Shown here in pieces: positions 1 to 64,000 of a stretch of 64,000 nucleotides of DNA. A model generated the notes under the pieces. That model made no database searches. It saw nothing but the letters and a program-made list of their open reading frames with translations, and was not told the origin of the DNA. Each line of letters starts with the position of its first letter. Within the stretch, counting starts at the first letter, position 1. Position numbers and translations under genes: made by a program. Source of the DNA: an uncultured Gammaproteobacteria bacterium (GTDB lineage Bacteria > Patescibacteriota > Microgenomatia > CAZTEW01); assembly GCA_964612215.1 (NCBI GenBank), contig CAZTEW010000001.1:12432-76431 (forward strand), given 5' to 3'.

Positions 1-1243
1 GGGTGTTGGGTTGGGAATAAATTGCCAGAAAAGCCGCCAGCCAGGCTAAAGTACCGATGCTGACCGTTGCCTGGACAATCTTTTTCCACGGCAGCCGGAG
101 TTGTTCCCAAAACCAAGCGCTCCAAAGACAAAAAAGCGGGTAAAGGGGGAGAAGATAGCGCATGAATTTGACGCTAAATCTGCCGACGACCAAAAAGTAA
201 GCGAGGAAAAAAACCACCAGAATTATTTCTTTGGCCTCGATATCTTCTTCGCCCTTGATTCTCACCCGCCGATAAAGACTCAAGAAATACCAGGCGGTGG
301 CCAAGAAACTCATCGTTCCCAAGGTAATGCCCATGCCCCAAAGATATAAATTTTTGAGGTGATAAAGATAAGGGACAGTATCCACATATTGGAGAGTAAA
401 GGGGAAAGTGAAAGCATCTTTGGTCATTTGGTGTTGAGCCTGGATTTGCTGCCAAAAAGTCGGGAAATCAAGCAGGGCATAGGGTTCGGTTAAAGCAAAA
501 ACAGTGATTGTCGTGAGAAAAACAATCAGGCCGAAGGCAAGTAAAGGCTTAATTATTCTCCAGGTGGCGGTTTTTTTCCTGAAAATAACTAAACTGATTT
601 TCTGCCACCAGCGAGCCGTTTGTTGGCGCCAATATTTGAGAAAAATTAAAACCAGATCAAAAGCAAAAGCAGCGCCGATAGCGCTAACCAAAACTGAGGC
701 GCTGATTTTAGTGGCTAAAGCCAAGCCAAAGCTGATGCCCAGCCAGACAGCTCGCCGCCGGCTTTGTTTTTCATAAAAAAGAATCAATTGGTAAAGAGTC
801 AGGAAGATAAAAAAATTAAGTGGAACATCAACTGCGTAAAAGTGAGAAAGCTGGACCGGCAAGGCGCAAATCGCATAGAGAAAAGCCGCCTTTAACCCGA
901 TTTTTTCGGAAAAAACCCTTTGGCCGATTTTAAAAATCAAGAGCAGGGTTGCCAGGTCAAAAATGACTGATAAAATCCGGCCGACCCAATGCAGGTGGCT
1001 GTAGTGAGCCCACTGAGGACCGAAAATCAGACTGACCAACCAACCGGCAAGTTTTAAAAGATAAAGAGGCAAACTGCCATAAGCAAAAAACTTAGGATTG
1101 AGGTTGCCGGGACGCAAATTCTCCGCCACCATGATAATCATTCTTTCGTCAGGGTGGAGGTGATAACCCTGGTCCCAGTTAAGGCCATAGAGGCGGAGAA
1201 TGGCGCCAAATGCCAGAATCATGAATAATGAATTACGAATCAT
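1..1243 (-). CDS. GT-C fold membrane glycosyltransferase (GT39 PMT/ArnT-like), 3' end cut by window edge
   Basis: Own minus-strand translation from ATG at 1243 reads MIRNSLFMILAFGAILRLYGLNWDQGYHLHPDERMII..YGSLPLYLLK..LALATKISA with no stop down to position 1. Absent from the ORF track because no in-window stop. Paralog of the 1248..2774 product (shared WDQGY-HPDE, YGSL, LALATKI motifs). Polytopic. Confidence 0.55.
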   Translation of the reverse strand, partial: MIRNSLFMILAFGAILRLYGLNWDQGYHLHPDERMIIMVAENLRPGNLNPKFFAYGSLPLYLLKLAGWLVSLIFGPQWAHYSHLHWVGRILSVIFDLATLLLIFKIGQRVFSEKIGLKAAFLYAICALPVQLSHFYAVDVPLNFFIFLTLYQLILFYEKQSRRRAVWLGISFGLALATKISASVLVSAIGAAFAFDLVLIFLKYWRQQTARWWQKISLVIFRKKTATWRIIKPLLAFGLIVFLTTITVFALTEPYALLDFPTFWQQIQAQHQMTKDAFTFPFTLQYVDTVPYLYHLKNLYLWGMGITLGTMSFLATAWYFLSLYRRVRIKGEEDIEAKEIILVVFFLAYFLVVGRFSVKFMRYLLPLYPLFCLWSAWFWEQLRLPWKKIVQATVSIGTLAWLAAFLAIYSQPNT

Positions 1244-1247
1244 GAAT

Positions 1248-2774
1248 TTAGATTTCGAGAAGACTTTCATAATCACTTTCCGTGAAAAATTGGGTTTTTT
1301 GGTAAATCCTAATGACCGGGTGGTCAAAAACAGACCAGGTTTCTTCAGCCATTTCATCAGGGATTAAAGGATAAGAGCTAAGCTCTTTGATTTTAAGAAA
1401 ACCTAATTGATTAGCGAAGAGCAAATCATAAAAGCGGCTGGTCAGAGGAAACTGGTTTGGCAAGCGCTGGTGGTTGCTGAACATTCTCCGGCTTTGGACG
1501 ATAAAATAGTCAGCTTCAGCTAAGAGACCAGGCAGTTCTTGCCGGAGGCTGGCTTGCTCGTCAAGATGATAAAAATCAAAGCCGACTTTTTTCAAACTGC
1601 CGGTTAGCGGTACTTCCAGCATGTTGCCGGATTCGGTCAGAACGGTTGCTGCCGCCGGCAGATTGGCATTCAGCCAGTCAGTCGCGGTGATTCTGACATC
1701 AGGCCGGAGATAGATAGAGAAAAAGATCAAAGTCCAGAGAAAGTTAGTAAAAAGTAAAAAGTAAAAAGTAAAAAGTAAAAATTTATTTTTTATTTTTTTA
1801 TATAAATAAGCGGTGAAGATGGCGAAAAAGGGAAAGCTGGGAGCAATAAAGCGGGTCCATTTGGCAAAAAGAAAAGCATGGGGTAGAAAAAGGAGCAGAA
1901 AAGCAGCGACAACCAAACGCCAATTCGGATTTCTGATGGCCAGAAAAAAACCGATGGTTCCCAAAAGCAAAACCGCTGGTCCGAGAGCGTAAGGGAGAAT
2001 TTTCTGAAACTGGAAAAGAACAGGCAGGGTGTTAATGAACTGGCGAGTGTAAAAAACTACTGGTTGGCCGCGGCCGACACCAGTTTCATAATTTAAAGAA
2101 TGGGAGAAAGCAGAGTAATCCAGCAGGCTATAAGGGAAAGCGCAAAAGAAAACAAAACCGGCAAGGAAAAGAGGAACGATCACTTTTTCGATTAAAAGAA
2201 AAGGTTTCGTTAAAACGAAAAATAACAAAATTGGTAGCCAAAACAAAACAGTAATTTTGGTAGCCAGAGCCAGACCAAAGCTGGCTGCGGCAAGATAAAG
2301 AAATTTGAGTTTTTTTGTTTTTTGGTACTGCATACCCAAATAAAGAAATAAAAATAGCCAAAAGGTCAAGTTAGATTCTGGGGTGGCAAAATGAGCTTGC
2401 TGGATTAGGCCAGGGAGAGTGGCGCTGAGCGCGGCCGCGAGAAGCGCCTGTTTGGGAAAGAGCCGGCGGGCAATTAAATAAACAAGAATAATCGTTAAAG
2501 TGGAAAAAAGAGCGGCGTAAAAACGGCCAATAATAATAGCGGGTAGCGTGTGGCCGATGGCGGCCAGCAGCAGCTTGGTGAAATAAATGAGATAAACAGT
2601 TAATGAGCCGTAAGAGAAAAGCTCAGGGTTCATCTGGCGGGGAAAAGAGAGTCTTTCAACTGCCGCGGCAAGATGGTATTCGTCCGGATGGAAGAAGTAA
2701 CCCTGACCCCAGTCAAGCTTAAAAAACCTGAAAAAGCCGCTAATCAGAATAATCAAGAGAAGTTTAAACGACAT
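1248..2774 (-). CDS. GT-C fold membrane glycosyltransferase (GT39 PMT/ArnT-like)
   Basis: 508 aa, more than 10 predicted TM helices. N-terminal loop motif DWGQGYFFHPDE, then YGSLTVYLIYF. Tandem paralog of the upstream truncated gene. Confidence 0.6.
   Translation of the reverse strand: MSFKLLLIILISGFFRFFKLDWGQGYFFHPDEYHLAAAVERLSFPRQMNPELFSYGSLTVYLIYFTKLLLAAIGHTLPAIIIGRFYAALFSTLTIILVYLIARRLFPKQALLAAALSATLPGLIQQAHFATPESNLTFWLFLFLYLGMQYQKTKKLKFLYLAAASFGLALATKITVLFWLPILLFFVLTKPFLLIEKVIVPLFLAGFVFFCAFPYSLLDYSAFSHSLNYETGVGRGQPVVFYTRQFINTLPVLFQFQKILPYALGPAVLLLGTIGFFLAIRNPNWRLVVAAFLLLFLPHAFLFAKWTRFIAPSFPFFAIFTAYLYKKIKNKFLLFTFYFLLFTNFLWTLIFFSIYLRPDVRITATDWLNANLPAAATVLTESGNMLEVPLTGSLKKVGFDFYHLDEQASLRQELPGLLAEADYFIVQSRRMFSNHQRLPNQFPLTSRFYDLLFANQLGFLKIKELSSYPLIPDEMAEETWSVFDHPVIRIYQKTQFFTESDYESLLEI
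1747..1781. repeat. Heptanucleotide tandem repeat (gtaaaaa)x5 inside GT-C gene
   Basis: Direct read: gt dinucleotide recurs at 1747, 1754, 1761, 1768, 1775. Encodes FLLFTFYFLLFT on the minus strand. Confidence 0.85.
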
Positions 2775-3669
2775 AGATAATGAGGATAGTCATTAATCCC
2801 CAGCCCATGACGCTTAAAGAAAGAGGAATGTCACTGGTCAGGAGCTTCTCCGGCCTTTCGCCGGCCTGTTTCTCATAAATCAGCTGGGCGTAACGCATAA
2901 TGCCGAAAATGACAAAAGGAATCGTGGCGGCCATCAACCACTTTCGGCCCAGAGCCTTAGGGAAGTTAATCACTAAAAATTGAGTTAAGGGCTCGCTGAA
3001 TTCAGGCGGTTCAGTGAAAAAGGTAAAAAGAGCATAAGAGACCAAAGCGGCGTTGGCAAAAGTTGAAGTGTAAAAATCAAGCAGTTGGCGGCGGTAGGCT
3101 AACAGCGCCGGTCTGGTTTTGGCGCCTTCCAAAACCAGTTCTGATCGCCGCTTGCCGGAGGCAATAAAAAGAGCCAGAAAAATAGCGGTGAGCATAAGCC
3201 AAATGGGAACATGAAAGCCGGTCAAGGCCTCGCCGACAAAAATGCGGATGATAAAAGAACTGGCAATGATTAAGATATCAACGACGGCAAATTTTTTTAA
3301 GAAAGAAGAATAAAGAAGGTGCAGGCTGATAAAAAGAAGGCCGAGGAGAAAAACGCTGATGCCTAAAAGCAAGCTGATAATCAAGCCGCTGATCGCCAGA
3401 AAAACAGCTAGCTGAATAGCAGTCTGAGGCTTTATTTTGCCGCTCGCCAGCGGCCGGTGTTTTTTTTGAGGATGGCGTTGGTCATAAGGCAGATCGATTA
3501 AGTCATTAAAAAGATAAGAAGCAGAAGAAAGTAGGCAAAAGACGCCGAACCCGCAAAGACAGCGGAGGAAAATTTCCGGGTTAAGCAGCTGGCCGGTAAA
3601 AATAATGGCGGTAAAAACCAGCGCGTTCTTAATCCACTGACCCGGTCTCAGAGAAGTGATTATAAACAT
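2764..3669 (-). CDS. UbiA-family prenyltransferase, decaprenyl-phosphate phosphoribosyltransferase-like
   Basis: 301 aa polytopic protein. N-terminal RPGQWIKNALVF and NDLIDLPYDQRHP (NDxxDxxxD) motifs, typical of the DPPR synthase branch of UbiA. Confidence 0.6.
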   Translation of the reverse strand: MFIITSLRPGQWIKNALVFTAIIFTGQLLNPEIFLRCLCGFGVFCLLSSASYLFNDLIDLPYDQRHPQKKHRPLASGKIKPQTAIQLAVFLAISGLIISLLLGISVFLLGLLFISLHLLYSSFLKKFAVVDILIIASSFIIRIFVGEALTGFHVPIWLMLTAIFLALFIASGKRRSELVLEGAKTRPALLAYRRQLLDFYTSTFANAALVSYALFTFFTEPPEFSEPLTQFLVINFPKALGRKWLMAATIPFVIFGIMRYAQLIYEKQAGERPEKLLTSDIPLSLSVMGWGLMTILIIYVV

Positions 3670-3734
3670 TATAAAGATTATAAGAGCTTGCTCGCTTCGC
3701 TGTGCTTCCTCTTGTAATTCTCCTTACAGTCAAA

Positions 3735-4958
3735 TTATAACTCGCTTGCGACCTTTTTGCCAATTTCAATCGCATAATTAACGCCTCGATCCCAAGGATA
3801 AATTAAGGACTGGTTAGCCAGAGAGACATTTTTCAGCGGGGTTTTCATCCCTGGCATGATTTTTGAATAATTAATGGGTATGACCGGTTGAGCATAAAGA
3901 TTAGCGAACAGCGAACAGCGAACAGCGAACAGCCTGGGGTTGATTTTTTTCAAATAGGGGAGAAACTCTTTGAGAACTTCATCTTTTTTCATCTTAAAGT
4001 AGCGGTGGTTTTGCGGATAATAGCCGCCAACATAAAGAAGACGGCAGTGATGATAGTACTGCCGATTGATGAAGTTGGTGTGTTCGACTACGGCCACAAA
4101 AGGAAAACCAGGTTCGTTAATATTGAGCCAGTAAGTATTGTCAGTTAAGAACTTTTCTCTAAGAGTTAAAACTAAAACTACGGCGCCGACAAATTTTAAA
4201 GATTGGAGACGGCGACGGTAATCAACTGGCAAATGAGGGGCGATTTTTAGAAATTCCGGCGTCGGCACCGTGACGATGATAGCATCAAAACCCTTTAACT
4301 CACCGAGTTTTTTTATGGTTGTACTTGTCAAAATTTGGCCACCGCTGGCTTTGATTTCCTCAGCCAGGCGGTCAATTAAAACCTGAAAACCGCCTTTTAA
4401 GTAGCCTAATTGTGAACTTCTTTTTTTGATTCTGGCCCAAAACCAAGACATGGCGATTTCATCGGCAAAAGAGCCGAACTTGCTTTGCAGCAGCGGCTGC
4501 CAAAGGGTTTGATAGACGGCTTGGCCGTAATATTTGCGCAGCCATTTTTCCGCCGTGACTTCTTCAAAAGACAGCGCTTTGCTGGCTTTAAGCCAAGCCG
4601 TCGCTAAACCCGCGCGGATTTTTTCCGGCCAGGAAAGGTGTGGAAAAGTCATTAGCGCTAATGGCGAATCAAAGGCAGAAATCCGGTTACTTCGGAAAAT
4701 AGAAGTTTTCGGCTGGTAATAGTGAAGCTGGTTTTGAAGATTAAGTTCGCTGATTAAATTTTGGACATGATGATCAGAAGTGAAAAGGTGGTGATAGAAA
4801 CGTTCTAATGACCATTGCCAGTTTTTTTCTCGAAACCCAGCCGCCAGGCCGCCTAAATAGCCTTCTTTTTCAAAAACAGAAACAGCCTGTCCCTTTTTGG
4901 CCAATTCGTAAGCTGCGGTTAGGCCGGTAATGCCAGCGCCAATAACAGCAATCTTCAT
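3735..4958 (-). CDS. FAD/NAD(P)-binding oxidoreductase (amine-oxidase/protoporphyrinogen-oxidase/UDP-galactopyranose-mutase-like fold)
   Basis: 407 aa. N-terminal Rossmann motif MKIAVIGAGITGLTAAYELAKKGQAVSVFEKEGYLGG. HHLFTSD resembles the UGM PHIFHT signature. Exact family unresolved. Confidence 0.55.
   Translation of the reverse strand: MKIAVIGAGITGLTAAYELAKKGQAVSVFEKEGYLGGLAAGFREKNWQWSLERFYHHLFTSDHHVQNLISELNLQNQLHYYQPKTSIFRSNRISAFDSPLALMTFPHLSWPEKIRAGLATAWLKASKALSFEEVTAEKWLRKYYGQAVYQTLWQPLLQSKFGSFADEIAMSWFWARIKKRSSQLGYLKGGFQVLIDRLAEEIKASGGQILTSTTIKKLGELKGFDAIIVTVPTPEFLKIAPHLPVDYRRRLQSLKFVGAVVLVLTLREKFLTDNTYWLNINEPGFPFVAVVEHTNFINRQYYHHCRLLYVGGYYPQNHRYFKMKKDEVLKEFLPYLKKINPRLFAVRCSLFANLYAQPVIPINYSKIMPGMKTPLKNVSLANQSLIYPWDRGVNYAIEIGKKVASEL
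3903..3930. repeat. Heptanucleotide tandem repeat (agcgaac)x4 inside oxidoreductase gene
   Basis: Direct read at 3903-3930. Encodes AVRCSLFANLY on the minus strand. Confidence 0.85.
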
Positions 4959-4970
4959 AATTAATAATTA

Positions 4971-5447
4971 TCACAGAGCAAAGAGCAATCCGAGGATGAC
5001 GAGTGCGCCGCCAGCCAGAGCGGTGAGCCAGGTGGGTAGAGTGATGCCAGCTTCAGGCAGAGGAATCGGCGTCGGTGTTGGTAAGGCGTCTGGAGGAGCA
5101 GGCGGCGGCGTTGGCGTTGAAGTTGGTCCTGGGGTGGGCGTGGAAGTTGGTCCGGGCGTGCCGGTAGGCGTCGGTGTGCCGGTTGGCGTCGGTGTGCCGG
5201 TTGGCGTCGGTGTGGAGACGCCAGCGACATTAAAGCTTAAAGTGCAGGCGGCAACCGGATCCCTTTCGGCGGGTGGTAGTTGGGTGGGTGTGGCGGTCGG
5301 TTCCAGGGCCGGCGCCGGCTGGGGCGCGGTCGGAGCGACCGGCTGCTGGCGGAGCTGGTAGAGCCGCAAGGCAGTTATCACCGCAATCACCGCCAAGATG
5401 ACGGTCGCGCCTAAAATAAAAATTGTCGTCCGGTTTTTCTTTGGCAT
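4971..5447 (-). CDS. Small Pro/Thr-rich surface protein with N-terminal signal-anchor and C-terminal LPEAG-hydrophobic tail
   Basis: 158 aa. N-terminal TM. TPTPTGTPTPTG tandem repeats (tandem at the DNA level, 5100-5220). C-terminus LPEAGITLPTWLTALAGGALVILGLLFAL. Confidence 0.5.
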   Translation of the reverse strand: MPKKNRTTIFILGATVILAVIAVITALRLYQLRQQPVAPTAPQPAPALEPTATPTQLPPAERDPVAACTLSFNVAGVSTPTPTGTPTPTGTPTPTGTPGPTSTPTPGPTSTPTPPPAPPDALPTPTPIPLPEAGITLPTWLTALAGGALVILGLLFAL

Positions 5448-5451
5448 ATTT

Positions 5452-6843
5452 TTATCTCCAGCCTAGCGAGGGATTTTTTACCATCGCCTCGACCGTATAA
5501 CTACCTGAACTGGGAACTTCATACTGGACATAGAACTTGCCTGATTTTTTGCCGGTCGGTATTTGCCAGCTGCCGGCGTTAAACCGGAAGCGAGCGTCAG
5601 TAATGCCCTGAGGTTCTTCGCAACCGCCAGCGACCGCAAAATAAATTGTCTCGCCGACGCTGATCGTATTGAGATTGGTAATCGGCTGCCAATCCTCATT
5701 AAAAGCCGCCAGGCTGGTACAGCTTAAACTGTATTCTTGACCAGCTTCGCACCCCTCAACACAACCATGATCGCTGTTATGGCAGATGTCAAATCTAATG
5801 TCAGACTGCCAGGCACAATATTGAGGCGGACCATTGGCACTATTAGTATTGCCTCTGGTCCAGACTTCGTCTGGAGTGAGAGTCACTGCTTCGGAAAAAT
5901 CGCCACCGCTACAGAAGCAACTATCATTGTTTTGATGATCACACCAACGAGAAAACCAAACAGCCGTGCCGCTAATTGGCTGGTCAGTATTATTGATGAT
6001 CTTGACGCCGCCTTTATTTGCCTGACATTCTAAAGTGCCGCTGCCGACGCAAGTGCCGCCTTGACATTTGCCGGAAGCGCAATCTGAATCATAAACACAA
6101 CCAGCGTGACTGCCGCAGCTTTTACCACTAGCGCAATTGCCATTATCGACACTGCATGATTCCCAGTGAGCACAATCATTAGGGCCAGAGCAACAACCAG
6201 GTTTGCCAGGTTCTGGTTCAGGTTTACAGACGCTGCAGTTCGGATCATCGGTTTTCATGCATTGCTGGCCTTCGGCACAATCCTTGGTGCCGCTGCAGCA
6301 TTGCGTTCCCGGCGGGCTGGTGGGGCCAGGTGTTAAATCACCAGAACAGGGAGAGTTAGCTGGGTCAGGATTGACTGCTCCGGCGGAACAAGTGTACTGA
6401 TGGGTATCAGCATCACACCAAGTATCTGGCAAATCAATATAATTACAAGCTTGGTCACAGCCCCAGCGGCCGTCGGCATCGCAAGTGCTCCAGCCAGGTT
6501 CATGACCATTACATTTATGTTGGGGATTGTCAGGGTAATTACAGATATTATCGGCCATTTTGCGGACTTCCTGGCGCTGTTTGACTAGGGTCAAAGCCAC
6601 CGGCAGGGAAATGAGAATCAAAGCGATACCGGCAATTGCGGCGGCGACCCGGCCTTTTTTCTTGTTTGCCGCCGGCTTAATTTCCGGAGTTTCTTGGATG
6701 TTCCCCGGCTCTGGCTGTTTGTCAGTTGGCGGTGGCGGTGGCGGTGGCGGTGGTAGCTCAGCTGGCGGCACTGGCTGGCTGGCGGGAGGATTAATACCGG
6801 AAAGAGTTGGCGTTGCTGGCGGATTGGTCGGTTGGTCAGGCAT
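5452..6843 (-). CDS. Cys-rich ectodomain protein with polyproline N-terminal tail and single TM (type II topology)
   Basis: 463 aa. N-terminal about 60 aa Pro-rich including PPPPPPPPP. Then TM, then LVKQRQEVRKMA motif. Extracellular region has more than 50 Cys in CxxGxC-like spacing. 1-nt overlap with the upstream gene. Confidence 0.5.
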   Translation of the reverse strand: MPDQPTNPPATPTLSGINPPASQPVPPAELPPPPPPPPPTDKQPEPGNIQETPEIKPAANKKKGRVAAAIAGIALILISLPVALTLVKQRQEVRKMADNICNYPDNPQHKCNGHEPGWSTCDADGRWGCDQACNYIDLPDTWCDADTHQYTCSAGAVNPDPANSPCSGDLTPGPTSPPGTQCCSGTKDCAEGQQCMKTDDPNCSVCKPEPEPGKPGCCSGPNDCAHWESCSVDNGNCASGKSCGSHAGCVYDSDCASGKCQGGTCVGSGTLECQANKGGVKIINNTDQPISGTAVWFSRWCDHQNNDSCFCSGGDFSEAVTLTPDEVWTRGNTNSANGPPQYCAWQSDIRFDICHNSDHGCVEGCEAGQEYSLSCTSLAAFNEDWQPITNLNTISVGETIYFAVAGGCEEPQGITDARFRFNAGSWQIPTGKKSGKFYVQYEVPSSGSYTVEAMVKNPSLGWR

Positions 6844-8126
6844 TAAGGACTAAATTTAAAGTTTAAAAACAAGCCGCTAAAAATAAGGCTCAATCCCAGT
6901 ATGACAAAGAGAAGAGTGGGTGTCAAGTAGCCTGACTGAGGCACCCCGCTTTCAGTTGACGGCAAAGAAGTTCTTGGAACGCTGGTTGGCGTGGGGCTGG
7001 GGGTTGAAGTTGGCGAAACCTGGCCTGAAGGCGTGGCTGTAAAAGAAGGCAGGTCAGCCTCGCCGGCGGCAAGAATGGTAAATTCGCGGGAAACCGCGGC
7101 GCCGTCAGCGGTAGTAATCGTGATCGTGTGAACACCAGGTTCAAGATTAGCCGGCGGTACCCAGTGCCACTGGCCGTTTTCGTCAATCAAGACTTCGACT
7201 TCGAAGCTGGCTGAAGATTCCAGAATCAGGGTGACGGTTTCACCCTGAAGGCCGGTGCCCTGAAACTCAGGCCTCAAAGTATTTATCCCTTCACCTTCTT
7301 CAGGGTTAAGAATGGTTAACGGACTGATCCCGGGCCGATTGAGATTCAAAGGGTTAAGATTAAAGCCAGAGTTCCGGAATCCGGACGGCTGAGTCGGTTG
7401 AACCAGCGCCGGCCGGCGAAAATCATAAGTCTGGCCGAGAGTGATTTCTGGCACCGGCGAATCGTTTTGGCTGGTGACCAAAACCGTCGCTTCTCCCCAG
7501 CGGCCGGCCTGGACAAAAATTTCCTCGCTAGCGCTAGTACGGTCATAGTCAAAATAGCGAGTCAGGTCAGCGGTTCTGGCCATGCTTAAAGGAATTGTCC
7601 AGTGGCCGTCGGCCTGACTCAAGCCGGAAAGCGGACTGGCGCCAGCCAGGGTTAAATAAACAATCGCTTCCTGGCTAGGAGTGCCATCGGGTTGGAAAAC
7701 CTGGCCGTAGGCGGCGTCAGCCGCCGCTGCGGTCTGAAGATAAGGGCCGGTGGCGACTTCGTAAGGCCGGCCCTGCTGGTCATAGAGTTTCTCACTAGAG
7801 CCAATTTTTAAATAATATTTTGTTTCCGGCTGAAGATTTTCAATTTTTAAATAATGAAGCAAGTTAGTCTGGGTTTGAGTCTGGGTTTGGGTTAGAGAAA
7901 GAGAAGTTCCGTATTTGACAAGACCGACCGTTTCCTGATCAGTGATCCAGGAGACAGTAAAGCTGTTGGCATCAATATTAGTCACTTTAATTTGTTGAGG
8001 GATTGTTTGGGGAGCGGCGCCGAGAAAGCCAGTCCCGCCTTTTCTCAGCAAGAAAAGGCTAGCGGTCACGGCTGTCAGAATTAAAAAAAGGGCCAGGAGA
8101 GTGGGAATTGATTTTTTAGCTTTCAT
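6843..8126 (-). CDS. Surface protein with FN3-like and bacterial Ig-like domains and C-terminal hydrophobic anchor
   Basis: 427 aa. N-terminal signal-anchor. FN3-like FTVSWITDQETVGLVKYGTS..YYLKIGS. Ig-like TVTLILESS..HTITITTADGAAV. PT-rich linker. C-terminus VPQSGYLTPTLLFVILGLSLIF. Confidence 0.5.
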   Translation of the reverse strand: MKAKKSIPTLLALFLILTAVTASLFLLRKGGTGFLGAAPQTIPQQIKVTNIDANSFTVSWITDQETVGLVKYGTSLSLTQTQTQTQTNLLHYLKIENLQPETKYYLKIGSSEKLYDQQGRPYEVATGPYLQTAAAADAAYGQVFQPDGTPSQEAIVYLTLAGASPLSGLSQADGHWTIPLSMARTADLTRYFDYDRTSASEEIFVQAGRWGEATVLVTSQNDSPVPEITLGQTYDFRRPALVQPTQPSGFRNSGFNLNPLNLNRPGISPLTILNPEEGEGINTLRPEFQGTGLQGETVTLILESSASFEVEVLIDENGQWHWVPPANLEPGVHTITITTADGAAVSREFTILAAGEADLPSFTATPSGQVSPTSTPSPTPTSVPRTSLPSTESGVPQSGYLTPTLLFVILGLSLIFSGLFLNFKFSP

Positions 8127-8425
8127 TCTTTTCCAGGCTGGCCGCTAGGATTGGCACTAGAGGTTGTTTCGTTAGCTTCTGCGACCGGCCCTAATTCCTC
8201 CAGCCGGCCTAATTCTTCTTCTGAAATCCGAAGACGTTCTTTAAGCTGGTTGATTACCTCTTGATTTAATTTAGGATCCAAGGGCTGCATTTGTTGATCG
8301 AGAATTTCCGGTAGAGTATATCGAGTTAAAGCTCGGTAAACATCAAAGCCTATCCAGACCGCCACGGTCAGTAAAGTGGAAACAGCTAAGCTGATTAAAT
8401 CGCGGTTGATTTTTTTCTTTTTCAT
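8123..8425 (-). CDS. Small membrane protein (pilus-operon associated, function unknown)
   Basis: 100 aa. MKKKK plus one TM plus charged C-terminal region. 4-nt overlaps on both sides suggest translational coupling. Confidence 0.4.
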   Translation of the reverse strand: MKKKKINRDLISLAVSTLLTVAVWIGFDVYRALTRYTLPEILDQQMQPLDPKLNQEVINQLKERLRISEEELGRLEELGPVAEANETTSSANPSGQPGKE

Positions 8426-9039
8426 GGCAAAGAATAGATTTGAGCCTGAATTGTTAACATAATTGATGTTTCTTCTTCAAGGCCTGACTTTTCTTCAGCA
8501 AAGTCAAAGTTTTTTAAAATTACCAGTCTTTCCAGTTTTTCTAAATCAGTTAAGAATTTTTTTAAATCTTCATAATTGCCAGCGGCGCCAAAATCCACTG
8601 CCAGCGTCAATAGTTCGCTTTTTGGCTCAACAGGCAAGAGATCAGCCTTTTCTAGTTTAAAGCTGATGAGCTGAACGTTGTTTTTATAGGCCAAATATTC
8701 CAGTTGTTTGATGAGCTGAGAAAACTCGCTTTTTTTCGGCAAGGCGGCTTCAATATAGACCAGGTCTGGCTGGACGCGCAAATATTCCTTTTGCGCCAAG
8801 GAAAGAGAATTGATTTTTTGTTCCAGCTTTTGGCTAGCCTCACCCTTATCACGGATTTCCTTGATTAAGCCGCTGATGGTTCTTAAACTCGGCCTAATCG
8901 CGAAAAAGCCGCAAAAAGCGACCGTTAAAAGCGAAACTGCTAAAAAAGTAACATCTTTCACCGCCTGATCTTGATAAAGACCACCCAGGCGATGATAGTA
9001 GCGACGGTATTGGTGGTAAGGCTGTTGGCGATTATTCAT
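8422..9039 (-). CDS. pilO: Type IV pilus assembly protein PilO-like
   Basis: 205 aa. Single N-proximal TM, coiled-coil segment, C-terminal ferredoxin-like region typical of PilO. Immediately follows the PilN-like gene. Confidence 0.5.
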   Translation of the reverse strand: MNNRQQPYHQYRRYYHRLGGLYQDQAVKDVTFLAVSLLTVAFCGFFAIRPSLRTISGLIKEIRDKGEASQKLEQKINSLSLAQKEYLRVQPDLVYIEAALPKKSEFSQLIKQLEYLAYKNNVQLISFKLEKADLLPVEPKSELLTLAVDFGAAGNYEDLKKFLTDLEKLERLVILKNFDFAEEKSGLEEETSIMLTIQAQIYSLP

Positions 9040-9607
9040 TTTTGATTCTGTTTAAAGAATCAGCGGCCGGTGTTGCTTCACTGGCGCTGACAGTAAACTC
9101 AATCAGGCCTGATTCTTTTTTCCTGACTTCTTCAAGATTAATTTTTTCTAACTGGAGCTTTTCTTTTAAGCCGGTGAGAAAATGATGAAAGCCGGCATCA
9201 GAAATGGAGGTGGCGCTAATTTGCCAGCCGCCTTTTTCGATTTTTAACTCTGTTAAAACAACGTCCAGGGGAATGATGACCGACAATTGCTGCAGCCGGC
9301 TGGCGGCCGGAATTTGTTCACCGCTTAAGCGGTTGATTTCATTAAGTCTTTGCTGCAGCCGGCGGAAATTGGTTTCTAAGTCTTCTAACGAGCCGACAAT
9401 CGCCTGTTGTTGTTTAATGGTTTCGCTCAAGTCCATCAATTCCCGGTCAAGCTTAAACCGGGAAAGAAAACAAACAATCACGATGAGTTCAGTAGTGATG
9501 ACAATCCAGCGGCCGACAGTCAGGGTCCAATGAAGCAACTTGCCTAAGGAAGTTTGTTCAAAAGTTTTGATAAAAAGCAAATTGATTTCTTTTTTCCAGA
9601 CAGCCAT
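9032..9607 (-). CDS. pilN: Type IV pilus assembly protein PilN-like
   Basis: 191 aa. N-terminus KKEINLLF matches the PilN INLLP motif. One TM, then periplasmic coiled coil. Confidence 0.55.
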   Translation of the reverse strand: MAVWKKEINLLFIKTFEQTSLGKLLHWTLTVGRWIVITTELIVIVCFLSRFKLDRELMDLSETIKQQQAIVGSLEDLETNFRRLQQRLNEINRLSGEQIPAASRLQQLSVIIPLDVVLTELKIEKGGWQISATSISDAGFHHFLTGLKEKLQLEKINLEEVRKKESGLIEFTVSASEATPAADSLNRIKNE

Positions 9608-9640
9608 ATATTTTCAGTATAGAAATTTTCCCGGGATTTG

Positions 9641-9868
9641 TCAAAGGGCAGCAAGTTGGCTTTTGCAGCGAGCCGCTTTGTTCTGATGGAGGATGCCTTT
9701 TTTCACCGCCCGGTCAAGCACCGCATAAGCCAATGCCAGGCTTTTTTTGTTTTTCTTAGCCTTAGCTTTTTTAATCGCCATTTTGACCTTGTTTTTAATC
9801 CGGAGATTAACTAATCTACGGCGCTGGTCTTTCCGCAGGGCTTTTTTCGCTGATTGAGTGATAGGCAT
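9641..9868 (-). CDS. rpsT: 30S ribosomal protein bS20
   Basis: 75 aa. MPITQSAKKALRKDQRRRLVNLRIKNKVK..KKGILHQNKAARCKSQLA is canonical S20. Confidence 0.85.
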   Translation of the reverse strand: MPITQSAKKALRKDQRRRLVNLRIKNKVKMAIKKAKAKKNKKSLALAYAVLDRAVKKGILHQNKAARCKSQLAAL

Positions 9869-9888
9869 AGATAAATTCTATCATCTTC

Positions 9889-9917
9889 TTGTTTAATTCA
9901 CAACCAGAGGCTATACT
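9889..9917 (+). promoter_or_regulatory. Sigma70-like promoter for murJ (TTGTTT-17-TATACT)
   Basis: ttgttt at 9889-9894, 17-nt spacer, tatact at 9912-9917, 11 nt before the murJ ATG. Confidence 0.35.
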
Positions 9918-9928
9918 AAAAATACAAA

Positions 9929-11647
9929 ATGGTTGCTAATTTCTTAGGTCGGCGGCAGACGAACATTTCTTCCGCTGCCGCCATTATCAGTTTAATGATT
10001 GCTTTTTCCCGAATTCTGGGCTTGATGCGCAATCGGGTTTTGGCCCATTTTTTCTCTTCCACCGAGCTGTCTCTTTATTTTGCCGCCTTTCGTTTGCCAG
10101 GGGCTGTTTTCGACATTTTAGTTTTCGGCGTCATTTCCGCCGCTTTTATTCCTACCTTTACTGCCTATCTGGCTAAAGATGAAGAAAAACAGGCCTGGCA
10201 AATTGCCAATGGAGTTTTAATTCTGGCGTTGCTGGTATTTTTAGTCCTCTCCGGCTTGATTTTTTTATTGGCGGCGCCTCTTTACCGCCGGATTATTCCT
10301 GGTTTTAGCCAGGAGCAAATTGACCAAGTGGTTTTCCTGGCCAGAATCTTAATTGTTTCCCAGGGATTTTTCCTGCTGTCTTACTTTTTGACCGGCATTT
10401 TGGAATCATGGCAGCGCTTTTTAGTGCCGGCGATTGCGCCGATTTTCTATAACCTGGGAATTATCGGCGGCACGGCTTTTTTGGCGCCGAAATTGGGATT
10501 AACAGGGTCGGTTTTAGGCGTCGTGGCCGGCGCTTTTTTTCATTTTATTATTCAATTGCCTCTAGCTTTCAACCTTGGCTTCCGGCCGCGGTTAATTTTT
10601 AATTTTTCCCAGCCCGGTTTGAAAAAGGTGGGTCGATTAGCCTGGCCGCGGATAATTGAGCTTTCTCTTTTAGAGCTGGCGAAAACCATTGAGCTTTTTT
10701 TTGCTTCTCTAGTTTCAGTCGGCGCCTATACTTGGTTGACTTTTGCCAATTCGCTGCAGCTCTTGCCGGTGGATCTTTTCGGCACCAGCTTGGCCAAAGC
10801 CACCCTACCGACCTTTTCTTCTTTAGCGGCCCGCGAGGAAAATGACCAGTTTAAAAAAGTTTTTCTTTCATCCTGGCAGCAAATTCTCTTTTTAACTTTG
10901 CCGGCGTCGGTTTTTCTGGTGGTTTTGCGGGTGCCGATCGTCCGGCTGGTTTTTGGTGCCGCCCGCTTTACCTGGGAATCAACTTTGGAGACCGGGTACA
11001 CTCTTTCGGTTTTTTGCCTGGCGATTTTTTCTCAGGCTTTAGTTTTACTGCTTAACCGCGCCTTTTATGCTTTTCAAGAAACAAAAACAGCCGTGAAAGT
11101 TTCGGTTTTTTCTACTTTAATCAATATTATTCTCAGCGGACTCTTGATCTTAATTTTAAAATTTCCCCTTTGGGGGCTGGCTTTGTCTTTTACCCTGGCT
11201 TCTTTATTGCAGTTTTTAATTCTTTTTCGGCTGCTGGCAAACAAACTGGGCGGCTTTAGCAAAGAAGAAACCCTAACTCCTTTTTTGAAGACCGCCTTAG
11301 CAGCTGTTGTTGCCGGCGGTCTGATGTTTTTTCTTTTGAAAATTTTTGACCGGTCGGTTTGGGATAAACGGCTGTCTTTTTTAAATTTTTTCGGCTTGAG
11401 ACTTTCCACCAGCCTGGAGAAATTCGTTCTCGATACCCGCTACACGACTAATCTCATATTATTAACGGCTTTAGTGGCCCTAGCAGGCGCCGGGGCTTAT
11501 TTAGGCTTAGCTTGGGTTTTGAAAATCAAGGCCTTAATGGTCTTTTTAAAAACCGATTACCGGCTGGCCGGAAGAAATTTCTTTAAAGAGCCAGACCGAG
11601 AAATAATAACAGCAACCCCGAAAGAAGGCTCAGAACCGTTGGTGTGA
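9929..11647 (+). CDS. murJ: Lipid II flippase MurJ (MviN)
   Basis: 572 aa, 14 TM helices. N-terminus SRILGLMRNRVLAHFFSSTELSLYFAAFRLPGAVFDI matches the MurJ signature. Confidence 0.85.
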   Translation: MVANFLGRRQTNISSAAAIISLMIAFSRILGLMRNRVLAHFFSSTELSLYFAAFRLPGAVFDILVFGVISAAFIPTFTAYLAKDEEKQAWQIANGVLILALLVFLVLSGLIFLLAAPLYRRIIPGFSQEQIDQVVFLARILIVSQGFFLLSYFLTGILESWQRFLVPAIAPIFYNLGIIGGTAFLAPKLGLTGSVLGVVAGAFFHFIIQLPLAFNLGFRPRLIFNFSQPGLKKVGRLAWPRIIELSLLELAKTIELFFASLVSVGAYTWLTFANSLQLLPVDLFGTSLAKATLPTFSSLAAREENDQFKKVFLSSWQQILFLTLPASVFLVVLRVPIVRLVFGAARFTWESTLETGYTLSVFCLAIFSQALVLLLNRAFYAFQETKTAVKVSVFSTLINIILSGLLILILKFPLWGLALSFTLASLLQFLILFRLLANKLGGFSKEETLTPFLKTALAAVVAGGLMFFLLKIFDRSVWDKRLSFLNFFGLRLSTSLEKFVLDTRYTTNLILLTALVALAGAGAYLGLAWVLKIKALMVFLKTDYRLAGRNFFKEPDREIITATPKEGSEPLV

Positions 11648-12686
11648 GAAAGCCGGTTGCCGGCAAGTCTTCAGCGTCGGCCACCGTGAAAGAGACCGAG
11701 TCAGTGGTGGTTTGGCCGCTGCTGTCAGTGGCAGTGACTGTGGCCGTATGGCTGCCGGTTTCCAATTCGCTGGGCGGCGTCCAAGACCAGTTGCCGGCCG
11801 CATCAGCATAGACCATGCCGGTGATCGGCGTTGATTGCACGGTGATGGTGATTTTCGCTCCGGGAGCCGCGGTGCCAGATAAAGTTGGCGGATTACTGCT
11901 GCTGGAAATACTGCTTAAGCTGACCGGATTACTGGAGGTTCCGCCACCAGAAGCGGTAGTCGGTGTTGCCGTCGGCGAGGCGCGAGTTGGCGTCGGCGTG
12001 TTAGTGGGTTCGCCAGCTGATTGAGTGGGTGTGGGAGTATTCGTTACTCCGGCTGATTCTGTCGGCGTGGCCGTGGCTTCTGGCGGTATGGTTGTTGGTG
12101 TCGCCGTGGCTGTTGCCCCACCGCCAATCGTGTAAGAGCCATTGCTCGTCGGCGTCAAAAGAATATCGACATTGTCAATCTTGCTTTGAATTTTGCTTTG
12201 TTGAGGATCGAAACTTAAAACCACCGGATTAACCGCCGGCACTTCATTAGCCACGAGATTAAAAGAAGCGAGTAAAGTATCGCTGGCAGCGGTAAAGCCT
12301 TCAGTGGTAATATTAGCGCAGGCGATATCAATTTCAACCTGACTGCCTGTTGGAGTAATGGTTTTCACCGGACACATCCAGTTGCCGCTCGTCAGAAAAG
12401 AAGGATTAATTTGTAGACTAGAAGCCGTTAGGTTGCCGCTCAACGGATAAGTAATCCGCACCGCAATCGAAGAAATGGGAATGCTGACTGGATTAAAATA
12501 GACGCTGACTGGAAATGATTGGCCGACTTCATAATTACCTGAAGCTGGCGAAAGAGAAACTAGGGCTGTGCCGCTTGGCGTCGAAGCTCTTTTTCTGATT
12601 TCCTGACGCTGTTTGACTAAATAAACCCCCAAAGGAATGGCGACAATGACCAAAATAATAAAGAGTAAAATGGCAATTTTTTTCAT
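11583..12686 (-). CDS. Surface protein: N-anchor, cohesin-like domain, PT linker, Ig-like domain, C-terminal LPATG-hydrophobic signal
   Basis: 367 aa. N-terminus MKKIAILLFIILVIVAIPLGVYLVKQRQEIRKRA. Cohesin-like beta-sandwich region identical to that of 13294..14712. C-terminus LPATGFLTPTVLSLLSGLLLLFLGLAL. Confidence 0.5.
   Translation of the reverse strand: MKKIAILLFIILVIVAIPLGVYLVKQRQEIRKRASTPSGTALVSLSPASGNYEVGQSFPVSVYFNPVSIPISSIAVRITYPLSGNLTASSLQINPSFLTSGNWMCPVKTITPTGSQVEIDIACANITTEGFTAASDTLLASFNLVANEVPAVNPVVLSFDPQQSKIQSKIDNVDILLTPTSNGSYTIGGGATATATPTTIPPEATATPTESAGVTNTPTPTQSAGEPTNTPTPTRASPTATPTTASGGGTSSNPVSLSSISSSSNPPTLSGTAAPGAKITITVQSTPITGMVYADAAGNWSWTPPSELETGSHTATVTATDSSGQTTTDSVSFTVADAEDLPATGFLTPTVLSLLSGLLLLFLGLAL
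12205..12605. repeat. Copy A of perfect 401-bp direct repeat (partner 14219..14619)
   Basis: Compared both stretches base by eye and they are identical. Boundaries set by flanking mismatches. Encodes the shared RKRASTPSGT..VLSFDP cohesin-like domain. Confidence 0.8.
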
Positions 12687-12689
12687 CGT

Positions 12690-13307
12690 TTATTTAATTT
12701 GGTAAATGCCTGTTAGAAAATTAAGCTTTACTTTTTGGTTATCTTTAGTTGTTAATTTAGTCTGTTGAGGATCAAAAGCTAGGATTAAATTTTCAATCGC
12801 CGCTTCGGCCGTCAATTCAATTGTGCCTAAAATATCTTCTCCGTTTAGTTGAAAACCAGTCAGGGTTGGGTTAACAGCCGCTAATTCAAGATTAACAGTT
12901 TTATTTTGCCAGTCAACCCAAACTTTATTGATTGGGTAGATCCAGCCCTGTTGCTGCCAGTCAGAATTAGGTTGAATTTTAGTGCTTTGGGGTTGTAAAG
13001 GCGGGATTTTATCAAAAGGATAACTTAAGTGAAGAGCAATGCCAGAAAGAGAAAGATTTTGACCGGTTAGTCTGATCTCCAAAGATAGGTTTTGATCAAC
13101 CACTAATTGACTGTTTTGAGGAACAAGAAAGAGACTGGCTTGAGTTTCTGTCGTCATTTGCTTTTCCGGCAAACTAGATTCCGTGACTGCTTGGTGGAAA
13201 GCTGGATTTTTTGTTCTCTGCAGATTGAGAAAAACTAGCCAGCTGCCTATCACTAATAAAATGATTAGACCAAATAAAAACAACTTTTTCATTTTATTGA
13301 TCTCCAA
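12690..13307 (-). CDS. Membrane-anchored single-domain protein (cohesin-like)
   Basis: 205 aa. N-terminal TM then LNLQRTKNP. Beta-rich domain ending LAFDPQQTKL, similar to the FDPQQSKI region of the neighbours. Confidence 0.4.
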   Translation of the reverse strand: MEINKMKKLFLFGLIILLVIGSWLVFLNLQRTKNPAFHQAVTESSLPEKQMTTETQASLFLVPQNSQLVVDQNLSLEIRLTGQNLSLSGIALHLSYPFDKIPPLQPQSTKIQPNSDWQQQGWIYPINKVWVDWQNKTVNLELAAVNPTLTGFQLNGEDILGTIELTAEAAIENLILAFDPQQTKLTTKDNQKVKLNFLTGIYQIK

Positions 13308-14712
13308 GTACAGTCAAGGCAGTATAGTTTAATAAAACAGCAGAGATATCATCAATTTCGATGAAACTATTAGCATTGACATCAAATTGCTGATTACTAG
13401 CGCTAACCGGCACTGATAGAGCCGTGTAAACGCCAATAACGGCGCCTACGTCATCAATGTCAAGCTGATTATCATTATTAAAGTCGCCGCTCTTAACTTC
13501 AATTGAATTCCAAGAAGCAGAGGCCTGATTATTGCTGGCTGTGAGAGTGATGTTGCCAAGTTTTTTTTGTAAATGACCGTTATCTTTAACAAGAACTTCA
13601 ACATTAACGCCACCAGCAGGGAAAGAGAGATTGGCCAGAGAAATAGGATTAACAGGTGCAAAAGAACTATGAGCGCCGCTTTGACAAATAACACTGGGAT
13701 AAACTTGACCAGACGGTCCTTTAAGAGTTACCCGGATAGATTTAGAAATTCCTTGTTGATTGATTCCTTGCATTCTGAAACCAAAAGAGAGCGTGGGAGC
13801 GTTAGTCGTGGCTTCAGCAATATTTGACAAATTAGAAATGTTGCCCGCAGTATCAATAGATTTAATGGCAAAATAGTATTTTGTTCCGGGATTAAGTCCA
13901 GAAACAGTAAATGTTTCAGCTTTTCCAGGGTTGCCTGGGATTGGTAATCCACTCACTGGTGTAGCGCTAGACCAATTAGTGTTAGTAATCACTGAAGTAG
14001 AATAGCGCAGGTCGTAAAGGTTGGCTTTTCCAGCTGGTCCTGCGTCAGCGGGAGCGGTCCAAGACAAACTTAAGGAGTTAAAGGAGACGTTAGTTATATT
14101 CAGATTAGTGATGGCGGCTGGCGGTGTCAAGTCTAGGTTAATTGTATATGAAGCAGCGGCTGGCGGTGTTAAGAGAATGTCTTGATTTTGAGCTTTGCTC
14201 ATGATTTTACTGGCGGCTGGATCAAAACTTAAAACCACCGGATTAACCGCCGGCACTTCATTAGCCACGAGATTAAAAGAAGCGAGTAAAGTATCGCTGG
14301 CAGCGGTAAAGCCTTCAGTGGTAATATTAGCGCAGGCGATATCAATTTCAACCTGACTGCCTGTTGGAGTAATGGTTTTCACCGGACACATCCAGTTGCC
14401 GCTCGTCAGAAAAGAAGGATTAATTTGTAGACTAGAAGCCGTTAGGTTGCCGCTCAACGGATAAGTAATCCGCACCGCAATCGAAGAAATGGGAATGCTG
14501 ACTGGATTAAAATAGACGCTGACTGGAAATGATTGGCCGACTTCATAATTACCTGAAGCTGGCGAAAGAGAAACTAGGGCTGTGCCGCTTGGCGTCGAAG
14601 CTCTTTTTCTGATTTCCTGCTTTTCTTGAGTAAGTTGAGAAGCAACAACCAAACCAATGATTAAAATTAAAAGAAAGAAAAAACCCAAAAGATATTTTTT
14701 CATTTTATTCAT
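13294..14712 (-). CDS. Surface protein: N-anchor, cohesin-like domain, FN3 domain, C-terminal type I dockerin
   Basis: 472 aa. N-terminus LTQEKQEIRKRASTPSG. FN3 LSLSWTAPAD..YYFAIKSIDTAGN. Dockerin repeats GDFNNDNQLDIDDVGAVIGVY and QFDVNANSFIEIDDISAVLLNY with Ca-binding D/N at positions 1, 3, 5, 9, 12. Confidence 0.55.
   Translation of the reverse strand: MNKMKKYLLGFFFLLILIIGLVVASQLTQEKQEIRKRASTPSGTALVSLSPASGNYEVGQSFPVSVYFNPVSIPISSIAVRITYPLSGNLTASSLQINPSFLTSGNWMCPVKTITPTGSQVEIDIACANITTEGFTAASDTLLASFNLVANEVPAVNPVVLSFDPAASKIMSKAQNQDILLTPPAAASYTINLDLTPPAAITNLNITNVSFNSLSLSWTAPADAGPAGKANLYDLRYSTSVITNTNWSSATPVSGLPIPGNPGKAETFTVSGLNPGTKYYFAIKSIDTAGNISNLSNIAEATTNAPTLSFGFRMQGINQQGISKSIRVTLKGPSGQVYPSVICQSGAHSSFAPVNPISLANLSFPAGGVNVEVLVKDNGHLQKKLGNITLTASNNQASASWNSIEVKSGDFNNDNQLDIDDVGAVIGVYTALSVPVSASNQQFDVNANSFIEIDDISAVLLNYTALTVLGDQ
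14219..14619. repeat. Copy B of perfect 401-bp direct repeat
   Basis: Identical to 12205..12605, offset 2014 bp. Confidence 0.8.
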
Positions 14713-15982
14713 CGCCAGGTATCACTAAAGCAGTATAATTTAATAAAATGCCAGAAACATCAGTGATATCAATCATATTATCACCATTAATATCAAATTG
14801 TCGAGTGCTGCCGCTCACCGGGACCGATAGAGCGGTGTAAACGCCAATGATGGCGCCAACATCGTCAATTGCAAGCTCGTTGTTGTTATTAAAATCACCG
14901 GCTTTGAGGATTTGTTCGGGCGCGTTGAGGAGAGCGGCTTGGCCGGCGGCGAGCTCGACTTGGCCGAGATTTTTTTGCAAATGAGCCCAGCCTTTGACGA
15001 AAACAGTATAAGCGCCGGGGTCAAGGTTATGGAGAGTGCCGACATAGACGCCGCTGCCGTCGTGACCGAACTCAAAATTATCAAAAATCTGATCGTTGCC
15101 ACTATTTGGTCGAAGAGTGACTTTAGCTGTTTTTACTCCTTTATCGCCATCAATGCCCTGAAATTTGATTTTAATCGTTAAATTGCCTTTTTGCGGTTCC
15201 TGGGTAGGCGTTGGGCTGGGAATTGGCGTGTTGGTCGGTGTCGGCGTGTTGGTCGGTACTGGCGTGGCGGTTGGGTTAGGCGTTGCTGTCGGCGTTGGTG
15301 TCGTTGTGGCGGTAGGCGTAGGTGTGTTCGTTGGTTCGCCGGCCGGAACAGCCTCAATGACAATCGCATCAGCGGTTCCCAAAATGTCTTCACCTGCCTG
15401 ACTAACAACATTGGTATCCGGCGTACTGCCTTGAATAACTGTTTCCTGGCAACTGGCATCAGCCGTACTGCGGAAGCAGAAACTAATCTTGCTGCTGCCT
15501 TCAGCCAGAGCTTTGAAAACAATAGTTGCTAAGGGATTGACGATGGTTTCAACAGGATCGGTAGCGCTATCAGCCATCCAATTAAAACCTAAAGCGCCAA
15601 AAGAAAGCATGCCGGTTTGATTGGCTTGAGCGATGACTGTGTCTTTATCAAAACTGCCATCTGCAAGAACCGGAGCAAAGGTTTTTAAGTTTGTGGTAAG
15701 GTTAGGCATAATATCCATTACTTGCAGTAAATTTTTATCAAAAGTTAATATGATATCAGCGGCAACGACACTTTGACCGCCAGGGTTAAGAATCAGATTA
15801 ACATCAAAATTGTTGCCAACTACTGGTTGAGTTTCGCCAGCTAAAACCAGTGCGGCGCTGTAGTTAACGGCTTTTTTTCTAATTTCTTGATGCTGCTGGA
15901 CAAGAATAGAAACAGTCACGAGAGCGGTTAAAAGCAGCAAAAAAGAAAAAATCGCCCACCAAGTTTTTCTGGTTATTTTCAT
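14705..15982 (-). CDS. Surface protein: N-anchor, cohesin-like domain, long PT linker, C-terminal type I dockerin
   Basis: 425 aa. N-terminus LVQQHQEIRKKA. PTNTPTPTATTTPTPTATP linker. Dockerin repeats GDFNNNNELAIDDVGAIIGVY and QFDINGDNMIDITDVSGILLNY. Confidence 0.55.
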   Translation of the reverse strand: MKITRKTWWAIFSFLLLLTALVTVSILVQQHQEIRKKAVNYSAALVLAGETQPVVGNNFDVNLILNPGGQSVVAADIILTFDKNLLQVMDIMPNLTTNLKTFAPVLADGSFDKDTVIAQANQTGMLSFGALGFNWMADSATDPVETIVNPLATIVFKALAEGSSKISFCFRSTADASCQETVIQGSTPDTNVVSQAGEDILGTADAIVIEAVPAGEPTNTPTPTATTTPTPTATPNPTATPVPTNTPTPTNTPIPSPTPTQEPQKGNLTIKIKFQGIDGDKGVKTAKVTLRPNSGNDQIFDNFEFGHDGSGVYVGTLHNLDPGAYTVFVKGWAHLQKNLGQVELAAGQAALLNAPEQILKAGDFNNNNELAIDDVGAIIGVYTALSVPVSGSTRQFDINGDNMIDITDVSGILLNYTALVIPGDE

Positions 15983-16030
15983 TTAATTTTCATCCTAAAG
16001 TAAAATTTGACTAAAGTCAACTCTTAGGAC

Positions 16031-16067
16031 TTGACAACAATTAGCAGTCGTGTTATGCTTCTGCTAA
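16031..16067 (+). promoter_or_regulatory. Promoter TTGACA-17-TATGCT overlapping a CIRCE-like inverted repeat (TTAGCAGTC-N9-TTCTGCTAA), the HrcA operator
   Basis: ttgaca at 16031-36, tatgct at 16054-59. Inverted repeat at 16041-16067 resembles the CIRCE consensus TTAGCACTC-N9-GAGTGCTAA (1 and 2 mismatches). Confidence 0.5.
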
Positions 16068-16069
16068 AG

Positions 16070-16786
16070 ATGCTTGATGACCGACAGAGAAAGATTTTAG
16101 GCGCTATTATTCAAGAATACACTGAAACCGGCGAGCCGGTAGGCAGCGCCATTCTTGACAAAAAATATAATCTGGGAGTTTCGCCAGCCACCATCAGAAA
16201 CGAAATGGTGGTTTTGAAAAAAGAAGGTTATTTAGAGCAGCCCCACACTTCTGCCGGCCGAAGACCGACCGCCATGGCTTTCCGCTTTTACATCAAAGAA
16301 TTAATGAAAGAAAAGGAGCTTTCGGTGGGTGAAGAGGTAGCGGTTAAGGAAAGAGTCTGGGATTATCGCCGGGAGCCGGAAAAATTATTTCGGGAAATCG
16401 CTAAGGCTTTAGCGCAAAGAACCAAATCCTTGGCAGTAGTGATGACTGACAACGGCGATCTTTATCATGCCGGCTATGCCAACATTCTGGAGATTCCTGA
16501 ATTCTACGACATTGATGTTACCAAAAGCGTTCTTTCTCTTTTGGATGAAGCCAGCCAGTTGACTAGTCTTTTTGCCAAATCTTTAAGCGAAGAACCGATC
16601 CGGGTTTTAATCGGTAATGATTTCGGTCTAGAGGCGTTGTCGTCCTGCAGCCTAGTTTTTGCTGATTTTAAAACCGGACAGGACAAAAGCGGCAAAGTAG
16701 GTGTCATCGGCTCCTGCCGTTCTGATTTTGCCTATGTCATTCCGGTTCTAAGATACTTTGTTAATTTAATTAAAGAGATGGGTTGA
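16070..16786 (+). CDS. hrcA: Heat-inducible transcriptional repressor HrcA (short form)
   Basis: MLDDRQRKILGAIIQEYTETGEPVGSAILDKKYNLGVSPATIRNEM is the HrcA N-terminal wHTH. Start placed at ATG 16070 rather than the track TTG at 16031 because the CIRCE/promoter occupies 16031-16067. Confidence 0.75.
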   Translation: MLDDRQRKILGAIIQEYTETGEPVGSAILDKKYNLGVSPATIRNEMVVLKKEGYLEQPHTSAGRRPTAMAFRFYIKELMKEKELSVGEEVAVKERVWDYRREPEKLFREIAKALAQRTKSLAVVMTDNGDLYHAGYANILEIPEFYDIDVTKSVLSLLDEASQLTSLFAKSLSEEPIRVLIGNDFGLEALSSCSLVFADFKTGQDKSGKVGVIGSCRSDFAYVIPVLRYFVNLIKEMG

Positions 16787-17214
16787 TGATCGTGAAGAAA
16801 AAACAAAACCACCGCTTGGCTGATAAAGATTTGGAAAACAAATGGAAAAGAGCCCTGGCTGATTATGATAATTTGAGAAAACGAGTAGAAAAACAAAGGG
16901 GTGATTTGGTAAAGTTTGCCCATGCCGGCCTGGTTGATAAGCTTTTGCCGGTGCTTGACAGTTTGGAAAAATGTCGGCAACATATAAAAGACAAAGGTTT
17001 GGATTTAACCTGTGAACAGTTGCAAAAGGTTCTCGCCAGCGAAGGCTTAACGGAAATTAAAGCGCAGGATGAAGAGTTTGATCCGGAAAAAATGGATGCG
17101 GTGGAAATGGTCAGGGGTAAAAAAAACAAAGTGGTTGAAGTTGTTTTGAAAGGTTATAATTTAAATGGCCGGGTAATTCGACCGGCCAAAGTAAAAGTTG
17201 GTCAAGGAAATTAA
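16783..17214 (+). CDS. grpE: Nucleotide exchange factor GrpE
   Basis: 143 aa with coiled-coil N-terminus and GrpE C-terminal domain. Located between hrcA and dnaK. Confidence 0.85.
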   Translation: MMIVKKKQNHRLADKDLENKWKRALADYDNLRKRVEKQRGDLVKFAHAGLVDKLLPVLDSLEKCRQHIKDKGLDLTCEQLQKVLASEGLTEIKAQDEEFDPEKMDAVEMVRGKKNKVVEVVLKGYNLNGRVIRPAKVKVGQGN

Positions 17215-19119
17215 ATGACAGACACTAAAAAAGAAAAAATCATCGGCATTGATTTAGGCACCACTAATTCCTGCGTGGCGGTGATGGAAGCTGGCCAGCC
17301 CAAGGTAATTCCGACTGCCGAAGGCGGCAATTTAATTCCTTCGGTGGTCGAGCCGGCTAAGGGCTTGGTCGGCCAAGTAGCCAAGCGCCAGATGATCATT
17401 AATCCCCAAAACACCATTTTTTCGATTAAAAGACTGATGGGTCGGCGCTTTAAAGACAAATCAGTGCAGCAGGATAAAGAATGGCTGCCTTATCAAATTG
17501 CGGCCGGCAAAAACAGCTTGGCTGTGATTGAGGTTGGCGCTAAACAATACACGCCTCAGGAAATTTCCGCCAAAATTCTGCAAAAAGCCAAAGCCGATGC
17601 CGAAGCGTATTTAGGCGAGAAAGTAAAAAAGGCAGTGATTACAGTGCCGGCCTATTTTGATGATTCCCAGCGCAAAGCCACCAAAGAAGCCGGTGAAATT
17701 GCCGGCTTAGAAGTGGTTAGAATTATTAATGAGCCGACGGCGGCCAGCTTGGCTTATGGTTTGGAAAGAAAGAAAGCGGAAACAATCGCGGTTTATGATC
17801 TGGGCGGCGGTACTTTTGATATCTCTATTCTCGAACTCGGCGAAGGCGTTTATGAAGTCAAGGCGACGAATGGCGATACTCATTTAGGCGGCGATGATTT
17901 TGACAAGCGGATTCTAGATTACCTGGCAGAAGAATTTAAAAAAGAGCACAGCGTTGATTTACGCAAAGACCCTCAGGCGTTACAGCGTTTGCGGGATGCG
18001 GCGGAAAAAGCGAAAATTGAACTTTCCAGCGCCCAGGAAAGCGAAATTAACCTACCGTTTATCACCCAAGGCGATTCCGGACCGCTGCATTTAACGCTTA
18101 AATTAAACCGGGCCAAACTGGAACAACTGGTTGACGATCTAATCGAGAAGTCAATGAAGCCGGTGGCATCATGTTTAAAGGATGCAAAATTAACAACCAA
18201 AGACATTGACGAAGTGATTTTGGTGGGCGGCCAGACCAGGATGCCGAAAATTCAGGCAATCGTCAAGAAGTTTTTCAACAAAGAACTGAACAAGAGTGTT
18301 AATCCGGACGAAGTGGTGGCGGTCGGTGCGGCCATTCAGGCCGGGGTTTTAGCCGGCGAAGTCAAAGAAGTTTTGCTGTTAGACGTGACGCCGTTAACTT
18401 TAGGCTTAGAAACTTTAGGCGGCGTCCGCACACCGCTGATTGAACGCAATACCACCGTGCCTACCTCCAAGTCTCAGATTTTTTCTACGGCCGCTGATAA
18501 CCAAACTCAGGTAGAAATTAATATTCTTCAGGGTGAAAGGGCGATGGCAGCGGATAATAAATCTCTCGGCCGCTTTATTTTGGCCGGCATTCCATCGGCG
18601 CCCCGGGGCGTACCGCAGATCGAAGTCATTTTTGACATCGATGCTAACGGTATCTTGAGCGTGACTGCCAAAGACAAGGCGACCGGCAAAGAGCAATCGA
18701 TTAAAATCACCGGTTCCACTGGCCTTTCTGACGATGAAGTCAAAAAAATGACTGAGGAGGCTGATCAATTCAGCGAGGACGACAGGCAGAAAAAAGAACT
18801 GGTGGAAGCGAAAAATACGGCGGATAACCTGTGTTATACCGCGGAAAAGACCCTGAAAGACGCCAGGGATAAAGTCAAAGAAGAAGACAAAAAGCAAATT
18901 GAAGAAGAAGTGAAAAAAGTCCGCGAGATTCTTGCTAAAGAAGGAGTTGGCAAAGAAGAAATTGAAGAGGCTGCCAAAATTCTGGGCGAGGAATTGCAGA
19001 AATTAGGCGCCTCAATGTATCAGCAATCAGCCGACCAGCCAGCGACGGGTCAATCAGAAACAGACCAGAAAGCCTCTCCAGACAAAGATAAAGCTGAAGA
19101 AGGCGAAGTGGTAGAGTAG
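17215..19119 (+). CDS. dnaK: Chaperone DnaK (Hsp70)
   Basis: 634 aa. [33 protein letters not shown] signatures. Confidence 0.95.
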
Positions 19120-20001
19120 ATGCATGGCCCGAAAAGAGACCATTACGATGTTCTAGGAGTTGATCGAAAAGTCTCATCGGTCGAGATTAAGAAAGCTTAC
19201 CGCAAATTAGCGCTGCAATATCATCCGGATCGGAATAAGTCAGCCGACGCCGAGAAAAAATTCAAAGAGATTAACGAAGCCTACGAAATTCTTTCGGACG
19301 CCAAAAAGCGTCAGGTTTATGATCAGTTTGGTCATCGGGCCTTTACTGGTCCGGCTGGTTTTTCTGGCCAGAGTGATTTTACCTGGCCTTTCGGCGGCTT
19401 CAGCCGAACTTATCAATCCAGACCGTTTACCTATACGTATACGAGCCGGGGCGGTGAAAACGACGGCGGCTTTGGCGGCTTTTCCGATCCTTTTGAAATT
19501 TTTGAGGCTTTTTTCGGCGGGGCGTCGCCTTTCCGGCAGAGCCAGAGAATTCCCCGGATAGGCGTTACCTTGGATTTCATGGAAGCGGTTAAGGGCTGTG
19601 AAAAAGAAATCGAAATCGCAGGCAAAAGGAGACAGATTAAAATTCCGGCCGGCGTGGATGATAACACCCGCATTAAATTCAATGATTTTTATTTAGTCAT
19701 TAGGGTGCGGTCGGATAGGGTTTTCCGGCGGGAAGGGGTAAATTTGATTGTCAATCACGAAATTCCTTTTACTCTGGCGGCTCTGGGCGGCATCACTGAA
19801 GTACCGGGGATTGATAGGCCGATCAAAATTAAAATCAGGCCAGGTACTCAGCCGGGAACTTTAGTTCGGCTCCGCGGCCAAGGCGTCGCTTATCTCCGGT
19901 CTCGCCGCCGGGGCGACCAATACATCCGTTTGCTAATTACTATTCCTAAACGTCTTTCCCGCCGCCAGCGCCAGCTTCTCGAAGAATTTGAAAAAATTTG
20001 A
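19120..20001 (+). CDS. dnaJ: DnaJ-family co-chaperone lacking the zinc-finger domain (CbpA-like)
   Basis: 293 aa. J-domain [35 protein letters not shown]-rich region, C-terminal substrate-binding domains. No CxxCxGxG repeats. Confidence 0.8.
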
Positions 20002-20033
20002 CTTTCAGGCTGGCTCTTGCTATAATCCTTTCA

Positions 20034-20058
20034 AATCCTCCTAAGTGAGGATTTTTTA
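20034..20058 (+). terminator. Rho-independent terminator after dnaJ
   Basis: aatcctc-ctaagt-gaggatt stem-loop followed by ttttt. Confidence 0.5.
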
Positions 20059-20080
20059 ATGGGGCTGATTAACCCCGACG

Positions 20081-20650
20081 ATGTTATGGAAACTATTGCC
20101 GAAAACCAGAAAAAGTCATCCTTTGAGCAAACTTTTGCGGCCCTTTTTCGAGGCTAAAAAAAGCAAAAGGCAGCTAGGGAGCTTGTTATTGGCGCTAGTG
20201 ATGACGACCAGTTTTTTAGTGACTTCCGCTTCGGCTTTTGAAACCTATCCGGCTGATGAATTAGTGGTCTTGGCAGCAGAAGTGGAAACAGAGACTCATG
20301 AGAGAAACAAAGCGCCCCTGGAAGAGTTCACTATTTCTCAGGGTTTTTGGGTTCTGCATCCGGCAATTGACTTAAGCGCGCCTCAAGGAACTCCGGTCTA
20401 TTCAATTGAGGCCGGAAAAGTGACCCAAACTGAATTCAGCTACTGGGGTTATGGCAATCAGGTGGTGGTTGATCATGCCAACGGCCTGCAATCTCGTTAT
20501 GCTCATCTTTCCCGGATTACGGTTCAAGAGGGACAGGAAATTAATCAGGGAACAGTGATTGGTTTAGTGGGGGCGACTGGTTTGGCTACCGGCAACCATC
20601 TTCACTTGGAGATTATTGACCAAGGCCAACTAATTAATCCGCAGACTTTT

Positions 20651-20662
<12 letters not shown>
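20081..20662 (+). CDS. Peptidase M23 (LytM-domain) family protein
   Basis: DHANGLQSRYAHLSRITVQEGQEINQGTVIGLVGATGLATGNHLHLEI is the M23 HxxxD..HxH core. N-terminal signal-like segment. Exact start uncertain. Confidence 0.75.
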
Positions 20663-22618
<1,956 letters not shown>

Positions 22619-22625
22619 TTAGGAT

Positions 22626-22654
22626 ATTGTAAAAAAATCAACCGTTTTTGTCAA
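22626..22654 (-). promoter_or_regulatory. Sigma70-like promoter for groES-groEL (TTGACA-17-TACAAT) inside the 3' end of the upstream gene. No CIRCE seen.
   Basis: Reverse complement of 22649-54 is TTGACA and of 22626-31 is TACAAT, with 17-nt spacing. Confidence 0.4.
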
Positions 22655-23174
22655 GTAGCAATTTTGTGGTAGAAATTTCCGGATTATACTGATGAACGAT
22701 TTTCAATTGACAGTCGATTTTTTGACAGTCTTTTCTTTTTTGTTTTTCTAACGGATCCTGGCTGCTGATTGCTAAGACATCAGGTTTGATTAATCGAAGG
22801 AAAGCCAGGCGAACAGCCGAATTAGCGAAAAAAACAGGCAGTTTAATGACCGCCTCGACTTCTTTTAAGCGAAATAGATTTTCAGCCCTTTTGCGCCAGG
22901 AATTTAGAGGGCGGTCTTTGCCTTTCAGGGCTTTAATGCGCCCGTCGCTTTCCAAACCAACGACAAGGAAGTCTCCCTGGTGTCTGGCTTTTTTCAATAA
23001 GTTTTTATGTTCTTGATGAAGAATGTCAAAACAGCCAGTGACGAGGACGATTTTTTTACCCAGAACTTTGTTTAAACGAACTTGATGGAGAGCGATAATT
23101 TGTTCACTTTTGTCTTGGGGATGAAAAAAAGCATAATGAGGACTAATAAGCTCAGCAGTGAGGCGGCCTTTCAT
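22638..23174 (-). CDS. Cytidylyltransferase-like nucleotidyltransferase (HxGH family, RfaE domain II / TagD-like)
   Basis: KIVLVTGCFDILHQEHKNLLKKARHQGDFLVVGLESD matches the (H/T)xGH adenylyl/cytidylyltransferase motif. Start trimmed to an internal Met. The track ORF extends to 23234. Confidence 0.5.
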   Translation of the reverse strand: MKGRLTAELISPHYAFFHPQDKSEQIIALHQVRLNKVLGKKIVLVTGCFDILHQEHKNLLKKARHQGDFLVVGLESDGRIKALKGKDRPLNSWRKRAENLFRLKEVEAVIKLPVFFANSAVRLAFLRLIKPDVLAISSQDPLEKQKRKDCQKIDCQLKIVHQYNPEISTTKLLLDKNG

Positions 23175-23197
23175 ATATTTTCTTTGCCACCTAAAAG

Positions 23198-23833
23198 CTA
23201 TTTTTTCCAGTTGGGTAAAAATTTTACTAGCCATTGGTTAGCATCTAAAAAGCGCTGATGAAAATTATCTTTTTGATTCAGCACCTGCATTTGGCAAATT
23301 TCATGAGCCGTAAAAAGGTTACGTTTGGATGGGGGAAGAGTCAAATGATTCTCGTCAAGAAGCACGTTGAGACAGGCTTTATCACGGACATTAATGTCGT
23401 TTGGCCTTCTTCTTTTTCCCAGAATTTCGGTTAAAAGAAGGACAAAAAATCTTGTCAACCAAAGCCGGTTAGCCGCGGTGATAATCAAAAAATCAAGATC
23501 ATCATTTTCTTTGGCATTGCCGATGGCGACCGCGCCGGTGGCGGCAATCAATTTGATGGTTGGCAGTCGCCGCAGCCAACGACTGATCCGCCGAGCGCTA
23601 GCCAGCTTTTTTTGGCTGGTTTTTTGCCGCCGGCGACGGATTTTAACAATTTCCCCACGCCCTGCCAAAAAATAAAAGCCGTTCTTTTTTTGGACTTGTT
23701 TTTTTTTAATTAAATTTTGAATTTTTAATTGGGAATTGCCAATCAGAAATTTACTAATTTCTGATTGGGTCAGCGGATAGTCAAAAAGATCATGATAGCA
23801 AAGAGTGCTCAGAACAGCTAACTTGATCGTCAT
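23198..23833 (-). CDS. Hypothetical protein with Pol-beta-type nucleotidyltransferase-like motif
   Basis: 211 aa. ATGAVAIGNAKENDDLDFLIIT resembles the GS..DxD NTase fold motif. Weak. Confidence 0.35.
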   Translation of the reverse strand: MTIKLAVLSTLCYHDLFDYPLTQSEISKFLIGNSQLKIQNLIKKKQVQKKNGFYFLAGRGEIVKIRRRRQKTSQKKLASARRISRWLRRLPTIKLIAATGAVAIGNAKENDDLDFLIITAANRLWLTRFFVLLLTEILGKRRRPNDINVRDKACLNVLLDENHLTLPPSKRNLFTAHEICQMQVLNQKDNFHQRFLDANQWLVKFLPNWKK

Positions 23834-25291
23834 TTAAGGCGCGAGCTGATATTGATTGAGGACTTGGGCCACGCCTTGAGAGGTAATTTGCAGTGATTCT
23901 TGGGCGTTCTGGCCGGCCAGAACAGCATTGACAGCATCCTCAAAATATTTGATGATTTTTTCATTAAGGCCATTATCCCAAGTCCTTGAGGCCAAATACC
24001 AGGATTGGGCATAAGGAGCCTGCTGGAGAAAGGGAGAGATTTGAGGGTGATTTTGATAAAGGTTGGCCATGTCAGTGCGCGCCGGAATCTCACCGAAGAG
24101 CCGGCCGGATTGACTGGCCTGAGAATGAAATTTTTGCAAAGTTTCTTTCTGGGATAAAAACTTCAGCAATTCCCAAGCGGCTTCTTGGTTAGCGCTTTTT
24201 TGGCTGACGCCCTCAACCCAGTAGCTAGCCCAAGCTACCTTGTCGTTGGTTAGCTGGGGAACAGGCAAGATCTCAAAACGCAGCTGGGGATTAATCACCT
24301 TGATATTAAAAACCTGCCAGGAAGGGGCAAAAATCATGGCGGCTTTACCGGTAGCAAAAGCATAGATTGACGCTGGCAGGGTCTTATCCCAAACCCGGTC
24401 AGTGGTAGAAAAAAGAGTGTAAAAAGTCAAGGCATCAGCCCCGGAACAGGTTTCAGTTTCTCCAGCCTGAAAACAAGAATCTGGTTCCGCCGGATTAACG
24501 CCATTCTGAAGCATCATTAAGCCGAGAATATCACTCCAGTGATCAACATTGCTGGTTTCGCCCAGGGCGACGCCAGCGATTTCAATTTTTCCTTGATAAT
24601 CATAAACAGTCAGTTCAGCAGCCGTCGTTCTCAGCTCGTCCCAGGTGGCTGGCGGCTGTTTGGCCGCGGCCTGGAAAATCTCCTGGTTAATGAAAAGAGC
24701 CAGGCAGTCAAACATTAAAGGAATGCCGTAATAATTAGAACCCAAACGCAGGTCTTTTTTGACCGCCGGGTAAAAAACCGTCTCAAAGGCGTTAGCATCG
24801 AAAACATTAGCCGGCACCGCCGCCAGTTCGTTTTTCAGCATCGCCAGCCAAGTATTATGGAAACGGAAAATATCCGGACCTTCACTGCGAGCCAAAGCTG
24901 ACTGAAGCCTTTCCCGGTAATCTTTGTGATACTGCTGAGAATAATTGATTTTAATATTGGGATACTGCTGTTGGAATTCAACAATTAATGGCGCCATGAT
25001 TTCTGGCGTTTCCCAAAGGCCCCAGTAATTAAGGGTAACTTCTTTAGTAGAGGCGCCTTTCTTAAAAAGAGGCAGGATAACCTTAAAAACCAAGAGAACA
25101 ATCAAGCCAATAATTAAGGCTGGTAAAAGAAGCTTAAAAAGTCTTTTGAGGGGCGATTGGCCGGCTTGAATGATTTGCTGAGCTTTTTCTTCAACTGCTT
25201 CGACGCTGGCCTCAGTCGTGGACTGAGCCACGGTTTGATCTTCCATGATTTTCATCATAGAGGAAAAAAAACCGGAATGCAACCGAGCCAT
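23834..25291 (-). CDS. Membrane-anchored ABC-transporter substrate-binding protein (family 1, sugar-type)
   Basis: 485 aa. N-terminal TM anchor then MalE-like SBP fold (LNYWGLWETPE..; periplasmic-binding-protein pattern). Confidence 0.55.
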   Translation of the reverse strand: MARLHSGFFSSMMKIMEDQTVAQSTTEASVEAVEEKAQQIIQAGQSPLKRLFKLLLPALIIGLIVLLVFKVILPLFKKGASTKEVTLNYWGLWETPEIMAPLIVEFQQQYPNIKINYSQQYHKDYRERLQSALARSEGPDIFRFHNTWLAMLKNELAAVPANVFDANAFETVFYPAVKKDLRLGSNYYGIPLMFDCLALFINQEIFQAAAKQPPATWDELRTTAAELTVYDYQGKIEIAGVALGETSNVDHWSDILGLMMLQNGVNPAEPDSCFQAGETETCSGADALTFYTLFSTTDRVWDKTLPASIYAFATGKAAMIFAPSWQVFNIKVINPQLRFEILPVPQLTNDKVAWASYWVEGVSQKSANQEAAWELLKFLSQKETLQKFHSQASQSGRLFGEIPARTDMANLYQNHPQISPFLQQAPYAQSWYLASRTWDNGLNEKIIKYFEDAVNAVLAGQNAQESLQITSQGVAQVLNQYQLAP

Positions 25292-25329
25292 GATACAATT
25301 TCGTTAATGAAAAAGCTATTTCTTTTTTA

Positions 25330-26673
25330 ATGAAAAAGCTACTTCTTTTTTTCCTCATCATTTTTGGTGAAACGCTGTTTGTCTACGAATTAATTCATCA
25401 AAACAAAGTTTATCCTGGTGTTTCCGTGGCTAACTTAGACTTTAGCAACCAATCTCAGGAAGAAATTCGGTCTTTTTTCCAAGCTCAAAACCAATTTTTT
25501 TTTGCAACCCAGTTTATTTTTCATTTTGAAGACAAAGCCGCGACAGTCTCCGGTCAAGAACTGAACTGGGGTTATGATGAAGAAAAAATAAGCCAGGCCG
25601 CCTTCAAGGTGGGTCGCAGCGACAACGCCCTGGTTTCCTGGCAAGAAAAATGGCGTGCCTTTTTTCAGGGAATTAATCTTGAACCAGATTATTCTTTTGC
25701 TGAACAACAGCTTTGGCAAATCCTTGCTCCTCTGGAAAATGCTATTTATCAACCACCCCAAGAGGCCCTTTTTCAGTTTAAAAACGGCCGCGTGGTTGCT
25801 TTTCAAAAAGAAAAGGAAGGCCGGAGACTAGATAAAGAAAAACTCCTGCAAGTACTCCAAGAAAAGCTAGGAGAGGCAAGCCGGGTGATAGAGATTGTTT
25901 TAGAGACTCAGCCAATTTTGCCGTTGACGAGAGTTGATGAGGTTAATAATTTGGGCATTAAAGAAATTTTAGGCAAAGGTCTTTCTTATTTCTGGGGTTC
26001 TCCTGCGGCCAGGGTTCACAATATTGTGTTGGCTGCCAGCCGCCTCAACGGCCTACTTTTACCAGCGGGCGAGGTTTTCTCTTTCAACCAGTCTTTGGGT
26101 TTGGTTTCTCAGGCAACTGGTTATCAACAAGCTTATGTGATTAAAGAGGGTAGGACTATTTTAGATGACGGTGGTGGTGTTTGCCAGGTATCCACCACTC
26201 TTTTTCGGGCGGCTTTGGCGGCAGGTTTGTTGATTATTGAGCGGCACCCCCATTCTTACCGAGTGAGCTACTATGAGCAGGGCGGTTTTGGTCCGGGCCT
26301 GGATGCGACTGTTTTTTACCCGACGGTCGATTTAAAATTTAAGAATAATACTCGCCACAATATCCTTATTCAGGCGGCAGTAGACACCAAGAAAGGAATT
26401 TTAATTTTTGAGCTTTACGGAACTAGCGATGGCCGCCGGGCGAAACTGGGTCAGCCGAAAATTTGGGAGCAAACCGCGCCGCCAGAAGATCTTTATCGAG
26501 ACGAGCCGGCTTTGCCTCAGGGAGAGGTTAAACAACTTGAGAGGAAGGCTTGGGGAGCAAAAGTAAGCGTTGATTGGCAGGTAAAACGAAGAGAAGAAAT
26601 TCTGGAAGAAAAAACTTTTTGGAGTTATTATCAACCCTGGCAGGCAGTTTATTTAAGAGGAGTAGGCGGGTGA
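25330..26673 (+). CDS. VanW-domain protein
   Basis: 447 aa. N-terminal TM. C-terminal VanW core GGGVCQVSTTLFRAALAAGLLIIERHPHSYRVSYYEQG. Confidence 0.65.
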   Translation: MKKLLLFFLIIFGETLFVYELIHQNKVYPGVSVANLDFSNQSQEEIRSFFQAQNQFFFATQFIFHFEDKAATVSGQELNWGYDEEKISQAAFKVGRSDNALVSWQEKWRAFFQGINLEPDYSFAEQQLWQILAPLENAIYQPPQEALFQFKNGRVVAFQKEKEGRRLDKEKLLQVLQEKLGEASRVIEIVLETQPILPLTRVDEVNNLGIKEILGKGLSYFWGSPAARVHNIVLAASRLNGLLLPAGEVFSFNQSLGLVSQATGYQQAYVIKEGRTILDDGGGVCQVSTTLFRAALAAGLLIIERHPHSYRVSYYEQGGFGPGLDATVFYPTVDLKFKNNTRHNILIQAAVDTKKGILIFELYGTSDGRRAKLGQPKIWEQTAPPEDLYRDEPALPQGEVKQLERKAWGAKVSVDWQVKRREEILEEKTFWSYYQPWQAVYLRGVGG

Positions 26674-28046
26674 TGGAAATTTTCTTTTTTCTTGGTCTTT
26701 TCTTTTTGTCTTTTTTACCAGCGCTGGATCCTGATTTGGGCTGGCAGTTAAGATGTGGACAATTGATTCTTCAGGGGCAAGGATTTTGCGGCCAAAATCA
26801 ATTTTCTGCTTTAATGAGCGGTTATCAATGGGTTAATCACTATTGGCTTTATCAGACGATGCTTTTTTTCATCTGGGAACATTTTGGGTTTTTAGGACTG
26901 AGCATTTTTAATGCGCTGATAGTGACGCTAATATTTTTTGTTTTTGACCGAACAATTAAAAATTATCTTTGGGAGAAAAAAATAGCCATTCTTTTGCTTT
27001 TCTATTTTAGCTGGGGCGTTTTTTCTTTGGGAATCAGAGGTCAGCTCTTAGGGATTCTTTATTTTACCTTAGTCTTTTTTTGCCTGACCAAGAAAAAAGA
27101 AATTTATCTGCCTTTAGTGTTTCTTTTTTGGGCGAACACGCACGGCTCAGCTGTTTTCGGACTAGCGACTCTGTTGCTTTTTCTTTTCCAAGACTTTAAA
27201 AATATCAGCGCCAAGATGCTCATTTTCTCTGCCTGTTTTTTTGCTACCTTTCTTAATCCATTTGGCTGGGGTATTTTTCCAGAGGCCTGGCGACATCTAG
27301 GAGGGGTTCATTTGGACCAATTGATTGCCGAATGGGTGCCGCCGTCAGTCAACCAACGGGTTTTGCTTTTTCTCAGCGGTTTAGGTCTTTTATTTTTCAG
27401 TCCGCGGCCATTATGGCCGGTAATTTTTAGCCTGTTTTTTCTGGCTTTGCGCGCGAGAAGAAACGTTCCTTTTTTCTGGTTGCTCTTTTTTATTCTTTTT
27501 TTCCAGAGCCGGGTGGTGCAAAAATGGCTGACCGGCTGGCAAAAAAAAGAGTCTTTAAGAAAAGACCTGCTTTTATTAACCAGCTTTTTGCTTTTCTTTT
27601 ATGGTTTAGTTATCCAGCCGCGCCAGACTTTTCAGGCCAATGCTTCCTGGGGAAATTATTGTCAGACCTCTACTGTTGGCTATCCTTGTCAGGCGGTTGA
27701 GTTTTTAAAAAAGCAGCCTGCCTCTTCGGCGGGTAATTTATTCAACCGCTATGAATGGGGCGGTTTCTTGATCTGGCAGCTGCCGCAATTTAAGGTTTTT
27801 GTTGATGGCCGCATGCCAGCTTGGTCGACCCCCAGTCCTTATACCATTTATCTGGAAACCCTACAAACTCAACCCGGCTGGCAAGAAACACTTGATCAGC
27901 ATCAAATTAAGTGGATTTTAATCAGCCCCGGGACTTTTATGGACTTAAAACTCCAGCCAGACCCGGAAATCTTCGGTTGGCAAGAAGCCTATCGTGATAA
28001 AATCAGCGTGATTTATCGAAGAATATTTGTTGATTATCTTGAATGA
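26673..28046 (+). CDS. Polytopic membrane protein (possible GT-C/O-antigen-polymerase-like)
   Basis: About 457 aa from ATG 26673 (TGATG overlap with the VanW stop; AGGAG 12 nt upstream). More than 10 TM helices. The track start at 26574 overlaps VanW and is rejected. Confidence 0.4.
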   Translation: MEIFFFLGLFFLSFLPALDPDLGWQLRCGQLILQGQGFCGQNQFSALMSGYQWVNHYWLYQTMLFFIWEHFGFLGLSIFNALIVTLIFFVFDRTIKNYLWEKKIAILLLFYFSWGVFSLGIRGQLLGILYFTLVFFCLTKKKEIYLPLVFLFWANTHGSAVFGLATLLLFLFQDFKNISAKMLIFSACFFATFLNPFGWGIFPEAWRHLGGVHLDQLIAEWVPPSVNQRVLLFLSGLGLLFFSPRPLWPVIFSLFFLALRARRNVPFFWLLFFILFFQSRVVQKWLTGWQKKESLRKDLLLLTSFLLFFYGLVIQPRQTFQANASWGNYCQTSTVGYPCQAVEFLKKQPASSAGNLFNRYEWGGFLIWQLPQFKVFVDGRMPAWSTPSPYTIYLETLQTQPGWQETLDQHQIKWILISPGTFMDLKLQPDPEIFGWQEAYRDKISVIYRRIFVDYLE

Positions 28047-28277
28047 GCGCGGCGCGGCGATTGGCTTTTTTCAATTGATTTCTTAAAGAAAGCAAGATAA
28101 GCCAAAAGAGCCACAATCATCGTTAAAGCGAAAGCAATAATAACCCTAGTATTAAGATCCCAAACATTAATCATTTATCTTTAAATTTTTCCTTAATCTA
28201 AAAGCAATCACTAAACAAAGGCTACCAAAGAGCACATCCATTGTCAAGAAACTTACCGTGATAAAATTAGTCAAGAA

Positions 28278-29276
28278 ATGAGAATTTTGGGCATTGAGAC
28301 GAGTTGTGATGAGACGGCGGCGGCCGTGGTTGAAAACGGGACAAAAGTGCTATCCAGCGTGGTTGCTTCTTCAGTGGCTTTACACCAAAAAACCGGCGGC
28401 ATTATTCCGGAAACCGCGGCTCGGGAGCAGGTTAAATATATTATTCCGGTTATAGAGGAGAGTTTAAAAGTATCAAGGTGTAAAAGTTTAAAAGAGATTG
28501 ATGCCGTGGCAGTGACCGTCGGGCCGGGTTTGATCGGTAGTCTTTTGGTCGGCGTGGAAACCGCTCGCGCCCTGGCCTATGTTTGGCAAAAACCAATTGT
28601 AGCGATTAATCATCTTCAGGCGCATCTCTACGCGAACTTTCTTAATTCAAAATTCAATCCGCCAGCTGGCGGACAAAATTCTGAATTATTCCCGGCGATT
28701 GGCTTGGTGGTGAGCGGCGGGCATACGGACTTGGTCCTGATGAAAGATCACGGGAAAATAAAATGGCTGGGCGGCACCCGTGATGATGCCGCCGGTGAGT
28801 GTTTTGATAAATGCAGTCGCTTGCTTGGTCTTAGCTATCCTGGTGGACCAGCGATCGAGGCGATCGCCTCTAAATTAAAAATTAAAAATGAAAAATTAAA
28901 AATTCTATTGCCGCGGCCAATGATGAATCAAAAGAATTATGACTTTTCTTTTGCCGGCTTAAAGACGGCTGTTTTTCATCAGGTGAGCAAGTTTACTGCG
29001 GAGCAATTAGCCAATGAGATTCAAGAGGCGATTGTGGAAGTGTTAGTGACGAAAACGATTAGGGCGGCTAAAGAATATCACACCAGGTCAATTTTACTTG
29101 GCGGCGGCGTGGCCGCGAATTCTTTGCTTCGCCAAAAGTTCAAAGTTCTACCGCCAAAAAATCTTTGTTCTGATAATGGTGCGGTGATTGCCGCCAGCGC
29201 TTTTTTTAATTACCGGCCAGTTAGTTGGCGGAAGATTAAAGCCAACCCTTCTCTTGGGATCGATGAAATTGTATAA
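28278..29276 (+). CDS. tsaD: tRNA N6-adenosine threonylcarbamoyltransferase TsaD
   Basis: MRILGIETSCDETAAAVVENG.., HLQAHLYAN, GGVAANSLLR are Kae1/TsaD signatures. Confidence 0.9.
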   Translation: MRILGIETSCDETAAAVVENGTKVLSSVVASSVALHQKTGGIIPETAAREQVKYIIPVIEESLKVSRCKSLKEIDAVAVTVGPGLIGSLLVGVETARALAYVWQKPIVAINHLQAHLYANFLNSKFNPPAGGQNSELFPAIGLVVSGGHTDLVLMKDHGKIKWLGGTRDDAAGECFDKCSRLLGLSYPGGPAIEAIASKLKIKNEKLKILLPRPMMNQKNYDFSFAGLKTAVFHQVSKFTAEQLANEIQEAIVEVLVTKTIRAAKEYHTRSILLGGGVAANSLLRQKFKVLPPKNLCSDNGAVIAASAFFNYRPVSWRKIKANPSLGIDEIV

Positions 29277-29283
29277 TATCTTC

Positions 29284-31341
29284 ATGGATAAAGCTTATCA
29301 GCCCCGGGAATATGAGGCTAAGATTTATCAATTTTGGGAGAAAAAAGGGTTTTTTAAGGCGACTCTTCAGACTGATAAAAAGCCGTTTGTGATTACTTTG
29401 CCGCCGCCAAACGTCACCGGCGGCCTGCATGCGGGCCACGCCATGTATGTTGTCGAAGACGTTCTTGCCCGCTACCATCGGATGAAAGCTGAGCCGACCC
29501 TTTTTTTACCCGGGTTTGATCATGCTTCCATCGCGGTTGAGTATTTAGTCAAAAAACAATTGGCTAAAGAAGGAAAAAGCAGGGAAGAGATCGGCCGGGA
29601 GGAGTTCCTGAAAAAGGCGGAAAAATTTGCTGAAGATTCTAAAAAATATATCCGCGGGCAGTTAAAAAAACTCGGCTTTTCTCTGGACTGGAGCCGGGAG
29701 GCTTACACCATGGATGTTGTCCGTTCTCAGGCAGTCAAAGAAGCGTTTCACAGGCTTCATCAAAAAAAGCTGATTTATCAAGGAGAGCGGATGATCCATT
29801 GGTGCGTTAAATGTCAAACGACTCTTTCTGATTTAGAAGTTGATTACCAAGAGCGAAAAGACCCGCTTTACTATTTAAAATATGGTCCTTTTATTTTGGC
29901 GACGACCAGGCCGGAAACCAAGTTTGGCGATACGGCGGTGGCAGTTAACCCGAAAGACAAGCGATATCAGTCCTGGGTCGGCAAAAAATTTATTTACCAG
30001 TCTTTAATCGGGTCGAGACAGATGAAAGTGATTGCTGATGAAGCGGTTGATCCGGAGTTCGGCACTGGGGTAGTGAAAGTCACACCGGCCCACGATTTTA
30101 ATGATTTTGAAATCAGCCAGCGACATCATTTAGATGTTCTAGCGGTAATTGACTGCCGCGGCAGGCTTAATCAAAACACAGGTCGGTTTAGCGGCTTAAC
30201 TATTCAACAGGCGCGGGAAAAAGTCGTAGCTGAACTGAAAAAGAAAGGCGATTTAATTAAAATTGACGAAAATTATCTGCATCGGGTGGGTACTTGTTAT
30301 CGCTGCGGCGCCGTGGTGGAGCCAATGATTTCCAAGCAATGGTTTGTCAAGATGAAACCTTTAGCTGCCAAAGCCATAGAAGCCGTGAAAACCGGTCGAA
30401 TCACCATCATTCCCCAGCGGTTTGAAAAGATTTATTTTCACTGGTTGGAAAATATTCAGGATTGGTGTATTTCCCGTCAGCTTTGGTGGGGTCATAAAAT
30501 TCCCTTGGCAGGCGAAGATGACGTTCTTGATACCTGGTTTTCCTCCAGCCTTTGGCCGATTTCTGTTTTCGGCTGGCCAGAAAAAACTAAAGATCTGCAA
30601 TTTTTTTACCCGACAACAGTCAGGGAAACTGGCTATGATATTTTATTTTTCTGGGTAGCCAGGGAAATTATGATGTGTTTGGCGATGACCGCTGAAATTC
30701 CTTTCAAAACTGTTTATTTTCACGGTTTGGTTCGGGATGAACAGGGCAGAAAATTCAGCAAGACCGCCGGGATTGGTTTTGATCCGGTTGAGATGATGGA
30801 GAAATACGGCGCTGATGCTTTACGCTTTGCTTTAGTCATTGGTAACGCGCCGGCTAGAGACCTGAAAATCCAGGAAAATAAGGTTAAAGCTTATCGTAAT
30901 TTCAGCAACAAGGTTTGGAATGCGGCGCGATTCATCACGATGAACCGCGAGGTCAAAACTCAATCCGCCAGCTGGCGGACAAAACTCAAAACTACAACTC
31001 AAAAGTTAAAGCTGGAAGATAAACAGATGATTAAAGAAATTAATCAACTAATCGTTTCAGCGACGAAACACTTAGATGAATTTCGTTTTGATTTAGCGGC
31101 AGAAGAAATTTATCAATGTTTTTGGCACCGGTTTTGCGATCATTATCTGGAAACAACCAAGTCGCGTCAAAAGGAGGCGGCGGCTCAGTGGACACTCCAG
31201 GTTTCTTTAAGAACTTTCTTAAAATTACTGCACCCTTTCATGCCTTTTATCACGGAAACAATTTGGCAGAAATTAAAAACCAAAAACGATCCAGATTTGA
31301 TAGTCGCACCATGGCCAGGAAAAATAAAAATCAGCCAGTAA
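29284..31341 (+). CDS. valS: Valine--tRNA ligase (short, CPR-type)
   Basis: MDKAYQPREYEAKIYQFWEKKGFFKA aligns with ValRS N-termini. HIGH motif GGLHAGHA. KMSKS-like KFSKT. Start set at ATG 29284, not the track 29188, which overlaps tsaD. Confidence 0.88.
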   Translation: MDKAYQPREYEAKIYQFWEKKGFFKATLQTDKKPFVITLPPPNVTGGLHAGHAMYVVEDVLARYHRMKAEPTLFLPGFDHASIAVEYLVKKQLAKEGKSREEIGREEFLKKAEKFAEDSKKYIRGQLKKLGFSLDWSREAYTMDVVRSQAVKEAFHRLHQKKLIYQGERMIHWCVKCQTTLSDLEVDYQERKDPLYYLKYGPFILATTRPETKFGDTAVAVNPKDKRYQSWVGKKFIYQSLIGSRQMKVIADEAVDPEFGTGVVKVTPAHDFNDFEISQRHHLDVLAVIDCRGRLNQNTGRFSGLTIQQAREKVVAELKKKGDLIKIDENYLHRVGTCYRCGAVVEPMISKQWFVKMKPLAAKAIEAVKTGRITIIPQRFEKIYFHWLENIQDWCISRQLWWGHKIPLAGEDDVLDTWFSSSLWPISVFGWPEKTKDLQFFYPTTVRETGYDILFFWVAREIMMCLAMTAEIPFKTVYFHGLVRDEQGRKFSKTAGIGFDPVEMMEKYGADALRFALVIGNAPARDLKIQENKVKAYRNFSNKVWNAARFITMNREVKTQSASWRTKLKTTTQKLKLEDKQMIKEINQLIVSATKHLDEFRFDLAAEEIYQCFWHRFCDHYLETTKSRQKEAAAQWTLQVSLRTFLKLLHPFMPFITETIWQKLKTKNDPDLIVAPWPGKIKISQ

Positions 31342-31646
31342 AGGAACTTCTGCTGCCGCTATTCTTGGTGCTGCTTTTGCTTTCAGTCTTTTGGCCGAAA
31401 AGAAATATTATCAGCGAGTGGCAGAGAAAAGAAGCCATCGAAGCCGAAATTAATTTTTGGGAAAAGACCGCTGAGCAATATCCAGGCGATGGCGATGCTT
31501 TTCTCAGACTAGCGGTTCTTCATTGGCAGGTACATCAACAGGCTACCGCCGCTGATTATTTAGAAAAAGCCCGCTACTTGAACCCGAATTCAGAGAAGAT
31601 TAAGGAAGTAGAAGGTCTGATTGCTGATCAGCTCGAGGCTCAATGA
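31311..31646 (+). CDS. Small membrane-anchored protein with TPR-like C-terminus (hypothetical)
   Basis: 112 aa from ATG 31311 (MARKNKNQPVKELLLPLFLVLLLLSVFW..). Overlaps the valS 3' end in another frame. The longer track ORF from 31116 is rejected. Confidence 0.3.
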   Translation: MARKNKNQPVKELLLPLFLVLLLLSVFWPKRNIISEWQRKEAIEAEINFWEKTAEQYPGDGDAFLRLAVLHWQVHQQATAADYLEKARYLNPNSEKIKEVEGLIADQLEAQ

Positions 31647-32091
31647 TTAATTTTCTCTCCCGGCCTTGACCTTCAGAACGGGTGGTAACGCCGGGATGAT
31701 CGGCCAAAACTAGATGGATGACTCTTCTTTCGGCGGCATTCAGGGCCGGTATCGTAACTGGCTTTTGAGAAAACTTAACTCTTTGGGCGGCGGCTAAAGC
31801 CATGGTTTTCAGCTGTTCTTCACGTTTCTCTTGCCAGCCGGCAATATCGACGAGTAAGCGCTGCCAAACACCGGATTTCTTATAGACGATCAGATTAAGC
31901 ATCAGTTGAAAGGCATAAAGATTTTCGCCATGAAAACCAATTAAGACCCCAGAGTCCTGAGTTTCAATTGAGAGTTTAAGCTGACCATCGCTAATTTTTT
32001 CCAGGCTGATTGCCGGCGCTTCAATTTTCAGAAGCTGCAGCAGCTCCTGAGCAGTTTGTTGAGTAATGGTTTCTAGGTTTGCTTCGACCAT
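31600..32091 (-). CDS. khpB: RNA-binding protein KhpB/Jag (KH + R3H domains)
   Basis: 163 aa. R3H-like ERRVIHLVLADHPGVTTRSEG. Immediately downstream of yidC, the conserved yidC-jag synteny. Confidence 0.7.
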   Translation of the reverse strand: MVEANLETITQQTAQELLQLLKIEAPAISLEKISDGQLKLSIETQDSGVLIGFHGENLYAFQLMLNLIVYKKSGVWQRLLVDIAGWQEKREEQLKTMALAAAQRVKFSQKPVTIPALNAAERRVIHLVLADHPGVTTRSEGQGRERKLIIEPRADQQSDLLLP

Positions 32092-32768
32092 TGGGAAAAG
32101 AACTGTTGCTGAATAATGGAAAAAAGAGTCGTGGCTACCCAGTAAAGAGCCAAACCAGAGGGCAGCTTAACAGAGATTAAAATTGTCATTAAAGGCATCA
32201 TCAGGTTCATTTGTTTCTGCATGGCCGTCGCCATATCTTCTTTCTTGGCTGATTTTTTCTTAATTTGAGGCGGTGATGGCAGTGGCATGATTTTCACGAG
32301 AAAAAACTGAGAGAGACCGGCGAAAACAGGCAAGACATAATAAGGGTCTGGCTGGGCTAAGTTTAACCAAAGAAATTCCATGTTGACCTGAGTGTTGTCG
32401 ATCATCCCAGTTTGGATAAAGTTGGCAAAGACCCGGTAAAGAGCAATCAGAACCGCGAACTGCAGCAGAAAAGGGAGACAGCCAGCCGCCGGATTAAGGT
32501 TATACTGGCGGTAAAGTTTAAGTTGTTCTTGTTGAAGCCTCCTTTTGTCTTGATATTTTTCCTTGAGTTTTTCTAATTCCGGCTGCAAATCCTTGAGACG
32601 TTGACTGGAGCGGAGAGTGGGTAAAATTAAAGGGATTAAAAGACTGCGAATCAGAATGGTGATGGTAATAATGGCCCAGCCGAAATTATTACCCAGGGCC
32701 TTATAGAAAAAGATCAGGCCTTGTAAGATGGGTTGATAGAATAGTGAATTCCAGAGGCTTGACATCAT
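32073..32768 (-). CDS. yidC: Membrane protein insertase YidC (short form)
   Basis: 231 aa. GWAIITITILIRSLLIPL..LQPELEKLKEKY..NPAAGCLPFLLQ. Confidence 0.8.
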   Translation of the reverse strand: MMSSLWNSLFYQPILQGLIFFYKALGNNFGWAIITITILIRSLLIPLILPTLRSSQRLKDLQPELEKLKEKYQDKRRLQQEQLKLYRQYNLNPAAGCLPFLLQFAVLIALYRVFANFIQTGMIDNTQVNMEFLWLNLAQPDPYYVLPVFAGLSQFFLVKIMPLPSPPQIKKKSAKKEDMATAMQKQMNLMMPLMTILISVKLPSGLALYWVATTLFSIIQQQFFSQWSKQT

Positions 32769-33502
32769 TTCTTTGCCGCCGCTTCTTTTTCTGCCGGAGA
32801 CGACTGTTTCCCTTTTTCTTCCTTTTTAGCTTCTTCGGCCTTTGGCTGGGCTTTCTTTTCCCCGGCGTCAGCAGCAACCCCTTCAGGTGCCGCCAGCGTC
32901 TCTTTGGCTTCCGGCTGAGGTTGAACTACGGCTTCTTCTTTTTCCGGAGGCGCAATTCTGGCAACAACCTCATTGGCAGCGGTGAGGATTTTTATTTTTC
33001 TTTGGTCAACATCAATGTCTTTGACCCGCACCATATCATCAACCTTTTCTAATTGATCAACGTTAACGATGATTTTCTCTGGCAGGTCAGCAGGTAGGGC
33101 TTCAACCTCAAGGTTATCAAGAATAGTCATCAGAATACCCACGCCGCTTTTTTCGGCCGGCGCTTCGCCAACAAGTTCGACTGGCACTTCAACCGTGGTT
33201 TTTTCCGTCAGACTAATCTGGCGGAAATCAGCATGAAGCGGCAAATCAGTGACCGGGTCGAGCTGAACATTGTGGATCAAGCCGGGACGGGTTTTACTTT
33301 CACCGCTAACTTTTATCTCGACCACGCCGGTTTCGCCTACTTCTTGGTAGACAGCCTTGAAGGCTTTTAAATCAACCTGAACCGCAGTTGATTTTATTTT
33401 TTTACCGTAAATATTAGCCGGGAGAATATTCTCAGCGCGGAGTTTTTTGACCTGCTTGCCTTGAACTTTTCTTTTTTGAACTTCAAGTTGCGGTTTTTTC
33501 AT
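32765..33502 (-). CDS. rplY: 50S ribosomal protein bL25 (Ctc form) with K/A/E-rich C-terminal tail
   Basis: MKKPQLEVQKRKVQGKQVKKLRAENILPANIYGKK.. is canonical L25. Confidence 0.8.
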   Translation of the reverse strand: MKKPQLEVQKRKVQGKQVKKLRAENILPANIYGKKIKSTAVQVDLKAFKAVYQEVGETGVVEIKVSGESKTRPGLIHNVQLDPVTDLPLHADFRQISLTEKTTVEVPVELVGEAPAEKSGVGILMTILDNLEVEALPADLPEKIIVNVDQLEKVDDMVRVKDIDVDQRKIKILTAANEVVARIAPPEKEEAVVQPQPEAKETLAAPEGVAADAGEKKAQPKAEEAKKEEKGKQSSPAEKEAAAKK

Positions 33503-35262
33503 CGACTTAAATTAACTGAAAATAAGCGGTCTTTCAGTAAGTCTGTATTATATAAGATTGACTGGGGTCCGGTCAAGGCTTGGGGAGAAATTTGGCTTGC
33601 CTGGTAAGTTTTCGGGTAGCGAATCAGAACCACGAGCGGGTCTTGAGAAACCCCGGGCTGTTTTTGGAATAAAAGAGAATAACTGAGACTGCTAGCGGCA
33701 GTAAAAGGCAGTTGATAATTGATTTTTACTTTTCTTTTTTCAGCTGGCGGGACTTCAACCAGAAAACCAAAAACTTTTTTTTCTGACTCCTGAAGGTGAT
33801 CGACTTTTTCCAGGTCCAAAACTTGATCGTCAATGAAAACGCTGAGTAGCTGGCTTTGAAGAGGCGTATAAACTCGCAGATAATTTTTATAAGTCCCGCC
33901 GGGCCAGGTTTGCGTCGGACTGTCATTCTGATAATCAATGGTCAGGGTTTCCTCAATGGTTTCTTTAATTTCAACTTGATGAGTGAAGCTTCTTTGTAAA
34001 AAAAAGTTAGTTTTGTTAACACCGAAATTACTTTCTACCACCATTAAGTAGTCTTCCAGGCAAGATTCCCCAAGCGGTCGATTAATTGACACACAGTGAT
34101 GATTGGCCAGCAGTCGGCCGTCCCAGCCGTAATCACTGATGATACTCATGACTTTCTGGTCGTTAAGTTGAATCAGAATTTGTTTTTCTTCCAGACCGGA
34201 GAGAAGCGGCGCGGCCAGTTTTAAGAAATTATCTCCATTTTTGATTTTCTCAAAAAGCTGACGGGTGAGGCTGCTGAGAAAGTCTTTTTTCTGGGTTGAA
34301 CCCGGAAAAAAACCAACTTCGCTGTGATATTCAGCCCGTTCAAAAAGATTGTGAGCGCTGATCGCTTCCTGATAATCCGGCAATTCAACCGAACCAATGG
34401 CCTGGAGGATTTTTTCAATCACTAAAAGATTAACCGCAATAACGCCGTCGACAGACTGACCAGTTTCTTTTTGCAAGAACCAGGCTGCTTTTTCAGCGGT
34501 GCGGGGAAAGTCAGGATCAAAATTGCTGTCGCGCAAATACCAGCCAGCTTCGCCGAGGTATTTTTTAATCGCTGCTGGCGGTTCAACATGGCCGCGAAGC
34601 TGGCCATCAGCTTCGTAAACATCTTGAACCTGAAAATCCAGCAGCTGGCCGTTTTGAAAAGTAGCTAAAGCAAAGGAGCCGATGAAGCCGCCAGTGGGCC
34701 TCAGTTCCATGTTGTTTTGGAGAAGGAAAAGATAGGTTTTGCGGCTGGTCGCCGCGAAAATTTCCGGCGTAACCGAGAGCAGTTTTTTACCGATTTCAAT
34801 TTTTTGCCGCAGAGAGCCGGTATCAATGAGGGGCACTTTCTTTAGTTTTGCTTCCAGCAGAGAGAGCTCTTTCCAAGCCAGACCGAGATTGTCCTCGGCT
34901 TCTTGAGCATATTTAGTCAGGCTGCCTTGTTCCCGGCCAAAAATTAAATAATCGACTCTGGTAAGGCTGGCGCCGGTTCTGGCCAAATAAAAGGCAGTTT
35001 GAGAAAGAGATTCGCCGACTTCAACCCAGTCTTGAACTTGAAAGGCTTTGCCCAAAAAGGGAAAAAGAGCTAAGGTTTTCTTAGCTTCTTGGAAAGACAG
35101 AGTGGCTTCTTCGGCCAGGGCTTGGCTGCGGCTAAAATCAGCCGCTAAAAGAGCTGTTTGGGTTTTCTCCAGGCCTTTCTTGCCCTGCCAAAGATAAAAA
35201 ATAAAGCTCAAGATCACCGCGAGAATCATCAGGAAAATCGAAAAAAAGAAAGCTTTTTTCAC
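33499..35262 (-). CDS. Large N-terminally anchored extracytoplasmic protein (DUF4012-like, common in CPR)
   Basis: 587 aa. One N-terminal TM. Family assignment from memory of DUF4012 architecture only. Confidence 0.4.
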   Translation of the reverse strand: MKKAFFFSIFLMILAVILSFIFYLWQGKKGLEKTQTALLAADFSRSQALAEEATLSFQEAKKTLALFPFLGKAFQVQDWVEVGESLSQTAFYLARTGASLTRVDYLIFGREQGSLTKYAQEAEDNLGLAWKELSLLEAKLKKVPLIDTGSLRQKIEIGKKLLSVTPEIFAATSRKTYLFLLQNNMELRPTGGFIGSFALATFQNGQLLDFQVQDVYEADGQLRGHVEPPAAIKKYLGEAGWYLRDSNFDPDFPRTAEKAAWFLQKETGQSVDGVIAVNLLVIEKILQAIGSVELPDYQEAISAHNLFERAEYHSEVGFFPGSTQKKDFLSSLTRQLFEKIKNGDNFLKLAAPLLSGLEEKQILIQLNDQKVMSIISDYGWDGRLLANHHCVSINRPLGESCLEDYLMVVESNFGVNKTNFFLQRSFTHQVEIKETIEETLTIDYQNDSPTQTWPGGTYKNYLRVYTPLQSQLLSVFIDDQVLDLEKVDHLQESEKKVFGFLVEVPPAEKRKVKINYQLPFTAASSLSYSLLFQKQPGVSQDPLVVLIRYPKTYQASQISPQALTGPQSILYNTDLLKDRLFSVNLSR

Positions 35263-35729
35263 GACTGAACCAAGGCTTTTTTCACTAAAGCATCCGCTTC
35301 TTGATTTTTTTCCCGAGGAATGTATTGGTAACGAAAACAGCCGCCAGCTTCTTGTTCTAATTGCCTGATTTTAATAGCTAAATTTCGCAGCTGGTAGTTT
35401 TTAATCTTAAAAACGCCGTTTAATTGATTAACCACCAGTTTTGAGTCGAGGTAAAATTTAATTTTTGCCACTCGCCACTTGCCACTAGCTACGAGCCAGT
35501 TTAAAGCTTCAATAACCGCGGTGTACTCGGCTACATTATTAGTAGCATAGCCAATAGGTCTGCCAAATTTATGAATTGTTTTTTCCTCATAAATTTTTAC
35601 ATTTCGCAGAAATCCCGCCTTGCGGGCTTTTTCATTTTTAATTTTTAACTTTACTATCACGCCGATAGCGGCTGGCCCGGGATTGTTGCTGGCGCCGCCG
35701 TCAGTGAAAATGGTTAAAAGATTTCTCAT
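35259..35729 (-). CDS. rnhA: Ribonuclease HI
   Basis: IFTDGGASNNPGPAAIGV.., NNVAEYTAVIEAL, DSKLVVNQ, REKNQEADALV are RNase H catalytic motifs. Carries an in-frame insertion, listed in the next entry. Confidence 0.85.
   Translation of the reverse strand: MRNLLTIFTDGGASNNPGPAAIGVIVKLKIKNEKARKAGFLRNVKIYEEKTIHKFGRPIGYATNNVAEYTAVIEALNWLVASGKWRVAKIKFYLDSKLVVNQLNGVFKIKNYQLRNLAIKIRQLEQEAGGCFRYQYIPREKNQEADALVKKALVQS
35591..35649. mobile_element. Palindromic hairpin element copy 1, in-frame within rnhA
   Basis: aatttttACATTTCGCAGAAAT-CCCGCCTTGCGGG-ctttttcatttttaatttttaac. The core cccgc-ctt-gcggg is a perfect stem-loop. Encodes the extra loop KLKIKNEKARKAGFLRNVKI. Confidence 0.6.
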
Positions 35730-36265
35730 TTTCTTATTTTATCACGATAAAAATCAGGATTGAGAAAAGGAGCCAGGCTGAAAATCACCGCGGTTTCGAA
35801 AACTAGCCTTCGGGTGATAAGGTGAGCAGTTAAAATCCCAGCCGCCCCTTCTCGCCTCCGGGTATCTTTCTGGCCAATGAATTCATCCATAACCAAGCCG
35901 AGTTCTTGGCCTTGCTTGATGCCGTTGATCACTGCCGCCGGCAGTAAAAGCCGGCCGCTGGAGCCGATGCCGATCCGGCCAGACTGATTAACCGCTGCTG
36001 CCCAGCCAGAAACAAACATTTGGCCGGCGACCTGAGTAACACAGCCTTCCAGGCCAAAAGCCAAATCAGCCTGAGTGATGATCAAAGCCTTTCTGGCTCG
36101 ATTTTTAGCGCCCCGAATTGCTTCTTCATCTGATAACGGTTGGGGTCTGATTCCAGAACTGACTGCCATGTTTATCACCTTGACCTGGGGCCAGAGGCGG
36201 CGCACCACTCTTTTCACAGCGCTAACCTTAACCGGATTGTCCGACCCGACCGCGATCTGCTTCAT
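35726..36265 (-). CDS. Non-canonical purine NTP phosphatase (YjjX/inosine-xanthosine triphosphatase family)
   Basis: MKQIAVGSDNPVKVSAVKRV.. aligns with the YjjX N-terminus. Track ORF trimmed to this Met. Confidence 0.65.
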   Translation of the reverse strand: MKQIAVGSDNPVKVSAVKRVVRRLWPQVKVINMAVSSGIRPQPLSDEEAIRGAKNRARKALIITQADLAFGLEGCVTQVAGQMFVSGWAAAVNQSGRIGIGSSGRLLLPAAVINGIKQGQELGLVMDEFIGQKDTRRREGAAGILTAHLITRRLVFETAVIFSLAPFLNPDFYRDKIRK

Positions 36266-36282
36266 GCTAAGATAATAAATTA

Positions 36283-37092
36283 ATGGCTGATCTTCGTCAA
36301 TCAATCCAATACGGCCGCTATCTTCAAGTTCTTGGTTGGCAAGCGATTAAAATTGATCACTGTCAAGTTTTTATCAAAAAAATTCCTTTACTGCCTTTTT
36401 CGATTATCAAAATTCAGCGACCAGAATTGCCGCTGCCGTTAGCAAAAATTGACAGACTGGCTAAAAAACGTCGCGTTTTTCTAATTAAACTAGAACCATT
36501 GACTATTCGCCATCACCTTTTTGCCAGATTCGGCTACCGCCGCGACTCTTGGCCACTGTTGCCAACCAAGACAGTCCAGATTGATTTAACCAAGAGCGAA
36601 AAGCAGTTATGGCAGGCAATTAATAAAAAGACAAGAAATTGCATCAAAAAAGCCCAATTCAACAATTTAACAAGAGATTATTTCTATCAAAATTTTAAAA
36701 AATTCGGCAAAGGCGATGTTCCTCAGGAAAAAGCATTTCAGGCTTTAATGGCGGCTTTTGGTCAGAATGCCTGGCTGTTGACATTTCATCCGCCCGCCTC
36801 ATCGGCGGGCTTCGCCGGAGCCCTGATTTTAATTCACGACCAAACTGCCTATTATTACTATGCTTTTACTTCGCCGGCCGGTCGTCGGGTTTTCAGTCAA
36901 CACCTGTTGGTTTGGCTAGCAATCAGGCAAGCCAAAAAAGCCGGCTGCCGGATTTTTGATTTTGAAGGCATTGCTGACCGGCGCTATCGCTTTACCCGCC
37001 AATGGCAGGGTTTTTCCCATTTTAAAAAATCCTTCGGCGGTCAAGAAATCACCTATCCCGGTTCCTTCAGCCGCTGGCGCCTACCGATTTAA
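36283..37092 (+). CDS. FemAB-family peptidoglycan aminoacyltransferase-like protein
   Basis: 269 aa. C-terminal YYYAFTSPAGRR..HLLVWLAIRQAKKAGCRIFDFEGI resembles the Fem/lipid II aminoacyltransferase GNAT-fold C-domain. Confidence 0.5.
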   Translation: MADLRQSIQYGRYLQVLGWQAIKIDHCQVFIKKIPLLPFSIIKIQRPELPLPLAKIDRLAKKRRVFLIKLEPLTIRHHLFARFGYRRDSWPLLPTKTVQIDLTKSEKQLWQAINKKTRNCIKKAQFNNLTRDYFYQNFKKFGKGDVPQEKAFQALMAAFGQNAWLLTFHPPASSAGFAGALILIHDQTAYYYYAFTSPAGRRVFSQHLLVWLAIRQAKKAGCRIFDFEGIADRRYRFTRQWQGFSHFKKSFGGQEITYPGSFSRWRLPI

Positions 37093-37093
37093 C

Positions 37094-40090
37094 CTATTGC
37101 CAGGCGTCGCAGAGGAGTTGGTAGGGGCAGAAATCGCAGAGCTTGCTGGGTGTGGGCAAAAATTGACTTTTCTGAATTGCTTCAGCTTTTTGGATGATTT
37201 CTTTTTTGGCACTGGTCAGTTGGATTGCGGTTCGTTGCGTGGAAAGTTTTTGCACCGGCTCGAGGAAAATGAAACTGAGAATGATTTCTTCTGGTTTTTT
37301 GCCGTAAATGCCCGAATCAGTGGCCGCCAAGGCATAAATTGTCGCTTGTAAATCTTGGTCAACTTCTTTTTGGGTTTTCGCCTTGCCGGTTTTATAATCA
37401 ATGATTTCCATTTTGCCCGCCGACGAGGCGGAGTCAATCCGGTCGATTTTGCCTCTGATTTTCAGGCTGCGGCTCAGGGGGAAAGAAAAGCCCTGTTCTA
37501 AAGCCAGAGGTTTGATGCTGGAGTCATAAAGCTTTTTATAAAAATGGCGTAAAATAGTTTTGCCCCGCAGTAGCATTTTCTTTTCATGAGCTTTTGAAGA
37601 ATAGCCTAATGGCGACCAATTTTTTTCCAGAAGAGACAGGAGTTGCTGACCAGCAGGCTGTTTGAGCCGGTAAAAGTCTCTTAGGGTTTTATGAATCGTC
37701 TCGCCAAAACTAAGGCTGGCTGAGGCTGGTGTCGGTATTCGCAAAAGATATTGATATTTATACTGCAGAGGGCAAACAGCAAAGGTGTTAATTTGAGAAT
37801 AGGAAAGAGAGCTGATAGTGATTAGCGGTTCGCCAGCTGGTCCGCCTGCCAGGCGGGCAGGTCGGACTGACGGCGCTGGTTTAAAGTCAAGAAAAGAAAG
37901 CTGATCAGCCGGTTGCTTGGCTTGACGGCCAGGCATTTCTCCTAAAGTTTCAGAGACAAACGGTGAGATTTTTTTCTTCTGCTTAGCCTCAGCGTAATAA
38001 TCGGCCGCGGTTAAAAAAAGCCGGTCTTGAGCCCGGGTCAGCCCGACATAAAACAGCCGGCGTTCTTCTTGCTGGTGATAATCGCCCTGAGGCAAAAACT
38101 CCTTGATGATTGCTTCTGGCAAGGGGATTTGTTCCGGACGCTGGGTAGTGGGGAAGCGCTGATTAACGAGATTGACTAAGAAAACGACTGGAAACTCCAA
38201 ACCCTTAGCTGAGTGGATGGTGAGGAGATTGACCGCGTCGGTTTCGCTCCAATCGACATCAGCCGCCAAAGGCGATTCACCCAGGTTGATTTTCATCTTC
38301 AACCAGTCGACGACCGGAAAAACAGAAGCGTCTTCATGGTTGCTTTCATAAGTTCTCAGCTGGTCAAAAAATTTGGCTGTGTTCAGCGCTTGACGCTCAG
38401 CCAGGGCCGTCTGGTAGCTGGTAATCGCTTTCAGCAAACCGGTTTCTTCGAGGAAGTAATAAAGAATTTGACCGCTGCTTTTCTTGGGGATTAATTTTAA
38501 ATGCCGGTGAATCATTTTAATGATTTTGCTGATTTTCTGTTGGGAGTCGAGGCTGATTCTGGGTCGGGGCCGCTGGCTTTCTTCTTGACTGACTTCTTCA
38601 CAGCCTGTAAATAAAGACAGCTGATGTTTGCGGCTGAAACTGCGGATGGCCGCTAAATCCCGGGCCGAAACCTGGAAAATATCCATGGTTAAAACTCTGA
38701 AGAAAGCGACATCATCTTCAAAATCATCAAGAACTTGAAGATAAGCGATGAGATTCTTGATTTCTGGCTGGCGCAAAAGCCGGCCCGGGCCTAAAAATTG
38801 AGAGGGAATGTCATGACGAGTTAAGGCCTGGCTAAAAGGATGAGCATGGTTATTGGCCCGGACGAGAATCGCAAAATCCGACCAACGATAATTTTTACAT
38901 TTCGCAGAAATCCCGCCTTGCGGGCTTTTTAATTTTAAATTTTTAATTTTCTTTGCCACTGCTTCTGCTTCGTTTTCGACTCGATCAAGATGGAGAAATT
39001 CAATTTTTTCGCCTTTGATTTTCCGAACAGGCATGAGTCGTTTGTTGATTTTCTCCTGAATCTCGAGCCGGTCAGGATTGTTATGTTGGATAAGTTGATA
39101 AGCGGCGTCAAGAATCGTTTTCGTCGAGCGGTAATTGCGGATCAGAGAAACGACTTTTGCTTTGGGAAAGCGTTTTCTGAACTGAAGAACATTGGCAATG
39201 GCCGCGCCGCGCCATTTGTAGATCGCCTGGTCATCGTCACACGCAACGGTAATATTGGCCCGCCGATGAGGCGGGCGGGCGAGAAGAATCGCCAGTTCGT
39301 TTTGGCTGATGTTGGTATCCTGAAATTCGTCCACCAGCAGGTATCTAAAGCGCTGCTGATATTCTCTCAGAATATATTTTCTCTTTCGGAAAAGCTGGAG
39401 GGTATTGCTGATTAGGTCACTGAAATCCATTCGACTCTCTTTGATTTTCAGCTCTTGGTATTTTTTGAAAGCCCGAGCCAGCTCAAGATATTTTCTAACT
39501 TCAGTTTTATCAATTTTGATTTTTGATTTGTCATTTTGACTTTTGACTTGCCCGCCTTGCGGGATTTCTGCGAAATGTGACTTTTGAGTTTGAGCCCAAT
39601 GAAAATATTCATTGGGCGATATATCTTCGTCACGCAAGCGATTAAAATGCTGGAGCAAACCGCCGAGGAATTTAGTCGGGTTGCCTTGGGGTCGGAAATA
39701 ATTGAGCGGCAAGTCAAAAAGATGGTTTTTCAAGAACAGCAAAGATTCAGCTTCAGTCATCAGGACGAAGCCTGGGTCTAGGCCGACATTCACCGCTTCA
39801 TCGCGCAAAACCCGGTCGCAAAAAGAATGAAAAGTCGCAATCCACATTTGGGTGTAGCCGTAAGGCATGGCCTGGTCAACCCTTTCTTCCATTTCCTGAG
39901 CGGCTTTCTCGGTGAAAGTTAGGGCCAGGATTTCTGCCGGCTTGGCAAGACCCTGATTGATCAACCACCTGATTCGTTCAGTGATGACGGTAGTTTTGCC
40001 AGTGCCAGCGCCGGCAATAATCAACAAAGGACCTTGTTTGTGTTCGACCGCTCTTTTCTGTTCTGGATTAAGAACTTTTCTGTCCGTCAC
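37094..40090 (-). CDS. UvrD/PcrA-family helicase fused to C-terminal PD-(D/E)xK nuclease with 4-Cys cluster (AddA/AddB/Cas4-like)
   Basis: 998 aa. Walker A IIAGAGTGKTTV. UvrD motifs. C-terminus CPLQYKYQY..CDFCPYQLLCDAWQ. Carries two in-frame palindromic element insertions. Confidence 0.8.
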   Translation of the reverse strand: MTDRKVLNPEQKRAVEHKQGPLLIIAGAGTGKTTVITERIRWLINQGLAKPAEILALTFTEKAAQEMEERVDQAMPYGYTQMWIATFHSFCDRVLRDEAVNVGLDPGFVLMTEAESLLFLKNHLFDLPLNYFRPQGNPTKFLGGLLQHFNRLRDEDISPNEYFHWAQTQKSHFAEIPQGGQVKSQNDKSKIKIDKTEVRKYLELARAFKKYQELKIKESRMDFSDLISNTLQLFRKRKYILREYQQRFRYLLVDEFQDTNISQNELAILLARPPHRRANITVACDDDQAIYKWRGAAIANVLQFRKRFPKAKVVSLIRNYRSTKTILDAAYQLIQHNNPDRLEIQEKINKRLMPVRKIKGEKIEFLHLDRVENEAEAVAKKIKNLKLKSPQGGISAKCKNYRWSDFAILVRANNHAHPFSQALTRHDIPSQFLGPGRLLRQPEIKNLIAYLQVLDDFEDDVAFFRVLTMDIFQVSARDLAAIRSFSRKHQLSLFTGCEEVSQEESQRPRPRISLDSQQKISKIIKMIHRHLKLIPKKSSGQILYYFLEETGLLKAITSYQTALAERQALNTAKFFDQLRTYESNHEDASVFPVVDWLKMKINLGESPLAADVDWSETDAVNLLTIHSAKGLEFPVVFLVNLVNQRFPTTQRPEQIPLPEAIIKEFLPQGDYHQQEERRLFYVGLTRAQDRLFLTAADYYAEAKQKKKISPFVSETLGEMPGRQAKQPADQLSFLDFKPAPSVRPARLAGGPAGEPLITISSLSYSQINTFAVCPLQYKYQYLLRIPTPASASLSFGETIHKTLRDFYRLKQPAGQQLLSLLEKNWSPLGYSSKAHEKKMLLRGKTILRHFYKKLYDSSIKPLALEQGFSFPLSRSLKIRGKIDRIDSASSAGKMEIIDYKTGKAKTQKEVDQDLQATIYALAATDSGIYGKKPEEIILSFIFLEPVQKLSTQRTAIQLTSAKKEIIQKAEAIQKSQFLPTPSKLCDFCPYQLLCDAWQ
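38890..38950. mobile_element. Palindromic hairpin element copy 2, in-frame within helicase gene
   Basis: aatttttACATTTCGCAGAAAT-CCCGCCTTGCGGG-ctttttaattttaaatttttaatttt. Identical 36-nt core to copy 1. Encodes KKIKNLKLKSPQGGISAKCKN. Confidence 0.6.
39511..39590. mobile_element. Palindromic hairpin element copy 3 (opposite-arm variant), in-frame within helicase gene
   Basis: ttttgatttttgatttgtcattttgacttttgacttg-CCCGCCTTGCGGG-ATTTCTGCGAAATGtgacttttgag. The right arm is the reverse complement of the left arm of copies 1 and 2. Flanked by direct repeat tgacttttga. Encodes EIPQGGQVKSQNDKSKIKID. Confidence 0.55.
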
Positions 40091-41116
40091 CTATAAGCCT
40101 GCTTTTAGCTGTTTGTTTTCTCGGATGGACTCGGAAAGAGCTTGAGTCGAGGAGAGTTTTTGGCCGAGCAAAGAAAAGCTTTGGAGAACATGGGCAAATT
40201 GATTATAAGCATTATTAAGGTGTTTGCCTAAAACCTGAAGAACGCTGTCAGTTTTCTGATAGTCTTTTTGAATCGCTCTCAGCAGGCGAAAGACTTGACG
40301 CGATCGGGCTTCAATTTTTTGGCCCTCAAAAGAAAGCAGAACGGTTTGCAGGTGGACATAAAGAGTGTTAGGTGAAACTGGATAAACCCGCTGCTGGCGA
40401 GCATATTCAAGAAGAGAAGCATTGTTAGCCACTTCGTAAAAGACTGTCTCTGAAGGCAAATACATGAAAGCAAAGTCTAACGTTCCTTCCTCAGGCAAAA
40501 TATATTTTTTGGCGATGTCCTGGATATGTTTTTTAATGTTCTGACTGAAGGTTTTTTTGGCGGCCTGGCGGTCGGCCTTAGTTTGGCTGGTGATCATCCG
40601 CCGAAAGTTTTCCATGGGAAACTTGGAGTCAATCGGCAGGATGCCGGCTGAAGTTTTAATGGCGGCATCAACTTTTTCGCCGGACTTAAAGGAGTGCTGG
40701 AAAAAAAAGCTGCCCTTGGGAAAAGCTTCGGCAATTAAGTCTTTGAGAACCTGTTCGCCAATATTGCCCCGTAGCTTTGGTGATTGGAGGAAAACCTGAA
40801 GTTCGCGCATGCTACTGCCTAGCTCTGACATTTTCCCTACTTCCTTAGAGACTTGACCAATAAAGCGCGCGGCATTATCCAGTCTTTCATTGATGGTTTT
40901 GGTAGTTGTTTGCAGAGTGTCAGAGATATTTTTCGATTGGTCCTGAAGGCCTTTTTGCACGCCGGCAGTGCCTTTTTGAAAAATCTCCATTGCCTTGAGA
41001 AAGTTTTCATCCGGTTTAAGAGATTTGGTCAATTGCTGGAGGCGGCGGTTAATTAACCAGAAAAGCACCGCCAAAGCGGCAATGATCAGAGCGCTAATCA
41101 GATAGACTTCCTGGTT
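40091..41116 (-). CDS. rmuC: DNA recombination protein RmuC
   Basis: N-terminal TM, coiled coil, RmuC core RGNIGEQVLKDLIAEAFP..ILPIDSKFPMENF. Start moved to MNQEVYLISALII (41116). The Lys-rich 80-aa track extension is rejected. Confidence 0.65.
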   Translation of the reverse strand, partial: NQEVYLISALIIAALAVLFWLINRRLQQLTKSLKPDENFLKAMEIFQKGTAGVQKGLQDQSKNISDTLQTTTKTINERLDNAARFIGQVSKEVGKMSELGSSMRELQVFLQSPKLRGNIGEQVLKDLIAEAFPKGSFFFQHSFKSGEKVDAAIKTSAGILPIDSKFPMENFRRMITSQTKADRQAAKKTFSQNIKKHIQDIAKKYILPEEGTLDFAFMYLPSETVFYEVANNASLLEYARQQRVYPVSPNTLYVHLQTVLLSFEGQKIEARSRQVFRLLRAIQKDYQKTDSVLQVLGKHLNNAYNQFAHVLQSFSLLGQKLSSTQALSESIRENKQLKAGL

Positions 41117-41150
41117 CATTATTGTTAGTATATCATTGACAGCCAGGCCA

Positions 41151-41474
41151 ATGAAATTAATTAAACGCCGCCGGTCTAACTTTCTCTTGACTTTGATTTT
41201 CGCGGTTTTCTTTTGGCTGGTGTGGTTTTTTATCGTTTTTTTTGCTTCTCCGACCGACAAGTTCATGACGCCGTTTTTCTTTTTCGCCCTTTTTTTATCT
41301 TTAAGCCTGACTTTAGGCATGATGCTGGCTAATTGCCGCCGCGGTTTTTTCATAGCCTCTGGCCTTGTTTTAGCCTTACTTTTGCAATGGCAGCAACTAA
41401 TTCATTGGCTGAATCTTATTCTTTTGGCGGCTGTCCTTCTTTGTTTTGAAGCCTACTTTACAAAAAAGAAATAA
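41151..41474 (+). CDS. Small polytopic membrane protein (hypothetical)
   Basis: About 107 aa from MKLIKRRRS. 3 predicted TM helices. Confidence 0.3.
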   Translation: MKLIKRRRSNFLLTLIFAVFFWLVWFFIVFFASPTDKFMTPFFFFALFLSLSLTLGMMLANCRRGFFIASGLVLALLLQWQQLIHWLNLILLAAVLLCFEAYFTKKK

Positions 41475-41504
41475 TATGCTAGTCTTTTTTCGATTAAACG
41501 AAAT

Positions 41505-41873
41505 ATGCAGATTTCAGGTAAAAAATTAAACCAAAATCTAGAAAAACAGATTTTCCAGGTTCTTCATCAGCTCGTGGCTGATTTGGGAAGCCCAAAAGAG
41601 GTAGAAATCTTTCTTGACGACTTTCTAACCGCAGCGACGAAGACAAGCCTGGCTAAAAAAGTGATGATTGCGCTCTTTCTTGATCAGAAAATGGCTTATG
41701 AAAAAATCCGTGATAGCCTTAACGTTTCCACCTCGACCATTTCCGAGATCTATAATCGCCTGGGTCATGATGGAATTCAGCTAGCTATCAAGAAAATCAA
41801 AGCTGAAGAATGGGCGAATAAATGGTCTAAAAAAATCAACAGCGTTCTTGCCAAAATTCTTCCCAAAACCTAG
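41505..41873 (+). CDS. TrpR-like DNA-binding protein (YerC/YecD family)
   Basis: 122 aa. FLDDFLTAATKTSLAKKVMIALFLDQKMAYEKIRDSLNVSTSTISEI matches the YerC/YecD Trp-repressor-like fold. Confidence 0.5.
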   Translation: MQISGKKLNQNLEKQIFQVLHQLVADLGSPKEVEIFLDDFLTAATKTSLAKKVMIALFLDQKMAYEKIRDSLNVSTSTISEIYNRLGHDGIQLAIKKIKAEEWANKWSKKINSVLAKILPKT

Positions 41874-41894
41874 CTTTCCTGCTAAAATATCTTC

Positions 41895-43331
41895 ATGGCC
41901 AAGAAATTTTACATTACGACCGCTATTCCTTACGTCAATGCCTCACCCCATTTAGGTCATGCCTTGGAATTTGTTCAGGTCGATGCTGCTGCCAGGTATC
42001 ATCGCTTAGTCGGGGAGGTCTTTTTTGCTACCGGCTCTGATGAGAATGCCTTGAAAAATGTTCAAGCAGCCCAGAAAAGGAACATGACCACTCAACAGTT
42101 GTGCGACCAGGTGACTCAAGAATTTAAGAAGTTTGCCAGACGGCTTAACATTCAATATGATGTCTGGCGCCGAGGGTCTGATAAAAAAAGACATTGGCCA
42201 GGGGTGCATCGACTTTGGCAGCTTTGTCAAAAATCCGGCGATATCTATAAGAAAAGTTACCAGGGGCTTTATTGTGTCGGTTGTGAAGCTTTTTTGACTC
42301 CTAAAGACCTACAGAATGGTCAATGCCCGTACCACTTAAAGAAGCCAGAATTGATTGAAGAAATAAATTATTTCTTTCGCCTGTCCAAATACGAAGACAA
42401 GATAAAACATTTAATCGAGTCGAACGAACTGAAAGTTTTTCCTAAAAAAAGAAAAAATGAAATTTTAGCTTTCATTAATCAGGGGTTGAAAGATTTTAGC
42501 GTTTCTAGGTCAACTCAAAGAACGCATGGTTGGGGCATCCCTGTTCCTGGTGATGATTCCCAAATGATTTATGTTTGGTATGACGCCTTAACTATTTATA
42601 TGACGGCGGTGGGTTGGGGTTATGACCAAAAGCGCTGGAAGGGGTTCTGGCCAGCCGACCTTCATGTTATCGGCAAGGATATCGTCCGTTTTCATGCCGT
42701 TTATTGGCCGGCAATGCTTTTAAGCGCCGGGCTAGCTTTACCCAAAGCAATTTTAGTGCACGGTTTCATCACCTCCGGCGGCCAAAAAATGGCCAAGAGT
42801 TTAGGTAATGTTGTTGATCCTCAGGAAATTGCCAAAAAATACGGCGCTGATGCCCTGAGATATTATCTTTTAAAAGAAATTCCTACTCAAGATGACGGTG
42901 ATTTCACTGTTAAGCATTTTGAGGAAATTTATAATGCTGATCTGGCTAATGGGCTAGGGAATTTAGTGCAGCGGGTGGCAAAGCTAGCCGAAGATTATAA
43001 AATTTATAACAATTATAAACTTTATAAAAACTATAAAATTTATAATAAATTTTTTAGTGAATATCGCTTTAACGACTGTTTGGTTTGGTTGTGGGAAAAA
43101 ATTGCCAGTGTCGATAAATACCTTGATCAAACTCAGCCGTGGAATAAGAAAGGGAAAGAACGAGTCAAGATATTAGTGAAACCAGTGAAGGAGATTCGCG
43201 AGATTGCTTTTCTTTTACAGCCATTTTTGCCGGAAACAGCCGTGGCCATTGAGAAAATATTCAGCGCCGATAAAATAAAAGCACCGGGAAAACCACTTTT
43301 TCCGCGCCTGCCGGTCGGCAGGCAGGGGTGA
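41895..43331 (+). CDS. metG: Methionine--tRNA ligase
   Basis: 478 aa. HIGH-type PYVNASPHLGHALE. KMSKS as KMAKSLGN. Confidence 0.9.
   Translation: MAKKFYITTAIPYVNASPHLGHALEFVQVDAAARYHRLVGEVFFATGSDENALKNVQAAQKRNMTTQQLCDQVTQEFKKFARRLNIQYDVWRRGSDKKRHWPGVHRLWQLCQKSGDIYKKSYQGLYCVGCEAFLTPKDLQNGQCPYHLKKPELIEEINYFFRLSKYEDKIKHLIESNELKVFPKKRKNEILAFINQGLKDFSVSRSTQRTHGWGIPVPGDDSQMIYVWYDALTIYMTAVGWGYDQKRWKGFWPADLHVIGKDIVRFHAVYWPAMLLSAGLALPKAILVHGFITSGGQKMAKSLGNVVDPQEIAKKYGADALRYYLLKEIPTQDDGDFTVKHFEEIYNADLANGLGNLVQRVAKLAEDYKIYNNYKLYKNYKIYNKFFSEYRFNDCLVWLWEKIASVDKYLDQTQPWNKKGKERVKILVKPVKEIREIAFLLQPFLPETAVAIEKIFSADKIKAPGKPLFPRLPVGRQG
42993..43048. repeat. 9-nt tandem repeat (tataaaNNt x about 6) encoding YKIYNNYKLYKNYKIYNK inside metG
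   Basis: Direct read: gattataaaatttataacaattataaactttataaaaactataaaatttataataaa. Confidence 0.7.
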
Positions 43332-43335
43332 AAAT

Positions 43336-44820
43336 ATGCGACGATTCTTCAGAAGACATGATCGGCAGATTACCCGGGCTTTGGAAATTTTGCCCGGCTT
43401 CCTTTCTTGGAACCTGATTCTTTTTCCATTCTGGGGAGCTTTTTTTTCGCCGCTCTTGGTCGGCTATTTTATTCTTGCCTTTGACGTTTTTTGGCTTTAT
43501 AAATCAGCCTCGCTGGCCTTAACGGCGACCCTTTCTCATTTTAAAATCCGGGCATCGGAAAAACTTGATTGGCTCAGAGAAGTCAAGGGTTTTGGTGATT
43601 GGCAAAAAGTCCATCATCTTGTTTTAATTCCTACCTATCAAGAACCGCTCCATATTTTAAGAAGGACGATTCGCAGATTGAGCGAACAAACTTTTCCGGC
43701 AAAACAAATCACGGTAGTTTTGGCCACTGAAATTCGGGAAAAAGAGGCGGTGGTAAAAGCTAAGATCTTGAAAAAAGAATTTGGCAGTTATTTCGGCCAG
43801 TTTTTGATTACGGTTCATCCGGACATTCCCGGCGAAGTCAAAGGCAAATCTTCTAACCAGGCTTGGGCGGGCAAGCAGGCAAAAGAATATCTAGTTGACA
43901 AACTAAAATACAATCTTGATTATTTGACGATTACTTCGCTTGATGCTGACGGCCTGCTTCATCCACAATATTTTGCTTATTTAACTTTTAAATTTCTTGA
44001 CAGTCCTCAGCGCTATCGGCTTTTTTGGCACTCGGCGGTGATGCATTACAATAACTATTGGCGGGTGCCGGCGCCAATCCGAGTGATCAACACTATTGGC
44101 TCGGTTTGGCGGACCGGGATTTTGATTCGCCGCGACCGCCTCATCCAAATGTCAGTCTATTCGGCTTCCCTCAAGATGATTGATGAGGTGGGCTATTGGG
44201 ATGTGGATGTGATTCCTGAGGATTACCGCATCTTTTTTAAGTGCTTTTTTCACTTTCAAGGCAAGGTTGAGGTTGAACCGATTTTTCTAGCAACCTTTGT
44301 TGACGCTGCGGAAAGCACCAGTTATTGGCGGACAATGGTTAATCAGTACGAACAAATGAAACGCTGGGCCTGGGGCGTTTCTGATGACCCCCAATTAATT
44401 AAATGGTGGTTTACCGCCCCGCAAGTTTCTTTTTGGGATAAAACCATTCATTTGTTAAAGGTTCTTGAAGACCATGTCCTTTGGCCGGTTAATTGGTTTA
44501 TTATTACTTTAGGAGTTAATATCCCCACGCTGATTAATCCCAATTTCCGACGCTTGGCCTTGGGTTTTAATTTACCGCGGCTTTCTTTCTGGATTTTAAC
44601 GGCCTGTCTGTTCTTTTTAGGAATAGTTTTAATAATCAACGCTCGCCAGCGGCCGCCGCGGCCGAAACACATTTCCCGCTGGCGTTCTTTCCTGATTCCT
44701 TTTGAATTCCTTTTAATGCCGATTGTCGGTTTTTTCTTTAATGCTTTACCTGGTCTTGACGCCCACACCCGCTTGATGCTCGGCAAATACCTTGAATACC
44801 GAGTGACAGAAAAGGTATAA
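43336..44820 (+). CDS. Processive family-2 glycosyltransferase (cellulose/chitin/PNAG-synthase-like)
   Basis: 494 aa with N- and C-terminal TM bundles. DXD-like TSLDADG. QxxRW motif in EQMKRWAWG. Confidence 0.6.
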   Translation: MRRFFRRHDRQITRALEILPGFLSWNLILFPFWGAFFSPLLVGYFILAFDVFWLYKSASLALTATLSHFKIRASEKLDWLREVKGFGDWQKVHHLVLIPTYQEPLHILRRTIRRLSEQTFPAKQITVVLATEIREKEAVVKAKILKKEFGSYFGQFLITVHPDIPGEVKGKSSNQAWAGKQAKEYLVDKLKYNLDYLTITSLDADGLLHPQYFAYLTFKFLDSPQRYRLFWHSAVMHYNNYWRVPAPIRVINTIGSVWRTGILIRRDRLIQMSVYSASLKMIDEVGYWDVDVIPEDYRIFFKCFFHFQGKVEVEPIFLATFVDAAESTSYWRTMVNQYEQMKRWAWGVSDDPQLIKWWFTAPQVSFWDKTIHLLKVLEDHVLWPVNWFIITLGVNIPTLINPNFRRLALGFNLPRLSFWILTACLFFLGIVLIINARQRPPRPKHISRWRSFLIPFEFLLMPIVGFFFNALPGLDAHTRLMLGKYLEYRVTEKV

Positions 44821-44827
44821 TCTTTTT

Positions 44828-46102
44828 ATGAACCAATTTACCGCCAGTTTGTGGGGAGATGAAGCCTTTGCTGCGGTTTTAGCCCAAAAGCCATATTGGC
44901 AAATTGTTCTCAGGGCTGCCAGAGACACTTCGCCGCCTCTTTTTTATCTTTCCCTTCATACCTGGATGAAGTTTTTTGGCAGCAGTGAGCTGGCCATCAG
45001 AACCCACTCCTTTCTCTATTTCCTCTTGTTGATTTATGTGGTTTATCTTTTTGGGAAACATCTTTTCAATAAGAAAATTGGCATGATCGCGGCAATGTTA
45101 ACCTTTCTCAACCCTTTTTTATTTCAATATGGTTTTGAAGGCCGAATGTATTCCATTCTAGCCTTTTATTCTACTTTATCGATGTATTTTTTTATCACCC
45201 AAAAGAAATGGCCCTATATTTTAGCGAGCACGGCTGCCTTGTATTCTCATCATTTTGCTATTTTTATTATTTTGAGCCAATTTATTTTTCAGCTACCAAA
45301 ATTAAAGAAAAATTTCATAGAAACGATTAAACCATTTTTCTGGATAGGATTTTTCTACCTTCCTTGGCTTTATCCTCTTTATTATCAGACTTCATTAGTC
45401 ACCAGTGGTTTTTGGTTGGCTAAACCTGATTTAGAAAGCGTTTATCATCTTTTTAGAAGTTTTTTGGCGGGCGGCTTTGAGCATCAGCTTAAGAACAAGA
45501 TTTTACTGGTTAGCGGTTTATTGCTTTTAGGCCGGCGCTGGCAGAAAGAGGATTTCTTGCTTTTGGGCTGGCTGGCTTTACCAATTAGCCTGACCTTCCT
45601 TTTTTCTCAACTTAAACAATCCATTTTTTTTGACCGCTACTTGCTTTTTGTCATCCCGTCCCTAATTTTGCTTATGACATCCCGACTAAGAAAAATAGCC
45701 TATCCGTTGTTAGTCTTGTTGATTTTCTGGCTGGCAGTGACTAATTTTTCCTATTTTACCCAGCCGACAAAAAGGCCGTTTCGAGAATTGGCTCAATTTG
45801 TTCACCAAACAGCTAGGCCTGGCGACGCATTAATTAACTGGAGTGGTCAGGCTCATCATTTTTTCGAATCTAAATATTATGGTCTATCAGCACCGCTTTA
45901 TTATCCCCAAGGCGAACCGCCATTTTATATTGGGACTGCTTTAATGGAAGCAGAAGATATTATTAAAGAGTTGCCAGTCAAAGGAAGAACTGGAGTGGTT
46001 ACCAGCGACTCAACCGAGTCAGTAACCTTGCCTGGCTACCAACAAGAACAGGTTCATAATTTTGGCGGTTTGAAATTAATATGGTTTATCAAAAGATTTT
46101 GA
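44828..46102 (+). CDS. GT-C fold membrane glycosyltransferase (ArnT/PMT-like)
   Basis: 424 aa polytopic. N-terminal WGDEAF..DTSPPLFY loop typical of GT39/GT83. Confidence 0.55.
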   Translation: MNQFTASLWGDEAFAAVLAQKPYWQIVLRAARDTSPPLFYLSLHTWMKFFGSSELAIRTHSFLYFLLLIYVVYLFGKHLFNKKIGMIAAMLTFLNPFLFQYGFEGRMYSILAFYSTLSMYFFITQKKWPYILASTAALYSHHFAIFIILSQFIFQLPKLKKNFIETIKPFFWIGFFYLPWLYPLYYQTSLVTSGFWLAKPDLESVYHLFRSFLAGGFEHQLKNKILLVSGLLLLGRRWQKEDFLLLGWLALPISLTFLFSQLKQSIFFDRYLLFVIPSLILLMTSRLRKIAYPLLVLLIFWLAVTNFSYFTQPTKRPFRELAQFVHQTARPGDALINWSGQAHHFFESKYYGLSAPLYYPQGEPPFYIGTALMEAEDIIKELPVKGRTGVVTSDSTESVTLPGYQQEQVHNFGGLKLIWFIKRF

Positions 46103-47532
46103 TCATTATTTTGATTGGCGCTTTTTTCTTGCGGCTGCCTTCGCTTTTTGAACCTTTTACTTATGCTGATGAAGGTATTTATTTAACCTTGGGCCAGGCA
46201 ATGCAGCAAGGTAAAATTCTTTACCGAGAGATTCATGATAATAAACCGCCCTTACTTTATCTTTTGGCGGCCCTAGCGGGTAACTTTACTTATTTTCGCC
46301 TTTTATTGATGATCTGGGGCCTGTTTACTATTTATCTTTTTTCACTTTTAGCCCGCCAACTTTTTCCTCAAAAACCAAAAGCCTGGTTACTTGCCACTGG
46401 TTTTTTTGCTATTCTCACCTCAGTTCATACTTTTGAAGGTAATATTGCCAATGCAGAAAATTTTATGCTTTTACCAACAATTGCTGGTTTTTGGCTGATT
46501 CTTAAAAACCTTAAAAATAAGTCAATGTTTCCTTTTTTTCTCGCCGGCTCCTTTTTTGCTTTAGCTGTCTTATTTAAAATTCCCGCTGCCTTTGATTTCT
46601 TGGCCGCCTTAATCTTTCTTTGCTTCATTTCGATTAAACGAAAAGAGAAGCTACCTGCTAGTCGCTACCTGCTAGTCTCTATTTTAGGATTTGCCTTGCC
46701 TTTTCTGATGACTTTTATTTATTTTTACTACCAGAAGGCTCTTTCTCAATATTTAGTCGCGGCCTTTTATCAAAATATTCCCTATCTTTCTTCGTGGGGA
46801 GGCCAGTCTCAAGCTTTCAGCTTCCCCTTTGGCTTTTTAGCTCGGAGTTTAATCGTCGCCGGAACAGTGATCATTGTTTTTCTTTTCAGCAAGAGGCTAA
46901 CCCTGGCAAGCCAATTGATTTTAATTTGGTTTTCTTTTTCACTTTTTGCCGCCTTACTTTCTTCAAGACCTTATCCGCATTATTTATTGCAAATCATGCC
47001 GAGCTTGTCTTTAGCCTTTGGTTTGATTTTGATTTGCTCTTGGGAGAAATTTTTGCCTTTTTTCCTAATGGCGGTTTTTGTCGCTACTTTTTGGGCCTTT
47101 CATTTCTGGCATTATCCCAACCTAAGCTATTATCTTAATTTTTATCAATTTGCCCTAGGAATGAAGACCAAGGATCAATATTTGACTACTTTTGATCCCC
47201 GAGCAGAGATGACTTATCAGCTAGTTCATTATATTTGCAGTCATACTCAAGTTGAGGAGCCAATTTTTATTTGGGGAACCGAGCCATCGGTTTATGCCTT
47301 GTCTCGCCGGCCGCCAGTTGGTCGCTATACGGTCAAATATCATATTATTGATTTCAACGGTTATACAGAAACGATGGCCGCTCTTAAACAAACGCCGCCC
47401 CGTTTAGTGGTGATTATCGGCGATGCAGAAAAAGAGTTTTCAGAACTAGCTTTTTTTCTGAAGAAATATTATTTCAAGAACCATAATATTGGCGAGAGTG
47501 AAATTTACTGGCTTCGAGAGAAACCATCATGA
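46081..47532 (+). CDS. GT-C fold membrane glycosyltransferase (ArnT/PMT-like)
   Basis: 483 aa. YADEGIY..HDNKPPLLY loop motifs. Contains a 14-nt exact tandem duplication at 46649-46676. Confidence 0.55.
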   Translation: MVYQKILIIILIGAFFLRLPSLFEPFTYADEGIYLTLGQAMQQGKILYREIHDNKPPLLYLLAALAGNFTYFRLLLMIWGLFTIYLFSLLARQLFPQKPKAWLLATGFFAILTSVHTFEGNIANAENFMLLPTIAGFWLILKNLKNKSMFPFFLAGSFFALAVLFKIPAAFDFLAALIFLCFISIKRKEKLPASRYLLVSILGFALPFLMTFIYFYYQKALSQYLVAAFYQNIPYLSSWGGQSQAFSFPFGFLARSLIVAGTVIIVFLFSKRLTLASQLILIWFSFSLFAALLSSRPYPHYLLQIMPSLSLAFGLILICSWEKFLPFFLMAVFVATFWAFHFWHYPNLSYYLNFYQFALGMKTKDQYLTTFDPRAEMTYQLVHYICSHTQVEEPIFIWGTEPSVYALSRRPPVGRYTVKYHIIDFNGYTETMAALKQTPPRLVVIIGDAEKEFSELAFFLKKYYFKNHNIGESEIYWLREKPS

Positions 47533-47870
47533 GAAGATTTATCAGAGATAAAAGAAACCGTCTGCCGATTAAAATCTTTTTCGGATTTTTAATCTTTGAT
47601 GTTTTGCTTTTGTTGTTTTTTGTTTTTTCTCTGCCGCCGGAAATTCCTCTTTTTTATTCCCGTCCGTGGGGAGAAAGCCAGTTAGCCGCGCCAGGATTAA
47701 TTTGGCTGCTGCCGACAGCTGTCTTCTTGATTGGTCTCTTGAACCTTTATTTAGCCGTCATTTTTTTTGCAGAACTGCCATTTTTGTCTCATGTTTTAAA
47801 TTGGAGCAATGTCCTGATGTCTTTCTTGGCGACGGTTTCAATAGCGAAGATTATTACCTTGGTTTTTTAA
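47529..47870 (+). CDS. Small membrane protein (hypothetical)
   Basis: 113 aa. 3 TM helices. 4-nt overlaps with neighbours. Confidence 0.3.
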   Translation: MRRFIRDKRNRLPIKIFFGFLIFDVLLLLFFVFSLPPEIPLFYSRPWGESQLAAPGLIWLLPTAVFLIGLLNLYLAVIFFAELPFLSHVLNWSNVLMSFLATVSIAKIITLVF

Positions 47871-48887
47871 ATGAATCTGGTTATTTTGCCGCTTATTTTA
47901 AGTTTTTGCGCCGTGTTCTTCATTACGCCGCTGGTGATCAAACTAGCTAATTTTTTTGGTCTGGTTGACGATTCCCAAAAAAGAGAACACCCGGCTCATA
48001 CCCATCATGGCGTTGTGCCTCGAGCCGGCGGCTTAGCCGTTTTTTTAGGAATTTTCCTGATCAGTTTAATTTTTTTGCCGTTGGACAAACATCTTCAGGG
48101 AATTTTGTTAGGCAGTTTGATTGTCGTTCTGGTTGGTTTACTGGACGACAAATACGACCTGAGCCCCTATTTGCGGCTAGGAACTAATTTCTTGGCGGCC
48201 GGCTGTTTAGTGGTTGCCGGCATTGGCATCAACTTTATTAATAATCCGTTGGACGGCATTTTAATTTTAAACAAAACCGAGTCAGTTTTTTTCGCTGTTT
48301 TTTGGGTGGTTTGGTGCATGAACATGGTTAATTGGAGCAAAGGAGTTGATGGCCAGATGCCTGGTTTCGTGGGGATTGCGGCCACGGTTATCGGCCTGCT
48401 TAGTTTAAGATTCAGCGCTGATATTACTCAGTGGTCGGTGACGATTCTGGCTTTTATCACCGCCGGCGCTTTTTTAGGGTTTTTGCCCTGGAATTTTTAT
48501 CCGCAAAAAATTATGCCTGGTTACGGCGGCGGCAGTCTTGGTGGCTATCTACTGGCGACTCTTTCGATTCTTTCAACCGCGAAAGTAGGCACCATGCTTC
48601 TGGTTTTAGGAATTCCTTTAATTGACGGCGGTTACACCATTCTGCGCCGGATTTTGACCGGCAGACTGCCTTTTTGGGGAGATCGCGGCCATCTTCATCA
48701 CCGCTTGTTGGCCATGGGCTGGGGTCGGCGCCGGATTGCTTTTTTTTACTGGCTGGTTTCTGCTTTTTTGGGCATGATTGCTTTATCCTTAAATCCGCGG
48801 CAAAAATTTTATACGGTAATTTTCTTGACGGCTTTATTGGGCGGAGCGCTGCTTTGGCTGACCCAATTTCTTAAAAAGAAGTCTTAA
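47871..48887 (+). CDS. Polyprenyl-phosphate N-acetylhexosamine-1-phosphate transferase (WecA/MraY family, GT4)
   Basis: 338 aa. LLDDKYDLSP and NMVNWSKGVDGQ motifs of the MraY/WecA superfamily. Confidence 0.75.
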   Translation: MNLVILPLILSFCAVFFITPLVIKLANFFGLVDDSQKREHPAHTHHGVVPRAGGLAVFLGIFLISLIFLPLDKHLQGILLGSLIVVLVGLLDDKYDLSPYLRLGTNFLAAGCLVVAGIGINFINNPLDGILILNKTESVFFAVFWVVWCMNMVNWSKGVDGQMPGFVGIAATVIGLLSLRFSADITQWSVTILAFITAGAFLGFLPWNFYPQKIMPGYGGGSLGGYLLATLSILSTAKVGTMLLVLGIPLIDGGYTILRRILTGRLPFWGDRGHLHHRLLAMGWGRRRIAFFYWLVSAFLGMIALSLNPRQKFYTVIFLTALLGGALLWLTQFLKKKS

Positions 48888-49711
48888 TTTTTAGTGGCAT
48901 ATTGGCCGGCAATCCAACCCTCTTGGCCTTCCTCAAATTCAATTTTATACCAACCATTGTTTTCTTCCAGGAGAATAAATTCAGCGCCTGGCTTGACCCT
49001 AGCCGCTTCAGTGGCAGATAAATTTGGTTCCCAGCGCACGCGAAGCCAGCCAGTAGGAGTTTCATTGATAACGACCGTCTTTTGCCCTGCTTCTTTGATG
49101 GCCGCGCTGGCAGTAGCCTCCGGAGATAACACTTCTTCCCCATCAGCTGTTTTGGCCAGCTGAACGTTAATGATTAATTTCCGGCCGAGAATTGTTTTGG
49201 CTTTGATTTCCTTTTGCTGATAGCCGGGTAAAGTCAAGGAAACCAGGTGGTCGCCTTCCTGGATGTCTTCCAAAGAAATCGGAGTAAAGCCGCGAGTCAC
49301 AGCGTCAACTTTCACCAAAACGCCATCTGGTTGAGAAATAATTGCCAAAACCATCAATCTTTTGTTATTGAGTGATTCTAGGTTCAGGATGGTGCTGCTG
49401 GACTTTTCTTCGCTGGCAGCTAACTGACAATCAATCACCGTGGAAACGCCGGAAACTAGAGAAACTTTTTTTTCCCAAGAAATCAACCCCGCCTCTGGCG
49501 GGGTTATTTTTAAGAGATATTCGCCAGGTTGAAGATTTTCTTGCTTGAAAGGCGTCTGGCCTAAGTGCTTGCCCTCGAGGAAAACAATCGCCTCCGGCTG
49601 GCAATTAATTTCTAGGCCGGCATGCTTTTGAAAGGAAAACGGCCGGAAATGAAAAAATAAAGGAGCGGCAATAATCAAAATGACCCCGACGACAATTAAT
49701 AACCATTTCAC
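48884..49711 (-). CDS. PEGA-domain protein with C-terminal bacterial SH3 domain
   Basis: 275 aa. N-terminal TM. Two PEGA-like repeats (GKHLGQTPF.., GFTPISL). SH3b-like TGWLRVRWEPNLSATEAARVKPGAEFILLEENNGWYKIEF. Confidence 0.5.
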   Translation of the reverse strand: MKWLLIVVGVILIIAAPLFFHFRPFSFQKHAGLEINCQPEAIVFLEGKHLGQTPFKQENLQPGEYLLKITPPEAGLISWEKKVSLVSGVSTVIDCQLAASEEKSSSTILNLESLNNKRLMVLAIISQPDGVLVKVDAVTRGFTPISLEDIQEGDHLVSLTLPGYQQKEIKAKTILGRKLIINVQLAKTADGEEVLSPEATASAAIKEAGQKTVVINETPTGWLRVRWEPNLSATEAARVKPGAEFILLEENNGWYKIEFEEGQEGWIAGQYATKN

Positions 49712-49802
49712 GACCCTTAATTTATATCACAAAACTGGCTTTCTGGCAAGCTGAGACAGGTTTGTTTTCAAGCAAGATTTATGATAAAGTAAGGTTTACT
49801 CA

Positions 49803-49873
49803 GACCGCGTACCCAAGAGGTTAGGGAGTTGTCTGCAAAACAACTAACGCCGGTTCGAATCCGGCCGCGGTCT
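49803..49873 (+). tRNA. tRNA-Cys (GCA)
   Basis: Hand-folded. Acceptor GACCGCG/CGCGGTC. Anticodon stem gttgt/acaac with loop ctGCAaa. T-arm gccgg-ttcgaat-ccggc. Discriminator T. CCA not encoded. Confidence 0.8.
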
Positions 49874-49893
49874 CAAAGAAACAAGAGTTAAGG

Positions 49894-49917
49894 GTTTAAA
49901 AGTTTAAGAGTTTAAGA
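49894..49917. repeat. 8-nt tandem repeat gtttaaRa x3 (left flank of cassette)
   Basis: gtttaaaa gtttaaga gtttaaga, directly after the tRNA. Confidence 0.8.
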
Positions 49918-50345
49918 GTATAATTTTTTGTTTAAGTATTTTTTACGCAGCATCGCTTTGAATTCTTCGGCTGAATCTTGAGTTTCTTTTTTCCATTTTA
50001 AACCTTTATACTTTGACACCTTGACACTCTCAATAAATTTATAAATTATTCCTGAAGTTTGCCTGGCCAAATTAAAGGCTTTTTCAAATCCTTGCTTGTT
50101 AATAAAGTTTTGGTCCAGAGCGACATAGAGCTGGGCTCTGACTTCGCCGCAAGAAGCCTTGGCGATATAGAGAAAATAAAGCAGGTCGTCTTTTGTTCCC
50201 CGCTCAAAGCCTTCAGCGATATTGGATAAGACAGAGACGGCGGCGCGCCGGATCTGGTCTTTCAGAGAAAAGTCGGAAAAGCTTTAGTCCGGGCTTTTTG
50301 CCAGCAATAAAGATCTTCGAAGGTTTTTACTTTTAACTCGGGCAT
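49912..50345 (-). pseudogene. Four-helix-bundle protein (23S rRNA-intervening-sequence-protein family), frameshifted and N-terminally degenerate
   Basis: Own translation. MPELKVKTFEDLYCWQKARTKAFPTFL then a stop. A different frame continues FSDFSLKDQIRRAAVSVLSNIAEGFERGTKDDLLYFLYIAKASCGEVRAQLYVALDQ... This matches the WQKA..FP..SQ.RRAA.S..NIAEG family pattern but with a missing segment and a frame change. Not in the ORF track. Confidence 0.55.
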
Positions 50346-50373
50346 TAACTTAATTTAAACATAAAGACTGTTG

Positions 50374-50413
50374 CTTTAAAAGTTTAAAAGTTTAAAAGTT
50401 TAAAGGTTTAAGA
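50374..50413. repeat. 8-nt tandem repeat (c/g)tttaaRR x5 (right flank of cassette)
   Basis: ctttaaaa gtttaaaa gtttaaaa gtttaaag gtttaaga. Confidence 0.8.
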
Positions 50414-50462
50414 GGCGAGCCCGCCGCCATCAACTTGACTGCCTTTCCACTGTTTCTGCAAA

Positions 50463-50759
50463 TTAAATTGCTGTCGGTGACTCGCTGGCCGTAGGCGGTT
50501 CTTGAGCTGGTTTTTGATAAGCCTCAAAAGCGGCTGTTGCTGTCGGATTAACTTTTTTCAAGACCTCCAAAACCTGGTTTCTCACCTCAAAACTCTTGAT
50601 TACTCCCCCGATGGCCGCTCCCTGCACCCAAGCTTCGACTTGCTTAGTTACTTCCTCCGCTTGTTCAGGAGTTGAGCCGGCTTTAACAACACCATTCAAA
50701 ACCTTATTGCGGTCAAAATCTTCTGTGTTTCCGTCTTTTTTCTGAACCTTGACTGGCAT
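50463..50759 (-). CDS. ATP-cone domain protein
   Basis: MPVKVQKKDGNTEDFDRNKVLNGVVKAG fits the ATP-cone (NrdR/NrdA N-terminal-type) pattern. 98 aa. Confidence 0.55.
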   Translation of the reverse strand: MPVKVQKKDGNTEDFDRNKVLNGVVKAGSTPEQAEEVTKQVEAWVQGAAIGGVIKSFEVRNQVLEVLKKVNPTATAAFEAYQKPAQEPPTASESPTAI

Positions 50760-50786
50760 TTTTCCTCACCCCCTCTCCAATATAAA

Positions 50787-51554
50787 TTAACTGGCTAACC
50801 AACCACCATCAACATAAATCACTGTTCCGGTGATATAATCAGCTTCGTCTGAGGCCAGAAAAGCGGCCGCCGCGCCAATATCCGCTGGCTTGCCGGTCCG
50901 GCCCTTCAGGATTCTGGTCATTAAGCCCTGTTTGGTTTTTTCATCCGCCAGCATGTCTTTAGTCATATCGCTTTCAATCACGCCCGGGCCAATGGCGTTA
51001 ACATTAATGCCTTTTTTCGCTAAATCAACCGCCATGTTTTCCGTAAGAGCGACGACGCCGCCCTTGGAAGCGGTGTAATGAGAAATATTGCTGAAACCAA
51101 CACCCACTCCGCCGGAAGCAATCGAGGCGATATTGATAATTTTACTGCCGGCAGTCATCAATTTGACCGCTTCCTGAGAGCAAAGAAACTGGCCTTTAAG
51201 ATTAACGGCCATCAGTTGATCCCACTGCTCTTCGGTTAACTCCTCAAACGGCGCAAACTGGAGAATACCGGCGTTGTTAACCAGGATGTCTAATTTAGCC
51301 CATTTTTCTTTGATGCCGGCGAACATTTTTCTGACGGCTTCTGAACTAGACACATCCGCCTGGAGACTAAAACTTTCCCGGCCCATTTGTTTAATCTGGC
51401 TGACGACTGCTTCAGCGGCTTCGGCCTGGGAATGGTAATTAATCGCCACGGCTGCACCCTGAGTTGCCAAGGCCAAGACAATTCCCTTGCCGATACCCCG
51501 GGAGCCGCCGGTGACTAAAGCTTTCTTGCCGCTTAAATCAAACATTTTTTTCAT
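50787..51554 (-). CDS. Short-chain dehydrogenase/reductase (FabG-like)
   Basis: KKALVTGGSRGIGKGIVLALA; NNAG; YxxxK present (YTASKGG). Start trimmed to MKKMFDLSGKK. Confidence 0.8.
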   Translation of the reverse strand: MKKMFDLSGKKALVTGGSRGIGKGIVLALATQGAAVAINYHSQAEAAEAVVSQIKQMGRESFSLQADVSSSEAVRKMFAGIKEKWAKLDILVNNAGILQFAPFEELTEEQWDQLMAVNLKGQFLCSQEAVKLMTAGSKIINIASIASGGVGVGFSNISHYTASKGGVVALTENMAVDLAKKGINVNAIGPGVIESDMTKDMLADEKTKQGLMTRILKGRTGKPADIGAAAAFLASDEADYITGTVIYVDGGWLAS

Positions 51555-52551
51555 TGCCAATCTGAATAACAGTTTCAATTAATCTTTGGCTGGTTGCCCA
51601 TTCATTGTCATACCAGGCAATAATTTTGGCAAAATTATTGCCAATCACCTGGGTTCTTTCCAAGTCCACAATGGCCGAATGGGGATTGGCGATAATGTCA
51701 GAAGAAACCAATGGTTCTTGAGTAGTCGTCAGGATATTTTTCAAATCAGATTGAGAGGCTTGAAGAAAAGCACGATTAATGGCGTCGGCGTCAGTTTCTT
51801 TTTCCAGGATGACTGCCAAATCAAGCAAAGAACCGGTGATTACCGGTACGCGGACAGCCAAACCATCAAGTTTACCTTTGAGCTGGGGAATGGCCTTGGC
51901 CACCGCTTGGATAGCGCCGGTAGAAGTAGGAATAATATTCTGGCCAGCGGCCCGAGCTCGTCTAAGGTCTTGACGAGAGCTGTCTTGAAGATTTTGATCG
52001 CCGGTATAAGCATGAACCGTCGTCAGAAAAGCTTTGTTTATCCCGAAGTTTTCCAAAATGACTTTTAAAACCGGCGCGGCGCAATTAGTGGTGCAGGAGC
52101 CACCATCAATGATTTCTTCGCCTTGATATTGATCTAGATTAACCCCGACGAGATAGGTTGGAATTTTCTCATCTTTGGTCGGCGCCGAAATCAGGACTTT
52201 TTTAGCACCGGCCTGAAGATGGCCGTTAACGCCGGCTTGATCGCGGAAAACCCCAGTCGCTTCTAAAACCACATCAATGTCATATTGCCGCCAGGGTAAT
52301 TTAGCTGGCTCCCGCTCGCCAGAAAGAGGGATTTTCTGCTGGCCAATCATTAAATGGTTTTGATCACTGGTAACTTCTTTTTGATAAGGTCCGTAAGCCG
52401 TGTCATATTTAAAAAGATGAGCCCAGCCGGCGGCTTCCATGCTGCCAGAAGTATTAATGGCCGCCACCTTGATTTCTTGAGGATGCTCTAGGGCAATTCT
52501 GAAACTGACGCGGCCAATACGGCCAAAGCCATTAATCGCTAACTTCACCAT
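51538..52551 (-). CDS. gap: Glyceraldehyde-3-phosphate dehydrogenase (type I)
   Basis: MVKLAINGFGRIGR.. and active-site SCTTNCAAP. Start at MVKLAING. The 32-aa track extension is rejected. Confidence 0.9.
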   Translation of the reverse strand: MVKLAINGFGRIGRVSFRIALEHPQEIKVAAINTSGSMEAAGWAHLFKYDTAYGPYQKEVTSDQNHLMIGQQKIPLSGEREPAKLPWRQYDIDVVLEATGVFRDQAGVNGHLQAGAKKVLISAPTKDEKIPTYLVGVNLDQYQGEEIIDGGSCTTNCAAPVLKVILENFGINKAFLTTVHAYTGDQNLQDSSRQDLRRARAAGQNIIPTSTGAIQAVAKAIPQLKGKLDGLAVRVPVITGSLLDLAVILEKETDADAINRAFLQASQSDLKNILTTTQEPLVSSDIIANPHSAIVDLERTQVIGNNFAKIIAWYDNEWATSQRLIETVIQIGNEKNV

Positions 52552-52660
52552 CGCTTGACTAGCATAACACAAGGGATATTGACTGATCAACCGTTTTTTG
52601 GTAATATCAAGCCAGGAGTAGAGAAAGAGGTGGGAGACAGAACCCACCTTTTTTAAAAAT

Positions 52661-53704
52661 ATGGCAGTTATTAGTGCGAGAACAGAATTTGCCAGCGCCC
52701 TGAATCAGATTTGCGCGGAAAGGGGCATAGAATTAAAAGCGGCTCTAGAATCAATTGAAGCCGCGATTTTAGCCGCTTTTAAGAAAGATTTTGGTTTGGA
52801 AGAGGACTGGGAATACAGTGTCCAATTAGACAAAAATACCGGTCATGCCAAGATTTTCCGGTACTCCGAAGTAAAACCAGAAGACAGGAAAGAAGTAACG
52901 CCGCGGGGTTTTGGCAGAATTGCTGCTCAAACCGCCAAGCAGGTGATTCTGCAAAAAATTCGCGAAGCGGAAAAAAGCGCCATCCTTGATGAATACAAAA
53001 CCAGAATTGATACTTTGGTTAACGGCCGGATTCTCCGCTTTGACGGAGCCAACATCATCTGTGATATTGGTCGCGGGCAGGGCGTGATGTTGCCGGAAGG
53101 CCAGGTGAAAAGCGAGAATTACCGGCCTAACCAGCGCTTGACTTTTTATATTGTCAAGATTGGTGAAACCGAAACTGGGGAACAAGTGATTGTTTCTCGG
53201 GCTGACGAGCGTTTAGTCACCAGTCTCTTTCGCCGAGAAGTGCCGGAAATTGCCTCCGGAGCCGCAGAAATCAAGGCGATTGCCCGGGAAGCCGGTAATC
53301 GGACTAAAATTGCTGTTTTTTCCAATAAACCTGGAGTTGATCCGGTGGGTTCCTGTGTCGGCCAAAAAGGAGTTAGGGTTCAGGCAGTGATTGATGAAAT
53401 TAACAACGAGAAAATCGATGTTATCCAATGGTACGGAGACCCGGCGAAGTTCATTGCCGCCAGCCTGGCGCCGGCAGAAAAAGCCAAAGTTGAACTAAAT
53501 GAGAAAAAGAAGACGGCTTTGGTAACGATTAGCGAGAATCAGCTTTCCTTGGCGATTGGTAAAGAAGGCCAAAATGCCCGCTTAGCCGCTAAGCTGACCG
53601 GCTGGAAAATTGATGTGAAGCCTTCCTCTGTTAAAACTAAAAGAGAGGAGAAACCCCACTCCGCTAAAGCTCCGTTAGGGGTTAAAAAAAGTGAGGCCAA
53701 GTGA
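52661..53704 (+). CDS. nusA: Transcription termination/antitermination factor NusA
   Basis: NusA N-terminal domain (SIEAAILAAFKKDFG), S1 (GRILRFDGANIICDIGRG), KH (VGSCVGQKGVRVQAVIDEI). Confidence 0.85.
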   Translation: MAVISARTEFASALNQICAERGIELKAALESIEAAILAAFKKDFGLEEDWEYSVQLDKNTGHAKIFRYSEVKPEDRKEVTPRGFGRIAAQTAKQVILQKIREAEKSAILDEYKTRIDTLVNGRILRFDGANIICDIGRGQGVMLPEGQVKSENYRPNQRLTFYIVKIGETETGEQVIVSRADERLVTSLFRREVPEIASGAAEIKAIAREAGNRTKIAVFSNKPGVDPVGSCVGQKGVRVQAVIDEINNEKIDVIQWYGDPAKFIAASLAPAEKAKVELNEKKKTALVTISENQLSLAIGKEGQNARLAAKLTGWKIDVKPSSVKTKREEKPHSAKAPLGVKKSEAK

Positions 53705-55131
53705 AAAAACCACCGGTTGTGGCCATTCTCGGTCATATTGATCATGGCAAAACCAGCTTGCTTTCAAAAATCAGAGCTCAGGATTTAACCAAAAAAGAAT
53801 CAGGCGGGATTACTCAGCATATTGGTGCTTATCAGGTAAAGCACCAAGGCCAGACGATTACTTTCATTGATACTCCAGGTCACGTTGCCTTTGCCAAGAT
53901 GCGGGCTCGGGGAGCACAAGTGACTGATTTGGTGATTTTAGTGATTGCGGCTGATGATGGCATCATGCCCCAGACCAAAGAATCTTTGGCGCATATTCGG
54001 GCCGCCAAAACGCCATTCTTGGTGGCGATTAATAAGGTTGATCTAGCGGCAGCCGGACCGCAAAAAGTCAAAGAACAGCTTCAGAAAGAAGGGATTTTAG
54101 TCGAGGATTTAGGCGGCGACGTTGTGGCTGTTGAGGTTTCGGCTAAAACAGGCCAGGGAATTAACGAGCTTTTGGAATTAATCCTTCTTTCCGTGGAGAT
54201 GCAGGAGAAAAAGGTTGATCCGGCAGCTCGTCTGAGAGCCGTCGTGATTGAATCGACGCTTGATCATCGCCGTGGTCCAGTGGCTAGCCTGCTGGTCCAG
54301 GATGGAATTTTGCGCCTCGGCGATGAACTGAAATCAGGCCGGATTGAAGGCAAGGTGAAAGCGATGTTTAACGAAGACGGCCAGAAAATCACTGCGGCCG
54401 GCCCGAGCCAGCCGGCTGAAGTGCTGGGATTTAAGGAAGTACCGCCGGTAGGCAGTCTGGTGAGAAAAGCGCTGGATCCAGCCGCGCTTCAAGATCACTT
54501 TTTCTCAGCGAACGAAGACCGGCTACAGCCAGATCAGACAGCAGTGGAGAAAAAACTTAAAATCATCCTGAAAGCTGATGTTCAAGGCACCCTAGAAGCG
54601 ATTAGCAGCAGTCTGCCGGCTGAAGTTGAGATTGTTGTCGGTTCAGTCGGTTTAGTGACCGAATCTGACGTTCTTTTGGCTGAGACGACGAAGGCGGAAA
54701 TCTTTGGTTTTCGGATTAAAGTGTCGACTAGCGTCGCTAAGCTGGCGAAAACAGAAGCAGTGAAGATCCAAAACTTCAACCTTATTTATGAATTGCTGGC
54801 TGAGATTAACAGGAGAATGATCGAACCAGAGAGAGTTGAAGAAATCCTTGGCCGAGCGGAAATCGTAGCAGAGTTTCAATATAACCAGACAAAAGTGGCT
54901 GGTTGTCGGCTGAAAGAAGGGAAAATCAGAAAGAGCGATTTAGTGCGTCTGCAGCGGGGCAAAGTCATCGTGGCTGAGACCAGAATCAAATCGATGAAAT
55001 ATAAAAAAGAAGACATTGAGCTGGCTAAAGAAGGCCAGGAATTCGGGGTGATTTTCAAATCCGAGCTTGACTTTCAAGCAGGAGATAGTGTATTATCGGT
55101 CGTGTTTCCGAGAAATGAATCAAAATCTTGA
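53701..55131 (+). CDS. infB: Translation initiation factor IF-2 (N-terminally short form, GTG start)
   Basis: G-domain AILGHIDHGKTSLL, DTPGH, NKVD. 476 aa beginning at the G domain. Conserved nusA-infB synteny. Confidence 0.9.
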   Translation: MKKPPVVAILGHIDHGKTSLLSKIRAQDLTKKESGGITQHIGAYQVKHQGQTITFIDTPGHVAFAKMRARGAQVTDLVILVIAADDGIMPQTKESLAHIRAAKTPFLVAINKVDLAAAGPQKVKEQLQKEGILVEDLGGDVVAVEVSAKTGQGINELLELILLSVEMQEKKVDPAARLRAVVIESTLDHRRGPVASLLVQDGILRLGDELKSGRIEGKVKAMFNEDGQKITAAGPSQPAEVLGFKEVPPVGSLVRKALDPAALQDHFFSANEDRLQPDQTAVEKKLKIILKADVQGTLEAISSSLPAEVEIVVGSVGLVTESDVLLAETTKAEIFGFRIKVSTSVAKLAKTEAVKIQNFNLIYELLAEINRRMIEPERVEEILGRAEIVAEFQYNQTKVAGCRLKEGKIRKSDLVRLQRGKVIVAETRIKSMKYKKEDIELAKEGQEFGVIFKSELDFQAGDSVLSVVFPRNESKS

Positions 55132-55969
55132 CCTGGCTTCATTATCATCTTTACTCAGTTCCAGTCAAAGCGCCCTGGTGGTTTTGCCGCCAAGTTCAGG
55201 CTTCGACAGAATTGCCGCCTCTTTGGCTCTTTATTTGGCTCTGAAAAAGGCTGGTAAAAAAGCCGGCATTGCTTGTTCGCAAGCGATGACGGTTCAGTTT
55301 TCTCAGCTAATCGGCGTCGACAAGATTACCGATAAAATCGGCCAACGGGATTTGGTGATTTCTTTTGATTATAAGCAAGATTTGATTGAGAAAGTCAGCT
55401 ACAACATTGAGGATGACAAGTTTAATCTGGTTATTCAGCCCAAGGCCGGTTTTCCGGCGCTTGATCCGAAAACGGTTGCCTATTCTTCCTCAGGTACAGA
55501 CGCGGATTTAATTTTCGTCGTCGGCAGTCAGAAGCTGGAAGATTTAGGTGAACTCTATCAGCAAAATAAGTCTTTTTATCAAAGCGCCGCCGTGGTTAAT
55601 ATTGATCGTCAGGCCGGCAACAGCCAATTCGGCAAAGTCAACTTGGTTGTTTCTCAGGCGGCGGCGGACAGCGAATTAGTGGCGCTGATTTTGAAAGGAT
55701 TAAAACTGGCGATTGATGAAGATATCGTCACCAATCTCTATCTCGGGCTGCAATCAGCCACCGGGAATTTCCAGGCCGCTGAAGTGTTGGCTGATACCTT
55801 TGAGGCGGCGGCTTGGCTCTTGCGTAGCGGTGCCAGGCATTCTCAGTCAACGGCCGTGAAACCAGAACCCCAGCCTGATTCTCAGACTGAGATGGAAAAG
55901 GAAGATGCGGCGGCAGCGTCACCTGACTGGCTTTCACCAAAAATCTACAAAAGTACGAGCAGGGTTTGA
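55115..55969 (+). CDS. Hypothetical protein, possibly degenerate DHH/NrnA-like
   Basis: MNQNLDLASL..LVVLPPSSGFDRIAASLALYLALKKAG has the architecture of DHH phosphoesterases but no clear DHH motif. Sits at the position of rbfA/nrnA after infB. Confidence 0.3.
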   Translation: MNQNLDLASLSSLLSSSQSALVVLPPSSGFDRIAASLALYLALKKAGKKAGIACSQAMTVQFSQLIGVDKITDKIGQRDLVISFDYKQDLIEKVSYNIEDDKFNLVIQPKAGFPALDPKTVAYSSSGTDADLIFVVGSQKLEDLGELYQQNKSFYQSAAVVNIDRQAGNSQFGKVNLVVSQAAADSELVALILKGLKLAIDEDIVTNLYLGLQSATGNFQAAEVLADTFEAAAWLLRSGARHSQSTAVKPEPQPDSQTEMEKEDAAAASPDWLSPKIYKSTSRV

Positions 55970-56017
55970 CGGTAGAGGAACTTCGGAGTAAAATAGATAA
56001 ATCAATTAAGATAAATT

Positions 56018-56287
56018 ATGGCGAAGAAGCTTTCGGAGAAACAGAAGATTATCAAGAAGTTTGCTACCAAAAAAGGTGATACTGGTTCGCCTGAAGTTCA
56101 AGTAGCGCTTTTGAGCCAGCAAATCAAAAATTTAACCAAGCATTTAAAAGAACATAAAAAAGACACTCATTCTCGCCGTGGCCTGTTAACCATGGTGAGC
56201 AAGCGCCGCCGCCTTCTCAACTATCTATCTAAAAAAAGCGAGAAGCGATACCGGGAATTGATTAAGGAACTTAAACTGAAGAAGTAA
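56018..56287 (+). CDS. rpsO: 30S ribosomal protein uS15
   Basis: [57 protein letters not shown]. Confidence 0.9.
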
Positions 56288-58488
56288 TGGCGATTAAGCA
56301 AAAGAAACTAGAAATTGGCGGCAGGGAATTAATCTTCGAAACCGGACACTTTGCGGAACAGGCGAACGCGGCCGTTACCTGCTGTTACGGCGGGACGGTG
56401 GTGCTGGCAGCGGTTGTGGCCGCACCGTGCCGGGAAGAAATTGATTATTTTCCGCTTTACGTTGAATATCAGGAAAAGCTTTATGCTGGCGGCAAGATTA
56501 AAGGCAGTCGCTGGGTCAAGCGCGAAGGCCGACCTTCTGATGAGGCGATTTTAACGGCGCGTTTAATTGATCGCAGTCTCCGGCCGCTCTTCCCTAAAGA
56601 CTATAAGAATGAGGTTCAGGTGGTGGTGACAGTGCTTTCCGTGGACGGCGAAAACGATCCGGAAATTCCCGGTATTTTAGCCGCCTCGGCCGCCCTGGCG
56701 ATTAGCGATATTCCTTGGGACGGACCAGTGGGGGCGATTCGGGTGGGCAATAAAACCAGCACTTTTTTTGCTAACCCGACTTATGGCGACTTAGATTTTT
56801 CTGACATGAATATTATCGCTGCCGCGACCGAAGATAGCTTAATTATGCTTGAGGGTGAAGCGCGCGAGGTCAGTCGCGAACTGGTGACCCAAGCCTTAGA
56901 ATTCAGCCATCAAGAGATTAAAAAAATAGTGAAGGCGATTAAGGAGTTTCAGAAAGAAGCCGGTCGGAAAAAACAGGCGCTGAAGCCGGCAATCGTTGAT
57001 CAAAAAATAAAACAGGCGGTGCAGAAAGAAATTAAAGCCCACTTCGAAAGCTTCAGGGACGGCACGGTGGATTTTGATGAATTTAAAGCCGCCTTAGCGG
57101 AGAAAATGGCAGATAAAAAAGCCGCCATCTTTGCCGAGGAGCTGTTTTTTGAAGCAATACGAGAGGAAATCTTAACCAAAAAAATTCGTTTTGACGGTCG
57201 CAAAGCTGATGAAATCCGGAAAATTACCATTGAAACCGGCATTTTGCCCCGAACCCATGGCTCAGCAATGTTCAAAAGAGGCAAAACTCAAGCTCTGACG
57301 ATTACCACGCTCGGGTCGCCTTCCCTGGAGCAGTTGGTTGAATCAATGACCGGCGAGGAAACGAAAAGATATATGCATCATTATTATATGCCGCCTTATT
57401 CGGTGGGCGAAACCGGCCGTTTCGGCTGGCCATCCAGAAGAGAAGTGGGTCATGGTACCCTGGCTGAGCGCGCTCTGGAACCGGTTTTACCGAGCGAAGA
57501 AGAATTTCCCTATACGATTCGGGTTGTTTCCGAACTGATGTCTTCGAACGGTTCAACTTCCATGGCTTCGGTTTGCGGTTCGACTCTTTCTTTAATGGAC
57601 GCCGGCGTGCCCATCAAGAAACCAGTGGCGGGTATTGCTTTGGGATTGATTAAGAATGAAAAAAGCCATGTGGTTCTCACTGACATTTCAGGCTTAGAAG
57701 ATCACTGCGGCGATATGGATTGTAAAATCGCCGGCAGTCAAGACGGCATCACCGCTCTTCAGATGGATGTTAAGTCGCCGCTGCCATTGAATTTAATCGA
57801 AGAAATTTTCGAACAGGCCGATCAAGGCCGGGCTTTCATTTTGGAGAAAATGATTAAGGCAATGCCCAAATCCAGAACCGCAATTTCTCAATACGCCCCC
57901 AAAGTTGCTGTCATTAAAATAGAGGCAGAGAAAATCGGTGAAGTCATTGGCCCCGGCGGCCGTATGATTAGGCAGATCATCAGCGAGACAGGAGCGGCGG
58001 TTGACGTTAAAGATAGCGGCGAAGTGACAATTTCTGGTCCTCAGGAAGGCGTGAAAAAGGCCAGCGAATGGGTGAAAAATCTGGTTCGGGAAGTCAAGAT
58101 CGGCGAAACTTTTAGCGCTGAAGTGAAACGCATCCAGCCTTTCGGCGCTTTTGTGGAAATTCTACCTGGCAAAGAAGGTTTGGTGCATGTTTCCAAAATG
58201 GCCAACCGTTTTATTAAAGATCCCAGCGAAGTGGTAAGTCTTGGCGATAAAGTCCAGGTGAAAGTGGTAGAAATTGACGAGCGCAAAAGGATTAATCTTT
58301 CCATGATTTTAGATGAGAAGCCGGGTGAGCGTCATTTTTCCGGCCGAGGAGATCAACAGCGCCGGCCGTTTCCGCAAAATCGCTCCCGCTATCCTTCTCG
58401 CCAGTCCTCCCGTTCTGGAGACAGACCGCCTTTCCGTTCCCAGCGTTTTCCACGACCCCGTTCAGACTTCCGCTCCCGGGAAAGATAA
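56287..58488 (+). CDS. pnp: Polyribonucleotide nucleotidyltransferase (PNPase) with R/S-rich C-terminal tail
   Basis: Two RNase PH domains, KH (GEVIGPGGRMIRQI), S1 (GETFSAEVKRIQPFGAFVEI). C-terminal RSRYPSRQSSRSGDRPPFRSQRFPRPRSDFRSRER. Confidence 0.95.
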   Translation: MAIKQKKLEIGGRELIFETGHFAEQANAAVTCCYGGTVVLAAVVAAPCREEIDYFPLYVEYQEKLYAGGKIKGSRWVKREGRPSDEAILTARLIDRSLRPLFPKDYKNEVQVVVTVLSVDGENDPEIPGILAASAALAISDIPWDGPVGAIRVGNKTSTFFANPTYGDLDFSDMNIIAAATEDSLIMLEGEAREVSRELVTQALEFSHQEIKKIVKAIKEFQKEAGRKKQALKPAIVDQKIKQAVQKEIKAHFESFRDGTVDFDEFKAALAEKMADKKAAIFAEELFFEAIREEILTKKIRFDGRKADEIRKITIETGILPRTHGSAMFKRGKTQALTITTLGSPSLEQLVESMTGEETKRYMHHYYMPPYSVGETGRFGWPSRREVGHGTLAERALEPVLPSEEEFPYTIRVVSELMSSNGSTSMASVCGSTLSLMDAGVPIKKPVAGIALGLIKNEKSHVVLTDISGLEDHCGDMDCKIAGSQDGITALQMDVKSPLPLNLIEEIFEQADQGRAFILEKMIKAMPKSRTAISQYAPKVAVIKIEAEKIGEVIGPGGRMIRQIISETGAAVDVKDSGEVTISGPQEGVKKASEWVKNLVREVKIGETFSAEVKRIQPFGAFVEILPGKEGLVHVSKMANRFIKDPSEVVSLGDKVQVKVVEIDERKRINLSMILDEKPGERHFSGRGDQQRRPFPQNRSRYPSRQSSRSGDRPPFRSQRFPRPRSDFRSRER

Positions 58489-58499
58489 GCAAGTCATTC

Positions 58500-58528
58500 T
58501 TGACAGGTTATATAAATCTTATATAATA
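58500..58528 (+). promoter_or_regulatory. Sigma70-like promoter for the RHH-PIN operon (TTGACA-16-TATAAT)
   Basis: ttgaca at 58500-05, tataat at 58522-27. Confidence 0.4.
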
Positions 58529-58536
58529 GACTTACT

Positions 58537-58785
58537 ATGCAGACGCAGATGATTAATTTTATGATTCCCAGCGAACTGCTTCGACAGGTAGATAGTTTGG
58601 CAGCAAGAGAATTCCGCAGTCGTTCTGAATTGCTGCGCGAGGCGGCTCATTGCTATCTGAAGAGGCAAGAAGCGCGAAGAAAACTCTTTGCTTCTATTAG
58701 AAAGACAGCTGCTAGGCTTGATCTTTCTGAAGAAGAAGCAATGAATCTGGCTGAAAAGGCGAAGCTTTGGGCGAGAGGCAAGTGA
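58537..58785 (+). CDS. Ribbon-helix-helix antitoxin (CopG/VapB-like)
   Basis: 82 aa. FMIPSELLRQVDSLAAREFRSRSELLREAAHCYL is an RHH fold. Confidence 0.6.
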   Translation: MQTQMINFMIPSELLRQVDSLAAREFRSRSELLREAAHCYLKRQEARRKLFASIRKTAARLDLSEEEAMNLAEKAKLWARGK

Positions 58786-59231
58786 GGGTTGTTTTTGACG
58801 CTAATATCTATATTAGTTTTTTCTTAACTCGAGGGCCGACAATTACTTCGATTTTTTCTTACTGGGAGAAAGATTGTTTTAGTGTTTTGATTTCCCCAAT
58901 CATTATTGAAGAAATCGAAACCGCATTTCAGTATTCAAGGATAAAAGAAAGGTTAAAGGCGAAAGACTTTCTCAATCTTTATTTGCTTCTAGAAGAGGCA
59001 GAAATGATTTATCCGCATTCAAAAGTGGGAATTATTAAAGACCTAAAAGACAATATGTATCTGGAATGCGCTCAGGACGGCAGCGCTGATTATTTAATTA
59101 CCGGCGATAAAAAACACCTTTTGCCATTAAAAAAATTCGGCAGAACCAAAATTATTTCACCACGAGAATTTGTGGCAGAAATCGGTCGTGATTGTCGTGA
59201 TATAATGAAAACATGCCCAATGAGCTTCTGA
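58782..59231 (+). CDS. PIN-domain toxin (VapC-like, TIGR00305-type)
   Basis: VRVVFDANIYISFFL.. with downstream acidic residues. GTG start overlapping the antitoxin stop in GTGA. The track ORF uses TTG at 58767. Confidence 0.6.
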   Translation: MRVVFDANIYISFFLTRGPTITSIFSYWEKDCFSVLISPIIIEEIETAFQYSRIKERLKAKDFLNLYLLLEEAEMIYPHSKVGIIKDLKDNMYLECAQDGSADYLITGDKKHLLPLKKFGRTKIISPREFVAEIGRDCRDIMKTCPMSF

Positions 59232-60274
59232 TTGAAATTCAGAAATTAAGAGAAAAAATTAAAAAAGCCGAATTGCCAGCCGGATTGCTAGAAAAGACAG
59301 CCGCAATGGTGGCGCGTCTGAACCGAGTGACTAAATTCGCTGGTTATTCAACGGAGTACGAACGGATGAGCCGCTATCTTGATTGGGTGACGGCTCTTCC
59401 CTGGCACCAGCGAACTGAAGACATCCTTGATCTGGAAAAAGCCAAAGCAGTTCTTGACAAGAGCCACTATGATTTAGATGAGATTAAAGAAAGAATTCTG
59501 GAGCACTTGGCCGTTTTGAATTTGCGGCGCCAGCGATCAGCCGGCAAAGACCGGCCGCCAGCTTTGCGAGCGCCGATTCTTTGTTTAGTGGGTTTAGTGG
59601 GGACGGGTAAAACCAGCTTGGGTGCTGCCATCGCTGAGGCGATGGGGAGGAAATTTATCAGAATTCCTTTCGGCGGCATGGGTTCAGCTTTGGAGTTGCG
59701 GGGTCAATCCCGGCTTCACCCGGAATCTGAACCAGGCCAAGTGATTAAGGCCCTGCGGCGCTGCGGCAGTAAAAATCCGGTCTTGCTTTTAGATGAAATT
59801 GACCGAGTGGCAGAAGAGACCAGAAGCGATATCATGGGCGTCCTGATCGAGCTTCTGGATCCAGAACAAAATCTGGCTTTCAGCGACTATTTTGTTGATT
59901 ACCCGTTTGATTTGTCAGAAGTTCTTTTTGTGGCTACCGCCAACAACACCACTAACATTTCAGCGCCGGTGCTGGACCGGCTCGAACCATTGTCAATGCC
60001 TTCATATTCTGACGGAGAAAAAATTATTATCGGCCGCGATTATGTTTTGCCTCAGGTTTTAGCGGAAACCGGCTTAACCAAAGCAGACTTGAAGATCGAC
60101 GACGCTGTCTGGCCGCAGATTGTCCGGCCCTTGGGCTATGATGCCGGTATTCGGACCCTGGAGCGAACGATTAAAAGGATTTGCCGGAAAGCGGCGAAAA
60201 TGATTGTCCAGAAAAAAGGTCAAGAATTTCAAATCACCACCGAAAATATTAAAGAATATTTATCCCAATGGTAA
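59213..60274 (+). CDS. Lon-like AAA+ ATPase module without protease or N-terminal LON domain
   Basis: 353 aa. Aligns to the Lon central region: ..ILEHLAV.., Walker A GLVGTGKTSLG, Walker B LLLDEIDR, LDPEQN, TANN, sensor and alpha domain. No S16 protease domain. rnj starts immediately after. Confidence 0.65.
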   Translation: MPNELLIEIQKLREKIKKAELPAGLLEKTAAMVARLNRVTKFAGYSTEYERMSRYLDWVTALPWHQRTEDILDLEKAKAVLDKSHYDLDEIKERILEHLAVLNLRRQRSAGKDRPPALRAPILCLVGLVGTGKTSLGAAIAEAMGRKFIRIPFGGMGSALELRGQSRLHPESEPGQVIKALRRCGSKNPVLLLDEIDRVAEETRSDIMGVLIELLDPEQNLAFSDYFVDYPFDLSEVLFVATANNTTNISAPVLDRLEPLSMPSYSDGEKIIIGRDYVLPQVLAETGLTKADLKIDDAVWPQIVRPLGYDAGIRTLERTIKRICRKAAKMIVQKKGQEFQITTENIKEYLSQW

Positions 60275-61569
60275 AAGTAACTCCTTTAGGCGGCGTTGCC
60301 GAAGTCACCAATAACCTGTTTGTTTACGAAACCGAGAAAGAGGCTTTAGTGGTTGATTGCGGCGCTGGGTTTCCTGAAGAAGAAGAGGGAGAAAATAAAA
60401 TCCTGATTCCGGACTTTGCTTATTTACAAACCATCAGAAAAAAACTCCGCGGTTTGATCATTACTCATGCTCACTTTGACCATTACGGCGCCATTCCTTA
60501 TCTTTTGGAGCAGTTTAATCTGCCGGTTTTTGGCGTCCGGATCAGCTTAGAATTCCTGAGGGCAAAGATGATTGACCTGAAAATCAAAAAAGAAACAAAA
60601 CTGCAACAACTGTCGTTTCGAAAAAATGTTAGCCTCGGGAGTTGGAAAATAACGCCTTTTTTAGTTAACCATTCGGTTCCGGATGCTTCTGGTTTAGCGA
60701 TTTCGACGCCAGCCGGGAAGATTTTCCATGTCAGCGATTTTAAATTTGACTTGACGCCGGTTGACGGCCGGGTTTTTGATTTTCAAAGCTGTATTCAGCT
60801 GGCCCAGAGCGGCGTTTTGGCGCTTTTCTCAGATTGCCTGGGCGCGTGCGAAGAAGGCTTTACCCAGACCGAAAAGAAAGTTGGCCAAACCCTTTTCTCC
60901 TTGATGGCCAAAGCGCCGGGCCAGCTTCTAATGACCACTCTTTCCTCTAATATTCACCGGCTGCGGTTAATGATTGAGGCCGCCAGAGTCTTAGGCAGGC
61001 AGATAGTACCTGTTGGCCGCTCGATAGAAACCAGCTTGGCAATTGGCGAGCGCTTGGGTTATCTGCCTCGGTTGTCGAGAAAAAAACAGAAAAATTCCCG
61101 CCGCTTAGTCTATTTAGTCGCCGGCAGCTATGGTCAGGAGAATTCCAACCTGATGCGTGTCGCTCAGGGAAAGCATCCGGGGTTGAAATTAGAAAAAGGA
61201 GCGACGGTGATTTTTTCCGCTGACCCTTCGCCGCCCAACACCGAAGCTAAAGTGAACAAACTAGTTGACCTCTTAACACTCCAGGGAGCTAGGGTTCATT
61301 ACTACGAAATTCAGGAAAATCTGCATGCTTCCGGACATGGTTCAGCTGGAGACCTTCAGCTGTTAATGGCTTTGGTGAAGCCGAAATTTTTCGTTCCCAT
61401 CGGCGGTTGTCCGCGGCACATGCGGGCTTACGCCGCCTTAGCCAAGGAAATGGGGATCGGGCCGGAAAGGGTTTTCGAACTTTTGCCGGGCGAGAGTTTG
61501 ATTTTCGGACTACACAGTGCCAGGCGGGGAACGGTCATCGAGCTTAAAAAGAAAACGATTTTAGTGTAG
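60268..61569 (+). CDS. rnj: Ribonuclease J (metallo-beta-lactamase/beta-CASP)
   Basis: HAHFDHYGAIPYL (HxHxDH), ..SDFKFD.., FSDCLGA align with RNase J. Confidence 0.8.
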   Translation: MVKVTPLGGVAEVTNNLFVYETEKEALVVDCGAGFPEEEEGENKILIPDFAYLQTIRKKLRGLIITHAHFDHYGAIPYLLEQFNLPVFGVRISLEFLRAKMIDLKIKKETKLQQLSFRKNVSLGSWKITPFLVNHSVPDASGLAISTPAGKIFHVSDFKFDLTPVDGRVFDFQSCIQLAQSGVLALFSDCLGACEEGFTQTEKKVGQTLFSLMAKAPGQLLMTTLSSNIHRLRLMIEAARVLGRQIVPVGRSIETSLAIGERLGYLPRLSRKKQKNSRRLVYLVAGSYGQENSNLMRVAQGKHPGLKLEKGATVIFSADPSPPNTEAKVNKLVDLLTLQGARVHYYEIQENLHASGHGSAGDLQLLMALVKPKFFVPIGGCPRHMRAYAALAKEMGIGPERVFELLPGESLIFGLHSARRGTVIELKKKTILV

Positions 61570-61587
61570 AATGGTGGTGGAGGCAAG

Positions 61588-63633
61588 ATGAGTCAGCGCG
61601 GTCGCAGGAAAAACCCTTATAAGCTTAAATTAAAAAAAGAATCGCTTTATGCTATCGCCAGCATTTTTCTTTTTTTCAGCGGCGGCTTGGTGATGCTTTC
61701 TTTTTCCCAGCAAGGAGAGATTTTAACCAAAGTCCATTTGCTTTCGCGCCAGCTTTTTGGCGTTGGCTCTCTTTTTTTGCCTTTTCTTTTGGTAGCGGCG
61801 GGGTTAATGCTGACTAACCTGCAATGGCGCCTTTGCCGGCCGCATGTTTTAGTCGGCGGCTTCCTGATGGCTTTAAGCTTTATCGGAGTTTTAAAAACCG
61901 GTAGCGTCGGCCAAGTGGTTTTTCAAAATATGAGCGCTTTGATTACCGGTTTTGGCGCTTATTTAGTTCTTCTGGCTGCCGGTTTAATCGGCTTTATTGT
62001 TCTTTTTGAAACTTCGTTTGAAGATATTTTCCTGTTTTTTGGCCAACTTTTGGCCCGGCTGAAAGAGAAAACGCCGGCGATGCCTAAAAAAGGATCATTG
62101 ATTCTAGCGCGGCGAGTCAAAAAAGAATCAGGCCACGAAGATAAAGAGCTGGAAAAGACAACGGCGGCTGTCCAGCCAGTTTCTTCAACCAGTCAAGGAA
62201 TTTGGGAATATCCACCTCTTGATTTATTAGTGAACGAAATCGGCGGTGAGGCTGATCGTGGTGACGTCAAGCAAAATCAGGCTGTCGTTGAAGAAACACT
62301 GGCTTCTTTTGGTGTTCAAGCTAAGGTCGCCGAAGTGAATTATGGACCGGCGGTCACCCAATATGCCTTGGAAATCAGCCGCGGCACCAAGCTTTCTAAA
62401 GTGACCGCTCTTGCTAATGACCTGGCTTTGTCTTTGGCCGCGCCGACCGGTCAAATTAGAATTGAAGCGCCGATTCCGGGCCGTTCTTTAGTGGGCGTGG
62501 AAGTTCCGAATAATTCTTTGGAAATTGTGCCTTTGAAAAAAATTCTCGCCTCTAAAGAAATGAAAAAAGAGAAGCATAAATTAAACGTGACTTTAGGGTT
62601 GGACGTTTCCGGCCGGCCGATGATTGCTAATTTGGCCAGAATGCCTCATGTTTTGATTGCCGGCGCGACCGGTTCAGGCAAAACCTGCTGTTTGAATTCT
62701 TTTATTGCCACTATTCTTTTTCGGGCCAGTCCCGAAGAAGTCAAATTAATTTTAATTGATCCGAAGCGAGTCGAATTGGTGTCCTATAATGGCATTCCTC
62801 ATCTGCTGACACCGGTGATTACTGATCCGGAACAGGTAATTTCTGCTTTGAAATGGGCGATTAGCGAGATGGATCGGCGTTATAAGCTTTTTGCCCAGGT
62901 CGGGGTACGCAACATTGACAGCTATAACCAACTTTCTGGCTTTCAGGCGTTGCCCTATATGGTGATTATCATCGACGAACTGGCGGATATTATTCTTTTT
63001 GCGCCGGCTGATGTTGAGGACGCTATTACCCGGATTGCGCAAATGGCGCGCGCGACCGGAATTCATCTGGTAATTTCTACTCAAAGACCGTCAGTTGACG
63101 TTCTGACTGGCCTGATTAAGGCCAACATTCCCTGTCGAATTGCCTTTAATGTTACGTCTGCGGTTGATTCCCGGGTAATTCTGGATATGGGGGGTGCGGA
63201 AAAGCTCCTGGGCCGCGGCGACATGCTTTATATTCCGCCGGATCAGGCGAAACCGAGCCGGATTCAAGGCACCTATGTTTCTGACGCGGAAATTCAGAAA
63301 CTGATTGAGTTTTTGAAAAAGACCGGTGAGCAGCCAAAATATATCAATGAAGTCACCACCAAATATAAACCTCTGACAGTCACCGAAGAAGAAACTGAAA
63401 AGGACGATTTGTTTGACGAAGCCGTCCGGGTAGTTTGCCGCTATGATCGGGCTTCGGCTTCCCTGTTGCAGCGCCGGCTATCAATTGGTTATGCCCGGGC
63501 GGCCAGAATTTTAGACCAGCTGCAAAAAGCAGGCTTGGTCGGTCCGCCGGAAGGTAGCAAGCCGCGAGAGGTTTTGGTTCGCAGTCCGGAAGAATACTTC
63601 AGCCGCAGCGCTGGTTGGCGGACTGACGCTTAG
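61588..63633 (+). CDS. ftsK: DNA translocase FtsK/SpoIIIE
   Basis: N-terminal TM domain. Motor Walker A GATGSGKTCCLN. C-terminal gamma wHTH (LLQRRLSIGYARAARILDQL). Confidence 0.9.
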   Translation: MSQRGRRKNPYKLKLKKESLYAIASIFLFFSGGLVMLSFSQQGEILTKVHLLSRQLFGVGSLFLPFLLVAAGLMLTNLQWRLCRPHVLVGGFLMALSFIGVLKTGSVGQVVFQNMSALITGFGAYLVLLAAGLIGFIVLFETSFEDIFLFFGQLLARLKEKTPAMPKKGSLILARRVKKESGHEDKELEKTTAAVQPVSSTSQGIWEYPPLDLLVNEIGGEADRGDVKQNQAVVEETLASFGVQAKVAEVNYGPAVTQYALEISRGTKLSKVTALANDLALSLAAPTGQIRIEAPIPGRSLVGVEVPNNSLEIVPLKKILASKEMKKEKHKLNVTLGLDVSGRPMIANLARMPHVLIAGATGSGKTCCLNSFIATILFRASPEEVKLILIDPKRVELVSYNGIPHLLTPVITDPEQVISALKWAISEMDRRYKLFAQVGVRNIDSYNQLSGFQALPYMVIIIDELADIILFAPADVEDAITRIAQMARATGIHLVISTQRPSVDVLTGLIKANIPCRIAFNVTSAVDSRVILDMGGAEKLLGRGDMLYIPPDQAKPSRIQGTYVSDAEIQKLIEFLKKTGEQPKYINEVTTKYKPLTVTEEETEKDDLFDEAVRVVCRYDRASASLLQRRLSIGYARAARILDQLQKAGLVGPPEGSKPREVLVRSPEEYFSRSAGWRTDA

Positions 63634-63645
63634 AAAGGAGGAGAA

Positions 63646-64000
63646 GTGCAAAAAGCAGGCGAGCTTTTGAAAAAAAACCGTCAGCGCAAAAAATTATCTT
63701 TGACGACAGTTGCCAAGAGAACTAAAATTAGAAAAGACTATTTAATCGCCCTGGAAGAAAGCCGCTATCAAGATCTGCCTAGCGGCACCTATATTCAAGG
63801 ATTTATCAAAAACTACAGCCAGGTTTTAGGCGTTGATCCCCAGCCGTTTTTAGCGGTTTTTCGCCGGGATTATCGGGAGAAAAACAGGCCGACATTTAAA
63901 ACTTCCCAACTGGAGGGTTTTTACTGGACGCCAAAAACCACTCTACTGGCGATTTTCATTCTCGGCCTCCTGTTTTTTTTCGGCTATCTCTTCTGGCAGT
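63646..64000 (+). CDS. rodZ: RodZ-like HTH (XRE) membrane protein, 3' end cut by window edge
   Basis: AAGGAGG then GTG at 63646. VQKAGELLKKNRQRKKLSLTTVAKRTKIRKDYLIALEESRYQDLPSGTYIQGFIKNY then TM. Runs off the window. Not in the ORF track. Confidence 0.5.
   Translation, partial: MQKAGELLKKNRQRKKLSLTTVAKRTKIRKDYLIALEESRYQDLPSGTYIQGFIKNYSQVLGVDPQPFLAVFRRDYREKNRPTFKTSQLEGFYWTPKTTLLAIFILGLLFFFGYLFWQ

Follow-up and report, generated by a model that had tools for sequence, protein, structure and literature searches.

A conserved stand-alone LonA-type AAA+ ATPase of CPR bacteria beside a recently inserted RHH-PIN toxin-antitoxin cassette

The locus described here lies in a window of 64 kb, by which the whole analyzed stretch of DNA is meant, and comprises four overlapping genes on the plus strand. 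An RHH (CopG-type) antitoxin of 82 aa (58537..58785; PF01402, RHH_1, E 5e-8) is followed by a PIN_3 toxin of 149 aa (58782..59231; PF13470, E 6e-18; TIGR00305, E 7e-18), by a stand-alone, LonA-derived AAA+ ATPase of 353 aa (59213..60274; Pfam, TIGR00763, PDB, and AF2 comparisons) and by rnj, encoding an RNase J of 433 aa (60268..61569). Upstream, the gene of polynucleotide phosphorylase, pnp (PNPase; 56287..58488, plus strand), whose product bears an Arg/Ser-rich C-terminal tail, represents a conserved neighbor of the Lon-like gene, while ftsK (61588..63633, plus strand) marks the end of a conserved syntenic block downstream. The four open reading frames and their three overlaps, first described in a sequence-only reading of this DNA, were confirmed from the sequence. 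The stop codon TGA of the RHH gene (58783-58785) shares a GTGA with the GTG start of the PIN gene (58782), the Lon-like gene starts with ATG at 59213 and thus overlaps the PIN gene, which stops at 59231, by 19 nt, and rnj starts with the ATG at 60268 on the final Lon-like codons TGG-TAA (60269-60274), resulting in the 7-nt overlap ATGGTAA. A second open start for PIN, TTG at 58767, exists upstream of the GTG; homologous RHH-PIN pairs use a 4-nt overlap, which supports the GTG. Comparison of all four proteins with the PADLOC defence models gave only marginal matches (E of at least 7e-5).

Judged from their sequences, the first two genes form a VapBC-like type II toxin-antitoxin module with PIN as the predicted ribonuclease toxin. 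The PIN protein reaches 64.9 bits with TIGR00305 (cut-off 29), and its acidic residues D6, E44, D90, and D109 do not vary among 30 homologues. Homologues are 131-148 aa long and span about 88% of the query. The last approximately 11 PIN codons come from native DNA outside the cassette. An RHH_1 gene also precedes PIN_3 in the same overlapping layout at the loci L088-L091. The module is preceded by a promoter, TTGACA-16 nt-TATAAT (58500..58527, plus strand), which shows 12 of 12 matches, is conserved in L091 and is the only perfect sigma-70 match between 55900 and 63800. Its spacer and -10 box are covered by a perfect palindrome, TTATATAA-N3-TTATATAA (58508..58526), with arms of 8 nt, which, by analogy with the usual regulation of type II toxin-antitoxin systems, is a candidate operator for the RHH antitoxin. 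Antitoxin-first order, 4-nt overlap, acidic tetrad, own promoter with palindrome, variable genomic location and horizontal spread are all shared with VapBC-type systems (RHH/CopG plus PIN). In contrast to these, the predicted toxin carries an 11-codon C-terminal extension derived from host DNA and overlaps a host gene.

This cassette of 710 bp (58490..59199; blastn break points 58489 and 59199) is a recent mobile insertion and far younger than its flanks. The closest relative (L085), whose Lon-like protein is 94% identical, lacks it; there, the pnp stop is 6 nt away from the Lon-like start, and the sequences flanking the cassette are 92-96% identical to those of the window (blastn). At the DNA level, the cassette is 91.9% identical to that of locus L086, compared to 75-82% for the flanks, and its dS against the population represented by L086 and L091 is 0.27-0.28, compared to 1.1-1.7 for the flanking genes. 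Both of these loci belong to the same population and are the only 2 of 113 related loci in which the cassette adjoins the Lon-like gene, with two extra ORFs between PIN and the latter. The same RHH_1-PIN_3 pair was found in three unrelated contexts elsewhere, without a Lon-like gene. The cassette would accordingly have entered the pnp/Lon-like intergenic spacer of this lineage alone, whereby the PIN frame would have lost its original end and now read 19 nt into the Lon-like gene. As the insertion lets the PIN frame run into native DNA which carries the probable -10 box of the Lon-like gene, the 19-nt overlap is a by-product of the junction and not a regulatory design.

Antitoxins are degraded by Lon in model bacteria, and the sequence-only reading had assumed a functional operon of toxin-antitoxin pair, Lon-like ATPase and RNase J, in which the ATPase could serve as a dedicated unfoldase or adaptor regulating the adjacent RHH-PIN pair. 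Such a role is consistent with the adjacency, with the overlap in the window and with the cassette promoter, which could read into the Lon-like gene. Nevertheless, it is opposed by the lack of the cassette in L085 and in 111 of the 113 family loci, by the two ORFs lying between PIN and the Lon-like gene in the single further population with the cassette, by the occurrence of the same pair elsewhere without any Lon-like gene, by the low age of the cassette and by the native origin of the overlapping sequence. A functional operon is hence not supported, and the regulatory role of the ATPase, largely refuted by synteny, is regarded as highly improbable. Still, since no terminator was detected after the cassette, transcription from its promoter can continue into the Lon-like gene and rnj, by which a regulatory link may have been acquired in this genome.

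The Lon-like protein consists of the AAA+ part of a LonA-type protease only. Pfam recognizes AAA (PF00004) and Lon_lid (PF22667) and nothing else, and the match to TIGR00763 (endopeptidase La) is confined to profile positions 255-572 of 795, with 334.7 bits compared to a cut-off of 608; likewise, NF008053 yields a score of 279 (cut-off 891). The protein begins at the equivalent of residue ~247 of Escherichia coli Lon and ends at the close of the lid, which corresponds to the AAA-to-protease linker of LonA, so that three-helix bundle, nucleotide-binding domain and lid are retained. It is about 40% identical to the respective modules of E. coli and Bacillus subtilis Lon. The best PDB sequence match is 3m6a (E 1e-84), and all 37 matches with E <= 1e-3 are LonA or LONP1, with no LonB or LonC chain among them. 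An AF2 model (pLDDT 87.9) superimposes on 6n2i with TM-scores of 0.87 and 0.91; this structure is a crystallized fragment of E. coli Lon comprising residues 235-584, the same span as the Lon-like protein (PMC6722904). In a neighbour-joining tree, calculated without bootstrap, the 35 stand-alone modules group together, and the sister group of this clade contains all LonA and tandem modules. Sequence comparison therefore describes the AAA+-only family as monophyletic and LonA-derived, and the possibility of an unrelated AAA+ clade, raised earlier, is dismissed by the PDB matches. Searches of the 64-kb window with tblastn and profile HMMs, the latter built for the Lon N domain and Lon_C from 52 full Lons, gave no N-terminal LON domain and no S16 domain, and the S16 Ser-Lys protease domain (PF05362) was likewise not found in the Lon-like protein itself with Pfam, tblastn and profile searches. 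The first description of the gene as an AAA+ module devoid of both domains thus proved to be correct.

The missing domains, and nothing more, would favor the view that a full-length lon has been truncated locally, has become a pseudogene or was misassembled. Against it, same-length homologues number hundreds and originate from independent assemblies; the best 120 database matches, 60-94% identical, are 321-389 aa long, and only one of them is shorter than 346 aa. The AAA+ module stands alone at 113 of 113 related loci, none of which has a full-length Lon, and this synteny check excluded a local truncation. It also stands alone at 29 of 29 loci of CPR genomes, while the arrangement N-AAA-P occurs at 55 of 55 non-CPR loci. 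Moreover, the gene is under purifying selection, with a dN/dS of 0.09-0.14 comparable to that of pnp (0.08), its C-terminus is precise and conserved, and rnj starts inside the last Lon-like codons in four independent assemblies. Truncation or artefact was rejected on these grounds, its probability being negligible. The stand-alone Lon-like ATPase is rather a conserved, uncharacterised housekeeping gene of the ultra-small bacteria of the Candidate Phyla Radiation (CPR; Microgenomates and related groups).

With regard to catalysis, the family shows little or no variation in Walker A, Walker B, sensor-1, arginine finger and sensor-2. These motifs, as well as three-helix bundle, nucleotide-binding domain and Lon lid, are the same as in LonA (endopeptidase La, MEROPS S16; E. 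coli Lon, B. subtilis LonA, human LONP1), from which the Lon-like protein differs by the lack of the N-terminal LON domain and of the S16 Ser-Lys protease domain. The Walker A sequence GLVGTGKT (residues 127-134; 59591..59614, plus strand), invariant in 120 of 120 members, is a signature of the family, the LonA counterpart being GPPGVGKT. Since all residues for ATP binding and hydrolysis are kept, including the trans-acting arginine finger, the protein is most likely an ATP-hydrolysing ring.

The pore loop 1 and the C-terminus are the parts in which the protein departs from LonA. The pore-loop-1 region RGQSRLHPESEPG (residues 163-175; 59699..59737, plus strand), as aligned to the Lon proteins of B. 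subtilis and Yersinia pestis, features His-Pro in place of the Tyr-Ile/Val of LonA (Tyr398-Ile399 in E. coli). Across the family, the position of the tyrosine is taken by His (46), Arg (44) or Tyr (20), the next residue is Pro in 106 of 120 members, and Asp-Ala-Glu follows. Every one of the 55 loci with a full LonA has the motif RGHRRTY[IV]G; among the stand-alone proteins from related loci whose loop could be located, none has it. The position is not always non-aromatic, since 20 of the 120 close members have Tyr and several distant members have Phe, for which reason some translocating ability may remain. The chain ends in a free tryptophan, Trp353 (60269..60271, plus strand), which is C-terminal in 112 of 120 members and mostly part of the motif [FY]-[LIV]-x-x-W-COOH (108 of 120). 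This terminal Trp is limited to the Microgenomates subfamily, other subfamilies showing different endings, and probably serves to contact a partner.

Such a partner could be a separate peptidase, of the S16 or another self-compartmentalised type, on which the AAA+ ring docks, perhaps by its Trp, to yield an ATP-dependent protease. C-terminal docking motifs, which the C-terminal Trp recalls, are known from HslU and the proteasomal ATPases. A split Lon of this kind would be in accordance with the intact ATPase motifs and arginine finger, with the stop of the chain exactly at the AAA-to-protease linker, with the free conserved aromatic residue at its end and with the Tyr or Phe kept in the pore loop of a minority of members. 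However, split genes tend to remain adjacent in at least some lineages, and neither the Lon_C nor the N-domain profile had a match within 10 kb of the 113 loci (1.5 Mb in total). Furthermore, the TY[IV]G invariant in the full Lons was not kept in any case, and the Trp is restricted to one subfamily. The earlier proposal of a protease half encoded elsewhere is therefore weakened: the absence of this half from the gene itself stands, whereas its presence near the family loci was not found and the pore loop was lost, and we regard a split Lon as possible but unlikely.

The position of the Lon-like gene in the genome is old. It belongs to the block nusA-infB-DHH-rpsO-pnp-lonAAA-(udg)-rnj-ftsK. Of the family loci that could be evaluated, 62 of 82 (76%) have pnp on the same strand as the immediate upstream neighbor, and 63 of 87 (72%) have rnj no more than 1.5 kb downstream. 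The 7-nt overlap with rnj is common to the window, L085, L086, and L091. The encoded RNase J comprises MBL (PF00753), beta-CASP (PF22505), and RMMBL (PF07521) domains, with the HxHxDH motif present as THAHFDH, and has no C-terminal oligomerisation domain, as its match to NF047419 covers positions 2-429 of 549; the scores are 363 (cut-off 820) for this model and 338 (cut-off 400) for TIGR00649, and the enzymes of relatives are of similar size (432-437 aa). The conserved order of pnp, Lon-like gene and rnj would be accounted for if the ATPase were a partner of PNPase and RNase J that helps to assemble or remodel a CPR degradosome. This order persists even at about 50% identity of the Lon-like proteins, where synonymous sites are saturated, and the shared 7-nt overlap as well as the reduced RNase J of CPR bacteria point in the same direction. 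Nevertheless, the block also contains the unrelated genes nusA, infB, rpsO, and ftsK, a family-4 UDG gene is often inserted between the Lon-like gene and rnj, and in some lineages the Lon-like gene is directly followed by ftsK. In others (9 of 82 loci, 11%), it is divergent to groES-groEL without an RNase nearby. In addition, the gene seems to own a promoter. A TATAAT (59201..59206, plus strand) is situated 6 nt ahead of its ATG within the motif GATATAATG, which is shared by L085 and L091 despite their different or missing insertions, and exact TATAAT sequences 3-14 nt before the ATG occur in 10 of 100 family loci, compared to a background of 0.5%. The TATAAT of the window is probably the -10 box of the Lon-like gene, suggesting a leaderless or very short-leader mRNA. 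Overall, a cofactor of RNA decay appears quite doubtful. DEAD-box helicases serve in other degradosomes, and a Lon-like ATPase docked by its Trp on PNPase and/or RNase J as the ATP-driven part of a CPR RNA-degradation complex, in the role of such a helicase, is very unlikely; it would be a novel type of AAA+ machine which has given up protein degradation for a different task.

Accordingly placed side by side are a mobile toxin-antitoxin cassette, a conserved, presumably non-proteolytic Lon-like remodeller and an old synteny with rnj, and their mere juxtaposition is the explanation we consider probable. The Lon-like protein no longer has the S16 protease, the N domain or, in its pore, the aromatic-hydrophobic loop by which Lon pulls polypeptides, and its motifs and neighborhood suggest an ATP-driven remodeller or chaperone-like factor instead of a degradation motor, probably with a partner docked at the C-terminal Trp. 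Degenerate, non-translocating AAA+ rings are known from p97/Cdc48 D1 and NSF D2, and a yeast Pim1 active-site mutant represents a proteolytically inactive Lon acting as a chaperone. The Lon-like protein resembles the former by its intact nucleotide site combined with a non-canonical pore loop and the latter as a Lon scaffold that could work without proteolysis. Nevertheless, the rings of p97 and NSF are tiers of two-ring proteins and the Pim1 case is a point mutant of a complete protease, whereas the protein described here is free-standing, naturally protease-less and known from sequence.

In passing, tandem-AAA Lon proteins with two or three modules (AAA-AAA-Lon_C) were met, e.g., in Candidatus Dependentiae. 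These are also LonA-related and lack the N domain, and some of their modules have degenerate pore loops, but unlike the stand-alone family they still have a protease domain and, as Walker A, GPPGVGKT. Against the profile of the stand-alone family, their modules reach 160-276 bits, compared to 315-343 bits for canonical LonA, and they cluster with LonA in the neighbour-joining tree. By these lower scores and the LonA grouping, the tandem-AAA Lons are not the source of the stand-alone family.

For studies on toxin-antitoxin systems, the locus advises caution, as adjacency and overlapping frames mimic an operon here and yet stem from a recent cassette insertion. Databases name the Lon-like protein "AAA family ATPase" or, wrongly, "ATP-dependent Lon protease," and due to the latter name reconstructions of CPR metabolism and proteostasis may credit these organisms with an absent protease. 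By definition, Lon combines an ATPase with its own protease in a fusion, and to our knowledge none of the recognized subfamilies (A, B, and C) has dispensed with the protease. Here, a radiation of bacteria with tiny genomes keeps only the motor of LonA, with a rewritten substrate-gripping loop and under strong purifying selection. This selection, the rewriting of the loop and the conserved C-terminus would imply a non-proteolytic job which is indispensable even to such reduced cells.

The four genes and the overlaps described in the sequence-only reading were recovered exactly by ORF calling and by reading the junctions in the sequence. An RHH antitoxin (58537-58785; Pfam RHH_1) is followed by a PIN toxin (58782-59231; Pfam PIN_3 and NCBIfam TIGR00305), a 353-aa Lon-like AAA+ protein (59213-60274; Pfam AAA and Lon_lid only) and an RNase J of the metallo-beta-lactamase/beta-CASP type encoded by rnj (60268-61569). 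The RHH/PIN junction reads ...GGCAAGTGAGGG..., with the TGA of RHH overlapped by the GTG of PIN, the PIN stop (59231) lies 19 nt beyond the Lon-like ATG (59213), and at the Lon-like/rnj junction (...CAATGGTAAAAG...) the terminal TGG-TAA is overlapped by the rnj ATG. The Lon-like protein matches positions 255-572 of the 795 positions of the NCBIfam endopeptidase La model, reaching 335 bits vs. a cut-off of 608. The match of the window's RNase J to the RnjA model (549 positions) ends at position 429; in this lineage (60268-61569 and the related loci L085-L087) the enzyme comprises 432-437 aa and features no C-terminal (oligomerisation) domain.

In the closest relative fetched (L085; Lon-like protein 94% identical, flanking DNA 90-95% identical), the pnp stop is located 6 nt from the Lon-like start, and neither RHH nor PIN occurs between the two genes. 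The alignment break points against this locus define an insertion of 710 bp in the window (58490-59199), which contains the sole perfect sigma-70 consensus of the region (TTGACA-16-TATAAT, 58500-58527). A perfect palindrome, TTATATAA-N3-TTATATAA, covers the spacer and the -10 box of this promoter, a combination that is the customary layout of autoregulated type II toxin-antitoxin promoters. L086 and L091, which represent a more distant population whose Lon-like protein is 80% identical, contain the cassette at the identical site, with two extra small ORFs between PIN and the Lon-like gene. The DNA of the cassette is 92% identical to that of this population, whereas pnp, the Lon-like gene, rnj and ftsK reach 75-82%; likewise, synonymous divergence is 0.27-0.28 for RHH and PIN, but 1.1-1.7 for the flanking genes. 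Thus, the cassette is of far more recent origin than the DNA around it, and its spread must have been horizontal. Elsewhere, RHH_1-PIN_3 pairs with the identical 4-nt overlap are situated in three unrelated contexts (transketolase/beta-lactamase; MFS transporter/hydrolase/UvrD; response regulator/PPDK). Since the pair adjoins the Lon-like gene in only 2 of the 113 family loci, both from the L086/L091 population, and is absent from L085, the synteny is not conserved and the supposed operon of toxin-antitoxin pair, Lon-like gene and RNase J is coincidental. The associated model, according to which the ATPase regulates the adjacent pair, is thereby essentially refuted.

The PIN protein itself is probably active, as the 30 homologues compared all share D6, E44, D90 and D109. 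PIN homologues comprise 131-148 aa, and their similarity to the 149-aa protein of the window stops about 17 residues before its end. The last 11 PIN codons come from native DNA, whose motif GATATAATG stands ahead of the Lon-like gene in L085 and L091 as well. Because the homologues are shorter and these codons are native, the 19-nt overlap with the Lon-like gene is a by-product of the insertion junction. PADLOC gave no defence-system assignment. In L086, a T-run in the PIN gene (~4900-4915) is 1 nt shorter than in L091 (4001-4450) and the window and splits the reading frame, which points to a pseudogene at strain level or to an assembly error in the homopolymer. Besides, in the L086/L091 population, a second toxin-antitoxin-like pair, consisting of a 92-aa ORF and a 135-aa PF01850 PIN protein (L086 1475-2145; L091 615-1285), separates the DHH-like gene from rpsO as an insertion. 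The conserved housekeeping block seems to collect toxin-antitoxin cassettes in its spacers.

The AAA+-only Lon gene noticed in the sequence-only reading belongs to a conserved family and is no local truncation. The best 120 database matches comprise 321-389 aa (at least 346 aa in all but one) at 60-94% identity, with named members from Microgenomates, Shapirobacteria, Pacebacteria and the 'Patescibacteria group'. In a genome collection, 29 CPR-type loci consisted of the AAA+ module alone, and all 55 non-CPR loci of the same scan featured the N-AAA-protease architecture. A metagenome scan using the family-specific Walker A pattern yielded at least 474 relatives, the best 80 of which were analysed. 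The conserved size and a dN/dS of 0.09-0.14, the same as for pnp and rnj, exclude a truncation or artefact of a full-length lon. This protease-less Lon family is real and widespread in CPR. Database names for its members are 'AAA family ATPase' and, in misleading cases, 'ATP-dependent Lon protease'; the literature searched offered no account of a LonA family in CPR that lacks the protease. Several public assemblies with typical CPR gene order and a CPR-type Lon ATPase are titled 'uncultured Gammaproteobacteria' or 'Weeksellaceae' (L005, L013-L015, L017, L020, L023-L026 and L029), which probably represents taxonomic mislabels or mis-binned contigs.

With regard to the Lon class, the module is of LonA type, given that all matches among sequences of solved structures were LonA or LONP1 and none was LonB or LonC. 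LonA and LONP1 chains could be superposed on the AlphaFold model (pLDDT 87.9), which covers the crystal fragment 235-584 of E. coli Lon almost fully (TM-scores 0.87/0.91), a fragment comprising the C-terminal three helices of the HI(CC) domain together with the NB and H domains (PMC6722904). In a neighbour-joining tree of 196 modules, built without bootstrap, the 35 stand-alone proteins formed one clade, whose sister group contained all canonical LonA and tandem-module proteins. The latter are database proteins from outside the window (P0121, P0122, P0124, P0126, P0127, P0132 and P0137; 890-1380 aa; one named Candidatus Dependentiae) in which two or three LonA-type AAA+ modules, some with non-canonical pore loops, precede one Lon_C domain, while an N domain is missing. 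They look like multi-tier Lon proteases, and the AAA-AAA-Lon_C proteins obtained very high summed scores in the family profile search. An origin of the family as a detached tier of such proteins was nevertheless rejected, as the tandem modules individually score below canonical LonA. Moreover, they carry the Walker A motif GPPGVGKT and cluster with LonA, in contrast to the family modules, which carry GLVGTGKT and form their own clade.

This Walker A variant is a signature of the family compared with the GPPGVGKT of LonA. Together with Walker B (LLDEID), the sensor-1 Asn, the trans-acting Arg finger R256 and the sensor-2 R314, all kept and invariant or nearly so in the family, it points to an oligomeric ring that hydrolyses ATP. 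Pore-loop-1 is changed: the sequence RGHRRTY[IV]G[AS][LM]PG, identical in 55 of 55 full Lon loci, was never found among the stand-alone proteins, which instead feature RGQSR[LV][HRQ]PDAE[PV]G, RGQSKT[TSA]PEAEPG, RGQTKSSAYAQPG and others. At the position of the Tyr, His (46 of 120), Arg (44) and Tyr (20) occur, followed by Pro in 106 of 120 members. Protease loss was thus accompanied by a relaxation of the residue pair with which Lon grips and pulls its substrate. At the C-terminus, 112 of 120 members end in Trp (consensus EFLPxW-COOH), exactly where the linker to the protease would start. This residue is a new constraint on the family, while more distant subfamilies show other ends or disordered tails.

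The terminal Trp is also the main support for a split Lon, in which the AAA+ part docks onto a peptidase encoded elsewhere. The separate protease gene considered in the sequence-only reading did not emerge: tblastn with E. coli Lon (its ATPase part is 40% identical to the Lon-like gene), and profile HMMs from 52 full-length Lons detected neither a LON N domain nor an S16 domain in the 64-kb window, and profile searches detected no Lon protease or N domains in 1.5 Mb around all 113 loci. A split Lon thus persists as a rival, weakened by the changed pore loop and by the lack of an adjacent protease gene in the 113 loci. A relic protease domain in the Dojkabacteria protein P0157 was rejected, as its 195-aa C-terminal extension is a low-complexity Ser/Asn-rich tail without similarity to Lon_C (hhalign probability 0.05).

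The dominant gene order of the family loci is nusA-infB-DHH-rpsO-pnp-lonAAA-(udg)-rnj-...-ftsK. Of 82 evaluable loci, 62 encode PNPase immediately upstream in the same orientation, and RNase J is encoded at most 1.5 kb downstream in 63 of 87. This synteny speaks for an ATPase acting with PNPase and RNase J, a rival which is still standing but weakened by the heterogeneity of the block, by a UDG gene that often interrupts it and by the groESL context found in other lineages. In many Microgenomates loci, a family-4 uracil-DNA glycosylase gene of ~215-230 aa, absent from the window, intervenes between the Lon-like gene and rnj (L087, 6995-7684; also L099, L105, L123 and L152). Nine of 82 loci, which belong to other CPR lineages (L013-L016, L023, L025, L026, L028 and L029; each at ~position 9500-11000), have the Lon-like gene divergent from groES-groEL with a spacer of 100-190 bp, in which the motif TTTTGTCAAGTA is common to several loci. 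A search allowing up to 2 mismatches per arm detected no CIRCE/HrcA element in the spacers that separate groES from the Lon-like gene, nor in front of the Lon-like gene of the window. A -10-like box precedes the Lon-like ATG by a few nucleotides in many loci; an exact TATAAT 3-14 nt upstream occurs in 10 of 100 loci vs. a background of 0.5%, and in the window at 59201-59206, 6 nt before the ATG. These boxes suggest that the gene is transcribed from its own promoter, with a leader that is very short or absent in the mRNA.

Within the window, PNPase ends (58300-58488) in an apparently disordered, Arg/Ser/Pro-rich tail of ~60 residues (...GERHFSGRGDQQRRPFPQNRSRYPSRQSSRSGDRPPFRSQRFPRPRSDFRSRER), and IF-2 is short (476 aa, 53701-55131). 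The following 300-aa ORF (55067-55969) has no Pfam or NCBIfam match, and the ORFs at the corresponding position in L001 and L003 match DHH (PF01368); the ORF of the window overlaps IF-2 by 65 nt if the TTG at 55067 is the real start. A chaperone cluster is located ~37 kb upstream (16031-22414) with DnaK (17215-19119), flanked by small ORFs which may encode GrpE and DnaJ, and GroEL (20677-22317, minus strand).

Altogether, the observations are better explained by three units lying side by side than by a single system: a mobile RHH/PIN_3 toxin-antitoxin cassette, a LonA-derived AAA+ ATPase that occurs across CPR and lacks the protease, and RNase J, whose gene comes next in an old housekeeping block. 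For the ATPase, the favoured role is that of a non-proteolytic factor using ATP for remodelling or chaperone-like work, given its intact motor, its degenerate pore loop, the lack of a protease in the vicinity and, in some lineages, a position beside groESL. Analogues are degenerate AAA+ tiers, e.g., p97 D1 or NSF D2, as well as proteolytically inactive yeast Lon, for which chaperone activity was reported. The toxin-antitoxin cassette and RNase J are ordinary. The ATPase is a variant of Lon, a motor without protease and with a rewritten pore loop.
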